DNA of 64,000 nucleotides from Raillietiella orientalis. Taxonomy: Eukaryota. Positions 1 to 64,000 of the stretch are shown one piece after another. The notes below the pieces were generated by a model that worked only from the letters and a program-made list of their open reading frames with translations, was not told the DNA's origin and made no database searches. How positions within the stretch are numbered: the first letter of the stretch is position 1; each line of letters begins with the position of its first letter. A program made the translations under genes and the position numbers. The stretch spans positions 3,534,001 to 3,598,000 of the forward strand of contig JAYWIR010000014.1 in the NCBI GenBank assembly GCA_036172245.1, given 5' to 3'.

Positions 1-2037
1 GCACTGAGTTTGTGCTTTATTTCGGATTTGTTTGCTTTATTGTAGGAATCGACCGATGTCTCATATATTCGCATGCAATGAACACCAAAGAACTTGGCAA
101 AAAAAACAAGGGTCATTCACACTTCAAAGAAAAATGATGTCTTAATAGACCCTTCGGTCATGAAAAAGGTCGTTTCGTTTCGAAATAGCATTTACGCGGA
201 ATCTTTCAGTCAAACGGGAAAAAAACATAAATGAAACGTGTGAAAACAGACAAGATTTGTCTTTTCGTCGATTCGTCTTTCAAGCAAGCAGCTGCAGATG
301 AATGGAAAAATTGTCCCAGCTCAATGTGATTCGAGATTCTTATTCATCTCCCATTAAATGCAACTTGTTCTGATTGCCGAATGGATGATCGATCGGCTTC
401 TAAGAAAATGGCGAGATTCATGTGCTGAGAGACTTACTATTCAGAGGATTTAGAATCAGGGGTCTCTTCCCCTCCAGAATTCAGTTTTGCTTCTTAATAC
501 TACTTTCTTCTCCTCTCCCCCCCTCCCCTCCGCATCAAACAGTAGCCAAAGAGCAATTAATGTAGCACCAAAATCCAAAGCCTTCTCTGAATTCATTTCG
601 ATCAAGTTCTCGTCCCTCTTGAGCCTCAAGGAACCTATTTTGGTTGTTGATCTTCTCGACAGTACAAAATAATCAGGATGAGTAAAAAAAACAGAAACAT
701 TGCAGGAAAGCAAAACAAACCGACTCAAATCTCTCCAGTGAGGATTCATTTTTTCATATCAAAAAAAGAGGATGCAGGGTTTGCCAAAACAAGGATTCAG
801 CCGTTCTTTGTTTCGGGACTTAGTTGGAGTTTTAAACCAGTTTCTCTGATGATGCACATGAATTATGTTTACCACGAGGAAGCATAATACGCCCGAGGTG
901 GGGCTGCGGTGGAGAACGCTCGCAGCCACCTGAATCCGAATACCGGTTTTACTGCGATCTTCTCCGGAACGGAGAGATTTATGCAGACGCTTGGAAAAGA
1001 TGAAGGATAAATTTCATGTTTCTTTCAGTGATTAGAGACCAACTGAAGGAAACGAGCATCCATCAATTGGGCAGTTGTCGGTAGCAGGCGTGGACATGTT
1101 CTGAGAATAGCATTTCTGATTTTGTTTCTTTGACCATGAAACGAGGCTCGGGTTCAGCCACCATATTCATTTTCATCGAAGCCATTAAAAGTTCTCTGAC
1201 TTGTGAACAGCCTTATATCTTTAGATGGCTTGCTTCTTTTTATTTTGATTTTTCTTACTTCTGACTTGTAGGAAACACGAGTGATAATATCAAGGCTGCT
1301 TCAGTTTAATTGATATCCCTCGCCTGTGTATTGCTGGATAGCATGAGGGCATCAGGGAAGTCTAACTTGTACCTGAATATTTTGTAAATCAGTTGAAGAG
1401 TCTTTGCTGTCTGATTGCGAAATCCCATTCTTTTCTGGAAAATTCCATTGTGCACAAAACAGGCGAAAGGTTTGCTGTCTTATTTTGATCTTTGTAGATT
1501 ATTGTTGGCTTCAACTCAAAACCCCTTGAGAAAATATAGGGATTTTCAGGAATTCTGTTCTCCTCAAGAAAGAACCAGCAGAAAGAACATATTGGGGAGG
1601 GATCTCATGAGGCTACAGAGAGATTTCAATTCATGTAGGAAATGTGGATATTGAAAAGGAGCTACAGAGGTTTTTCAAATTAACAAAAACAGGCACACTC
1701 TTTAAATTAATGAAAACTTTAGATAGTTCTTCTGAGTTACATAAACGATGCTTTCCAAAAAGAAATCATGACAAATAGAAAACAGAACAGAACAAATATG
1801 ATTTCATGAACTTATAGATCATTAATTCTTATGACAATTACTTTACATTTCGGAGATCTAATTGACACTTTTCCTGATATCAGTGTTGCCTTCAAGGAAT
1901 ACTTTGAAAAATGATTTACAATACAACCAACGAACATCCAAAAACAAATGAATGTCGGATGTTAGTGCTGAATAACAACCAGTCTACAATTATGAAACAG
2001 CTGGACAATGGATTTTCCAAAAGAATAATTATTTTAA

Positions 2038-3014
2038 CCCTCTATAGTCCCAATTTTTTATACGCTTATAAAAAAAATTTGTGTTACGTGAAATTAACAA
2101 ATATCAACCTCTAATTAAAAATTAATAATGAATTCAGTAGTTTAAATGATTTTATTATAACGAACATGCTTTGTAACTTTAGGGTTACGACGGAGTACAA
2201 GGTTTGCACTTGTGCGTATAAAAACTATATTACTTTTAATTTGGTGATCAAATAATTTTCGGAAATAAATCATGGGAGAGTAGGATGCTTCAGGGTCTTC
2301 AGGACAACTTCTTCTCCAAGGAAGACGAAGACTATTTTTCGGATCGGATACTGATTGCCAAGAATTTTTTTGTGATTTTAAATTTTCATCATCTGATGAT
2401 GATTCCCCACTAAATTCATCGTCGCTATCAATACAGTTTATACGTCGTCAGGTAAATACTATTGGCTGATCTTCGTCAGAGCCAGATTCTAATAAAGAAT
2501 CCATGGATGCTTCTTACCGCTAATGCTTCTTACCCTTACTACCCTTTTATTTTTATATGCTTGGTATTCATATTTTAGGCCTCTAGTATATAAAACTAGA
2601 AAAAGAGAAAAAACATAATCGTTATTGCAAATACACCGAATCCTACCATTATAGTTCATCGTGACTTGAAAGTCGTAAAGCTATACCATGTGAGAATAAT
2701 AACAAAATAATTGCTTAAATGCAAACAAATAAGAGATTATTGATATGCAAACCAAGAGCTTTTGTGTAGACTTTTATGTAGCTTTTATAGAGACTTTTCC
2801 TTGTTTATCAAAACACCGATAGAACAACAAATAATAGCAGCTGCAAAGGATGGTTCAGCATTTACCTTGATATCTCGGGTTAGAGTTGATATCCGTTACC
2901 AAGGAGACGTTATACAAGATGGATATGCGACCTTGCTGTAAAAAATTAAATACATCAATACGCTATATCGATATATTAGTATATAACCTCGAAGTCACAT
3001 CGGCCACTAGAGGG
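2038..3014 (-). mobile_element. Internally deleted, non-autonomous piggyBac-type DNA transposon with transposase N-terminal remnant
   Basis: Left end TTAA(2034-2037)|CCCTCTATAGTCCC. Right end GGCCACTAGAGGG|TTAG(3015-3018), reverse complement CCCTCTAGTGGCC. This gives CCCT-starting imperfect TIRs with a TTAA/near-TTAA target site. Minus strand from ATG 2504 reads MDSLLESGSDEDQPIVFT*RRINCIDSDDEFSGESSSDDEN...SPMIYFRKLFDHQIKSNIV, then by frameshift LYAQ. This matches the acidic N-terminus and the 'P..YF..FF....IV..TN.YA.Q' start of the piggyBac DDE_Tnp_1_7 domain. Confidence 0.75.
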
Positions 3015-3419
3015 TTAGCAAGGAAAACTTGCAAAACTATATTTCAGGAAGATGCTTCAGTCGAAATCTTTGTATTGTCCTTCGTTCCCTTTTTAACTAG
3101 AACCCTATGCAGTGCTAAGAATCGAAGCATGAAGCTCCCCTAGTTAAATAATTGAAACTGAATTTTTATTATTTTGTAATGTGATGAAGAGTCATGCAGG
3201 AGACAACGCAGGAAGATTAATTTTCCAAGCATTTTAGTGATCAGAAAGGGAATTAAGAAATCACTACGCATCACTTGAACAACTGAAGCATTTTCCCATG
3301 AGTTCATCGCTTGCAATGCAAAGAGATTTCAACCAAAGTAGAATGCATATGATTATGGGTGTCTATTTTTTTTACTCGAGTTCAAGCTCAAATTCAAGCT
3401 CAGAAGTAGACCACTTTCC

Positions 3420-3540
3420 GGGATCGACAGCATCTCTGTAGGGGTTGCTTTCCTGAATGGAAGAGTGTTCGAAGGTCCCATACTTTAAGAACATTCTTCC
3501 AAACGCATTCTGTGCTTTCACAAAATAAGCTGTGTTTTGG
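3420..3540 (-). mobile_element. Short degenerate RTE-clade non-LTR retrotransposon remnant (post-RT region)
   Basis: Frameshifted minus-strand reading KAQNAFGRM / LKVWDLRTL / SIQ....YRDAVDP resembles the RTE motif 'KA..AFGRL..VW..R.I...TK..VY.A.V.P'. Confidence 0.35.
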
Positions 3541-5410
3541 AATGTTTTGCAAACTGTTTTCGTACTTTTGGAACCTCAGCACTTACTTCAGATAGATAGG
3601 TGGACAGAAACATTTCTCTTGATCAAATTCAGATAATGCTCATTAAACAAGGTTGAGCTCACAGGTCACTGAGAACAGCCAGAAACTTCAAGTGAAGTTT
3701 GATGTTTCTGACCAAAGGAATTGCGGTCAGAAAATGCACGAATCTTACGACTATTCTTGCAGAATTAAAGTTTAGCACTGAGCCTCATTCAAGTGGTATG
3801 AATGAATACAAACAAGCCGAAAAATTAGTGAAAGTGAAATTTTTGCGATTTTAAAATTCAGTAAAATAAAGGTAAGAATTAACAAGATAAGTAGTGGCAT
3901 ACTTATGTCATGTATTATATTTATTGAAATCAGTAGGCATTCTGAAAATACTGCATTTAGAAACCCTTATGAACTAACTTGAAATTTTCTGGTGTTTTTT
4001 ATTCGAAAACTATTAATATGTGTGTTCATGAATTGCATATTAAAAGGACACACAAATATTTACAGAAATCATTCCTCTTTAGAGAGGATATTTCGCGGCA
4101 TTCGCTGCTTTTTTTAAAAAAAAATTGTTTACTAGATATTCGAAAAAATGTGCGATTGTTCCTAGGAAAAAAAACATTCAATTATTCCCCAAAAGACAAA
4201 ATCATATACTTAAAGTATGAGAAGTGTCGTAATCTTAAACAAAGCCAAAGTTTCATCTAAAGCATCGTATTCGTCCAGTTGCCACGAAAGGATTGAAAAG
4301 TTTTGATGCAAGGCTTTATAAAGGGGCAAGCGGGCTCTTTATTGTGTTAGGGTTTTGCAAAGGGTGTGGCATTATTTGAAGTCGGGAACAGCTGAGAATG
4401 AGTTTTCGAAGAAGAATCGTATATGTACAAATGAGAGTGGTTGTGTATCGAATGCCCTTTGTATTTTCCATGTTTACTCTATTGAGAGCATTGGAAAACA
4501 AATGAATATCGTCATTGTATTGTAAAATTATAATTTGTAAAATGGAATAGATCATGACTGAAATTAGAAACATTCCGTTCAATTCAAGTTAAAATGAATT
4601 TGGGGATTGTGCATTGGCAGGTATAAATTTTAACGTTTGCAGAATTGGAGAGAACGAAATAATTTGAGCTTGAAGAAGCATTGAAATTTTGATTGATTTC
4701 ACATCTATTTTTTTATTTTTATTTTTTTTCATGTTGTTGAAGCGGATAAAAATATAGTTACCACGAAAGCATCATTTACAGTTATTCCTTGAACAGTAAA
4801 CTTCAATTATGAGAAATGTTTTTTTTACTTGAAAACACGCGTAACTAAAATAAAATATGGGAAAGGATTCATGTGCATGAACGATATGCCGCTCCGTATT
4901 TGACCAAGAAACAGAATACAGATGAGAAAAATATTGTGCATCTTCTCATAAAAAACAGAATAAATTCATGCAGTAGTTATAAATGATGAACAAGAATGCA
5001 CCAGTATATTTATTCAGTGCCAGTAATTGTATTTTGTATTTTGAAAAGGGGCAGTAGTAAAGTAATCATGATTTCATTATTTGTGTTACAGAGACAGCAG
5101 CATCCAAAATGTGAGCAACATCACAACTGAGATCACTAATTTCATATCACAAATGTAAATCACACAGAGGAAATGTATCAAAGAAAACATGTAATTATCC
5201 AGGTGGCCATGATTTGGGAAGCATTAGTTACTTAAAAAAATGATGGACTCGTATGTGAGCACTGAAAGCACTTAACTTGCTAGCAATAAATGTTACTGTG
5301 AGTTGTTTAAGATCGAATATTTTGAATATGCTAAACTTTTGACTGATGATGATGAGTCACTTTTGCAATGGAAATATTTATCCTTTTTCACTTTGCTTTA
5401 CAAGAGTGCA

Positions 5411-5962
5411 ATGTCCATTGAGAACCTCTCTAGTATTGCAGATACAAGAATTATATGTTGCTGTTTTGGCATTAGAAAAAACTTATTTCGTACATCTGGA
5501 AATATCTCACAAGTGAGAACTATTGAAGAGTCAGATGACAAAATCAATAAAGACACTCTTGAATTGACATCTGCAGAATTATTTAACCCACGTTCATGGG
5601 GTGAAAGTTTCCATAAATTAATGGAAAGCCCATCTGGTAGATCTCAGTTTCTGAAGTTTATTAAATTAGAACATTCTGAAGATAATCTAATATTTTGGGA
5701 AAAATGTGAAAGATTGAAAGAAGTCAATAGTGATACAGAAGCTTTAAAAATTATACATGAAATTTATGATACTTACATAAAAGTTCTATCACCCAAGGAA
5801 GTTAATCTTCCTGCCAAATTAGTTAAGGAAATCACTGAGCAAATGAATGCTCCACCTGTAGATATTTTTAAAGAAGCTCAAAAAGAGGTTTATCGGATTA
5901 TGCAACAAGAATGCTATCCTAGATTCCTAGAATCAAATTTTTATAGAGATAAACTAAAATGA
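5411..5962 (+). CDS. Regulator of G-protein signalling (RGS domain protein, RZ/RGS17-19-20-like), single coding exon
   Basis: Complete RGS box (SWGESFHKLMESPSGRSQFLKFIKLEHSEDNLIFW...IYDTYIKVLSPKEVNL...IFKEAQKEVYRIMQQECYPRFLES) preceded by a short Cys string (IICCCFG). The track start at 5303 falls in a probable intron (GTGAGT 5298, pyrimidine tract + AAG 5404), so ATG 5411 is the likely start. Confidence 0.9.
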   Translation: MSIENLSSIADTRIICCCFGIRKNLFRTSGNISQVRTIEESDDKINKDTLELTSAELFNPRSWGESFHKLMESPSGRSQFLKFIKLEHSEDNLIFWEKCERLKEVNSDTEALKIIHEIYDTYIKVLSPKEVNLPAKLVKEITEQMNAPPVDIFKEAQKEVYRIMQQECYPRFLESNFYRDKLK

Positions 5963-7077
5963 AGTATTAATTTCTGCAAAGTCTATAACATGTTTATTAT
6001 GGTTTAATGTTTGTCTTGGTTCAGTTAAATATATAGATAGCTCAGTGTGTATGTTGTGAAGCCAAAGATTAAAGTTTGTGAGTGCTATTTGTGGGGGGAT
6101 AAGTGTTACCCGTTTGTTACAGTGTCAAATATCTAATCTGTGATATATTTATCTTAATCATGTTAGTCAGTATTATGTGTATTAATAAGAGATTCTCATT
6201 AAAACATGATTGTGTGGATTGACTGTAGTTAATTTATTACATCTGATATTACTTCTGATAACGAGACACAGTAAGGACATCCACCGTAATTTTTTTTTTG
6301 TTTATATTGAATTATAACCATCCATTACATGAATGAGGAGATTAAGATTAAAAACGCCAACCAAGACTGTTTGATTTAATCAAGATATATGTATGGCATA
6401 TGTATATCAGGAAGGTTCAATTAATGCAACCAAATGTAACTGATGTAAATATACAGTTGTTTCTAAGTCGTGTGATTTCCGCGTACTTCCAGAATTCCAA
6501 AATTCGTAGATTTGGCGTGTTGTAAGTTCACCTATGTTCGCAAAACCCGATTACGCCGGAAATTGCTTTCAATAAAACGTGAAACGTGCTTTACGATTTT
6601 GCTTAATTTTTCAAAGTAGAGCACATTGATTTAAGTGCTATTCACAACTGTGATCAATGCAGTTTGCATTCCCATGCTTTATGAACGTAAGATCTAAAAA
6701 TTTTCAGGGTTCTAAAATCTTATGAATGTAAGCTATGACCGACTTGGTTCTCTAATTTTTTTGTAACTTATATGATGTGTCGTGCATAAGGCCGGAACAA
6801 ACTCATGGGTTGCAGGATTGAGAATATGTACTTTTGATTTACTGAATAATGGTTGCTACCTGTGGTGTTTACAACATAATGAGACAAAAAAACCTTACCA
6901 TCAAATACAAAAAAAATTTTGATCTGATTTTAAGATGTGGATTTCCAGAGTTACCATTATCAGTTTGATTAAACTGTTCATTTTGGTATAGAAACATTCA
7001 GGTTTTCTTGTACAGATGACGTTCCTATTAGCACTATGAGGCATTGCAACTCATTTTATACGAATAATCTGTACTTT

Positions 7078-7119
7078 ATCGCTTCTCGGCCTTTTGGCTA
7101 AGATCAAAGTGTAGTGTCT
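7078..7119 (+). pseudogene. U2: 3'-truncated U2 snRNA fragment (first ~38-42 nt only)
   Basis: ATCGCTTCTCGGCCTTTTGGCTAAGATCAAAGTGTAGT(gtct) matches the conserved U2 5' end (stem-loop I to the GUAGUA box). Similarity stops there, with no Sm site or 3' stem-loops following. Confidence 0.9.
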
Positions 7120-9787
7120 AACTTACTTAGGTAGGTTGACTTTGGTAGGACAGACCTTTTTTTTTTTTCAAATCTTTATAAAATAAAATTTTGAAAGTAA
7201 TTCAAACTCGGGTATTGCTATGTTTTTAACGATTGGAATAATCCATATTTCTGTAATCCTAGGATTTCTTTTATTGATAGCCTTCTCGAAGTACTTTTGT
7301 TCTGCAGGTAAAGGTGCTGAGTGTAGAATTCTTCTGATAACAGTATCAGAGCTAAAACTAGTGAGCATCAAACATATAACACTAGACACTAATAGAAGAT
7401 GATTACGCTAACAGGCAAGCATAAATGGATGACCATTGCAGTAAACGTATTTTAAACAAACTTTTCAATAATGCAGAAACTCAAGAGAACAGAAACTGAA
7501 TACCTTGTCCTTAAAATATTACTTTTCGTACATTCAGTTTTTTTTATGATGTGTGTTACAAAAAAATGAATATGATACGCTGCCAAAGCAGAATTTGTTG
7601 CAGTATTTGTGGTGCGCATGTCCGCTTTCAAGATTTGCTAAAATCTTCCATGTGGCAAGAGTTATTGCTCTAGTTTGAATTGCAGAAAGGCAGCCATTTG
7701 AACCTATACGTTATTAAAGCATAACGTAAAAAATCCATTGCACAGTCACCGAAAATTTCGCTTTGCTAGCTTGTAATTTGGGCATCTTTGAAAGCTAAAC
7801 ATCTCCAGCTATTCGATACTAAGGGGAATTCGTGGTCCGGGCTGCACATAAAAATGGCTCTTCAACCTGCACGTGCTAAGGTTGAGTTTACGTTGGGATC
7901 TTCTTTTTAAGATGTCTCAGGTGGGGCACATGTTCCGCGGTTGGAAAAGGTATGTGTTTAAAAAGGAAAGGTTGCCGAGTATTCATGTAATTTCACTAGA
8001 TCCATGTGGCAATTACCACTTACCAGCAATCCTTACATCCATGTACATTTCCATGTATACATTCAGTGGAAACGGGTTTCCCATCATGCCTGGGCCTGGA
8101 AGGAGAAATTCAGAGAAATTCCAGTCATCTTTCAGGCTGTGGGGAAATATCTGCGGTGTCGAAACATACACCAAAACGATGTAACTTGGGGTTATAGCAC
8201 TATTGGATGCGCCCCATAGTGAATTTTTCCAGAAATTGTGAATTATAAGCGAAAAAGATCGAAAAAAAGCGAAAAACCGAAAAAAAGTAGTCACGCTGGA
8301 GACCTTACTAAATGGTGTTTATATGCAACTTATTTAATCCATATATGTATGTATTTTTAACATGTATCCGAGTGAGTTAATCTAATCATTAATCTACAAT
8401 GATCCCCCCAAAAACAAAATATCCGCATTCTTAACAAAGTTTTAATAATCATAGTTTTTTGAATTCATAAATAATATAAGCAAACTTTAAAAAATCAATA
8501 AAATGCATGCAAAATTTAATGCTTAGCATATCAGAATAATAAATACCACATGCTATCGAATAATGAAATTCGTTTAAATGAAAAGATCAACTGTGTGCTT
8601 TTTTTTTTTTGCATCACCGTTTAGCAAGACTAACGAGAGCTTGTGCATAAAACAAATATCAGTATAATGGATTGGAAATATTTCTTTTTCCTTTTCGGAT
8701 TCAAGCTCACACTGCAAAAATCGGTTTCTCAATTAATTTCCTTTTGCTACTACTTCACTGATCCATTACAATTCAGTTAGGCGTAAAAAAATTAAAGCAC
8801 GTTGCAATATTTAATAAACACAAAGCACAAAAGCGTGGCGATGTGAATGCTAGGTTATGAGTAAGAGACCCAAGTCTAATCCAATAATTATTATGAAGGT
8901 CTTGATTAATGATTTCAAATTTTCTTATTTCCTGGATGAATACATAACATTCGTAATGTGCAATTCCTTATTAGAGTCATGAAAAATGCAAATGTACTTG
9001 TCTGATTTTGATTACAAAGCAGGTAGTTTGTTTTCACATTTCAGCAAAAATCCAACAGCAAGCATTTCAAGTAGTAACTTTTATAAGGCACACACGTTTG
9101 TATCTGTTTGTTTATCTGTAGATCTATTTAATAGCGATCGAAGTTTTTAAATTTCCCATCAAGATATTAAATCAGACCATTCGAGTCTGTTTGTTTCGAT
9201 GTTGATCCAATGCCTGATGTTTATTCAAATTGACTAGTTTTTATCTTAGGAAAATATTGTTCGTAATGAGACTCCTCTTTTAGTGGGGAAAAATGCGTCG
9301 AAGGATTCCACCGTTCAGCTAATTATGCGTCTAAGGACGTTGCAAGTATCAAAAAGCATACCCGGCACACTCATTTTCGGTTTAATAGGTAATTAGTATC
9401 GAGTTTCACAACTCGGTATTCTCATTACAAAGGGTTCGACTTGCCCAATCCTTTTCTTCAAAAGTGAAACGAAAGCGACATTCGGATCCAAGTTTTGCGA
9501 GACATTTGGTGTACCAACGATATTGAAGGATATGTCCGTGGTCTTGGATGGAAGTTCCATCGCGTTGCTGGAAGTCCATTTTTGCCAATCTGGAATATCC
9601 CTCCCCTTAAGAAGACATCCATCAAATAGAAAGCCCGGTGAACCGTGGTCTAGACCCTGTAGAAAACCTCAGAGCAATCCACTGGGAACTGTGAATAAGT
9701 TGCTTGGCCTTTAACGGGGTGTAGCCATCATTATAGAGACTGACAGTACAATCGTTTCCTATGTTTCCCGATTCATGATTTCTAGTT

Positions 9788-9830
9788 AGTCACCGATTTC
9801 CATTTTTTCCGAAAATGGAAATCGGTGACT
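9788..9830. repeat. Perfect 19-bp inverted repeat (hairpin), 5-nt loop
   Basis: AGTCACCGATTTCCATTTT-ttccg-AAAATGGAAATCGGTGACT. Confidence 0.95.
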
Positions 9831-10483
9831 GGTTGGATTTCCCCAATACAAGCAGAAACTACAAACTTGGAAACAGTTTACACGGTACTGACCATACCTC
9901 ATGCTTTGGTAATGCTCTTCACAGGAGCCCACCGCAGTGCTCTTTGTACTGCTGACTCAAATTTCGGAACAGTTTTGGAATCTGTACAGCATTCACATAT
10001 TTAACATTTACTTGGCGCTAATTTTTCATGGCCTAGTTTTCTCAATGTGTGATCTGAGCAAAAGACGGTAACCTAGGGCTAAATTTGACACAACTGATTT
10101 GTACGAGCTCTTTGGTCGCTTTGGTATGGAGTAGCTTGGCTAAACGGCCTTGTGCTTCCTTCAACGTGATCTACTCGGACTTGAATTTCCAAAATAGACA
10201 TCTCTGGCTCTGTATTCCTGGTGTTAAAAGTTTTGCTGCGACTGAGGGATCTCAGTTTCACAAGCCAAAAGAGTGCACAACAGAACGATCCTGAAATGAT
10301 CGTATTGAAGTCGCGACGGCGTAAGGACGTTCTAAAGGTTTCCGAAATTGGGCAAACTAATAATAGTTCTGATTCATCCGCAACGAGTACTACCCGATTC
10401 AAGTTCTTCCCGTGTATCCCTTAACATGTGTCTAGTCATTCTCAATATCCAAGGTCGTCAGCTGTCATTTCAGGATAATAACG

Positions 10484-10642
10484 CACCGGAAAAAGGGGCA
10501 ACGAGCTCCACAGATAAGACAGTTGAGGAGACCCTGAAGAACATGAGGAGCTCCTCCTGTAATGCTTTTAATGAATGATATCCTTGAACAGATAAAACTT
10601 GCTGTGCATCGTTTGTGTATTTTCAAACGAAAGGTCGATCTT
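10484..10642 (+). repeat. Diverged copy of the 3' tail that follows the RLE retrotransposon remnant at 17298-17726
   Basis: Collinear with 17761-17917, e.g. CCACAGATA..ACAGTT, TCCTCCTGT.ATGCTTT, TATCCTTGAACA.ATAAA.CTTGCT.TGCATCGTTTG, AAAGGTCGATCTT. Confidence 0.85.
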
Positions 10643-11710
10643 CACATATGCATGCAACCTATCCTTACACGTTGCGACTTCAATACGAAACCGCACCACT
10701 ATGAATTCTCAATTTCTTTAGACCATCTATGCACATTAAGTAATACACACACACCAAAGGAAATCAAACTCCAAGTCAATATAAAAAATATTTTTATTTC
10801 CAAATATAAGTGTTGTGACCGAAATCGTTTAATAGGGAAACAAGATTCCAACTACAAGTATTAAAACACGAAGAGTTTCATGCAGTGTTGTTTTGGAAAA
10901 AAAAAAAAAAAATTGCGGCCTTTGTTTCTCAACTTATCTTGCTCTCTAATAGAGGAAGGGAGAAGGGAAAAAAAAAACGAAACGTGTTTGAACAGATAGA
11001 GTCTTTTTTGCGCTGCCTTACTCAAACAGAAAACATTCTTTAGGAACTGGTTTGTAAAAATTTCAATCCCTCTTTGTAAACTACTTAATCTACTTGGAAT
11101 AAAACAGAATGTACAGAATACAAATCAGTAGGATAGTAAAAATGCAAAACTCGTGAACATAATACAATAATATGGCACAATGACAGTCTAGCATAAGCTC
11201 CAAAAATGTGAATTCCACTTTGGCTTCTTTTGTTTCACATAGATCATTGGGACGGGATTCTTTGGATCATCTGGTGAAGCTGCCTGAAGTTCCAACCCAA
11301 TGCCGAAGACGAATAAGCCGAATTCCGGCCCAGAGAACTGTTCACTCTTAGTAAACATCGCAAGCGGATCTCTAGGAGAATGAGGGAAAGATCTTTGTAC
11401 ATAAATGATCTCTGTAAATGATCTTCCTGAAGAATCATCTCCCTATTGTCGACGCTATCATCGTTATTTTCTAATGTGGATGCTTACTGACAGATTTATC
11501 AGAAGACATTAAATCTTCAAATACGCTACAAAACAACACAGATAAGCATGAGCTTTGGGGGATAACTTCAAAAAAACAAAACCGAACAAGCTCAAGTTAA
11601 TCCATCAATCCGAATATTTTTTTTAAAAAAAATTCCTGATTAAGAATGTACAAAGTCGAAATTAACTATCCCTCCCCCCTTCTTTAATATTTTTGCTTAA
11701 ATATAAAAAG

Positions 11711-11754
11711 CTTCATCTGTCAAAGTTTTTGCTTACAAACTTTGACAGATGAAG
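11711..11754. repeat. Perfect 18-bp inverted repeat (hairpin), 8-nt loop
   Basis: CTTCATCTGTCAAAGTTT-ttgcttac-AAACTTTGACAGATGAAG. Confidence 0.95.
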
Positions 11755-12848
11755 AATTCATTCGCAACTTTCTCCAAAAATTTCATCCGGAATTCATGAA
11801 AAAAGCAAAAAATAACTTATTTCTTGATTTTGTGTTGTCAAAACTATTCTACACAGTAATATCCTGATAACTCGACAGGTGATTCATGTATTACATTTTC
11901 TTATCAATTTTGCTATGCCAAATAGGCAGACCACATTTCTGACCCATCTCGACAATCCGACATAGTACTTGTAAAAAAGTCACAGAAACACATTCATACT
12001 ATCAACAGGTGCATATCATGAACGAGATCAAAAACTAACACTGCTGCGAAAAAAATTCAAGAATGCACTCAAGGTCTTTATAAAGAAATTTTTGGGGAAA
12101 AAATTAAACCTAAATTAATACATGCATTATAACCTTATGGGTTTAAAATCATGGTGAAATCCTAGTACATATTAATGCAGCAAGAAAATACTGAGAGGGT
12201 TGACTGAATTCCATGCAATAACACCAGATCTTATGGAATCAATATATATTGCATTCATGCATTATATATTCAAGTTTTATCAGGTTCATGCATGAAACTC
12301 GGTGCTAATGCACATGCAGCCTGCACATTCTGACTTTTCAAAATCCCAATCTTTGATTATTCCTAGTTTCTTATTTAGACATTTAAATAGGTCCTTCAGT
12401 TGACTGCACTTGATAGCTTCCTACCATGCTCAACACTTGATACATTCAATTTCATGACCTTACACATTTCATGATAATGGTACAGTGAGGTATTTTCGAC
12501 TGGCAAATTAATCTACCTCTTATTAATCAGTTTTTTCGTTCTTGCTCCAAAAACTAAATTCTAACAAAATATTATTATATGTAAAACTAAATACCATTTA
12601 AATTCTTTTACACAAACTCCTGTAGTGACAACTGCCATTTTAAAAGGTACATAAATTATTGTGTTCATAGAACTGAAAGCAGCAAAACATCGGACACCTG
12701 ACATTCTCATGATTCCAAGGGCCAAAAAAACTTACTTTCGATTTAAAACTAAATAAACATTTAATATATACACTTTCAAAAGATTTTAAACAGAATGACA
12801 ACTGCTAATATGAATTGAAAAATTTAAACACTAAAATATACACACTTT

Positions 12849-14343
12849 TCATTCATTAAAGTCAAACAGATCACAGATGCCTTCACAGTCACCAAGAGTA
12901 AAATTATACTCGAATTCTGGAAACGACGGCTCCAAGGGCAGGAATTGTTCAGATAATTCCAAATCTACAAATACCATCATATATACAAAAACTCCAAATT
13001 GATTTGGGAATTTTAAAATTACCGTTTTGTTCTTTTTTGACACACAAAAAATCTTCCTGCTCATTTGAAAGATATGTAAAAGAAGGATCACAATCCATAA
13101 CAAGCTGACTATTTTTTTTGGGTGATAAGAATGATGCATCAATATCATTTGATGACTGGGATAACAACTGATTGATTTTATTACATTCTTCATCAGGAAG
13201 CAGAAAGACATCAACATGGCCTGTTTTGCTTTTTACGTGCATCTGCAAAGACTTCAAAAACAATTAAAATGACAGCAAATTTTACAACTTACTTCCTCAG
13301 GAAATTGCAGTTGAGTTTCTGGAGGACACTTTATGATTAGTAGTGTCTGATTGCACATCTGACCTAACTGATGAAGGTCACTATGAGTAACATAAGCTTG
13401 CTTCAAGTTATCAGTAAGCTGTCTCAAACTCTGTTCTGAAAGAAAATCAGAAAGAAATCTAAATGTTCACATACTTACTGGCATAAGTAATTAACTGATC
13501 AATGTGGTTTTCTTTAGCATCTAAATTCGTCAGTTCGTTATCAGAGTCCCTGTCCATAAAAAAACTTTGTGAACCTCTAGCCACACAATTAAATGAGAAA
13601 GGAAATACAGCACTGTGGAACTAACCTCCACATGACTTTATTTTTGGATTGCTTTATTACAAGTCCAATACCTTCTAATACATTTGTAACATCATAAATA
13701 CGACGCTTCTGAATATTCAAAGTAGCAGAAGCATGATTGAGATCAATTACACCATTGTTAGATTGTTTGACTATATCCATAAATTGTTTTGTCAACTGTA
13801 CTAGTGAAGTATCAAATCGACCTACGAAACATTGTTTACACTAATGGCTTCACAACTTACATACTAATAAACAAAAAAGGCAGAACAAAAATTCACCATG
13901 ACGTTTCACATATTGTTTACAATTATGGCCATTTTCTATTTTCCACGTTTCTCCAAGTTCTAACTGGATGCATTTACTATCAGCCTCAAGTTCAAGCTTT
14001 CTTTTGACTCCCTATGGAGAGACTTGTGAATGACAAATAAATTGAATTTATTTATACATAGTTCTAATCAAGCATTTTAACAAATTGTCAATTCCAGAAT
14101 TTGTACTCTAAACAATACAATAAAGTACCTTTTTATTTGTAGACTGTTCAATATAAGCAGCTTTTTTCAGAACATATACATCAGGAGTGTGAGCAGGAGT
14201 TAATACATTACTTCCTAAGATCTATTTGAAACATCAAAATACAATATACTTTCAACACTCTTCACCTCTATGTTTTTTGCCAAAACAGGGGTTTTAAAGT
14301 TCATCTGAAAGCTTTCAAACTTCGAAGACGGTGTTGAGCACAT
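12849..14343 (-). CDS. E2F: E2F transcription factor (activator E2F1/2/3-like), ~8 exons
   Basis: Spliced reading from ATG 14343: MCSTPSSK..., GVKRKLEL (cyclin-docking RxL), [13 protein letters not shown]...IDLN...[28 protein letters not shown] (E2F DNA-binding domain), AYVTHSDL...[10 protein letters not shown] (coiled-coil/marked box), and C-terminal [17 protein letters not shown] (pocket-protein-binding motif). Stop at 12849-12851; short GT-AG introns. Confidence 0.93.
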
Positions 14344-14921
14344 CTCAACTTTTGGTAGTATTTAATTGGGCGAACTCTTGAGCAGTTTAAACTATGCAAA
14401 ATATGATGGGAATCGAAGCGGCTTATGAAGCTACAATCAGATAAACTTTTTGATAATTCCAAAATTGTCGTGTTATTCAGGTTACATTAATTGTAATTCA
14501 TATATTCTGTAACAATTGCTCAATACAGCAATTCTTTTTATAGAATAAATCAAGCATTACCTTACCATTGTGCTGTTCTTTAAATATGAAGTATACAAAG
14601 AAACTCATAGACTACATGTTATTTATTTTTATGCTGTGTTATTTTTCGATTTACGCATTACAGCATTTGTTTTGCATCCTGAATCTTACTTCAACTCGTT
14701 AAATACTTGCAGTACCATAAAAATTAAAATGAAGTCTCGAAGTATTTTATTTGAAAAACATTAAATCCCCATCCAGTACTATCAAACACTAGAATTTTCA
14801 TATTCATTCAGTTTCGAATCATTATTGTCCATTTCGTCCTTCGTACGGTCAACCATTTCCGTTTGCTCACTAATGTTTACAATAAGATCACCACCGCAAC
14901 TCGAAAATTTCCTGTTGAACA

Positions 14922-14932
14922 TTCCCGCCAAA
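14922..14932 (-). promoter_or_regulatory. Consensus E2F-binding site upstream of the E2F gene
   Basis: Minus strand TTTGGCGGGAA fits the TTTSSCGS-type E2F consensus, ~580 bp upstream of the E2F ATG. Confidence 0.5.
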
Positions 14933-17297
14933 TTACGTTGAGCACAAGCGTTGATAGGGTTGAAAGCCAAAAACGCAAAGCGCTCAGCACTTCTTTGTTA
15001 CCACTAAAACAATTTTATTTAGTAAATTTCGTTTCCAAACAGGACAAAGAACGATTAGAAAAATGAAATTACTTACAACTCAAGAAGGTTCAGTTATCGA
15101 TTCACTGACTAATAAACACTTAATCATAGTGTACTACACTGAGTGCACGAAACTCTTGCATCAGCAAACTTGGATGTAGGAATTATTTGACTGAAATGGA
15201 TTGCAAAAAAAACACCAACTGGAAGCTAGAAAACAATTGTTTTAGATAATATAGTCATTAACTGCATGTTGCATAAGTGTATAGATGTTAGCTGTATTAT
15301 TTTAAACTACGTAGATGTCGATCGTTATGTAAGAATGTTTTGGTGTTGTAGCAATTTTTATATTTTCTATAAATTACTAGATACTTCTCATGTATTGCAG
15401 ATGTCTATAATGTACATATCAGATGTATGTATAATTTTCTTCCATTGGCAGTTCTGCACTCATCACATCATAAATCGGGTTTTCTGTAATTGATCAGACT
15501 CCCGATATTCGTATCACGTTTGAATGCCAGAAATGTTAAACTCTTGGACACGAAACTGCACTACATTCAAATCAAGAGTATTCAGTAAAAAAGACTGTTT
15601 GGGGCTGAGACCTATTGAGTTAATTAATCTTATAAATCTTCAATGGAAAAGTTAGAGGAACATGGAAACTATTAGGACCAATTACTCATTTATTACAATT
15701 AATGTCTGCTTACGCTAGCAGCGTTGTTAACCGAAACAAGTGATAACTAATATATGTATAACAATCATACAATGAGGATCAAGAGTAAGGTTTCACAATA
15801 GGATTACCATTATTGAAAACTGAAGTGTACAAGCAACGTCAATCTTGAAAAAAAAAAAAAATGTTGAATTTCGATTATAAGTACTGGAAATTTTATTCAA
15901 TTTTTCAGCATTAAGAGAACGACTTCATCAATTTTTGTTCATCAAAAACATAATATAAATTAGCTTCCTAATTCTGTAACTTTAAACTGTCATCTCGAGT
16001 TTGAAATTGCGAGGAGACATTATTATTAACTATTAGTATTAGAAACTGAGTATTCTGCACTAAAAAATTGAGAAATGAAAAAACCAAGGCTTGACCCTGA
16101 AAGCACCTAGACGTCGAAACTGGACAGCAAGGAAAGTTAATCAACGCTTCAAGTAGTTTTATAGATGCATGCTCCGAAGAAATGGAAAAGACCCTCGAAG
16201 AATTACACAGATTACCATATAAATAGAAAGCCAACCAAGGCAAACACGTTTATTAGAGCTGTTAGCACTCTGTCAAATGATTTCAACTAATGGGTCCGAA
16301 ACGATGGAGGAAGCCGAGCAATTAGCACAAGGTTCTTTTTCAACTAATTTTGAGGTTGGCAACGGTTGGTGAGTTAGGACTCTATGAGGCTTAGAAAATA
16401 ACATAGGAAGAAACAAGAAGCAAATAAACAGTTATTGACTTCGTAATTGTGAGTGATGAAGCTTCTGCTTAGCACCTTGGAAACATTTAGTCTGTGGAAC
16501 ATTTGTGAAGCTGACAAAAAATTTTAGAACTTGCGAGCTGTCATCGTTGACAGATTAGCATTCAAGGATTCCAATTGCTAGAATGCAGAATTTCTAAGCT
16601 TCGAGAGAACTGTTGCGGATGTGCTCTATCTAAGGGAGCAAAAAGCCGAAACTTTAGAGATTATTCGGAGTGAACTCCGGGATGCTTCACAAACTTCGAT
16701 CGAATTGCAAAAATAAGGATTTTCCAATGATGATGTTCAAGCTTACCAACATGAATTTGCTGTTTTTCATATTTTTCCTACAAATCCTATTAGCTCAACC
16801 AATTTTTGGACCGAAGGATTGTAACCCAAATCCAAAAAACAGTACAAAGCACAGATCCTATATGCTATGTTATTGAAGATGTTATTGATGATGTGACTCT
16901 TTTAAAAGACTCAGCTGCAAAAATTGTCTCACAGCTTAATTGCCTAGAAGATTGGTCATCTTTGCAGATGCTGATAGGAACTCAAAATAAAACATTGATT
17001 GCAGATTTCAACTGCTAGAACTTATTGATCTCTTCGAGGAGCAGGTGAACATTGACTATGAAAGTCCTGTAACTCTGAAGAAACCTACGTTCTTTTAGAA
17101 GCAAGGCGCTGGAAAGTTTAACACCCAAATGTCACCATTGACTACGATTTGACAAGGAATGAAATCCAGAAATCACTTATTAGTATTACTTAATTACATT
17201 TGTAGAGAGGAAGAGTAACAACAGAGCAATGATTAACAATCCTAGAATAAATTGAATGATTAAGAATGTCGTGGTGGATGTAGCGAAGTAGACCCTG

Positions 17298-17917
17298 ATG
17301 CCAATCAATCAGAGGGCCACAGGGGTAGACTCCCCTTTGCGACCCAGCCTCATACTAGAGAAGGGTAACCGCATGATAGTACTGGACGTCTGTTGCCCGT
17401 TCGAGAGTGGAAGGGAGACCTTCAGCGCAGCCAGGAAAAGCAAGATGGGAAAATACAAAGTGATCTTCCAGCTAACCAAGGAAGGGAAGCACTGCAAAGC
17501 GCATGCTTTCATCGTCGGTCCACTAGGGGCCTGGGATCCAGAAAATGAAGAGCTACTGGACGTTGGAGTCCCTAGGAAGTACTCAGAGAAGACGAAGACC
17601 CTTATGTTGGCCTCTTGTATCCGATACTCCAGGGACATCTACGTGACACACATCACAGGAAGAATATCAAAACAGACCGAAGTCAATTTGCAGATGGAAA
17701 AGCCCAGCGAATCGCTCTCGCGATAGGTCCGCATCTGAGGACAGACAAGATGATCAAACTCACTGGAATAAGGTGCAACGTGAGCCACAGATAGACAGTT
17801 AAGGAGTCCCGGAATAATATGAAGAGTTCCTCCTGTGATGCTTTGATGAATGGTATCCTTGAACAAATAAAGCTTGCTATGCATCGTTTGAGCATCTTCA
17901 AACTAAAGGTCGATCTT
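17298..17917 (+). mobile_element. 5'-truncated NeSL/Utopia-type (RLE) non-LTR retrotransposon: endonuclease domain plus 3' tail
   Basis: ORF 17298-17726: LRPSLILEKG..IVLDVCCPFE..ETFSAARKSKMGKY (PD-(D/E)xK RLE, with PD read as PS), then AFIVGPLGAWDPENE...SCIRYSRDIYVTHITG, typical of NeSL/Utopia C-termini. The downstream tail contains AATAAA and is repeated at 10484-10642. Confidence 0.85.
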
Positions 17918-18163
17918 GAAGTATTCATGTAGCTACAATCAAAAAACTTTTTTTCCCCTTAAAAATTGCATGCGTGGTATTGAGGACCTTTAAATGCTGT
18001 TAAGAAAGAGAACTTCTCTACAATTTTATTAAAATTTCTTTACTGTTTCAATTCTTTGCTATTTCTGATCATTTTCTCTTCCTAATTTCAGTAAATTAAT
18101 CTGCATATTATACAGGAAACGGTTTACTCTATGCATTCGGTAAAAAATCTTCAGATTTGCTAA

Positions 18164-18205
18164 ATTTATTCGTGAACTTCCTTTTTAGGAAGTTCATGAA
18201 TAAAT
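18164..18205. repeat. 19-bp inverted repeat (one G-T pair), 4-nt loop
   Basis: ATTTATTCGTGAACTTCCT-tttt-AGGAAGTTCATGAATAAAT. Confidence 0.9.
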
Positions 18206-19342
18206 CCAAGTAATGTTGCATACAAACACAGACATATATCAACTTGTCATTCCATACCGACTTCAAATAGGGCGGGCATTATTAGTGCTGATTGTGTAGT
18301 TGCAAATTCATTTGATATTTTCGTTTTTGAAGCAAATTTCGATGCTTATTTGAAGAATAATTGGCAAAATGCAATATGCTCGTTTTGCATTTAGACATAT
18401 AAATGTCTAAATGTGTATTCTTAATGTAGTTGGCTCTATACACAATGGGACTGCTTTGCGTAAACCTCAGCAGCCTGCATTTCGGTGTTTTTCGCAATCT
18501 GACTAGAATAGTAGTAGTTTATTTCAAGACAACCTTTAAAAACAAATACACAACAAAACAGTTTCCTCATCATAAGTCTTTTGTTTTTCCATTGGACACT
18601 CTCTTTTAAGAAGGTATGTTTGTTTTTCTCCTAAATTCATTGCGTCAAAATCCATGTCAAAAGATTCTTTCTCTACATCTTAGCGTTTGATTCTATCTTC
18701 CCATGAGGAAAGTGATCCAAATTCTGTCGGTACCTCTACATTATGGCGATGAAAATTTTTGATGTGACAAATTCTCTTGATTCCTCCAACTCGGTTTCAG
18801 GAATGGAGCACTTCCAACTCGTGAGAATTTTTCACACTTTAATTCCTTTTTATGCTCTGTTTCTTGGAGAATCACCTTGACAATGTTTTGAAGTTCTGTC
18901 TGCCTCTTTTCGAATTGGCGCTCAACCTCTTTGTGATGTGGGAATTTTGATACACCTGTATCTTTCAGCAGAGACAGTGCTGATTCATTTCGAAGTGCTC
19001 GTCACTATGGACATCATAAATATCATTCATTTCCAACAGCCTCAGTTTTTCAACCTGCTCCTCCATCCCCTGCTTCCGTTCTCATAACCTCGTGTTTTTC
19101 GATTGCTTTTGAGTTTTATGCCGGACAAGATTGTGCTTGCAACTTAATCCAATCTTCATGCTTGTGGCATCTGATTTCTGTGCTACAGACTGAACTCCTA
19201 TGGACTTCAGCACGCGAATGTTCCATGCTGCCTCTCTGACATCGGTCATCGACGACATCTACAATAAACAATTAAAGATTTTCAATTGAAGATTACCGCG
19301 ATAGACGTTTTCAACTGTGTTAATCGGCATGTATATTAACTG

Positions 19343-19506
19343 CATGCTTTCGTCGTTAGCTCTCTGGAAGTCTGGATTCGGGAAACGAGGAAGTACTTCA
19401 GGACCTTGGGATTCCAAAAAAGCACTTGGACACGATGCAGCACCGGATGGTTACTTCGTGCGTCCGGTACTCCAGCAATATGTATGCAACCCACGTCACA
19501 AGAGGA
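19343..19506 (+). mobile_element. Second NeSL/Utopia-type RLE C-terminal remnant (frameshifted)
   Basis: HAFVVSSLEVW / DSGNEEVLQDLGIPKKHLDTMQHRMVTSCVRYSSNMYATHVT aligns with HAFIVGPLGAWDPENEELL-DVGVPRKYSEKTKTLMLASCIRYSRDIYVTHIT of the 17298 copy. Confidence 0.8.
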
Positions 19507-19885
19507 ACCGGCAAACTCGTGCAGCAGGAGAACCTGGATCTTGGATCGCTTGCAGTCCAACGAACTTCAACGCCTGGAGGCAGGAAGTGTTATTGTCCTG
19601 GGCAAGGCATCGGGAAGTGCCGCTAATCGAACTTCGTTGGGTGAACCTTTCCCCTTATCTTCCATTGAAGGATTTGATGCAAGTACAGGGCAAGTGAACC
19701 AGCCTGGCCACCACACCCCTTGCTGCAGCGCTGTCTGCTCTAAGGGCAAGTGATGATAGTTGCCTACCGGCAAGGTGGGAGGTCGCCTGCACTATCGCAG
19801 GTGCAACCCGACCCATGGGCGGCTGGAGGACTAGCGAGCTGGCAGACGCCGCCACACCTCGCATCATCCCGAAGGGACTCCTTCG

Positions 19886-20414
19886 GTGGAGCGAACTTTT
19901 GTGTGTGACCCCGAAGAACTTGTGGTTCCTCCCTCCTGCTTGAACACTTCCGTGTTCCCCCTTTCTTGGAAGCAGGACATCATCATGCTGGTGCATTGGG
20001 CTTCCATTGCAACCAGCGCACGAACCTTGTTTCCGGGGGAGTTGTCTCCCCGAACTGTAAAAGGTGCGGAGCAGCCGAAACGCTCCCGCACCTGCTCCTG
20101 GACTGCGGTGTCCTCCAAGGACTATGGCGGAGGCTGGCCTCAGCTCTCCTGCTCCAGGGGGATACCGCAAGGAATTTGATGCGCCGCTTCTTCACGCCAG
20201 GCGGCCTGTCCTTAGGTGCTGTTATTGCAACGGTCTGTTGAACTCGCGCCATCGACAAGGCCCACCGAGAACTGGAGAGGCAGGCGATTCGGCGACAGGC
20301 CAAAGGAATAGCCGACGAGAACATGACGTCGGCTGCCAGGTGGTCTCATCTTCCAGAAGACGCAAGGAAGATCTCCGGCATCCAACGCCGGTTCTGAAAG
20401 GAAGGAACGGCTGA
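19886..20414 (+). mobile_element. L1/Tx1-like LINE ORF2 C-terminal remnant (zf-RVT CCHC knuckle)
   Basis: SPNCKRCGAAETLPHLLLDCGVLQGLW fits the CX2C...ET..HL...C....LW knuckle. The block is GC-rich, has frameshifts and stops, and is followed by a pyrimidine/AT-rich tail. Confidence 0.65.
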
Positions 20415-20999
20415 AGCCAAAGACCCCTCTCCCTTCCCCTCTCCATATTTTTATTTATATATTTTTAAATGTGTATCTGTGGTCCCCTCCCTAACGTTCC
20501 GGACTTTCGGATTTATCGACCTGTGTGTCGGGAGATCTCCCTTCGTTTTTCTGTGCCCTTTGTCCGGGAACTCTGTTCCCAGATAGTTTAGAAATAAATG
20601 CCCCGGCGCACCCGGGTGAGAAGCAGCAGGAGACCCCAGCAGTCTGCTCTCGCGAGACATAGAACAGAAATCCGAGGAAGCGACATGCTGAGAGGAGACG
20701 AATGCCCAGATAAACAGAGGAGGAATTCAGGAAGAATGCCAAGAGACCCCCTCCCCATAACATGTCATGTAATTGTAAATCAAAACAGTAAAAAACTGCA
20801 AGCATTGTAGATGTCGTCTACAATACACCTATTTCGTTTTGTATTTGCTTTTAGCCGCACTTTGCTTTAGCTTCTTTTGGAGAAGGGGTTGCCCCACGGC
20901 TAAATGTCATACAACTTCGGTAAATTGTCGAAATGGTGCTGGTTTGTGGCTTGCACGCATAGCACCCATTTCGCATGTATAATAACAGAGCATCTTAGA

Positions 21000-21566
21000 G
21001 TTCATTCTCAAAACAACGGAGCTGAGCAATCTTGCGTCTTCGTTAGGCTTACTGTCACGAATGTCTCCCCTCCAAAAGATGTTTGCCGCAGTGCTTTTTT
21101 GTATCACTTTTTGTACTCCGCCCTAGTGGACAAAGTGCTCCTGGACGTTCCTCTGATATGTAGAGGGATTCAAATCTTACAGATTTACATGGTTGCAGTT
21201 TTCTTGATTCCTTTTAAGTTACTTTCATCAACGTTGGTCCACCTATCAGTGAGAGCCCCAATCAGATCGTGTAAACGGAAATCCGTTCTTAAAAGGTGCA
21301 ATTGACTTCACTTCTCCAGGGTGCATTCTGATTGTACAATGAAAAGCAGATGACCCGCACTACACTGTTTCAGCTTGGTCCCAATTTGAAGGCAAATGTA
21401 CATTATGGACTTATGGGCATTTTTTAGTTCCATTATTTCAGAGTTTTGTACCTCCAGAACTTTCTAAAATTTTCGAAGCTGCTCTCACTGCATAGGATGC
21501 CGCTGCTGATGGAGTCATTTTCACTCCTTTTGCCGTGAGTATGGACTCAGAATGGCGGAATTCCAT
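21000..21566 (-). pseudogene. Possible degenerate multi-exon gene of unknown family
   Basis: ATG 21566 opens MEFRHSESILTAKGVKMTPSAAASYAVRAASKILESSG, then a 42-nt GT-AG intron (21410-21451) and in-frame VHNVHLPSNWDQAETV. Further exon-like segments contain stops and frameshifts. No family recognised. Confidence 0.3.
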
Positions 21567-23566
21567 GACAACGATCAACGATTTTACCTACATTTATCGG
21601 CATGTATGCTAAAGCGAAATGTCCACGTCCATTTTTGTGCATTTTCCTATATGAGAAGTACGGAGTCGCAGTCCGAAAAGGGGCGATTTTCTCTCTCCTC
21701 GCTCTCTGTGTACATTAATATTCTGATTTTTTAATATATGCATATATGAAGAGAAAACTAGAATATTTTCAACATGTATATATATGCATATTTATGTATG
21801 TGTGTATATGTATTACTGTATTAAAGAAAAGAAAACAAAAGCTAGAATTAATAGAAGTTATTTATCATACTCAAAATAATTAGCAATGATGCTTGATGAA
21901 AGAGTTAGATTTTTTCATTACAGGTAGTTTCATTAGAACTTAATTTCCAAATAGAAGAATGTTTGAATATCCTAATGTCCTCATTACAATGTGCTTCGTA
22001 AAATCTTGTTAGGTTATGTTATCAAAATTCAGATCTTGAGATTGCTTTAAGTATTTTAATCAATAAAAGCTTGTCTTTTGGATTAATTTCATACTTATAC
22101 TATTTTTTATAAGAATGACCACGGTTTATTGTATGTTTTTCAAAAGAGAAAATAGTGGATTATAGGTATCAGTAGTGAGGTTAATGTCCCATGTGTAATG
22201 ATGAAACTTTAGGTCATATGATATTCCGAAGAACTTTCTTTGATGATGTCTTGTACAATGAACAATTACACGAAATAATATCTGTATCTTTTTACAGATA
22301 AACCTAATTAAATTCTAAAGTTATTTTTTTTGTCATGTTTAATTTGAAAATGGTAACCAAAGATCCCTTACTATTTCATACTCGTCATAAGAACGAGAGA
22401 AGTGAAAAGACCAGTGACCAAGCATATTTTAATTATATAATGAATAAATGTAAATTTTACTATATTTTAGCATTATGATTCTACGAGACAATTCAGGTAA
22501 TTTTAAAAAGCACTATGTATACGACTGAGGAAACAAATAGTTTTCAGTTGTGTCTACTCGCTAAATCTACGTATATTCTAGAGTTCAAAATACAATGAAT
22601 AATAAAAAAAATAGACATATTATCTCAATAATCGTTTAGTTACTTCAGTGATTACCATAAACTTTGCTTACTGCATGATAATATTCTTTCAAACTGCAGA
22701 ATTTTAGCTTTAATATTCGCAATATTTTTACTGATTTTGCAATATTTTGTTTTCATTCACATTTATTTCTGGAGTCTCTTGATTGCTTTAGGAATATCAT
22801 GAAGGATTACTCACAATTAAATGGAGAGTAATATGAAACTGTACTCTTAATATCTTCACAAATATGTAATCAAGAGAAAGAAAATGAATTGCATTTCCTG
22901 CTGATCATATGTTTACCTTATGAATCTCTTTTGAAGTTTAATTCCCATACATCAATTAAATATGTATTTGCTCTGAATTTATGAATTTCTCATGAAACCA
23001 CAGTGTCGAAGAATGCCATTAAAATCAGTCTATAAATTTTAAATCATGTAGATTTATTTCATAATACGGTCAAGTATGCATAATTAAGTAAAAAATTCTA
23101 CATTTTAAAATAATGGAATTAAAATAGATCACTTGTGGTCGAATTGCATGATTTGATGCCTAACTAAAGAGAAAACCGTTTCATCCCGTTTCAAATGCTT
23201 TGTTTTATTAAACAAGAATTCATCCTTAAATCATGCAAAATTCAATTATCAGTAATGCGATTAAGGAAGTTATTTGCAATAAACTGTTAAGTATTTAATT
23301 TTATTGGAAATCCATCAAGTAATACATGATATTCTAATATAAGAGCATTTTTGTTCAGTTGGATGAAATATGGGAAATATTAAAGAAAACACTTGGCAAT
23401 CTGCAGATGCAGGACCTTCGTAGGAAAGTGGGATTTCTGTAAACAACATGCTTCTATGGAAAGGGACAAATGAAAGCAGTGAAAACTTTGCCCAATCGTT
23501 GTTAGTTTTATTGTTCGTACTTAAATATAATTTTCCAAGTATTGCAGAAACAAAGATTTTTTCATA

Positions 23567-26500
23567 ATGGAAAGTGCGGAATTTGTATTAACAAAAAATC
23601 AAATGTAAGGTTTGGGATAAAGACCTGTGAGCATAAAGGTTAAAATGTTTTTAGATTATGCTGTCAGTGTGGTATTGCAGTTGAACCCAATCCAGCAAAT
23701 ATGTGCGTGGCATGTATTCGTTCTCAAGTAGATATTACTGAAAATATTCCTAAACAAGGGAGTTTGTATTTTTGCAAATTCTGTGAGAGGTAAGTAAATG
23801 TCATGTACTGTTGATTTGATTCAAATCGGTATATTCTTTCGGGACGCCCGGATAACCGAAGTTGAAAGCATATGGAAAATAATGTATCCGATTCTGTAAT
23901 GTGCACTGTATTGAAATATATAGTTTGAGAATGAAGAACAGCTATAGTTTTTCTCATTTTTTTTCATCAAGCAGCGAAATACGTATTTATCTACCTAATG
24001 CAATAGTTATTATGGAAGTGAGAATTAATATAATTCTTTTCATTTCTTTACATGTGAGTGAAAGAACAGTTATTGATAATTGTCAGTTTTTAAGACAATC
24101 ATACTCATAATCAGGTTATTAAAATCAAATAAAATTGTTTTTTGATGCTCTAAAAACCAAGAACTATTAAAATTAAAAGAAATGGGAATTAGGTGTAGCT
24201 TTTGTTACATTTACACATTTATTTATGAATGAAGGTAAAATTTACCAATGGAATTGAACTTTCATCAAGGTGGATAGGAATTGTTCATTTCTTCGTTTGT
24301 AGCAATTTCTCAACTTGATATGTATCCAGGAAATGAATTACATCAATTCTAATGTGTGCATATATAAGGCAAACATAGGAAATGCTCAAGTACATGGATA
24401 CTTCTTTTTATTCTTTGTAGTATGTCCATAAGTTTAGTGGCTTCTCATAAATTAAATAGCATGCAGTTTGTTCATGCAAGATATGTAGTCTCTTACAGAT
24501 GTCCAACCAAAAATTTTGAGATGATTTGTATCGTTATGAACGAGAATTTTTGAAATGACATGTATGTAATGTGTTAGGTGTGATATGCATCTTGTAGTTT
24601 TATTCCATTCTATATCACGTTTTCACGTATATCTTCTGAAAATTTTTAAATGTCCAATAATTGTCTGCAAACCAAGCCCTAAACTGCTTGGTTTGCAGTA
24701 TTTGTAAATCTGTAGTTAAAGTGCGTTGTTGGGAATGTTCAAGTAATATGATACTTTTTGACTCATAATTATTATTGGTATTATTTTAAGCAGATTCATC
24801 AGAAATGCATTCGTACACACGTTAAGATACGTACACGTCGTAAGATTTTATTTCTAGGTGTAAATACTTTTTTATCATAGAGAAGACCATAGAGGAGCAA
24901 TGATTAGGAATTGTATTATGCTCTCTAATAGGTTCATTTGGATTAGGTGCACAAGTTGTTACTTTGTTGGTAGCATATTTGTTGCTTTGTTGAATATTTT
25001 CTCTGTACAGGATCATTCATTTCATTTTCAATTTGTTCAAAATTACTAGCAAATTTAAATGATGGTGTTTTTGTAATAATAAATTAACTGAAATAATGCA
25101 TTAACTGATTCATCATTGAAGTTGTGATTACTTAATGTTGATGTAATTGACTGATTCATTAATATTGATTTGATTGTTTCACATTTCATTTGGAATTTAT
25201 TTCTTTGCTCACTTTTTCCAGCACAATTAAGTTTGCATGTGCTTGCATAATTACTATGAGTAAATCTTTGAAAGTATCTTATTGTTTGTTTCAGGTATTT
25301 GCAACCTCCTAATCATTGGATCCACTGTAGTTTGGAGTCACGCGAATTATTGTCACTCTGTTTAAAAAAACTAAAGTCTTTGAATGAAACTCGCTTAGTG
25401 GATGCTGCTTTTATATGGACTGAACCCCATTCAAAAAGAATAAAGGTAGCATACTTTAAATACTCCAACTCCAACAAATAATATTTCGTAGAAACAAAGG
25501 TGCTAAAGTCCATACTAGCAGAGATTTCGTTTTCCAGATATGCAATTTGGAAGGTTTTTTTGTTTTTTAGTTTTTTTTTTTTATTGTTACAGCTTTGTCA
25601 AGTCAAGAATCCACTTTTATTCATATTAGTTTTGGTGCATTTGGTACACTGACTTGATTCATATGTGATTTAATTTTCCAATTTACATCAACACTTTTAA
25701 GGATTGTCATAAAAATCCATACAATCCATTCATATGTGGTTATACTTTGAGACTGTAATATATGTTTGACAGGGATATCTTATGAGAATTGGAGATAAGG
25801 CTACATCCTATTTCCCTTATTCTGGATATTATTTTCAAGTCGTATATTTTCTTTGGTCATATTTTTGTTGAACTTTTTGAACAATTCAATCACTACTTGT
25901 TCTATTAAATTTTACTAAGCATTTTATTAATTAACTAACAATCATGAATTTGCAAATCAGTATTTTAATAATGTGAGAGGACTGAAAAATCCAGCTGTAA
26001 TAGCCGGATTTTTGAATGCACCTGCAACTAGAAGGTTGAAGATCTTTCATAACAATCATCTCTTCAGAATTGATATTGTTAGTAATTGCTTTTGTTTTTA
26101 TTTTGATTTAAGCTCAAGTTGACAATTCAAAAAGAAGTAATTAATGGAGCAATATTGCAGCAACAGTTTGTTGTTGAATTTACTATTTGTCATCAAATAT
26201 GTGAGGACTGTAGACGATTTGAAGCTAAAGATTACTGGAAAGCAGTTGTACAGATTCGTCAAAAAACTGGTCACAGAAAGACATTTTATTATCTAGAACA
26301 ACTGGTTTTGAGACATAAAATGCATGAACAAGCACTTAACATTAAGGCAGTGAATGGTAAGTTACATTTATGCATTGAAAGTGCCATATGTTACTATTAA
26401 CGAAAATATTTCGTTTAGTTTACTGTATTTTGTTTTGCATGCTATGTAATCATTATTTTTAGTTAAAGATGTCAAAACTTAAAATCTCTTCCCACCTATG

Positions 26501-29500
26501 ATTGCAGTTACATACATCACATTTATATTAATTGAAAATTATCACGTTTGATACGTGTTTTTCGTTAATCATTAACGCAATTTCTGTCCTTTCTTTTCAA
26601 ATTTGATTATTATGCATGCATATTTCGTATTCAGAGTTTTGTTTCATTATCAACTTTAAAAGGAATTTTGCATTTAAATAGCAGTGTATTTAATTTTGCA
26701 TGCCCAATTGTTATAAATCAGTTATTCAAGACCACATGCTAATCTTGGGATTCGGTTTCTATTTGTGATAGAATGCATGATGTAGTGTTTCAAAGTCAAA
26801 TATTTTCAAAGTCTTTTCATTTCCTAACTGGAATTGTTTTAGGCATAGACATGTAATACAGCTCTTAAAGATATTTATTTAACTAAACTTAGGCATTTGC
26901 TCAGTCTATTTGTTTGCTCGATTTGAACCAGCTTTCATTAGTGTAAGTGTATCATTTTGTATTTGTTCAACCTCCAGAGTTTCTTACCTTTTTTCAAAAA
27001 GACAATGACTAAAGATGCAGACCAAGGCAAGTAGAAAAAGGATCTAACGTTTATATAGTTACTTATTTGATGATAGTTTTATTCATTCGAATTGAATAGA
27101 GTATCGGAAAAAATGATTGTTTCCTTAGTACAACACATGCAAATATATTTTACTATAGTCCCTTGGAATTAATGAGTTACCTTGTATGCATGAAAAACTT
27201 GTTTTTAAGTATTCATCTACTGCTTTAATATCAGGTCATAAAAGACTCATATGATTTAAATGATTTCAGATGGAGTTGATTTTTATTTTGGTTCTGAAAA
27301 CATCAGCAGAAAATTTGTGGACTTTTTGCTATCAGTAGTTCCTTGCAAATATCAGACAAGCAAAAAATTGAAATCTCATGATATTCATAGCAACACATAT
27401 AACTTTAAGCATTCTTTTAGGTAATTATCCATGTTTTCCAATATAATGCCTTCAATGCACCATTTAAGCCTATGTTTCTTGATTGAACAAGTAAAAGTGA
27501 TTATTTTATTTAGCATTTGAATGATTGAATTGAGATAATGTGGTATCTTGACTTGATTGCTCAAATCTTAATTTTTTTTACATATTTTTCCATGTTTTAA
27601 TAAGTTTGCAGATTTGCTATTGTGACTCCTAATTAAAAAAAGAAAGCAAAACAAAACTTTGAATAACAGGATTATGAATTTTATTGAGCTGTGCTACATT
27701 TATTCTGGTCTTTTCTTTTCTTTGTATGGATGTATTCTGCTGTATTCTATCAATGGTGATATGTAATGTGATGCACTGATTTCCAATTCTAAATTTTTTC
27801 TTAAATTCATTGTTTTTATCAGGTTATATTTCTGGTTATTTTAATTGCAATTATCATATATCTGTTATTTGTTTGTGTATTTTTAAATATATTCACTGTG
27901 GAATGAAATCATTTATAAACTTTCTTTATAGGAAATGTATGCTCTTTGCAAAAGAAGTTTTTAAAAAGTTTGTCACAAAAATCTTCTTTTGTTTATAAAA
28001 GGTCTGTTGTAAATACCAACAAATGGTGTAAATAAGCAGTTTTGGATGTAAGAATACAGTTCAGCTAGTTTTGAATTACCAAAGTAAATCTTGTTCTTTA
28101 GATTACTAAACATTTAGATTATTGAAAAAATGATCCAAGAGCTAATGCGAGCTCTGCAAATGATGAGCATGGTTTCTGCTTCAATATTTAGAAGCAGATA
28201 TAAAATGGAGTATGAAAGAATTCTATGTGATTATTTTTTCATAAACTGTTCATAAAATTTTTTCATTTTTTCATAAAATGTTCGTGATAGATCTGTATAT
28301 AAAAAACAAGTATACATCGTTTTTTTTTTTTTCGTTTTCCTTTTTTTTCCTGGATCGTTTATAATTGATTTTGTCCAGAATACAAACAGTGAATGCATAT
28401 GTCACCGTTTTGTTTTTTACTTTGGTGCTACGCTTATTCTCTTCATTGATTGTGTATACAGGATGAAAATAAAATAAAGCAATGTACATTTTACAGTAGT
28501 CCTTCAGAACATCCTTTCTATGTGCCTAATCCTTTTTTGAAGTATTAAGTACATAATAAGTATTAGGTATTCTGATGCATCTTCTAATCGCAAATTATCT
28601 CCCTCGAAGCTTAAACTTTGAAAGTAATGAAGTTGGGATTTGCTTTTTCCAAAACAAACGTGATTATTGCGAAGTTAGAGAACTTTGTGGTTATGTTGGG
28701 ATGTGCTCTATCACAGGAGGCCTGCATAGTCCTGCATGAGTGTTTCACACAGAGTGACAAAACCGATGAATTGTTTTGTGTGCCCACACTTTCCAATCTT
28801 TATTTTATCGTATCCATGTATTTAGTTGCTTTGTTCGATCATGAGTCATCAAATATAAATCTACATCCAGATTTTGTAAGAAATGTAAGAAATGATTCAG
28901 TGTAAAGCTTTAAGCATTACTGTGTTGTAATGATTAAAACCAATTTGTCTAAAGTACCTTCATTCATTTAGTGTGGAAATTTCACCAGTATGTAAAGACG
29001 ATATTGTATGTCTTTCTTCTAAACTTGCACAAAGTTTAGGAGGTATTTCCCAAATATCCATTGTATCAAGAGTATGTAGTAGCATTCACCTTATTGATCC
29101 TTTTACTGCACAGAGTAAGATTAATGACATAGTTCTATAATTGAGATCTTTGTTTTGAATATGTTTATTAACATTGCTCAAGCAGTAGCTGAAGTCAGTA
29201 GTGCTACATATTGGCATGACCCCTTCCACAGTCTTTGCAATTTTAAACAATTGCAAAAATATATGGTAGTTCAAATTGAACCTTTGGAAGATGCTCATCT
29301 CTACTTCCAAGGACAAGGACCATGTTCAAGCAAGGTAAATTGTTCTGATGTGTAATATGACATTGTATCCCAATTTCTTGTGTATATTAGCATAAAGTTG
29401 TGGATGTATGGTTAGCACGGAATATGGATGTTTCAGAAAACATTATGCACACCAGGACACATCTGGGATATTTATTGCATCCTGGTGATATCGTTTTAGG

Positions 29501-29937
29501 GTATGAAAAGTCTGTACATCGGCATGTGCGTTCATGTTCGTGTTTTACAGGCTCGATCTTGCTAACTGTAATGTGAATAATAAGCATTTCGATAAAATAA
29601 AGAAAACACGTATCAGTGATGTTATCTTAGTAAAGAAAAATCCTCCAGAAGCTTACAAAAATGTAAAGCGTATTTGGAAACTAAAACATTTGAATGATAT
29701 GCATCTTGATGATTTCACCACTGACAATATGTAAGTGTGCTTCCTGTTTTACCTTCTCATATCAGCATTCATTGCAGGGATTACATGGAATTTTTGGAAG
29801 ACATTGAAATAGATAAAATTTGTAGAGATAATATCAATATATATAAAAGTGAAACTTTCCCTGTGCATAACAGTGATGAATACACTACCAGCATTCCCCT
29901 AGACGAAATGCTAGAGGATTACCCTGATGCAGAATGA
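23567..29937 (+). CDS. NMD3: 60S ribosomal export protein NMD3, 10 exons
   Basis: Exons 23567-23604, 23655-23789, 25295-25445, 26113-26356, 27270-27420, 28972-29114, 29186-29334, 29391-29500, 29551-29730 and 29778-29937 splice in frame via GT-AG introns. The product reads ILCCQCGIAVEPNPANMCVACIRSQVDIT...LESRELLSLCLKKL...FIWTEPHSKRIK...CEDCRRFEAKDYWKAVVQIRQK...RTHLGYLLHPGD...DYMEFLEDIE. Confidence 0.96.
24665..24698. repeat. Perfect 13-bp inverted repeat in NMD3 intron 2
   Basis: CTGCAAACCAAGC-cctaaact-GCTTGGTTTGCAG. Confidence 0.85.
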
Positions 29938-30017
29938 TTCAAGTACCCTCAACTCTTGAAATAAAAAATGATTACTAATACTGTTTATTGAAATCTAATG
30001 GGATTAATGTTACTACT

Positions 30018-33000
30018 TCATTCTTGCTCATCAATAGTTTTTACGTCCTGGGCTTCTTGTTCGTAAGTATCCGTATGTTTTGCAAGGATACGAAGTAGAG
30101 GCCTTAATTTTAACCACCACTGCTCCTTCGAAATTCTGTGCCTAAGTGAACAAAAATTTAACAAAAGTTTAAACCATAACTTCTTACTTGAAATCTGTTA
30201 TTAGTTTCAATTCTGTTACTGGAGTAACACCAAAATGTCTTTTGATGATACCTAGAAGGACTGCAGTTTCATCATCATCTGTATATACTTTATCATCCTT
30301 AAAACATTTTGTCATCTGTTCTGAAAGCCATTCTGTAGCTTTTGTAGCCATTTTCGTCCCTAAATTACGGTCGAAGGGAGAGGGGCAGCCACCTTGTTGC
30401 ATATGTCCTTGTTAAAAAGCATAAATTAGTAACACTAATTTGATGCACTCTGTTACCTAATACATTCATTCGTGTGCTGAATATATTTTTCCCTTCTTCA
30501 GAGTAGAGTTTATACAAAAAGTCAGTTGTATAATTCGAATTTGCAAACTCATTGCTAAGAAATGTTTTCATTCAAAGCAAAAAGTGTTAAAATTTACCGA
30601 AGTATAAGACCTCTTTGGACTCCTTCAGCCATCTTACTAGCCATGTGTTTGACGTCATTTTGCAAATCTGTTATGTTAAAGTCTTCTTCAAAGATATAAG
30701 CTGCATCAGCCCCTCCTGCCAATCCTAGAACAAATCTATTTGATTACTTGTCCAAACATCATAGACTAAATCCACCGCTGTTGTTTGCATTTTGGTAAGC
30801 AAATAAAGGTATTGGATAAATTACGTAAATTGTCATCTTCATGTTAATGTTTATTTTACCTGCTAAAGTAGCTAAGTATCCACAATAGCCTCCCATGGTT
30901 TCCACAACAAAAACTCGTCTTTTTGTTCCTTGTGCAGATTGACGAATTCGGTCACAAATCTTTGGTTATATGTAAGATTTGAAAACAGATCAGTACATAC
31001 TTCAGATATTTCATTAAGTGCAGTGTCAGCACCTAAAGTGAAATCAGTTCCTGGGATGTTATTGCTAATTGTGCAAGGAATGACACACATGGGAACACAG
31101 AATTCTGGATAGTTTGGTCTTGCTTCACAAAATTGCAATACAGCATGATATGCCTTTAATTAAAGGAGAATTACGTAACATTGTATATTACTTACTTCAA
31201 AGCCTCCAATAATCAACAATCCATCAATTTTGTATTCCCGGAAATAGTGAGCGATCTTATCAAAATAATTAATTGGTAATGTTCTTTTGATACCAAGAAA
31301 AGCTCCACCTTGACCAACCCAGCCAGTCACATTTGACCAACTCAATTCTTGTATCTATGTAAATCTCAATATTCAAAAACATTTCTAGAGAAAAAACTTG
31401 CATTTCCTTCAACGAGTCCTTCAACGCCATCATGAATTCCATAAACAGTGTAGCCACGATATATGCAGTTTCTCACAAAAGATCTCACAGCAGAGTTCAT
31501 CCCACAGGCCGGTGCTCCAATATGCATAACCCCCACATTGAATCCCCCCTACCACATGCATAAAAAAGTGAAAAAAAAAAAAAAATCAAGCAACTAATTT
31601 TTTTGGGTGCTCATAAATGCAAACAAACACAAAAGCTTACATAGGTATAAAGAACTCACATTAGAGTGTTGAATGTTTGTGCTTTGATTAACAGAAAGAC
31701 TATGAAAAATTAATGTGCAAAATATTTCATTAATTAAATAAGCTGGATTACATTTGTGAAAGCGACTACACATCGTAATCTAAAAACTCACCTGATTAAA
31801 AAGCGTTTCTTGCTATGTAAAAAGAGAAATTCAGCAGATGTGATATGAAATCATACAAAATTTGAGTGCATGCAGCGCTGAGATGATCAAATGTAGTGCA
31901 TGATCTGTACTGATACTTTTAAATCGAAGTACATTTAAGACAGATGGATTGGAAGGGAAAAAAAGAAAAAAAAAAAAAATTATATTTTTTTTTTTGAAAG
32001 AGAAGCTCACCCGAGATAAACATTTACCCTAGTGAACATATGTTTGTATAAAGCAATCTTATTTGCTTATGAAGTACTTACGCCATCGGATTTCCTGGGA
32101 GGTCTTAAACGGGTAAGCATCTTATAAGTCTCCAAATTTCTTGCAAAACTTCTGCAAAGAAACATAGAAATCAAAACAAATTCGGCCAAGCACAAAATAT
32201 TGAGAATTTTCCATACCTGCCACGAAGTTCAACTGCAGCAGCCCAGTTTTTTTCTGACATTGCCTTTGTTACAGCTTGAGTTTTTTCTACACATTTCATT
32301 AGTGGTAAACGAATTGCTTGATTTCCATCAAGAGAGATCACAACTGCTTCAGATTCTGGATGCTCTTCTAATACAGCAAGAACAGCTTCAGCACCCATTC
32401 GACAGCCCTTGACCAAGAGTGAATTTATAAAAGAATACAAATCTTACCAAAATGCGGTCAAATGCTGAAGGACTGCCACCTCTTTGCACATGACCAAGAA
32501 CAGTAACTCGAGCATCCAAATGCAATTTATTAACAACAACTTTCTTGACATCTTCTGCTGTCACTGGGTTATTTTGTTGATCAATAGCACCCTCAGCAAC
32601 AATAATAATATTTAGTCTCTGGCCTAAAGCACGTTCCTTTATATAAAATCAATCACAGATATTATCATTCCATTTCCAGTATTTCAGATTAACCTGCAAA
32701 AGTTTTGTACACATTTTGTCCATCCAATCATGCTCTGCTGGCCATTCTGGTAAAAACACATAGTCAGCTTCACTAGCTAATGCTGCTACCAATGCAAGGT
32801 ATCTACATGAAAAAGACATGTCACTCATATTTGTTAACTAGGCTAAATTATTCTTGAAAACATAAAACTTTCTTGTGTACTTTTATGTTTATGTAAGATT
32901 TTATTAAAAAATCTACAAATTATTACTTCTCTAATGCAATTTATCAAAGAGCCATACTTGACAGCACATACTAATATACATTTTAGGGAGAGCTTTTCAA

Positions 33001-36000
33001 AAGCTTAAAGTCTTGGGAACTCTTCTAGTGCTAAGCAATGGCAACAAGAGGGGGGGGGGGGAACTTAATATTGGCATAGTTCTGTGGAAAATAAAAACCT
33101 TCAAAAATGTTAGACTTTCAAATTCTTCAAACAAGGAGTAAATCTTAATGTTTTTTCAAGAAGTCCATTAGACTAGTATATAAGGATGACTTGTTTTAAC
33201 TGCACACTTCAATGCATCACAAAAGTTGATTTTCCAAAAACCACGAAACGCAGGGCCAAAAGTTTCGATCCAATGACTCGCTTTTCAAAATACTAATTAC
33301 CCATATTCTCAGTGAACCACAGTCTCCTAAATAAAAATGGGATATATCTTATATGATTTCTATTTCAGCTAATGTGTTTCTGCAAAGTCACTACGCGAGC
33401 TCTGGACATAAATTATTTTGAATTAATGGCGATCTTCTCGTTTTTAAAACATTCACATGCTGCATTACAATGCACATATTTTTCCATGATGCTTGCGAAT
33501 TCTAATGCCATGTCCGATATGAACATCGGTGGTTATGTGATTTGTACTGGGACATTCTAGAAAAACATTATTTACAACCTCATATGCTGCTTTGGCATTG
33601 CATGTTATACCAAAACTGCACTAGTTTTTTTACTGCCTGCTTACTTATTATATCTGGAAAATTGTTTGATATTGTTCTGATACAATGTCGTGATTCCTCT
33701 GATATCTATGTTTCACCACATGTCATAAAATGGTCTAGTTTTATTCACAATTCAAAATTATGACGAAAAATACTTTTCAAACTTCTACTTTCAGATTTTT
33801 TTTAATGCTAGTTTCAACCATTCTGTGATGAAACAAACTGAACAGGTTGTTTTGAATGAAGGATGTATATTCATACTTATTCAAGCAGGCAAACAAGGAT
33901 TTGAATTTAAAAAAAAATCGAGGAATAAAAAGTATGTTGTAAAATATGGCAAGTATAAATGACAAATCATATAAGCTCATTGAAAAAGCATCAAATAATC
34001 TAATTCTTGAGATGTATGATTTTGTTCTTAATCTGAAGCTTCTAATATACCACAAGCTTTGTTCTAAAACAGCTAGTCAAAAAAAAGTACACTCTTCCAC
34101 ATATTTTCCTTAGTTTGCTAATTGATAAAACTATTCGACTGTTCGATTCGTGAATCATTTGGACTTACAATATCAATCTTACATGTGAGACAAAGTGAAC
34201 ACATTTGCTGGATGCATATGCAACTTGGACATACGTTAAAAGAAATGATCTAAGATTGCCCTTCTATGAATAGTAGTTCAAATCATAGATCAACAGGAAA
34301 AACTTATGCTTTTTTTGAAAAAATGATATGATGTAAAATCTATGCCTGATTTCCAAATAATCATTTAAAAATAAAATGCACAGATATCCAATTCAAAGTA
34401 ATCTCTACACAAGAAAGCGATCTAATTAGACTCTCTTAAATGATCAAATTAATAAACATTAATTCATCCAAACATACCAAATTACAAACAGGAATATGAG
34501 AATATGACCAGAAAAAGAATGAATGCAAGAAAACTATAATATAAAATCAGTGGAAATCATAAAATCCCTGGAGGCAGTTTGTGATGGATTGGACAAAAAG
34601 CTAGATGAAGGCCAAAGAAATAAAACAAAGAGAATTCTCTATAAAAGATTTTTCAGCTCACTATATATACAGTGATGTAAGTGAAAACTATTAAAAACAA
34701 ATATGAATGATGTTTGCAAAATAACACTTCTAGTGAGATCAAAGTAAAAGAAAAAGTCTGAAATAGTACACATTCAAGAAAAGTTTTATTCAGTAAAACA
34801 TGAAAAATCAATCTTTCATGATCTTTATACAATTTCAACATCTTATAAGAATTTAGAACAGTGGCGACATGAAAAATGACTTCATTCTATTGCTCGTATT
34901 AAAGATTATATCAAAACCAATAAACATTTATGTGTGCATCCAAAGGAAACATGATGCAGTTCTGCAAATAAAAACATTCATTCATCACTTATTCATTATC
35001 ATAATTGTTTAAGAAATGAAAATAATACAAACAGACTTAATTTTGCAAGTAATAAAACCCTTGATTTGGCAATTTGTGGATTTTTGTTTGATCTGTATCA
35101 ACATTTGCATCTTGAAGGAAACCAGGAAATGTAATAAAATGATATTGCAAAATACTGTGAAAACTTACCCACAATGTCTCCCCATCACCTCCAAAATAAA
35201 AGTGCGCTGATGTGAATATGCTGTATACACAATAGCATCAATTGCTTCCATTATTCTGTGAAGAGCTGAATCGGTGCCAATAGTCATATCAGTTCCACAA
35301 AAATCATTATCAATTGATCCAACTAAGCCGGCCAAGTTAAGTGTTTTGTTTTTTTCAAATTCATCACATGTTATTTCGCCTATGAATATGAAAGAAAATA
35401 ATTACCAGCTGTATTTAAACGATATATAATTCAGAAGCAATAGTAAACATTAAAATATGTGTACATGTATACAAATTATTTTTTGATATTCAATGTTCAT
35501 AATCCAACAGGAAATATTAAATTTTGCAATCCTTAATAATGCTATCTGTTTGCAGTTTCCTCTGAATTACTGTGTTCTAAAATTGGAAGCAACTCAGGCC
35601 ACCTTCCAAGATTTTTACTGAAATCAAATGATCATTTACAATTCCATCAAATACATTATTTTTTGGGGAGTTTTCATTTTTGCATTGTTCCCTAAATAAA
35701 AATGTCAGAGTCTGGAAAACTAAAAATTGATACCTAGAATACATTTCAAATCTCATTCCTGTTTATACCTAATGAGCAAATCACTTTAAAACTACACATA
35801 TTGATATGCATTGTACAAACAATACAAATGGATCTTTGATCTTAAATGAAAAACAAAAGCAGTACTACCATTCAATTAATCCTATTGTGGAATACAAAAA
35901 TTATGCACAAATTGATCACAAATTTGGTTTTTTTTTCTTTTTAACTCTACCATGGCACAATATCTATGTATGTCAATGAATCAATATTTCTATATTTTGA

Positions 36001-39000
36001 ACATTTAGCTTGAACAATCATACAAATTATGATTTAAATCCAATCACAATAAACTTGGCCATTTTAATGTTGCATACATAGAAATAGTGTGTCATTATTT
36101 TATGGTCAAATTTATTGCCACAATAGCTGAAAAATGTTAGAAATTATTCACTCAATCAACTATTTCAGCCCCACTTTCAAACTTCAACATAAAATGCACT
36201 AATTTTAGTAACTTCATTTCATACATCATGCATTGTATGGAAAATACATAAGAGACACAAACACATTTTAAAGACAAATTACTTTTAATTTTCGGGTTTT
36301 AAGAGACTGTATATTTCTCATGAACACTGGTGGTCCAACTGCATTTCTCTAACTTCTAAATTCCTATGTAAAAAACTCATACATGTGAATAAATGTAAAC
36401 AACATCAGACATTACAAATTATGGTCACATTGCTGTTCCATCTCATAAGAAGCATAACGACATTTATGCTGATAAGACATATGAGAAAGTCATAAAATTG
36501 AAAAATCTTTATGACCAATGAGAGAGAAATCAGTAATTACACCTTTTAATTAAGCTATGCTTTAGCTTGCCAAGTTGAAAAATCGAAAGAACATTAAAAT
36601 CTCACATATTTGCTAATGTAGTACAAGGAATGAAGACTAAACTAAGTATATGAAAAATATGAATAATCCAAAATATGTTTCAGCCTTCATTTTCACACCT
36701 ATTTTGCTCATCAAAAATGTAATACCCCAGTTACATGCAACTCTTGCATTTTAGTTTTGAACAAAGCAGGTGTGAAAATGAAAACTGAAACATATTTTGC
36801 ATTATTTGTGGACATCACATACACAATGTATAAACACATGCATCAAAAATCACACATGTGATTTACAATATCAACAGTGTACCTTTATCAAATAATTCTT
36901 GGATGAGACTAGGCCACTCCTTTCTAAATGTATTGGCTCCAGTTAAGGAACCATCACCACCAATGCATATTAAATTTGTTATACCATTTTTGACTAGATT
37001 GTATGTTGCTTTCAATCTACCTGTCCTTTCACGAAATTCAGAACAACGAGCAGAGCCAATCACTGTTCCACCCTGAAAAACAATTTCAAAAACTAGTCAT
37101 AATTTAGATAAGAAACGTATCTCAATTGAACATTTATAAAGTATGAACAGGATTCCCTCCCCCCCCCCTACAAGCAATAGTCAAATGTCCTATAGATAGA
37201 CTGTTGAAAGTAGTTTATGATGACATTGTGCACTGCTGAATATTGGCAAGCATCAGTCTAAAACTGTCACTAATATGTACAAGAACAAATGAGGAGAATT
37301 TTGAAATTACTTTAAAGTGCCCACCACAAAAAATGTAGAAGTCAAAAGGTGTGCACAACACAGTTTAACATAAAATAAATGCAAATACGGAAAATGTTGC
37401 CCTCATTACGACATCATTAGATATTCATGAGGATTATGAAATATTCTCTCACTTTAAATTTTTATTTAAACAGAAAACGGGTACACAGTAAAGAGAGGCA
37501 AAATCATTAAAATTTGCGATAAACAAGCCCCTTTGATCACAATGTAGAAGAAACAAGAATAACTATGCCTCCACATCTTATGTATACCCACATAATTTCC
37601 AAACTGGCTGCTTAATTTGTTTGGAACCACTCTGTTGGCTTAATAATTCAGTGAATTATTACAAAAGCACTGTGCATGTACAAGACAGGAGGTGTATCAA
37701 ATCCATCCTTTCATACTATGACAAAAAAAAAAAAAAAAAACAGATGCATATATCTGGATTGAGAACACTATGCCAGAATGTTGTAAAAATAAAACTCAAT
37801 TTCAAAGCACTATTAGTCATTTCATAACTGGAAAACTTCAGTCTTACAAGGAATGGAATAGGGAGATGGCTTAGAAAGGCAATTATAATGCATGGGTATT
37901 CTGTTGACAAAAAGATATATCTCTATATGATTTTGAGTGCAATGAGACCATGATTTTCTCAAACAAATGCATTAATACTTAGAAAGGCAAACATGACTGC
38001 TGATTATAAAACAAATCCCAACAGTAAAAATTGCCTTGAAGCTATTCTGCTGTCTTTTGCAGTTTAATTATGATTTGCAGCACTCATAAACAGCATGGAT
38101 TTAAAACTGAACCAGAAGTATTATAATGATACAAGCATGTATCATCATGAATAATAAATAGATGCATTGTTTTTGCAATTTCATATCATTGAGGTTTGTT
38201 TTACGTTGATAATCCTTGGGTATTACCAAGAATGCATTTATTTTTGTTTAAAGAAATGTTTACCATCTAGGATAGCACCTTCCATTCACAGGCATAAAAT
38301 ATTACAAAAAATACATTGTATTGCAGCATATTTGAAAGCAGAATTGGATTTAGTGGCAAATATTTGAATCAACACAATTCTATACTATTGAAATGTTAAG
38401 TACTAAAAAGAGTCTGACCATTAAAATATACTGAAAACTGAATGATATATTCCTATATCTAAATCTTGCAGGACCTGAGAGAAAAAGAAATGTGTCCTTG
38501 CAATTTTGAACGAATGGCTCAGCATAATGTGCATTACAAACTTCAAAAGAACACATTAGATGTACAAACCTTATGAAGAATTCCTGATACAGAAGACCAA
38601 GTTGCTTCTACTATGTTCTCACCACCATCAATCAATCCTTGATAGCCTTCTTTAATGAGGAAGACCTTTGCACCAAGATAAATTCCCATCCTCACCACAG
38701 CTCTTACAGCAGCATTCATTCCTATACAATTTTGGGTTTCAAAATGAGATTACATATACAATTCAAAAATCAAGTATTCATCAGATCGAAATTTCATTTT
38801 TCCTTAAATTGAGAATTAATTTAAATAGTGTTTTGGACCTTGAGAATCACCACCACTGGTATAGACTGCTATGCATTTTCCTTCATGGGCACCTTTTTCA
38901 ATGAATTTGCCTTCTTTGGACAAAACACCCCAAGATCCAACTGCTTCTGGAGGATACTGCAGAAATGCATTACTGCTGGACACTGACAATGCTCTAGCCA

Positions 39001-39001
39001 T
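30018..39001 (-). CDS. PFK: ATP-dependent 6-phosphofructokinase (eukaryotic duplicated type), multi-exon
   Basis: ATG at 39001. Motifs across exons: [144 protein letters not shown]. Stop at 30018-30020. Confidence 0.97.
36662..36806. repeat. ~145-bp imperfect palindrome (MITE-like) in a PFK intron
   Basis: Arm 36662-36710 matches the reverse complement of 36758-36806 at 43/49 positions. Pairing continues imperfectly inward (AAAATGTAA/TTGCATTTT). Confidence 0.85.
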
Positions 39002-42000
39002 TGCCCAACTGATTTCTCAACTTATGCTTTGTACCTGGAATCGAAATTTTTTTTAGCCATATTTCATGCAAAAAAGAAGAAAATCATTTTACAGTGATTG
39101 CACGAACGTACTGATACCACATCTTTTTAAGTACACATCAGTCAAACTCGAAAACTTTGGGAATACATGTTCATAACAACGCTATTCTTTTAACGGTACT
39201 GACAAACGATACTGGGAATGAGACTGAACACACAAGCTGGAGGCTTCCGGGACAACAATGTGACAACAATCAATAAATAATGTGAAAGGCATGCAAAGGG
39301 TTCAGATTGAGCACATTGTTATACTTCTCAACAAACTCGGAGATGAGCACCGAATTTTCGGTCATTTCTCAAGGAGAATGAATGACATTACTTCCACCGC
39401 AAGGGAAAAGATTTGGTTCGGCACTGTACCGTACTGTTGGGTTTCACTTTTGTACCTTCCCGAACTGTTTACCTGATAAGGGCATCTAGAAATACCCACA
39501 CACGCGATGATGATCACAAGTAGGATTTGAGATAAACATACCTAAAAGTACTGTGCACACAATCATCCGATTGGGGCAACGGAGTTCCGACATCGTAAAA
39601 GGGCTTTAACCACAAAACACAACACTTACACGATCGTACCAACACTGCAGTATTCGTGTGTTTCATAAGTGCACTACAAAACACAAACAGCATTTCAACG
39701 AAAACACACTTCCGACTCGTCATTTTTTTATCAGCTACTGAATCGTGAGCGACAATTTCTTATCGTGACGATCAAAAAATTTGGATCGATAAAATTTGTA
39801 CAATGTTTCGTGTGAAGTCCCAAAGTATGGATGTCACACACACTTGTGGTACATACGAACTTGCAATCCGAAAATTGCTAACTTGAGATTTCATCAAGAG
39901 AAAATTTTTTTTTTTCGTTTTTTTCTCTCCATTTGTAGCACCATGACACAGTCAAAGCACGGCATAGACGCTTATTTTTTTTTTTTTTTTACAAATCCTT
40001 ATCTTTTTATCAGCTTCAGCTGTGTGACAATATAAACAAGATACAAACCAAGGATCTCCTATAAATCCCGTTTGCAAACACGATTTTATAAGGTGCTTTT
40101 GCTTTTCTAACGCCTCTTTTAGAAAGGCCTGTTATGCGCCAGAGATGAAATTAAATACCTAAATTCAATACTCAAGCAAAGATCCTAAAACCACATTTTG
40201 ACCCACTGTACTTTCCGTGGTACATAATAGCAAAATATCGTTTGGATAGATAACAGATTGTACATTCTCCCCAAGACGCTTTGTCTGAAGGGTGAGAAAG
40301 TATTACTTTTTCAGGTAATCAAAATCAAAATGCATTTTTCATTTCAGACAATGAGAACACTGATTTAAGCTCAGACTGAAAGAATAGTATAAGTAGCAGA
40401 GTTGTGCACACGATGGAGTTGCTTAATGAGAAATCTTATGCTGGAGTTGAGACTTTTTTTTCACATTAACTCTTTTAACATACAAATGTTCGTACAGAAT
40501 CTGAGTATGCCTATAACTTGATTAAAATGCAAAACCTTGCGCCACCTCTATGTATCAATTTGTGCTTGTTTTTCTCTTTGGCTAGCTATAATTACAGACT
40601 TACGTACTTAGCACGTTTGTTAATATTGATCTCGTATACAGTTTTGTTTGGGATTTCGAAATTATCTTCATAACTTTACAGGCGAACGCATCCGGAGAGG
40701 AAAGGTGCATGTTAAACTTCATTGCATTCGAGACATCTATCAATTTGATATCGCTGTCTGCATGAAATGATGCAACTTCTCGTTACTGACTTTCAAATCA
40801 GTAATGACTTTCAAGTATGGAGATCTCAATGTCGTAACTTGTTTGTTTTGTACCACATATAAGATGGGAGGGAAACATTTGGTTTTCGAGAGTTCGCTCT
40901 TTTTTGTTTTCGAGTTCGTTCTTATGGGTAGCATTCCTTCTCTTCCTAGATGCCCATTATTTCGGAAGCTTTAACTTGTACAAACAATGAATACTCAAGA
41001 TATTCGGATATTATTTTCTTTCGATGTTCTTTCCTGATCGTGGCAAGAGCAGAATCCTTGAGAACTGCGTGTATCACACTGATCATGCATGTAGCATCGT
41101 AACTTCCCATCCAGTGTGGAGTCGTACAGTTGCCAAGTGCAGTTCTCCCACACGAGGTGAGACGCAGAAGACGTTGACTGCGTGTATGAAGAACTTGTAC
41201 GATGCTGGGATCACACGATTGTAAATAAAGAGAAATGCAAAGGATCTCTGCTACGGGGCAATCCAGTGGATGGATTGTACATTGGCGTAATATTTTTTAG
41301 GTGGCATTTCGGTACGATTTTCGGCAGCTTGAAGAGTTTACTTTGTTGATACAAAATGACTTGGTATTTGACACAGTGGAAATTTATTGCGCATTAACCA
41401 TCAGGAATTGATATATAAAGTCTTTTGTCTAAAATTTCGGATGCATTTCAGAGAATTTGGCGCTTAATATTCAGAAAAGTTTTTTGCATTGTGTCGGAAA
41501 ATTTGAATCTGTTAGGACTGCTGGTGTTCTTTTGGTTGTACGTTACTAAAGTAATTACAGTCTTTGCTGCTCACTGCATCTATCAAGTATTAATCCGTAC
41601 ACTGATTTACTTCGGAAGGTACTGATTCCGTACTCTTGTTTCGTTCTCTTTAACATGCTATATTTAGGGAAACAAATTCGAATGCTCTGTTCGCGGAGAT
41701 TATTTGCAAAAGATAGTTTGCTGAAGGGCATTCCACAGTTGATAGTCCTTATACACTAAAATCTTTTGGGTGGACCACACAATCACCCTTCGCATCTCGA
41801 ACACAAGATGCAGTAGTTGTACTTGAACAGTTTTTCTGCATTCACAAGTATTTTGTATTCACTGATGGAGCTGAGCCCAGAGATTGTGTTCATGTGCGAA
41901 AGTAGCTCTTCCTTAAACTGAATTTAGGAAATGAGAAAAAAGTGATGCTTTAAATAAAATTTCCTACTGATGCTTCAACTTTCGCAACAGACCGAAACAA

Positions 42001-45000
42001 GTATGCAAATAAACAAAAGACGAAACAGTCATTTTAATTTTAAAGAAACACTCCCAGCAGTAATAATAATAGTAATACGAATAACAATGGATTCAAGGGA
42101 ACGATATTACAAATGATAATGGCAAGTTCAGTAAGCACAAATGCAAATTTTTATTGTGTTGGAGGAAACATTTTACAAAACGGTTGCTCTCTTGGCATTC
42201 ATGAGAGCTACATAAAGTCATTCGAAAAGTATGAGCTTCAGAATTGGGTGGCTCCTATAATCTTATTTAGTGTTCACTTCTTTACCGTATACTGTGGCTC
42301 ATTAGAGTAATGGCCTAAATAAAAAGAGCATTTGGCTTGCTCTGTAAAACCAAATCACATGAAGTGATACAGAGAAAGTGCGTATATTTTAGGCCGAATA
42401 TTCTTGAGGTACGGAAGACTCCAATCATACCAATCACGGACAAGATGAAAGAGCATATGAAAGTCAACCATCCAAAATAAACAAAAAAGCGTTTTTTTTT
42501 TTTAATTAAAGGGAAGTTATGGTACCGAAGTAAACAGTCCTATGTTTTTGATCATCCTTAGAGTATTGGCTCATGTACAAAACACGGGGACTGTAAAAAT
42601 CGGGCCAAGGAAGGCATCGAACAAAGCAGCAGCATTGATTTCACTTTGATCAGATTATTTTCAAACAATCTGAAAACTTCAAAGGAAGCAAAGGTGTGTG
42701 CAATTAGGAGCACTAACGTATTGAGCAGGCGCTCTATTAGAATTAGTAGCTGGCTATATAAAATGGAAAAAAAAATCCAATAAAAAAATAAGCTTGATGC
42801 AGTTTCGAGTCGTTGAAACATCAGATCAATAAGAGCTTGCTTACCAATCTTTCCAAGTCTCTGCATCCGTGCTGATGGAAAAAAAAAGAACCCAAGGATG
42901 CAAATAAAACTGAAATCTCATTTAGAGAAGGTTTTTACAGATCACTCTTGAAGATTATGTGTATGAGAACTAATGGAGATTCAGATTTTTGTGAGATGTA
43001 AAGGGTCATGTGACAATTAAATAGTTACAATTCTTGGGAATAGCAATAACATTTCTGAATGTTTCTCAGGCTTCATCATTCTTGGGATGATAACTTAAGA
43101 ACCGTAATTTCCTGGAGTTTTGTCAACAATTCGGACTGAAGTTATTTGAGTTTAAGCATCAATTTGGCAGTGAGATGAAACCGAAGATGCTGAAGGAATT
43201 TCAAGACTTTCAAATTCGAGTAACGATTCTACCTGAGATAGAATTATTATTCTATGACTTTGAAAAACGATTCACTCTGAGCAGAAGAAAATGAGATTCA
43301 TTCTTCCATTAGCTCGAAAGTGTGCCTTTGTTTCAGTGTTCATCCCAGTAATTTGGGGCACAGAAGTATTAATACGATCTGCCAGTGTGCCCCAAATGAG
43401 AATGGAAATGTAGCAAGCTAATCATTGTTCTCTCTCACGGAATCGTGGAAAAGGCCAAAATGATAGCGTCTTTGGAAAGCAAATAAAACGACCTGAGATG
43501 ATGATGTGAATGAGATGCTGGGATGGAAGGTCTGTGAAAACAGTAGATCGCGTAGTAGAGAAAAGGTTTGAATGAAATCTCAGAATTCAGCACCATTGGA
43601 AATCAATGAAAGTAAATCACTCCCTTTGAGCTTCTTGCAAAATTTTAGTCAAATTACACTGAAATCTTTTGTTTTGTTTTAGTAGATGCTCTTCCGAAAA
43701 TTTCCAACGAATGACGTGAAAAAAACCCATTGAATCCCCATGTGAGTTCTCCTGCTCCCATTACTGACTTTGGTACAAACCATGCTCGCTGCAGTGCATA
43801 AACGATCATCTGCTAGCAGCACTGAACAAGGGAAAAATCAAACAAAGGTCGAGGTCAGGAAACGCTCGGGGACAATTCCGCAGGCATTTCCGAAGGACCG
43901 ATCGCATTCGGTGAATTAACTAAAATTCGGTGTCACATCCATGTCAGATATGAAAAATTAGAAGCAAAAAGAAATGTAGAAGCCAATAATAGTTTGAACA
44001 AAATAATGAGTCACTCTTTCGGATACAAAAAAAAGAGCAAAAAAGGAACCAGTACAATGGACATGATTGATGCACCGTTTGTTTTCGTCAAGTTGGACAA
44101 AAAAGTCAGACGGTTCAAAAACCACATTACGTAGGGAGAGAGATTCCTCTAAAAAGAGTTGCACTGTTACCTACAAGGCTCTTGCATAATTTGGATTTTC
44201 CCTGAAAAGAGATCAAGAACAGATGACTGAAGAAAGGAGGGAGGGGAGGCGGGGAATCAAAAATCCGTAAATACAGCGTGGAAAGATGGTTGCCCTTTTA
44301 CTGCATCGATCCATTCATCACTTTACTGCTTTCATGCAAAGTCCCATTTTAGTATACTTACATTTTGGTATACTTTTGTCGAACACAAGCAAGCTGAAGT
44401 TTTTTTCCCTCGCTGGCTGGTTTCGATTCAGGAGGGTCTCACTGGGGGAATTGCAAGCCAGAGAGCCTGCTGTACTCTTTCTTATTCATAGAATCGATAA
44501 ACTCAGTGCGCTTTTGCAATCCAATGCTAACTAAAAAGGAGATCAAGAGAAAAATAAATTGGACATGGCCACTGGATCAGATATGGTACACAAAAGGATC
44601 AGCTAAAAGCTGTCCCTAAAATATACACGAGCTAAGTGGTGAAGATTTCAGCACTATGTTAAGGCACAGAAAACAAGAGACACGGAGCACGATAGATGCT
44701 GCGCGTAACTCAAAATGGCACACAGTAAAAACAAATAGGGAGAGACCCGTCATCAACATATCCAGAGAATGGAATCTAAGAAAAATATAATATCGCTTGC
44801 TCTTTGCTCTTCTCTTGAGTATCCGTTTGGGTTGTAAAGTAGGTGCCAGCAATAAGAATGATTATTCGGTGCTCATCTTCGAAGAATGCAAGACTCTTGA
44901 GTGAAGCCAGGGGGAGAAAGTTCCTTGTGTTTCCAGCAAAAGATAAAAAGCCTTAGGTGGCACAAAGCGTTTCTAAATTTCAGCTGTTGTACACGTGTCT

Positions 45001-46879
45001 GCAGAATGTGGATGCGTGTGTGAGGGAACAGGACGTAGAAAAGCGAGGAGGTATTATTGCATGTCGATAAATTCGAAGGCCAATTTCCGTGCATGCAGTT
45101 ACATTCGTCATTTTGACACTAAAGCATCCTTCAAGTGAAACTTTTCCTTGGGGCAGCCAGGTGCTCAGGTGTTTTGCTTAGTAATGAAGCAAAGGTTTGT
45201 TCGTTTTTCTTTCAACACATCCAATAAATGGACATCTTTGCAATGGCTGCTATTTGGGATTGGGGTTCTTGGCGCAAAGTTTCCAGGGATTCTGCATCCC
45301 CTATCTCGTGCAGGAAAACTCTTCCTTTGTTCCAAACAACTTTCCTGACAAGTCACGAAGACGAACCTTTAAGTTGCTTGCATCACAAGACTTGATCACC
45401 AATGAGCTCTCGCGACAGAGCGCAAGACTTGAGTTCTTGGAAGTCTGACGATCCCGTTCCACTTATGCTCAAAGAGCTATGTGCTGGTCATCCTCCAGTA
45501 GGGTTTGCTAGATGGAGACCACTCCACCGCCACCACGGATATAAATAATCCAGAATTTATGTGATAGCTTTCTGGTGAATCCAGGAGTTCTAGGCAACCC
45601 TCCAATAGTTCCAAATATATAGAGGATTCGCAGCAAGTCCATCCGAATTTAGAAGCGATACCCGCATCGGAGCTTCAAGCAAGCTCAGCGAATGTGTTCC
45701 GATGGTTGTTCCTACGTCAAGCATTCATACAGTAAGCTTAGCAGTGGTATTATCTCAAGAAATCATAAACCCTGAGAATATATGAAATGGCTTTCCGAAG
45801 TTGTTGAAGATACAGGATTCTGGAAGGGCGAAAGAACGCCACAAGGAAGTGAGCCATCACAACGATGCCCGTTTCTAAAGTATGTGCCCTCAGTTTCTCA
45901 CGGACATATTCTGGTTTCTCGGTCGTTTCTAAAGGAACGCGTTCCGGAGATGAAATGTATGTACGGACGAGGTCAACTGTTACAAAAAGCATATAACAAA
46001 AAGGTAGAATGCAGGGGGAAAAAAAAAAAAACATGGATCGCTCTCGTAGTTTGCACGTTTTTCGTCGTGCCATTTCTTCGCCGAGGAACAAAGCGGTTTC
46101 AAGAATATTTTCTCTCCCTTTTGTTACTGAAGATCACCTCTTGATTTAAGATAACAGCAAATATCGTGCTGTTATCTTCAATCAAACAGACATCTTATTT
46201 CACCTTCCGCACAAAAGAGACATTATGTTCTGCGACCACAAACAGTCAGACATCATCGCTTGTTTCCAGATACCTGTGGGAATTATGGTCCTCATGGTGT
46301 TTGGAAGATAGAAACATCGTCCAGGTTACCAGTCTGGATTCCTGGGAACCAAAATATGATGAAAACAGAACTAGATGTTGCAGCTGGTGAGGGGGGGAGA
46401 CTGAAGCTGTTGGGTGGAACAACGAACGCAGATTTCACGAAGAACGGACCTTTGATTGGGCTTTGCAATGTCTTCCATTGTGTCAATTCATATCCTAGTA
46501 ATCGTTGCTAAGTGAGTCCGCTAGAAGTGAGAGCGGGTTTTGGACTCGGTTTTACTCCCGAATTCCAGGAAGAGAGACATTGGTTTCAGGCAGGTTTCAC
46601 ACTCGCATGGCGCAACAGCAGTTGGTGAGGAAGTGGCCCGTCCAAAGGTACTTGCACCGTGCCCGTCACACACCCCCGGGGTCGATGTGAGGGTGTGTGA
46701 CGGCTCGGTGTTTGACTTTCCGAAGTAGCATAGGCTAAGGAACAATCCCTGAATGCCGTCGGGGTGTGGAGAACATCAGGGAGGGATGGAGTACGGGAAG
46801 AATGGATGTTTCGGTGTAGTAAGCGTTCCTCCGCAGACGATTCGATCCCGCCTTCCGCACGTTAGGTTCCAGCCCGTTG

Positions 46880-47272
46880 GTGCACATGACTCGTCCTTCT
46901 CGTCCGTTCTGCCGCTGACTTTCCGGTTCACTACCATTCTCTCAGGACAGCTCATCTCATCAGCGCCTCCGTTCTGTCGAGGCAGTAGCAGCCGTACACG
47001 CTCTTGCAAAGCCTGATCCCAAGGGGGGGAGGAGAAGAAGGGGAGATGGAGACCACGCAGTCCCCAAGTTAGCGGAATCCCGATTTCTTAACTGGGAGTG
47101 TAGCCAGTGACTGTGAGTCAGGCGAAGACAAGGCAACGCGTCCCGAGCAACAGATCGCAGTTTTTTGCCCATCGCGGATCGCCTCAAGGCTGTGGCTATG
47201 GGCCCTCTGGAGGATCAAAACTCACCGAGCCCTGCTGTGGACAAGGATTTCAGCGGAGCAGGAGAGACTGGT
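46880..47272 (+). mobile_element. Degenerate L1/Tx1-like ORF2 C-terminal remnant
   Basis: VLPLTFRFTTILSGQLISSAPPFCRG / VHALAK resembles the knuckle region of the 19886-20414 copy (LVSGGVVSPNCKRCG..HLLLDC). It is followed by LWALWRIKTHRAL (cf. KAHREL). GC-rich. Confidence 0.4.
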
Positions 47273-47903
47273 GGCAGAATATTTATCACAGTACTTTTAT
47301 AAAAATGAACTCTTCTCAGATGCTAGTCTTGATGTAATAAGGGAATGTCAGTTAAAACCTTATTTTGTGATAGATGTACAGAATGGAGAGGAAAGAAGAC
47401 GCACAAATGGGAGTTTGAGTAATCTCAACGAAGCTGTAGTAACGGCCGGAATAACGAAATCCATAATAGAGAATAAACTGATAAACAGACTTTCAGTTGG
47501 TATTATTACACCATATGCAAAACAAAAATTGATCATTCAAAAGACGTTGGCAGAATTGATCAAAAACGAACCTGAGGCGGAAGTGAATACTGTTGATGGA
47601 TTTCAAGGAAGAGAAAAGGATATTATTATTTTATCTTGTGTGCGAGCAAATAATAAACAGTCTATTGGTTTTCTAATTCACCCGCAAAGGTTAAATGTTG
47701 CACTGACTCGTGCAAGATACAGCCTCATCATTATTGGACATCTTTCCTCTTTAAAAATACATCCTCATTGGAGGGAATTAATCTTAGAAGCACACAAGCG
47801 GCGTGTCGTGCTAGAAACTGATAATAGCAATTTGAAGGATATTGTTGGTCTCGCCGTCTCCAGCCCACCAGCACAGACGTCGCTCTGGAGTCCCATCACA
47901 TAG
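47271..47903 (+). pseudogene. Intronless fragment of a senataxin/Sen1-like SF1 helicase (C-terminal AAA_12/RecA2 domain)
   Basis: Upf1-like family motifs: SLSNLNEA, SVGIITPYAKQK, EVNTVDGFQGREKDIIILSCVRAN..SIGFL..PQRLNVALTRARYSLIIIGH...HPHW. It begins just after the expected QYRMHP motif. No Walker A/B half is seen in the window. Confidence 0.8.
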
Positions 47904-49989
47904 AATCCTCCTCTTTCCTCATGGTGCAGGTTTCAGCTCAAGATGAATGCCGTGAGACAGAGAGAATTCTCATATCCACAGGGAGACAGAGGCACTCCGT
48001 TCACATGGAAATCAAGCCTTCGTCTCGTGAAAGTTGGCGCTGGGTGCGAGGAGCATCGTGGGTCACCATCTGAGATGGGAATTGTTCCCGAAACGATGAG
48101 TAGGGAGAGGCAGGTCGGCGCGCCCGGAACCCAATGCAGGATGCTCTCCAACTTTAGCAAAAGTCACGGGAGCCGTGGAAACTGTCCCCACAAAGTCTCG
48201 CTCCAGAATACGAAGGACGAGGACGCTTAGTGCCGGATACAGTTCGCAAGAAAAATCTGAGACCGGAAGACGCCTCCCGCAGTCTGTCCCCACCGGAAGT
48301 CGCACGCGGGCAACCATCGTTCCTGCACTGAATTTCTCTCTACCGAGCAGCAGCATCTGGAGCTATAAGGGCGGGGTTCGGCGACGTGCGCACGTGCTGC
48401 TGCCCCTATTCAGCATTTCCTAACCCCTTCTTGAGTGCGCGCGTCCTTGCTGAGCACAGAGAGCGGGCAGCGCCGGCCTCCCAGGCGGCGAAAGATCGTC
48501 TGACCCTTCTGACCGTTCGGCTTGCACCGGGAAGATCCTCGAGTAGAAGTTTCGCCCGCCAGCCCTCAGGGAAGGCGCGCAGCCCTCACGAAGGCCGCGG
48601 CTGCAGACCGTCCGGATGTGGCTGCAGCCGCGCAGAGAGCAGAAGGCAGACATCCCCTTCTCCCTCTGGGGAGAGGGGATGTCTCCCTGTTCCCGCCTTT
48701 GTTTCGGGAGTGCGCTGTGGAAGAGTGTTCCCGGAGACCAAGCAATCCACGTGGTGTTTTTCTCCGGTCATGCATCATGCTCGGTGGCGCTTCAAGTTTC
48801 GGAGGATATTCGTTCTTTTTGGAGCTATCCCAGAACAAAAGCACTCTGCTGAACTGAATGACGGACTCTGCTTAGGATTCATCATGGAAAGCCATCTATT
48901 TCTTGCATTTACTTCAGGTGCCTTTACTCCCCCCCCTTCCCCACGCACAGCCTGGTTCCCTGGGCAACGGTTTTATGAAAAACATTTGCAGACCCGATGA
49001 AAGGGGGAGCATCCCAATGATCCAGGGACTTGAGCGGTGGAGCCTTCTGGCTTCATCCCCCACCCTCATGTCCGGCGCCAATCCCGGAGAGAGTCGAGGG
49101 GATGCTGCTCTCTTTGAGGGGGCTCTTGTTGCTTTGAGGCTCTTGTTGAACCTTACAGCTGGACCACCATCCTTCGGAGCGCATCTTTGCAAGCTCCTTC
49201 CCCGAAAAGGCCTCTGGGGTGCATCGCTGACGATCGCTCGATGACCTAGGCTTCCTGAGAGAAACTGACATCGCTGAGCTCTATGACCTGACAAAAAGGG
49301 CACGCCATTTCGAAAATCCCAACGAGTGTGTATCTCGCCCCGAGCTGCCTCTCTTCCGCAATTTGCGCCTGTGGCTCTGTGCTGGCGAGAACTCTGCCCC
49401 TTTCTCTCGTAGGTCGACACAGGCACTTGTACACCAGGAAGCCTACCGGCGCCTTCCGTGTCGCGACAGCCACAATGCTTAGCGTTCTCCTAGGCACACT
49501 GTCGATGCGAGCGGGTCCCCAAGTTCGAAAACGGAAGATCTCCTCTCCTGAGCGGGGTTCTTCCTGTGAGCACCTGCACTGTAGGCTCAGTTGTCATGTC
49601 GACCGAGGGAGCATAGAGAATCGCCGTTGAAGAGGCTTGGCAAACTCCTTACCAGACCTAGTGCTGCTCATGTAGCTGACTTCTGCTGTGCATCGCTAAG
49701 AGGTGCTGCAAAAAAAAAAAAAGAAAAGAAAGAAAGAATGAAGGAAAAATTCCGCTAAGCATTTAGTGGAATCCCGCTCACCCTTCGATATTCAAATGCG
49801 TGGATCAAGAACCACCCTCAATCTCCCCATGGTTGATTTGACCTCTGACACGGGGAATCCCGAAGTTCCTGCCACCCCAGAGGGCGTCTCAATGGAGACT
49901 TCACGATCTCCGTTGTTATGGTGACGCGTATCAAGAACTCTGTTGCTGCTGGATCGCGAAATCCATCAGCAACCTGTTGCTCGACCATC

Positions 49990-50600
49990 GCTGGATGAGC
50001 TGACCAGGAAAGCATGATGAAACGCATTTCCCTGCATACTGCACTCGTGGATGACCACCTCCGACTGAGCTAGCTTACACCAAGTACGGAGATGGGAAAT
50101 AAGGTGGGCAGTTTGAGTGAGCGTAAAGACGGTGAAAGCATCTCAAGGAAGCCCACGTGCTCTGTCCCACGGTCCGGAGCACCAACCCATTGTCACGACT
50201 CAGCGACATTACATAGCGCTTCATAGGGCGTGTGAACTGCTCCCGTGTCTGCTGTCTCTCCTTTGGACCAGTGACATGGAGCACTGTGGACGCGCCTTCA
50301 GCTCCTGACATCATTGGCCTTCTTGTCCAGAACGTCACAAGTTCTGTCATCAACATCACTTTCCAAAAGTTGATGATAGAAGGCAGCAGACACACATCTG
50401 CTTTTCCTGGCACAGGAATGCCAGAGGATTTACGAGTGCATCAATCCGGTGGTTGGTGCACTAGGGTACTGGGATCGAAAGAACCAAGAGATCATCAAAA
50501 ACTGCGGTGTCTCTGATCACCGAGGTCAGTCACAACTCTGTACCTATTGCAATCAAGCGTCCGGGAGGTTCCCTCTCCACTCCAGAGTCTCTGTCAGGAT
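49990..50600 (+). mobile_element. Third, heavily degenerate NeSL/Utopia-type remnant (post-RT linker, CCHC knuckle, RLE)
   Basis: In order across frames: DQESMMKRISLH (cf. DQGK..EC.S.H), YTKYGDGK (cf. YTRFADWR), RR*KHLKEAHVL / SHGPEH...QRHYIALHR (knuckle + RHN), APDII...VINITF (PD..D motif), VVGALGYWDRKNQEII. Confidence 0.7.
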
Positions 50601-53600
50601 GAAAATCTCATCCTGATGTCCAATTTGATGATTGCTTTCTACTAAGAGCAGCAAAAGTTCCCCATGAAGGCAGTATTTTGGTCGATAACCACAATTTACC
50701 AGATTAATGTGTTCCGGCAATCCTTAGGTCGATGTCATAAACATGCTCGTCGACTTACAATTTCTGGAGGGCACTTCAGCAATAGTGTAATGTATTCATT
50801 GCTCAGGGCGTATTCTGTCTCCCCAATTCACACTCATTTACCATGCATTAGGAAAATTTGTGATGAATTGCAACAACTTCTCGTTTCCCTGCACACTGAT
50901 GGAATCCACATAGTCTTTCTTCTATTCATTGTTCTTTATAGATAAATGATTCTCAGACGAAAAGTCGTCAATTACTGAAGAATTCTAAAAGGATGCTTGG
51001 TATAGAACTTTTAGGATATGATTTTACAATCGCAACGCGTTTGATGACTCATGCAGGAAAGAGCAAGAAATTACAGGTGGGCTCGAGGGTATTTTTCCTA
51101 AGAAAGAAAGCGTCAAAAATCGAGCAATTTCTTTTCCCAACATTTTTCGTGCCCAAAGCAGAAGCGAGAAATTTGCCTCAGGAGGGAATATGGGATTGCA
51201 GAGTTACCCTTATAGCTTCAAAGGGTGGGAATTTGCTGCGAAAGCGATCGAACTCATTAAAAAAACGTGGGAAGCAATAACGACGCACAGCAATGGTTAA
51301 TTTTGAGAAAATTCATGTACTGATGTCCTAGGATTTTCCGTGAACGCCCATGTGAAAGGATAAGAGCAAAAACGTATCTCGAACCATATTCAAAGATGAC
51401 ACAGCATGGATGCAGATGCAGTATTCCTGTCACCAGCATTTTTGATCTGATTCAAATCGAATACGCAATGAGAACATTGGAAGATCTAGATGCAATGACT
51501 ACTCAGAAAATACAAACGGTTTTTCCCTTTTCATAATATACAAACATAGAATTTTGAAGCAGAGAAATTTACCGAAAAGGATTTGTATAAAGTCAGTGCT
51601 TATTTTGGCAATTAGGCAACGAATGAAAGCGGAACTCAAAAAAAATTGAGCCATGGCAGTTCCAAGACAAGAGAATCAGTGGCCCAAAATATTCTCAGCC
51701 ATTCTCTGTTCCAGTGAGAAACTGAAATACAAAGTAAAAGCCTTTTCTCTTTCTCTCTCTCTTCCAAGAGAACCTGTGGATTTCGAGAAAAACGAAGACA
51801 GATGCTTATAAATAACGAACATTATAAGTCCATAATCCACTTGGAAATTGGAAGCTTTCCAGCATATTTCCATGGAGGCACATATGGAAAGACTCGAGAA
51901 TCAATGTGACTCCGTTGCATCCCACAATCTGCATCGAAACCCTATGATTCCAGGGCTGTATTTTGTTTTTTTCCTTCCTGTAGTTTTCGAATGAACACTG
52001 AAACACGGTTTCTATTGGACATTTTTTTGATATGCTAATAGAAATTAGCTGCTCGCTATTTTTGGTATTTGAGCTTTCAATGTGAAATATCGAGATGCCC
52101 CAAATCAGATACGGATGGCAAGTGTAACATACATTACTAAATTTACACTTTTCAACAGGTACATTGAACTTAATAATGTGGTTTTGAAGTTTTGGCTTAG
52201 TTCAACATGGCAGAGATGTAATGGATCCGTGCAATCAATCTGAAATTGAGGAATTTAAGGTGTAATCTAAGTAAGATTCATCTGTGGATTTCAAAAATAA
52301 CAACTAAAACATATGATACTAGGTTTACAAGTGATAAGTTATTGTTTACGTATCTAATGTAAACCAAAATGTGCTGTGAAGTTTTATTTTACAGATGAAT
52401 TCATTTTTATCACGACGGGTAGCGATCGCCTTCAATTCACTGGACTCATGTTTTGCATCGTTTTAACTTTATGTATCATATTTTTATTCGCTATCTCGAT
52501 TACTCCTTATCCTCAGGGACTGCACCACATCAAATTTTTGTTGTGTTTTTGGAGAGCGAATCTGTTTTCCGGTTAGAGAACTCGAACCATTGCATACTAG
52601 AGAGGACACTACAAGACACTGAACAACCGTGCGAGAGTGTGAGACAGTGAGCAAGATTTTCACAATCACATATGTTGACTTCCGTGTTGCAACAAATGTG
52701 ACTGTGCTTCAACTCTTCCGCTGCAAAATCGTTAAAAAATTTGCTTTAGACGTAATCCAGCTATCTGTGTTGAGGTAGTACCGAAATCTCTGTTATTCCA
52801 TCGCAGTGAATACTGAACCTTCACCATGACCACGGCGTACACATTTAAAGCCAGTCCAAACACAAAGTAATTAGAGAAATCGGCTTGGTCTTTCACAGCA
52901 TTTGTTTTGGACAGAATTTCAGTGCACTGCGGCTTGACCTGGAGCGCGAACGCGCAGGGTTGCCTCCTTGTACATCTATGAAGAGGGCAACTTTTAAACT
53001 TGCTCACATAAAGAGTATCAAATTAGTTAATCTGTCTGGAGAAAATTTATCAGTGGAAGCACTCGAACGCAGTGCAACTAAATTATAATTGCTTTCAAAA
53101 GGGTTTTTGTCTGTTGCCCGCTCACTCAAACCGTTGAACTCTTTGTGAATGAATTTTCAAACTGTTTGCAGCACAGTTTGTTTCGAATCGAAGGAGACGG
53201 CATTGAAGCCGTGCCTTCCGATAGCGCGAAGATTTGTTTCAATAAACCTTAGCTGGGCAACATTCTGGATACAAGAATGGTAGGTGAAAGAACCGTAGGG
53301 AACCATCTTCTGGTTAAACCAACACTTGGTGAATGAAATGCAAAACTTTAGAATTAGAATTCACCAGTCTCTTTTCGCTTTTTGCTGTTGTTTCTGTAAA
53401 GGTTTATTACAATTTACAGTAAAGCTCGCCGTTAATAAACAAATGACTTTTTCTTTCAAAGCTCCACACTTTTTATGTTCAGTGCTATGGCGAAATCAGA
53501 GTTAACATTTGAAAATCTGAAAATTCCGAGTACATCAGTAATTTGAAAGCAACAGCTGAAGAGTTCAAATTGGGCAACTGCTCTCACAGCTGTCAATGAT

Positions 53601-54134
53601 TCAATGAAGTGATCTTTAGGAACATTATATGTATAAGATTGACTGATGATTCCACCATTGGAAGGCGATCCCGGATCATTCCGACTATACCGTGAAATGG
53701 TTCTGTCCAAATTGCTGCTGCTTTCGCATTTTCCTTCCGTTCTCTTGTTCTTGGAGAATTTACCTCAATTCGTCCCAGGCCGCTGAGAGGGGAAAGATGT
53801 TATTTCTGTTTTTGTATTTACAAACTGTTTACAGAACACGTGGGGCACCCGTTAGGGTTTGCTGTTGCCCATCCAACGATGTACTATGTCGGTACCATTG
53901 GTGCTGGGTCTGGGATTCACGATTTCCCGTGTGCCCATTCTGTTGAGTATTGCTAAGCTCCTTATGGGACTGTGTTGTTTTCTGATATTGAGCTCCATGT
54001 TCCACCTCGAAAGCAGTTCATAGAAATTGTTTTGAAAATTCATATTTTCACACTATTATGCAATATCCATAGCACTGAAATCTTCGGAAGTAGTTAAATG
54101 ATTTCCGGTGTTCACACCGTTTGTAATTTCGTTG

Positions 54135-54265
54135 CGTCAAAAAACAAACAAAAACACACAAAAGAAAGAAAAGGAGAGGAGAAGAAAAAGAGAAAAGAAA
54201 AACAGAAAAGAAAAAGAGAAAAGAAGAAAGAAAGAAAAGCAAATAAAAAAAAGAAAAGAAAGAAT
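54135..54265. repeat. A/G-rich low-complexity (AAAAG-like) tract
   Basis: Long purine run of degenerate AAAAG/AAAG units; it explains the K/R/E-rich and F/L-rich ORFs here. Confidence 0.85.
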
Positions 54266-57200
54266 GGAGACGAACGTGGCAAACATGATCACAAGAGCAT
54301 TGCTTCACGTGCTAAAAATAAAAACATGAGAACCGGCGCGAAAGCTTGAGGGACAAAGGATGCAAACTGGAAGAAATGGAAAGGTATTTATAGGAATTTT
54401 CCTGAAGGAGATCAGCTTTCAGTTTTCATACTTTTGTATCGGTCCACTGACTGTAACATTTGTTGATGTTTAAATGCAAATTATTTCTGTTTTCTTCTTT
54501 CTTTTCATGATTCTCTTTCATTCAAAGAAAGAACTTCAAAATTAGAATTTAAACAAAAGATTACAAACGCAACTCATCAGCAATTCGAATTGCAACGTGG
54601 CAACCAGTCGAACAAAGTGACTCTCAAATGACTACGAATAAAATTGCAGAAAGAAACAAAGAAATGTGAACCTTCAGATGAACTGCAATTTGCAATCACA
54701 AAGAGACCTGTGTCTCGATAAACCCTGGCCACAAGTAGCATGGCTACTCAATGTTACCATCATACTCAATGTGACTTGCGTATGATGGTTGCTGAGGTCT
54801 TCCTAATGTGTCCCGATTAAAGTTGGTTGCTGTCTCATAAGTTTTTGATAATAAAAAGCAAACCAGACGCCTATTCAGCTTATTGCTCAAGAGCTAGGAT
54901 AGCTGTAAGAAAGGAATTTGAATCTTGCAACTACTTTTTCATTTCTTACCGCGACCAAGAAATAGTTTCGTTTCTTCTCCATTCTAGAATGACACAGTGG
55001 TCCGACTTTCTGCAGCAGACTTTGAAAAATTTCTGCACCAGCAAAAACAGAACAATACCAATGGTAGACGGTTGTTTGCTTATAGTCTTGTTCTCACGAC
55101 TCAGTGACTCGGAAATCATGGAAATACGAGCCTAGGTGAGGACAGTTTATTCATTTCATTTGAGAGGGGAACGTATTTCTCAATGAATCCGAAGAGATCT
55201 AATTTTGCAGGTGCGACCTAAGCCAAACAATTTGTATTCTACTTGCACTCGATGATATTTAGAGCGACAAAAATGTTCCAACAACTCAGCTCATTTAAGT
55301 TCTACAGCTTCATCCTAAAAACCCATAGGATCACCATGAAAAGCAATCAGAAATCGCTTGCTAAAAAGGAAGAATTGAGCCAAAAAAAAAATCCGAAATT
55401 TAGTCAAAGAAAGAGTTCTTCCAACCCTTTGAACGAACATTCTTACATAGATAGATATTAAGATAAGTATGAAGCTCAGTATCCTTGGTCATATTACCAT
55501 AAGCGATTGTATCATGCAATCATAAAGCATGTGCATTCCTGATCGGTTTTTCCCGAATAAAAGTAGTCTGTGCTCGAGCTGGCATAATGGCCAGACAGTA
55601 CGAGCATGAGGCTACTCCGCAATCATTGTCATTTGCTTACACTTGTAAATCACTGGAGCTGTAAATATTGAACAAATAATTAGCATGGAAAAAAACAAAC
55701 ACACACACTTTTACGAGGTTGATAGAAGAGATGATCGCATGACTGATAGAGAACGAGAGCAAGAAATGCAGTGTTTTGGGAGTGAAGAGGTCACGGTACC
55801 TGGGAATTTGAAAGCCTCTCATTTAGGAAACCAAAGAAGTACTCATAAAATTACAGTCTCATTTATTTGTAACAGACGCTGCTGCCTTTTCTCATCTCCA
55901 AACCCGAAAACAAGTAGAGCTCAGTACAAAAATTCATGTAGCTACCAATGTGGTTGCCAGCTTACAACATTACCTGAAGAATGCCCTGGGTTGTGAACTG
56001 TGCAATTTGTTTACGGTGAAAATCTTGTTATTTACATTCGTTCAATCAGTATCATTGCTAATTTAATAGTGGTACATGCAGTTGTTAGAAATTTATCTAT
56101 TGAACGCGACCATTATAAAAAAATAATCAGAAACTATCATTAGAGTTAGTGCAATAAGATTTAATAGCAGTAAACAATAAATAAGCATCATCCAAAATTT
56201 TATTCAGAAGGAAAACATTTATTTATTCATAATGAGAGCTGAAATCATGCCACAAGGGATAAGAATGCAAAGGAATTAGTAAGAGTTGTTTTCGATTACT
56301 GATAAGCTCATGCATTAGGAGAGAATAGGATAAGAAAAGCAGAAATTGAAACTGAAATAATTAGGAAATTCATTGTTTGTTGAAATCTCGAAACATTTAT
56401 ATATGTATATCAAATATATGTGTAATGTTAGCACGTGTTTGAAAGAGATCTCGAGAGATTCAGAATCAGGATGTACTCAAAAATAATCAGACTCTTCTAG
56501 TGTATTTCAACCCAAAATCATAGTGTCAGTTCATTAGCATCAGTATTTTCAGAGCAAAAGAAAATAACCAACAGGCGGGAGAGGATTACGGGATGTGAAA
56601 ACGATTGTATTTTCAATGAAAATTATCGAACTAATAATGTTATATATGATATGTGAATCTTTATGCTTTCCATTTATCATGAAAGGTATTCATGTTTCAA
56701 CTAGACATCGAAATTAGCTAACACAAATTACTTAACACTTGTTTAGCTCAATAAACAAGACGATAGTCCAAAATATGAACTGAATTTATATAACAGCTTC
56801 TGACTTGGCAAATTCATCAGTACAGCTGCGGTGCGGTTCATAGAATCAACACAATTCCTAACCATTACTTCTGCCTTCTTTCCTCTTTGCTCGACAAAGC
56901 AAAATTATGAAACAAGTCTGTAATAGAATGACTAAAGTCTTCAAACCAGGAAAGTTAAGCAGCATGAGATTCAAAATCGGAGTATTCTCGGCATTCCCTA
57001 CTACAACTTTTTTTGGTGTCTTTCAAACGGATCATTTGTTTCGTTCAAAAAAAAGTAAACGAGCCCCAACACATCATGGATGCCAGCGACCCTTGGTTCC
57101 AAATGACTCCATAAAATGCCGATATGACATCTCCAGCTCGTCAGAAATGACTTTAGAATATACATATATTTTTTGAGCATCCAGCTAAATTCCTTGCCTC

Positions 57201-58318
57201 ATTTTAGGAATATATTTTTGTAATGTAGCAGTATTCTCAATTTTCCAGGAAAAGTAAAAAAATATTCACTGAGTTCTTCAAAAGTACTCTTAGACCATTG
57301 AAACTAAATATTGAATTGGAATTTAAAAACTGAATATTCGAACTATCTTTTTCTGAGGCAGAGATAAAAAAAGGCATCGGAAAACTAACCATCTACAGAC
57401 ATCGAATAAAGAGTCTAATCATTCTTTGCTCTCGTAGAAACTCGGTGACTCTAAAATTTGAAATCGCTGGGCTTATACAAAATCAGAGTGTGCTTTAAAC
57501 TTCGAGCCACATTTCGGTTGCAATATTCACAGAGCATTTTGTAACTGCTTTTATTAGTTTTGATACAACTGAATATAGTTACAATGTGAATGAAATGCCT
57601 CCTATGTAATTCTACATTCACTCATTTGAAAACTATTATTCCGTTCGTGTTTTCTAACTATTAATAATTTAGGCATATTTTGTTATGTTTTTTTGTACTG
57701 CTTGTATGCATTATTGATGAATATTTCTTATTATTAATGAGTATTATTATAAGAATGAATATTGAATTTTAATTTCTGACATATATATTCAATGCTGGTG
57801 CATGGCAAATGAAAATTAATAAAAATGTTTGTTCCTTCAGACGAATGTCGTTTTACGTTGCTTTTACCGTAGTAATAATCGCAATTGAACATTATGTTTA
57901 TGATCATTCAGTACAGTCCAGCAGACCCTGGCAACTAAATTCAAATTCGGAATGCCATTTGAACTTGAAGTACGGAGGCTATGCAGGTCTCGTTTTTTTC
58001 AGTGGAGATATTATATTCTGTTTTCTTATCTAAGGTTTTTCTTGGTTTTAAGTCAACGTAAATGAGGTACAAAAAAAAAAAAAATTCATTTGGGGAACTA
58101 AGTTTTGTTTTTTTCAGCGAAATCGTAAAGTAACGGTTAACATTTAATTTCGTGTTTGTTATTATTGGTCAATATCCTTGGAACTTTTTAATTTTAAACT
58201 GTGTTGCGTTTTTTTTTCAGCCTTGGAGGTTAGTTTGACGTAATTTTTAATTCTGGAGTGATTTAAGACATTTATTACACGCGATCAAGTGTGCATTAGT
58301 CTATCTATATCACTTGTG

Positions 58319-61300
58319 ATGGAAGATTCATTTGTGGTGTATCGCAAGTCAAGAAAACCTTGCCAGATACTTTCATCTGATTCTGAAGAAGACATAATCG
58401 ATTCTTCCGGAAGTATTTCCAATTCGATTTATGTACAGGAGACTAGTCAAGATACTTCAAGTGAGATTATAGAATTATTTCATGAGAGTCCCCTTGAAGG
58501 TTGGATAATTACTTGTACTTTTTTCCTAAATGTTCTGTATCTCTCATAGTAAATGCAGATAACTCCACATGTTCTAAAACAGCTGCGGAAAATTCAGTTT
58601 TGGACCATAATTCAGAAATTCGGAATGTTGTAAAAAGTCTGGAACAGTCAAGTTTAGATGATGATGCCACCAAAGAAGCCAAGGAAGACATTATTGACTC
58701 TTCTTTTAATGGTGACATCACCATCACTCAGTTTGTTGCTGGCAAACAAGACAAGCATGCAAAGATTCATGACCACACCACTGTGGATCTTCAACCTTCA
58801 ACTGCAAGCACCAGCATACCACCAGGGCCGAAGTTCAAGAATGGTTCTTTACAAAATGATGGGCAACAAGTGACTGCTGAACTTCAAGAAAGTATGAAGT
58901 TGACGTTGGATAATGCTGCAAATAGAGCACCTGATGACTACAGCAAGGAGTCACAAGTAAAGCATTCTCAAGTAATGCCACAGAATGTATCTGTTTTATG
59001 TAATTATTAGGGTAAAATAAATCCATCCAAGACAGTAGTGCATAGAAATACCAGCACAGTACAGCAAAATAAATATAATGAAAGGACATTACCAACCATA
59101 GAATCTCAAATGTGTTGTGCTGCAGATGCTAAAGGTGTGTTGAACCAGAATTGGCAGCATCATTTACTGCTGATGGTTTTGTTTTTCTTCTGTAGTAGGA
59201 TCTTATACAGCAATTGTACATAAAGAAGAGTCAGTCAGCACATATCACAAGCAAGATTTGCTGGAACTCTATGCCACTCTTGATAGATTGAAAGTAGGTG
59301 GGAATGTATAGTATAGTTGTTGTAAATGGTTGCAGAAAGCAGATCAAGAACATACTGTAAGCAATTTATGTGATGGTGGCGTGAAGCTAAAGAAACACAT
59401 TCACCATGTGAAACAATGTATTAAGCAGCAAGAATCATTAGACCATTATAATAGTGGATCCTCTGTGAGATTAGATGCATCTTTGTATTGTGATCAGCAA
59501 GTAAACAAGCAACCACCCAGTAGGATGCCATCAGAATCAAAAAAGGTATCCAGTAGCTATTCTCTACTTTTTTCAAGATTGCATCATGTAGATCAATGGA
59601 AACTATCAGGTCCCACTGCATAATAAAGTCTCTTCTATAAATGAAAGAAGGCCAAAAGCCAAAAGTCATGAATCAGATGAATCACAAATCTATCACTTGA
59701 AAAGCTCTGGGCAAAGAGATCCAGAAGTGGCCTTTATTACTAGAAAGGCTTTGAAAGCTATATTTTCATCTCTTAGAACTGCCCCCGAAAATAGGGAAGA
59801 AGCAAAGCAACCAGAATTACTCTGCACTCCTCTTATGACTCATCAGCGTCAGGGCTTAGCTTGGATGCTATGGAGAGAACAGCAGCACCCTTCAGGAGGT
59901 ATTTTAGGTAAGGGACCTTGTTTTGTAGTTGACTTTTTTTTAAAGCCATGTAAGCTGATGACATGGGATTAGGTAAAACTCTTTCCATCATCTCTTTATT
60001 AGTACAACAGAGTACATGCCAGTCACAGGCTAGTCATTCTCGTAAGTTAATAAGTTAAGAAACTATAGGAGATTTATGGTAGACAAGTTCTATGGAAAAA
60101 CATTAATTGTTTGTCCTGCCTCTCTGCTCAGCCATTGGGAATCTGAGGTTGAGAAACATGTTGAAGGAGGTCACATGAGTGTGCTTATATATCATGGTGC
60201 CAAAAAAGAAAAACGACCTCGGAAGTAAGAGAAGAATTTAGGAATCAGAAGCTATTGTGCATTTCAGACTGGCAGCTTTTAGTCTAGTTGTGACAACTTA
60301 CCAGACATTAGCACGAGAAGCTCAGTCATTCTTAAAGGATGATAAATTTCCAGAAGATGCTCAGTTAAAGAGAGAACATGTGGGTTTGTTTGCACTTGAG
60401 TGGGATCGTATCATTCTGGATGAGGCTCATAATATTCGAAATCCCAATACACAAATATCTCGTGCTTCTTGTCTTGTGGCTGCCAAAAGCCGTTGGGCCC
60501 TAACTGGAACACCTCTGCATAACCGTGAATTAGACATATATTCACTCTTACGGTTTCTGAGGTGTACTCCTCTTGATGAGCTTCGAATTTGGAAACGATT
60601 TATTGACAGCAATTCAGCAACAGGTGCAAAGAGACTTAATATCCTTCTGAACCTTATAATGCTTCGTCGTACTAAATATCAGTTGGATCCCATCACAGGC
60701 AAGCCCATCATCATTTTGCCCTCTCGTACAGAGTACTCTCATCAGATTACATTGTGTGAGCAAGAACAGCACTTATATGACGAAGTTTTTGCATTTTCAC
60801 GGTAAAAAGTGTTGATTAAGGATTGGCATTAATTTGGACCTTAGGAACCAAGTTCTCAAATATGTGAACCATCAGACACATAGTAGTTATCGAAGATTGT
60901 TTGGTGGTAAATCCACTTACCATGACAATAATGGCAGGGTATCTTCAACAATGGTCTTTGTGCTTTTGTTGCGCTTACGTCAATTGTGTTGTCATCCAGC
61001 ACTTATACATAGCATGTTGGATAAAGATGAACCGAATACTGAGGAAGAAGGTTCTGGAACATCTTGTGATGAAGAGGAATTGGAACTCAGTCATTGTTTA
61101 GAAAATCTAGATCTGGGAAAGCAAAATATGCAGACTCCTCTTTCAAACAACCTTTTACACATTAGCAATCCTATTTTTCAGCCTGGGCATGTCAGCTCAA
61201 AGGTAGGATTTTTGATAATGGAAGAAACTTGCTTATAGGGTGTAGTTAAAAATGATCCTAGGATTTGTTAAACATGTTTATTTTAATACAAGAGATGAGA

Positions 61301-61803
61301 AGTGCTTGGTTGTTTCTCAGTGGACGTCCATGTTAGCCATTGTTGAGTTTCATCTGCAAAAAGAAGGCATCCAAGTTTGTTTCATCACTGGAAATGTCAC
61401 TATTTCCAAACGTGGTGCTATTGTTGATAACTTCAATAAATCTGGAGCAAGTCCTCGGGTGATGCTTGTATCACTTACTGCAGGTGGAGTAGGCCTCAAT
61501 CTCATTGGAGCCAACCATATCTTTCTTGTGGATTGCCACTGGAATCCACAAATGGAAGCACAAGCTGCAGATCGGATTCATCGTGTAGGTCAATTGAGGC
61601 CAGTATCCATTCATAAGTAAGATGAAGATTTATATTTCCATTAAGTGCTGTGTTGTAGGTTTGTCTGTACTGAAACAGTTGAACAAAGAATTATAGAATT
61701 GCAGCAAAAGAAACTTCAAATTGCAGGAAATTTACTGGAAGGAAAAAAGAACAAGAATCACCTCAGCTTGCAAGATCTGCAGCACTTATTTGAGATAGAT
61801 TGA
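58319..61803 (+). CDS. TTF2: SNF2-family helicase, transcription termination factor 2 / lodestar-like, multi-exon
   Basis: ATG 58319 and a low-complexity N-terminus, then LMTHQRQGLAWMLWREQQHPSGGIL|ADDMGLGKT, TLIVCPASLLSHW, VVTTY, WDRIILDEAHNIRN, RWALTGTPLHN, LLRLRQLCCHPAL, KCLVVSQWTSML, SLTAGGVGLNLIGANH, HWNPQMEAQAADRIHRVGQ, LSLQDLQHLF. No RING finger between the lobes. Stop at 61801-61803. Confidence 0.92.
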
Positions 61804-63179
61804 CTTTTTTTTTTAAAAAAACAAAAGACAAAAGTCATCTTGTGCACATAGTTCTGGCAATGATGGCTTGATTGTGTACTTAGAATAGGGACTTTCAAAT
61901 AAAAACATTTTACAAACTATGAGTTATTTAAGCTCCAACACTTTGTGTGCCTGATGAGTGCTTGATGTTTGTGCAGTCAGTGGATTAATCAAATATCAAA
62001 TTGATGAAAGATTCCTCAGTCTTCAGTTTTTTAAAAAAGTTTCAGATGTTGCTTGTTTTAAATTCAAGGCCCTTACAAGTACACAAATTACTAAGGGAAT
62101 GCGTGTTTTATTTTTTATTGAATTAGTAGTCATAAAATCATGGCAAAGAGAAGTAGTGCCTTAATCAAATTACTCCTGTATTTCGGACGATTTTTTAAAA
62201 GTAAGCCACATTTTCAAAAGACTTCTGAGCTATTTGTGGTAGATGAATCAGTAGGGTTAAAAATAAAATATTGAAATTTTGATCATGTATTCCTCGTTTG
62301 GTGTTTAAAATGAAATTCTTTGTAACAGTTCTTTCTGAAAATACGCCAATCTTTAGATGTTAACTAGCATTTGCAGAGAAACAAGAAGCAGTTATTAATA
62401 TGTCTTGTTTATGAAGGACATTTCAGTGTTGGAAATTAAGCAAAGTAATGGGAGTTTTGACTCTTGCTGGTGTCATGCGTTATCATTTATTCTTGGTGTT
62501 CCGATCACTTTGATGCAATGACGTCAGATGTTGATTGTTTAAAAAAAGGTATGTGATAGAAGTGGCATTTCTCTTCGATCCAATTAATATGTGGTGTTTG
62601 CTATTACCATGGAAGAAGAATACCACTTAAACGTGGAGCAACAAGAAGACGAACCGGTGAAATACTAAGTTCCTTTCATGGATAGATCCATCAGTCGGGG
62701 AGAAAGCTTTCTTTACTCGCTGCCTCTGAGACCTAGTACATTGCAAACCCAAAACAGGAAGTGCGTTACACTGCCTAATACCGTTGGTACGGATGGTCAA
62801 ATCCTGACGATGTAATAGTGCCCATATCGGAGCTCGGTAGCTCATTAAAATGTAAGGTATTGTAAGTCTGACTGGGAGAGGTTCTATTTCTTCTGTCTTC
62901 ATTGTTTTCCTTCCAGCTTTTTTTTTTTTAAGAATTTTCTTTTTTTTGGTTCGCTAAGTACCTCAGAGCCGGTCGCGTGCCTCGCGGAGCACGTGGCTCT
63001 TTTTAAACATTAACAGTTTTGTTTCCACGCCTCTCCGCCCGCGGCAACCCGTAGGGGGGGCGTGTAATTCTTCAGGATAGGGGGCATCCCGGGATGGGGT
63101 TCCCCCTATGAATCCATGAAGGGCTCGGAGTCCGTTCCTCTCACGCTTGGGGAGGGATCGCACCTCCCACCCTCGTTGT

Positions 63180-63455
63180 CTCCGAAGGGGAACCCTGAAG
63201 GGAATCTCCTTCCTCATTCTCTCCGGAGGGACACCCCCCTAACGGGGGGTGGTCCTCTCCATTTCAACTTCTCCGAAGGGAACCCGGAAAGGATCCGCTC
63301 CTGTTCACTCCTCTGAAGAGAACCCCGAAGGGACGCTTCCGAAACTCAGAAGAGGCGCTGCAGCTTCCCGCAAGGAATCGCTCTCGCTTGGTTCCTTGTG
63401 CACTCTGTGAAGAGGCGATGACTCGGAGGGCCCCCGCAACAGGGGGGGTCCGCTC
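63180..63455 (+). repeat. Degenerate GC-rich ~40-50 bp tandem repeat
   Basis: Units beginning CTC(C/T)G(A/G)AG at 63180, 63221, 63271 and 63311, with a related unit at 63422. Each has an internal CCC-N-GGG-type mini-stem. Confidence 0.7.
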
Positions 63456-63925
63456 CTTTGAACAACTGGAGAGGTGCCCGTGAGGTCTCCTGCTCCATCT
63501 TGAAACTGGAGGCGGTCCCCCGGTGACGGGGGTCCTCTCTCCGTTGCACGACCGGAGGGATAACTCCCCACTCCTTTATTCCTGGGAGGACCCGAAGGTC
63601 GAATCCCATTGTTCCGGCCTTCATCAGGAGGCCTCCGGCTTTATCCACCGCCGGGGCCACGCCCGAATGTCTCGGCCAACCAGCGCCGTTGCAGGAGAAA
63701 CTCGGAACTCAAACGACGCAGTGGCATCAGTTATCTGCCGAAGTATTCGAACCCGCGACGCATGGTGCCACACGCGGAAGCCTTAACCACAAAGCCTCCG
63801 ACGCGGGCAGGGTTCTATTTGGAAGGCTTAGAAAAACGATGTCTAGCCATCCTCCTGGGAAGCTCAGAAATTAAGTTCTGCAATCAGTTTAGACTGCCAA
63901 AGAGAGGGGGGCAGGATTGGAAAGA
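63422..63925 (+). mobile_element. Degenerate L1/Tx1-like reverse transcriptase remnant
   Basis: Ordered frameshifted motifs: QQGGPL (cf. RQGCPLS), HQEASGF (cf. F...SGL.IN), LQEKL....WHQLS, PP...LEGLEKRC..IL.G, LPKRGG (cf. LPK..GGLG). Confidence 0.45.
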
Positions 63926-64000
63926 GCGGGAAAGAATGAGTTGAGAGCATACTTGGGGTGGGATGACTTCGCAAGGTCACAGCAAGTTGAAGTCTTGGAG

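Follow-up and report, generated by a model that had tools for sequence, protein, structure and literature searches.

How did an uninterrupted helicase reading frame come to lie within GC-rich DNA that has no recognisable coding content, and does it belong to a gene? The question is raised by a locus in the genome of Raillietiella orientalis (contig JAYWIR010000014.1), from which a stretch of 64,000 nt, here called the window, was analyzed. A first-pass annotation had described an AT-rich, stop-free helicase block of about 573 bp, and had proposed that it is a captured fragment of a host mRNA or, more speculatively, a module carried by a retroelement family. The presence of the block was confirmed, with a length of 575 bp, and it lies within a longer open reading frame that continues into GC-rich sequence on both sides (Table 1).

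Table 1. Features of the helicase locus (positions within the 64,000-nt window)
Feature	Position	Strand	Details
Open reading frame, stop to stop	47073–47903	+	276 aa; terminator TAG 47901–47903
AT-rich, stop-free coding block; SF1B Upf1-like/senataxin-like RecA2 (2A) half	47271–47845	+	575 bp; Pfam, PDB, tblastn, fold model
GC-rich upstream continuation of the frame	47073–47270	+	66 codons, no Met; GC 0.566, GC3 0.606
GC-rich downstream continuation of the frame	47846–47903	+	18 codons to the TAG; GC 0.648
Left TGGT junction microhomology	47269–47272	+	chance level
Right TGGT junction microhomology	47846–47849	+	chance level
TTTCAG, putative splice acceptor	47248–47253	+	18 nt 5' of homology start; sequence only
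Left GC-rich flank	46500–47270	.	56% GC, CpG o/e 0.83; no recognisable coding content
Right GC-rich flank	47846–50560	.	51–59% GC; no recognisable coding content
20-bp tandem in right flank	48556–48599		
Short palindrome in right flank	48644–48688		
A-rich tract, possible retroposon tail	49709–49745	+	A13 run then GAAA-type units; helicase-frame orientation
Candidate 14-bp direct repeat, left copy	47069–47082	+	13/14 identical; blastn-short E 0.23
Candidate 14-bp direct repeat, right copy	49763–49776	+	17 nt past A-rich tract

The reading frame matches the Pfam family AAA_12 (E 2.2e-43) over residues 67–223, corresponding to profile positions 30–193 of 195, and no AAA_11 match accompanies it, in agreement with the earlier claim that only the second RecA-like domain of a Sen1/SETX-like helicase is encoded. 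Its best solved relatives in the PDB are UPF1 (6e-28) and Sen1 (2.2e-24), the top-named protein matches of the block are senataxin-like, and the identity to the RecA2 C-terminal half of senataxin-annotated proteins is 37–47%. Both motif V (TVDGFQGREKD) and motif VI (RLNVALTRAR) are intact. The AF2 model has pLDDT values of 85–96 across most of the block, and Foldseek matched this model to the UPF1, Sen1 and SETX cores with a prob of 1.00 and a TMq of 0.58–0.66; the TMt of 0.21–0.28 among the top matches reflects coverage of about a quarter of the core length. A tree of 58 rows, based on a quick search, leaves the block unplaced between the senataxin and UPF1 types (SH-aLRT 28), with a branch of 0.78 compared to 0.59–0.95 for senataxin-like tips.

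The helicase sequence is truncated, and homology begins at V67, opposite the I of the consensus '...QYRMHPEICEFPS' of 132 homologues. The junction reads ...AEQERL/VAEYLSQYFY where the homologue consensus has ...TQYRMHPE/ICEFPSKYFY, and motif IV (QYRMHP), with which RecA2 opens, is absent from the block when it is aligned with this consensus. The block starts just past the motif IV position, and its end lies close to the point at which its closest relatives have their natural C-terminus; motifs III–IV, the accessory parts 1B and 1C, and a SEN1_N or CH domain of any kind are also missing from it. An extension of the helicase homology back to about residue 38–44, seen in BLAST and HMMER comparisons with P0009, P0003, P0134, P0137 and P0142, was rejected because there were no real matches in the upstream part and a dedicated profile scored −3.5 bits. 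This profile was built from the 150 residues preceding the V67 point in the 132 homologues, and the score was its best on the forward strand of the window, with a minus-strand control at 0.1 bits.

The remainder of the gene was not found in the window. A RecA1 domain with Walker A/B motifs (Pfam AAA_11), which is required for ATPase activity and translocation, is absent from the reading frame, from six frames of 45001–51602 and from the forward frames of 33001–45002. SEN1_N is likewise missing from these six frames and forward frames, and the three forward frames of 33001–45002 returned no Pfam family at all. When ten senataxin-like full-length proteins were compared with the window by tblastn, the matches of all ten were confined to 47148–47852, with nothing better than E 0.27 elsewhere. 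No helicase exon was detected by tblastn, Pfam or profile in the 47 kb upstream of the block, so that an ordinary terminal exon preceded by SETX exons, which the first-pass annotation had named as the case that would speak against its own reading, was not found. The 276-aa frame is devoid of Met, and neither AATAAA nor ATTAAA occurs between 47801 and 50000. Judged from the sequence, these results support the view that the block represents an isolated, truncated piece of senataxin/UPF1-type helicase coding sequence, rather than the last exon of a helicase gene that can be recognised.

In 200-bp windows, the GC content is 33–37.5% across the block, 55–58% in the left flank and 55–65% in the right flank, which bears out the abrupt switch to GC-rich sequence that had been noted on either side. 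Since the whole window has a GC content of 36.9%, and the block (GC 0.354, GC3 0.289) matches seven host exon ORFs (GC 0.31–0.41, GC3 0.24–0.34), it is the flanks that deviate and not, as first supposed, the AT-rich block. GC-rich islands are found at 19–21 kb, 46.5–50.6 kb and 63–64 kb. The composition could point to a relic in place, in which the block would be what survives of the 3' portion of the host's own helicase gene at the original locus, with GC-rich insertions on either side and the remainder recently deleted or rearranged. The host composition of the block and the foreign appearance of the GC-rich DNA in this window fit such a history, as do the islands at 19–21 kb and 63–64 kb, which look insertion-like and one of which has a faint LINE-tail signature (a zf-RVT-like ORF at 19909–20238, E 8.6e-4, with 0.011 for the read-through frame). 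However, no helicase remnant is seen past the left edge of the central island or elsewhere in the window, and the upstream 47 kb is filled by other genes, namely PFK (minus strand), NMD3 and RGS. Two insertions would also have had to bracket the piece exactly, and be combined with a deletion, recently enough to spare 191 codons. We regard survival in place as unlikely, and prefer a single GC-rich insertion that carried the piece because it is more parsimonious than a pair of independent insertions combined with deletion of the remaining gene. An Rfam scan of the window flagged only a U2 snRNA (7078–7206).

The flanks had been described as decayed LINE-like sequence full of frameshifts, and this description was not confirmed. 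None of the 26 flank ORFs contains a TE protein domain (including reverse transcriptase and endonuclease), and when six frames of 45001–51602 were searched with stop codons read as X, nothing was recovered except AAA_12 and a Viral_helicase1 match below threshold, both in the frame of the helicase ORF itself; no RT, EN or gag-like domain is present in any of these frames. A LINE identity of the flanks is not supported, as they show neither RT/EN coding remnants nor a zinc-knuckle tail of the zf-RVT type. Against the rest of the window, the flanks gave no blastn match and one tblastx match (E 0.008), and no tandem, direct or inverted repeats above chance were detected around the island. The only inverted pair near the island edge has 17-nt arms (88%; 46481–46497 and 51012–51028), is at the estimated chance level for 8 kb, and has its right arm about 450 bp beyond the island. 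A DNA-transposon transduplicate of the Pack-MULE type is not supported either, since no bounding terminal inverted repeats above chance were found. Downstream of the block there is an A-rich tract, and the candidate direct repeat brackets 47083–49762; the repeat pair may have arisen by target-site duplication when a unit of 2.7 kb was retroposed, although the match is weak. The common orientation of the helicase sense strand and the A-rich tract, together with the bracketing repeat, is consistent with an RNA-mediated route.

The frame is indeed open from 47073 into the helicase, as had been claimed, but the openness of its upstream part is not above chance, because 15% of codon positions in the GC-rich flanks are preceded by stop-free runs of at least 66 codons; the corresponding value for at least 18 codons is 59%. 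The upstream 66 aa have no match in Pfam, in the PDB at E ≤ 10 or in the Atlas, show no BLASTP similarity to the zf-RVT-like ORF of the window, and the flank-encoded residues 1–63 have a pLDDT below 50 in the AF2 model. The Tx1/L1-like tail proposed for this part could not be substantiated by these searches, and it is most likely non-coding sequence that is open by accident. Similarly, TGGT does occur at both junctions but as evidence it is at chance level, being one of five 4-mers common to two junction windows of about 36 bp, for which the estimated chance expectation is about four.

A retroelement family carrying a senataxin-type RecA2 module as its own coding capacity would explain a frame that is open from the flank through the helicase and out again, and the co-orientation of the helicase with the A-rich tract. 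Against this, there are no adjacent TE genes, the upstream part of the frame is structureless, lacks homologues and is open only at chance level, no second copy is present in the window, and the ATPase half is missing. Moreover, the module has the composition of host exons, 20 GC points from the element, and so cannot have resided in it for long. A helicase-carrying family, the more speculative part of the first proposal, is highly improbable on these grounds. The first-pass annotation noted that some insect non-LTR elements carry captured viral-type SF1 helicases; a senataxin-type module is not described in the accessible parts of the literature on helicase domains captured by non-LTR retrotransposons.

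The block is stop-free over 191 codons (P about 1.6e-7 at its own composition), with 24 and 13 stops in its two other frames, and keeps 43 of the 45 columns that are conserved in at least 80% of 157 homologues (family median 42, 5th percentile 38). Conservation of this kind would fit a functional exon and a young copy equally, and does not separate purifying selection from youth. It raises the rather unlikely alternative that selection maintains the RecA2 piece as the final coding exon of a newly formed chimeric gene. The TTTCAG motif, the presence of which was confirmed, would then be spliced (47253/47254) to upstream non-helicase exons supplying a start codon, a route that we hold to be just as doubtful, and the product, to which we give a similarly small likelihood, might act as an ATPase-less module that binds nucleic acid or partner proteins. 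The block agrees with the conserved columns as well as working helicases do, its branch is not unusually long, the fold is confidently predicted, and the AG acceptor-like site is followed by a compatible open frame. Intron ends of the neighboring TTF2 gene likewise finish in AG, after T/A-rich runs, but the sequence before the acceptor at this locus is GC-rich and has no such run. Further points against an exapted exon are that the segment preceding the piece in homologues, including motif IV, is absent, and that no Met, recognisable upstream exon or poly(A) signal was found; the evidence from conservation is all equally expected of a young dead copy. TTF2 also bears on the lack of introns, which had been taken as a sign of mRNA origin. 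Its aligned coding blocks are separated by gaps of about 20–55 nt, and in one stretch its coding sequence runs on for at least 534 nt. Because of this stretch the intronless state of the block is uninformative and an mRNA origin cannot be drawn from it.

Searches of public protein sets revealed no parent of the block. Longer proteins reach about 47% identity at best and those of similar length 44%, and a representative protein library gave 53–58% over short matched stretches only. The lineage is poorly covered, and because the neighboring TTF2 exon also reaches no more than 51%, the absence of a close match is uninformative. When metagenomes were scanned for an exact 24-mer taken from motif V, 11 loci were returned, none of them a close relative (26–50% aa identity on the main alignments), with DNA similarity restricted to 47580–47741 and no match to the flanks of the block. 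Among public sequencing runs, a single one, possibly of DNA, matched the 5-kb stretch that was searched, in 5% of the words sampled from it, and the matches listed include no RNA run. This sparse coverage, and the occurrence of two sharp changes in composition over 600 bp, could suggest that the abrupt switches are chimeric joins made by the assembler. However, the sequence contains no Ns and no sign of a join, and assemblers rarely produce an island of 575 bp with unique sequence attached at either end, which makes an artefact very unlikely.

The reading that we prefer, at roughly even likelihood, is that a fragment of a host helicase gene was captured recently, is non-functional, and lies in GC-rich DNA that was itself inserted. 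The GC-rich, non-coding island of about 4 kb (approximately 46.5–50.6 kb) in an AT-rich, animal-like genome would be inserted and probably repeat-derived DNA. The helicase piece may have been copied from a host helicase gene or its transcript and then joined to the GC-rich DNA, either by template switching of a reverse transcriptase or by templated insertion during break repair, and the open frame into the flanks would be an accident of their GC-rich sequence. We infer capture, rather than a relic in place, together with this mechanism and the youth of the piece. The clean frame would reflect youth rather than use, because the piece lacks a start codon, the ATPase half (RecA1, Walker A/B, motifs I–IV) and an adjacent poly(A) signal. 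Of the original proposal of a captured host-mRNA fragment, the isolated, truncated piece of host-type helicase is supported, while the LINE flanks and the argument from missing introns to an mRNA are not. Some observations run against capture: the CpG o/e of the block is 0.79 (14 observed, 17.8 expected) and exceeds that of the seven host exon ORFs (0.24–0.59), the flanks have no TE domain, above-chance terminal repeats or second copy in the window, and the candidate target-site repeat has an E of 0.23 and lies 17 nt off the A-rich tract.

If a captured fragment is indeed what is present, it is an everyday by-product of genome turnover, in which a piece of a gene was copied into repeat-like DNA, and its use is as a caveat for annotation, since such a fragment would wrongly be annotated as a helicase gene. 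A further lesson is that the 'odd' composition, when the genome is AT-rich, is that of the flanks, and that missing introns say little beside a coding stretch such as that of TTF2. The locus would matter more only if it were transcribed and conserved, or occurred in multiple copies with fixed junctions, in which case half of a helicase of the R-loop/termination machinery would have been co-opted either by a mobile element or against one. There is a slim chance that the RecA2 half is not dead, either as a module of a GC-rich retroelement family or as an exon without the ATPase half that is spliced to upstream exons derived from the element. Its product might then bind RNA, DNA or helicase partners, and could interfere with, or borrow from, the host R-loop and transcription-termination machinery.

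Several known systems invite comparison. Like a processed pseudogene, the block is intron-free and lies away from a recognisable parent gene, but it is cut at both ends in or near the CDS and has no 3' UTR or poly(A) directly after the coding sequence. An ordinary processed pseudogene is not supported, as GC-rich, unrelated sequence begins at 47846 and no A-rich tract is reached for 1.86 kb. Fragments of host genes in TEs are known from TE consensus sequences, as far as the available portion of Abrusan et al. (2013, PMC3597677) shows, and they share with this locus a host protein-coding piece inside repeat-looking DNA; in contrast, the DNA around the block has no recognised family or consensus. 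Template-switch retrocopies, bipartite and tripartite, consist, in the accessible text of Gogvadze et al. (2007, PMC2104539), of an identified retrotransposon fused to copies of cellular RNAs with identical repeats, and a fungal tripartite chimera described there is bounded by 14-bp direct repeats. Neither flank of the block can be identified as a LINE, and its repeat is a 13/14 match (E 0.23) displaced from the tail; the resemblance to LINE template-switch chimeras, so far as that text goes, lies in the direct fusion in the same orientation, the downstream A-rich tract and the possible 14-bp repeat. Compared with senataxin/Sen1 and UPF1 (SF1B, Pfam AAA_11 plus AAA_12), the block spans only about a quarter of the helicase core, but this quarter corresponds to their RecA2 half, with motifs V and VI and a matching fold.

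An open reading frame of 276 codons, stop to stop, contains the helicase block, and its middle part is sharply AT-rich (33–37.5% GC in 200-bp windows), lying between flanks of 55–58% (left) and 55–65% GC (right). The translated frame matched the Pfam family AAA_12 (E 2.2e-43), the RecA2 half of SF1B helicases, with residues 67–223 aligning to profile positions 30–193 of 195, and the sole further match was a sub-threshold one to Viral_helicase1. Among solved structures, the top sequence matches were UPF1 (6e-28) and yeast Sen1 (2.2e-24), followed by fungal SETX, Dna2 and IGHMBP2. An AlphaFold2 model of the frame, built from an alignment of 56 sequences, gave pLDDT values of 85–96 across most of the block, below 50 for the flank-encoded residues 1–63, and was also unconfident for the last 18 residues. 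Foldseek matched this predicted model to the helicase cores of UPF1, Sen1 and SETX (probability 1.00, TMq 0.58–0.66), the TMt of about 0.21–0.28 indicating that it covers roughly one quarter of the core. The names of the top matches suggest an affinity to senataxin over UPF1, but a quick tree did not separate the two (SH-aLRT 28). The top match in the representative library, P0121 (953 aa, E 2.1e-44), aligns in two separate stretches, and may carry two AAA_12 copies or a split one.

Coordinates of features in the window
Feature	Position	Strand	Details
RGS-domain ORF	5276–5959	+	E 8e-32
U2 snRNA match	7078–7206	+	47.7 bits (Rfam gathering score 46); 129 nt of 192-position model
Second GC-rich island	19000–21000		50–52% GC
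zf-RVT-like ORF	19909–20238	+	zf-RVT E 8.6e-4 on ORF, 0.011 in read-through frame; both below Pfam cut-off
NMD3 exon	26107–26397	+	E 1.3e-23
Phosphofructokinase gene	30875–32648	-	
A13 run	46016–46032		470 bp left of the block's island
Left flank	46500–47270		
Direct repeat, copies	47069–47082, 49763–49776		13/14, E 0.23
Open frame	47073–47903	+	TAG 47901–47903
TTTCAG	47248–47253	+	
TGGT	47269–47272, 47846–47849	+	
Helicase block	47271–47845	+	575 bp
Right flank	47846–50560		
Tandem repeat	48556–48599		20-bp unit x2.2
Short palindrome	48644–48688		15-nt arms (93% complementary), 15-nt spacer
A-rich tract	49709–49745	+	Oriented as helicase frame
TTF2/lodestar-type SNF2 gene	59300–61800	+	SNF2-rel_dom E 3.7e-31, Helicase_C E 8.3e-21
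Uninterrupted TTF2 coding stretch	60269–60802	+	At least 534 nt
Third GC-rich island	63000–64000		57.7% GC; continues past window end

Pairwise HMMER alignments, together with the consensus of the preceding region in 132 homologues, place the beginning of true homology at V67. The homologue consensus before this point reads '...SPVLLLSTQYRMHPEICEFPSKYFYEG', and V67 aligns with the consensus I directly after motif IV (window sequence AEQERL/VAEYLSQYFY), so that motif IV, motifs I–III and the entire RecA1 half are absent. At the other side, alignments with the closest database proteins end 3–12 residues short of their C-termini (residue 1982 of 1994 in P0001, 1604 of 1607 in P0009). The block thus begins directly past motif IV and reaches roughly to where the coding sequence would naturally end. 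A stop codon and 3' UTR of its own are lacking, and neither AATAAA nor ATTAAA was found in 47801–50000. The block is homologous to senataxin/UPF1-type helicases but is not a member gene of that type, since RecA1 and motif IV are missing. It is without the ATP-binding half and the 276-aa frame holds zero methionine; at most, the frame could be an exon that gets its start from upstream.

The 191 codons of the block are free of stops (P ~1.6e-7), with 24 and 13 stops in the other two frames. At the 45 columns conserved in at least 80% of 157 homologues, the block keeps 43 (family median 42, 5th percentile 38), both misses being within its first five residues, and its branch in the quick tree is 0.78, compared with 0.59–0.95 for senataxin-like tips. 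By our rough estimate, about one in five neutral changes would disable the frame, so without constraint a 575-bp frame is not expected to stay intact beyond a few per cent of neutral divergence; hence the block is young, or else it is constrained. Constraint would correspond to an exapted exon kept by selection, an improbable alternative for which TTTCAG could in principle serve as the splice acceptor; the DNA preceding it is GC-rich, unlike the T/A-rich ends of TTF2 introns. The first-pass annotation had contrasted a clean helicase with frameshifted transposable-element sequence; the cleanliness stands, while the contrast is not assessable because the flanks have no recognisable coding frame.

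The window has 36.9% GC, with most 1-kb bins at 27–44%, and GC-rich islands at 19–21 kb, around the block (about 46.5–50.6 kb) and at 63–64 kb. The GC content of the block (0.354; 0.45, 0.32 and 0.29 by codon position) agrees with that of seven host exon ORFs in the window (0.31–0.41, GC3 0.24–0.34), and hence it is the flanks that are anomalous in composition, the block being host-like. Its CpG observed/expected ratio is 0.79 (14 vs 17.8) against 0.24–0.59 in host exon ORFs, a difference that is unexplained; the RGS, NMD3 and phosphofructokinase genes are low in this ratio (0.24–0.45). An assembly join, with block and flanks brought together artificially at the sharp changes in composition, is very unlikely.

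The block could also be an in-place relic of a helicase gene, an improbable reading. Upstream senataxin exons splicing into it, which would make it an ordinary terminal exon and which the first-pass annotation had named as refuting its own reading, were not seen in the window by any of three approaches. In tblastn of ten full-length senataxin-like proteins against all 64 kb, each matched only 47148–47852, and the remaining matches at E up to 10 were noise, none better than E 0.27. Pfam scans of read-through translations (stops as X) found only AAA_12 in the six frames of 45001–51602 and zero families in the three forward frames of 33001–45002. In six frames of 40000–47306, a profile made from the 150 residues N-terminal to the block's position in 132 homologues scored no higher than -3.5 bits on the forward strand, below the best minus-strand control (0.1 bits). 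Other genes lie in the upstream 47 kb, namely the RGS-domain ORF, U2 snRNA, the NMD3 exon and the phosphofructokinase gene. Since the U2 match covers only part of its model, this copy may be degenerate or divergent.

The best identity over the block in large protein collections is about 47%, which is not evidence against a parent gene, as the native TTF2 exon next door reaches only 51%; from this value, public protein sets cover the host lineage poorly. A motif V 24-mer, matched as an exact word to metagenome contigs, gave 11 loci, none with matching flanks; all were distant homologues in which the 24-mer recurs by codon coincidence.

Flanks described earlier as decayed LINE, with a Tx1/L1-like tail, were not recognisable as such. 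The 26 flank ORFs that are 81 aa or longer (45.7–51.3 kb) contained no transposable-element domain, their only matches being to unrelated families (E 0.009–0.35), and six read-through frames (45001–51602) had no reverse transcriptase (RT), endonuclease, integrase, transposase or gag. The flanks have no other copy within the window, no Rfam family and no terminal repeats above chance, and an element family carrying the helicase is highly improbable. The supposed tail, encoded by the first 66 codons of the frame, had no BLASTP similarity to the window's one zf-RVT-like ORF, and searches of PDB (E up to 10) and Atlas gave no match to it. That ORF encodes a faint LINE-type zinc-knuckle tail in the second island, which has no similarity to the island of the block; six read-through frames of the third island gave no Pfam family besides a DUF4741 match (E 0.093). 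The A13 run follows a 1.1-kb stretch of intermediate GC (43–47%), and possibly represents the tail of a further retroposed insert.

TGGT and TTTCAG are located where they had been reported, but TGGT is one of five 4-mers common to the junction neighbourhoods, where about four are expected by our estimate. A frame open from the flank is likewise at chance level, at least 66 stop-free codons preceding 15%, and at least 18 preceding 59%, of flank codon positions. The lack of introns is uninformative, since in the neighbouring TTF2/lodestar gene, which has a long uninterrupted coding stretch, only gaps of about 20–55 nt with GT...AG ends separate consecutive aligned coding blocks.

The simplest history that fits, to which we give an even chance, is that AT-rich host DNA received, as at the two other sites, a GC-rich, non-coding segment that probably derives from repeats, and that this segment bears a truncated copy, acquired recently, of the 3' half of the coding sequence of a host SF1B helicase. 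Copying may have proceeded through RNA, by RT template switching, or through DNA, by templated insertion where a break had occurred. In structure, the block comes closest to captured gene fragments in repeat DNA, or to chimeras formed by LINE template switching. Compared with LINEs, the RT, endonuclease and zinc-knuckle tail were not found in the flanks; the A-rich tract and the weak direct repeat, whose second copy lies 17 nt past the tract, remotely fit a retroposon and are a lead only. If real, the repeat pair would bracket a 2.7-kb unit (190 bp GC-rich, the helicase piece, 1.9 kb GC-rich, the A-rich tract), a candidate resembling the tripartite chimeras that PMC2104539 describes as products of LINE template switching. 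Features of this kind are already known and common.
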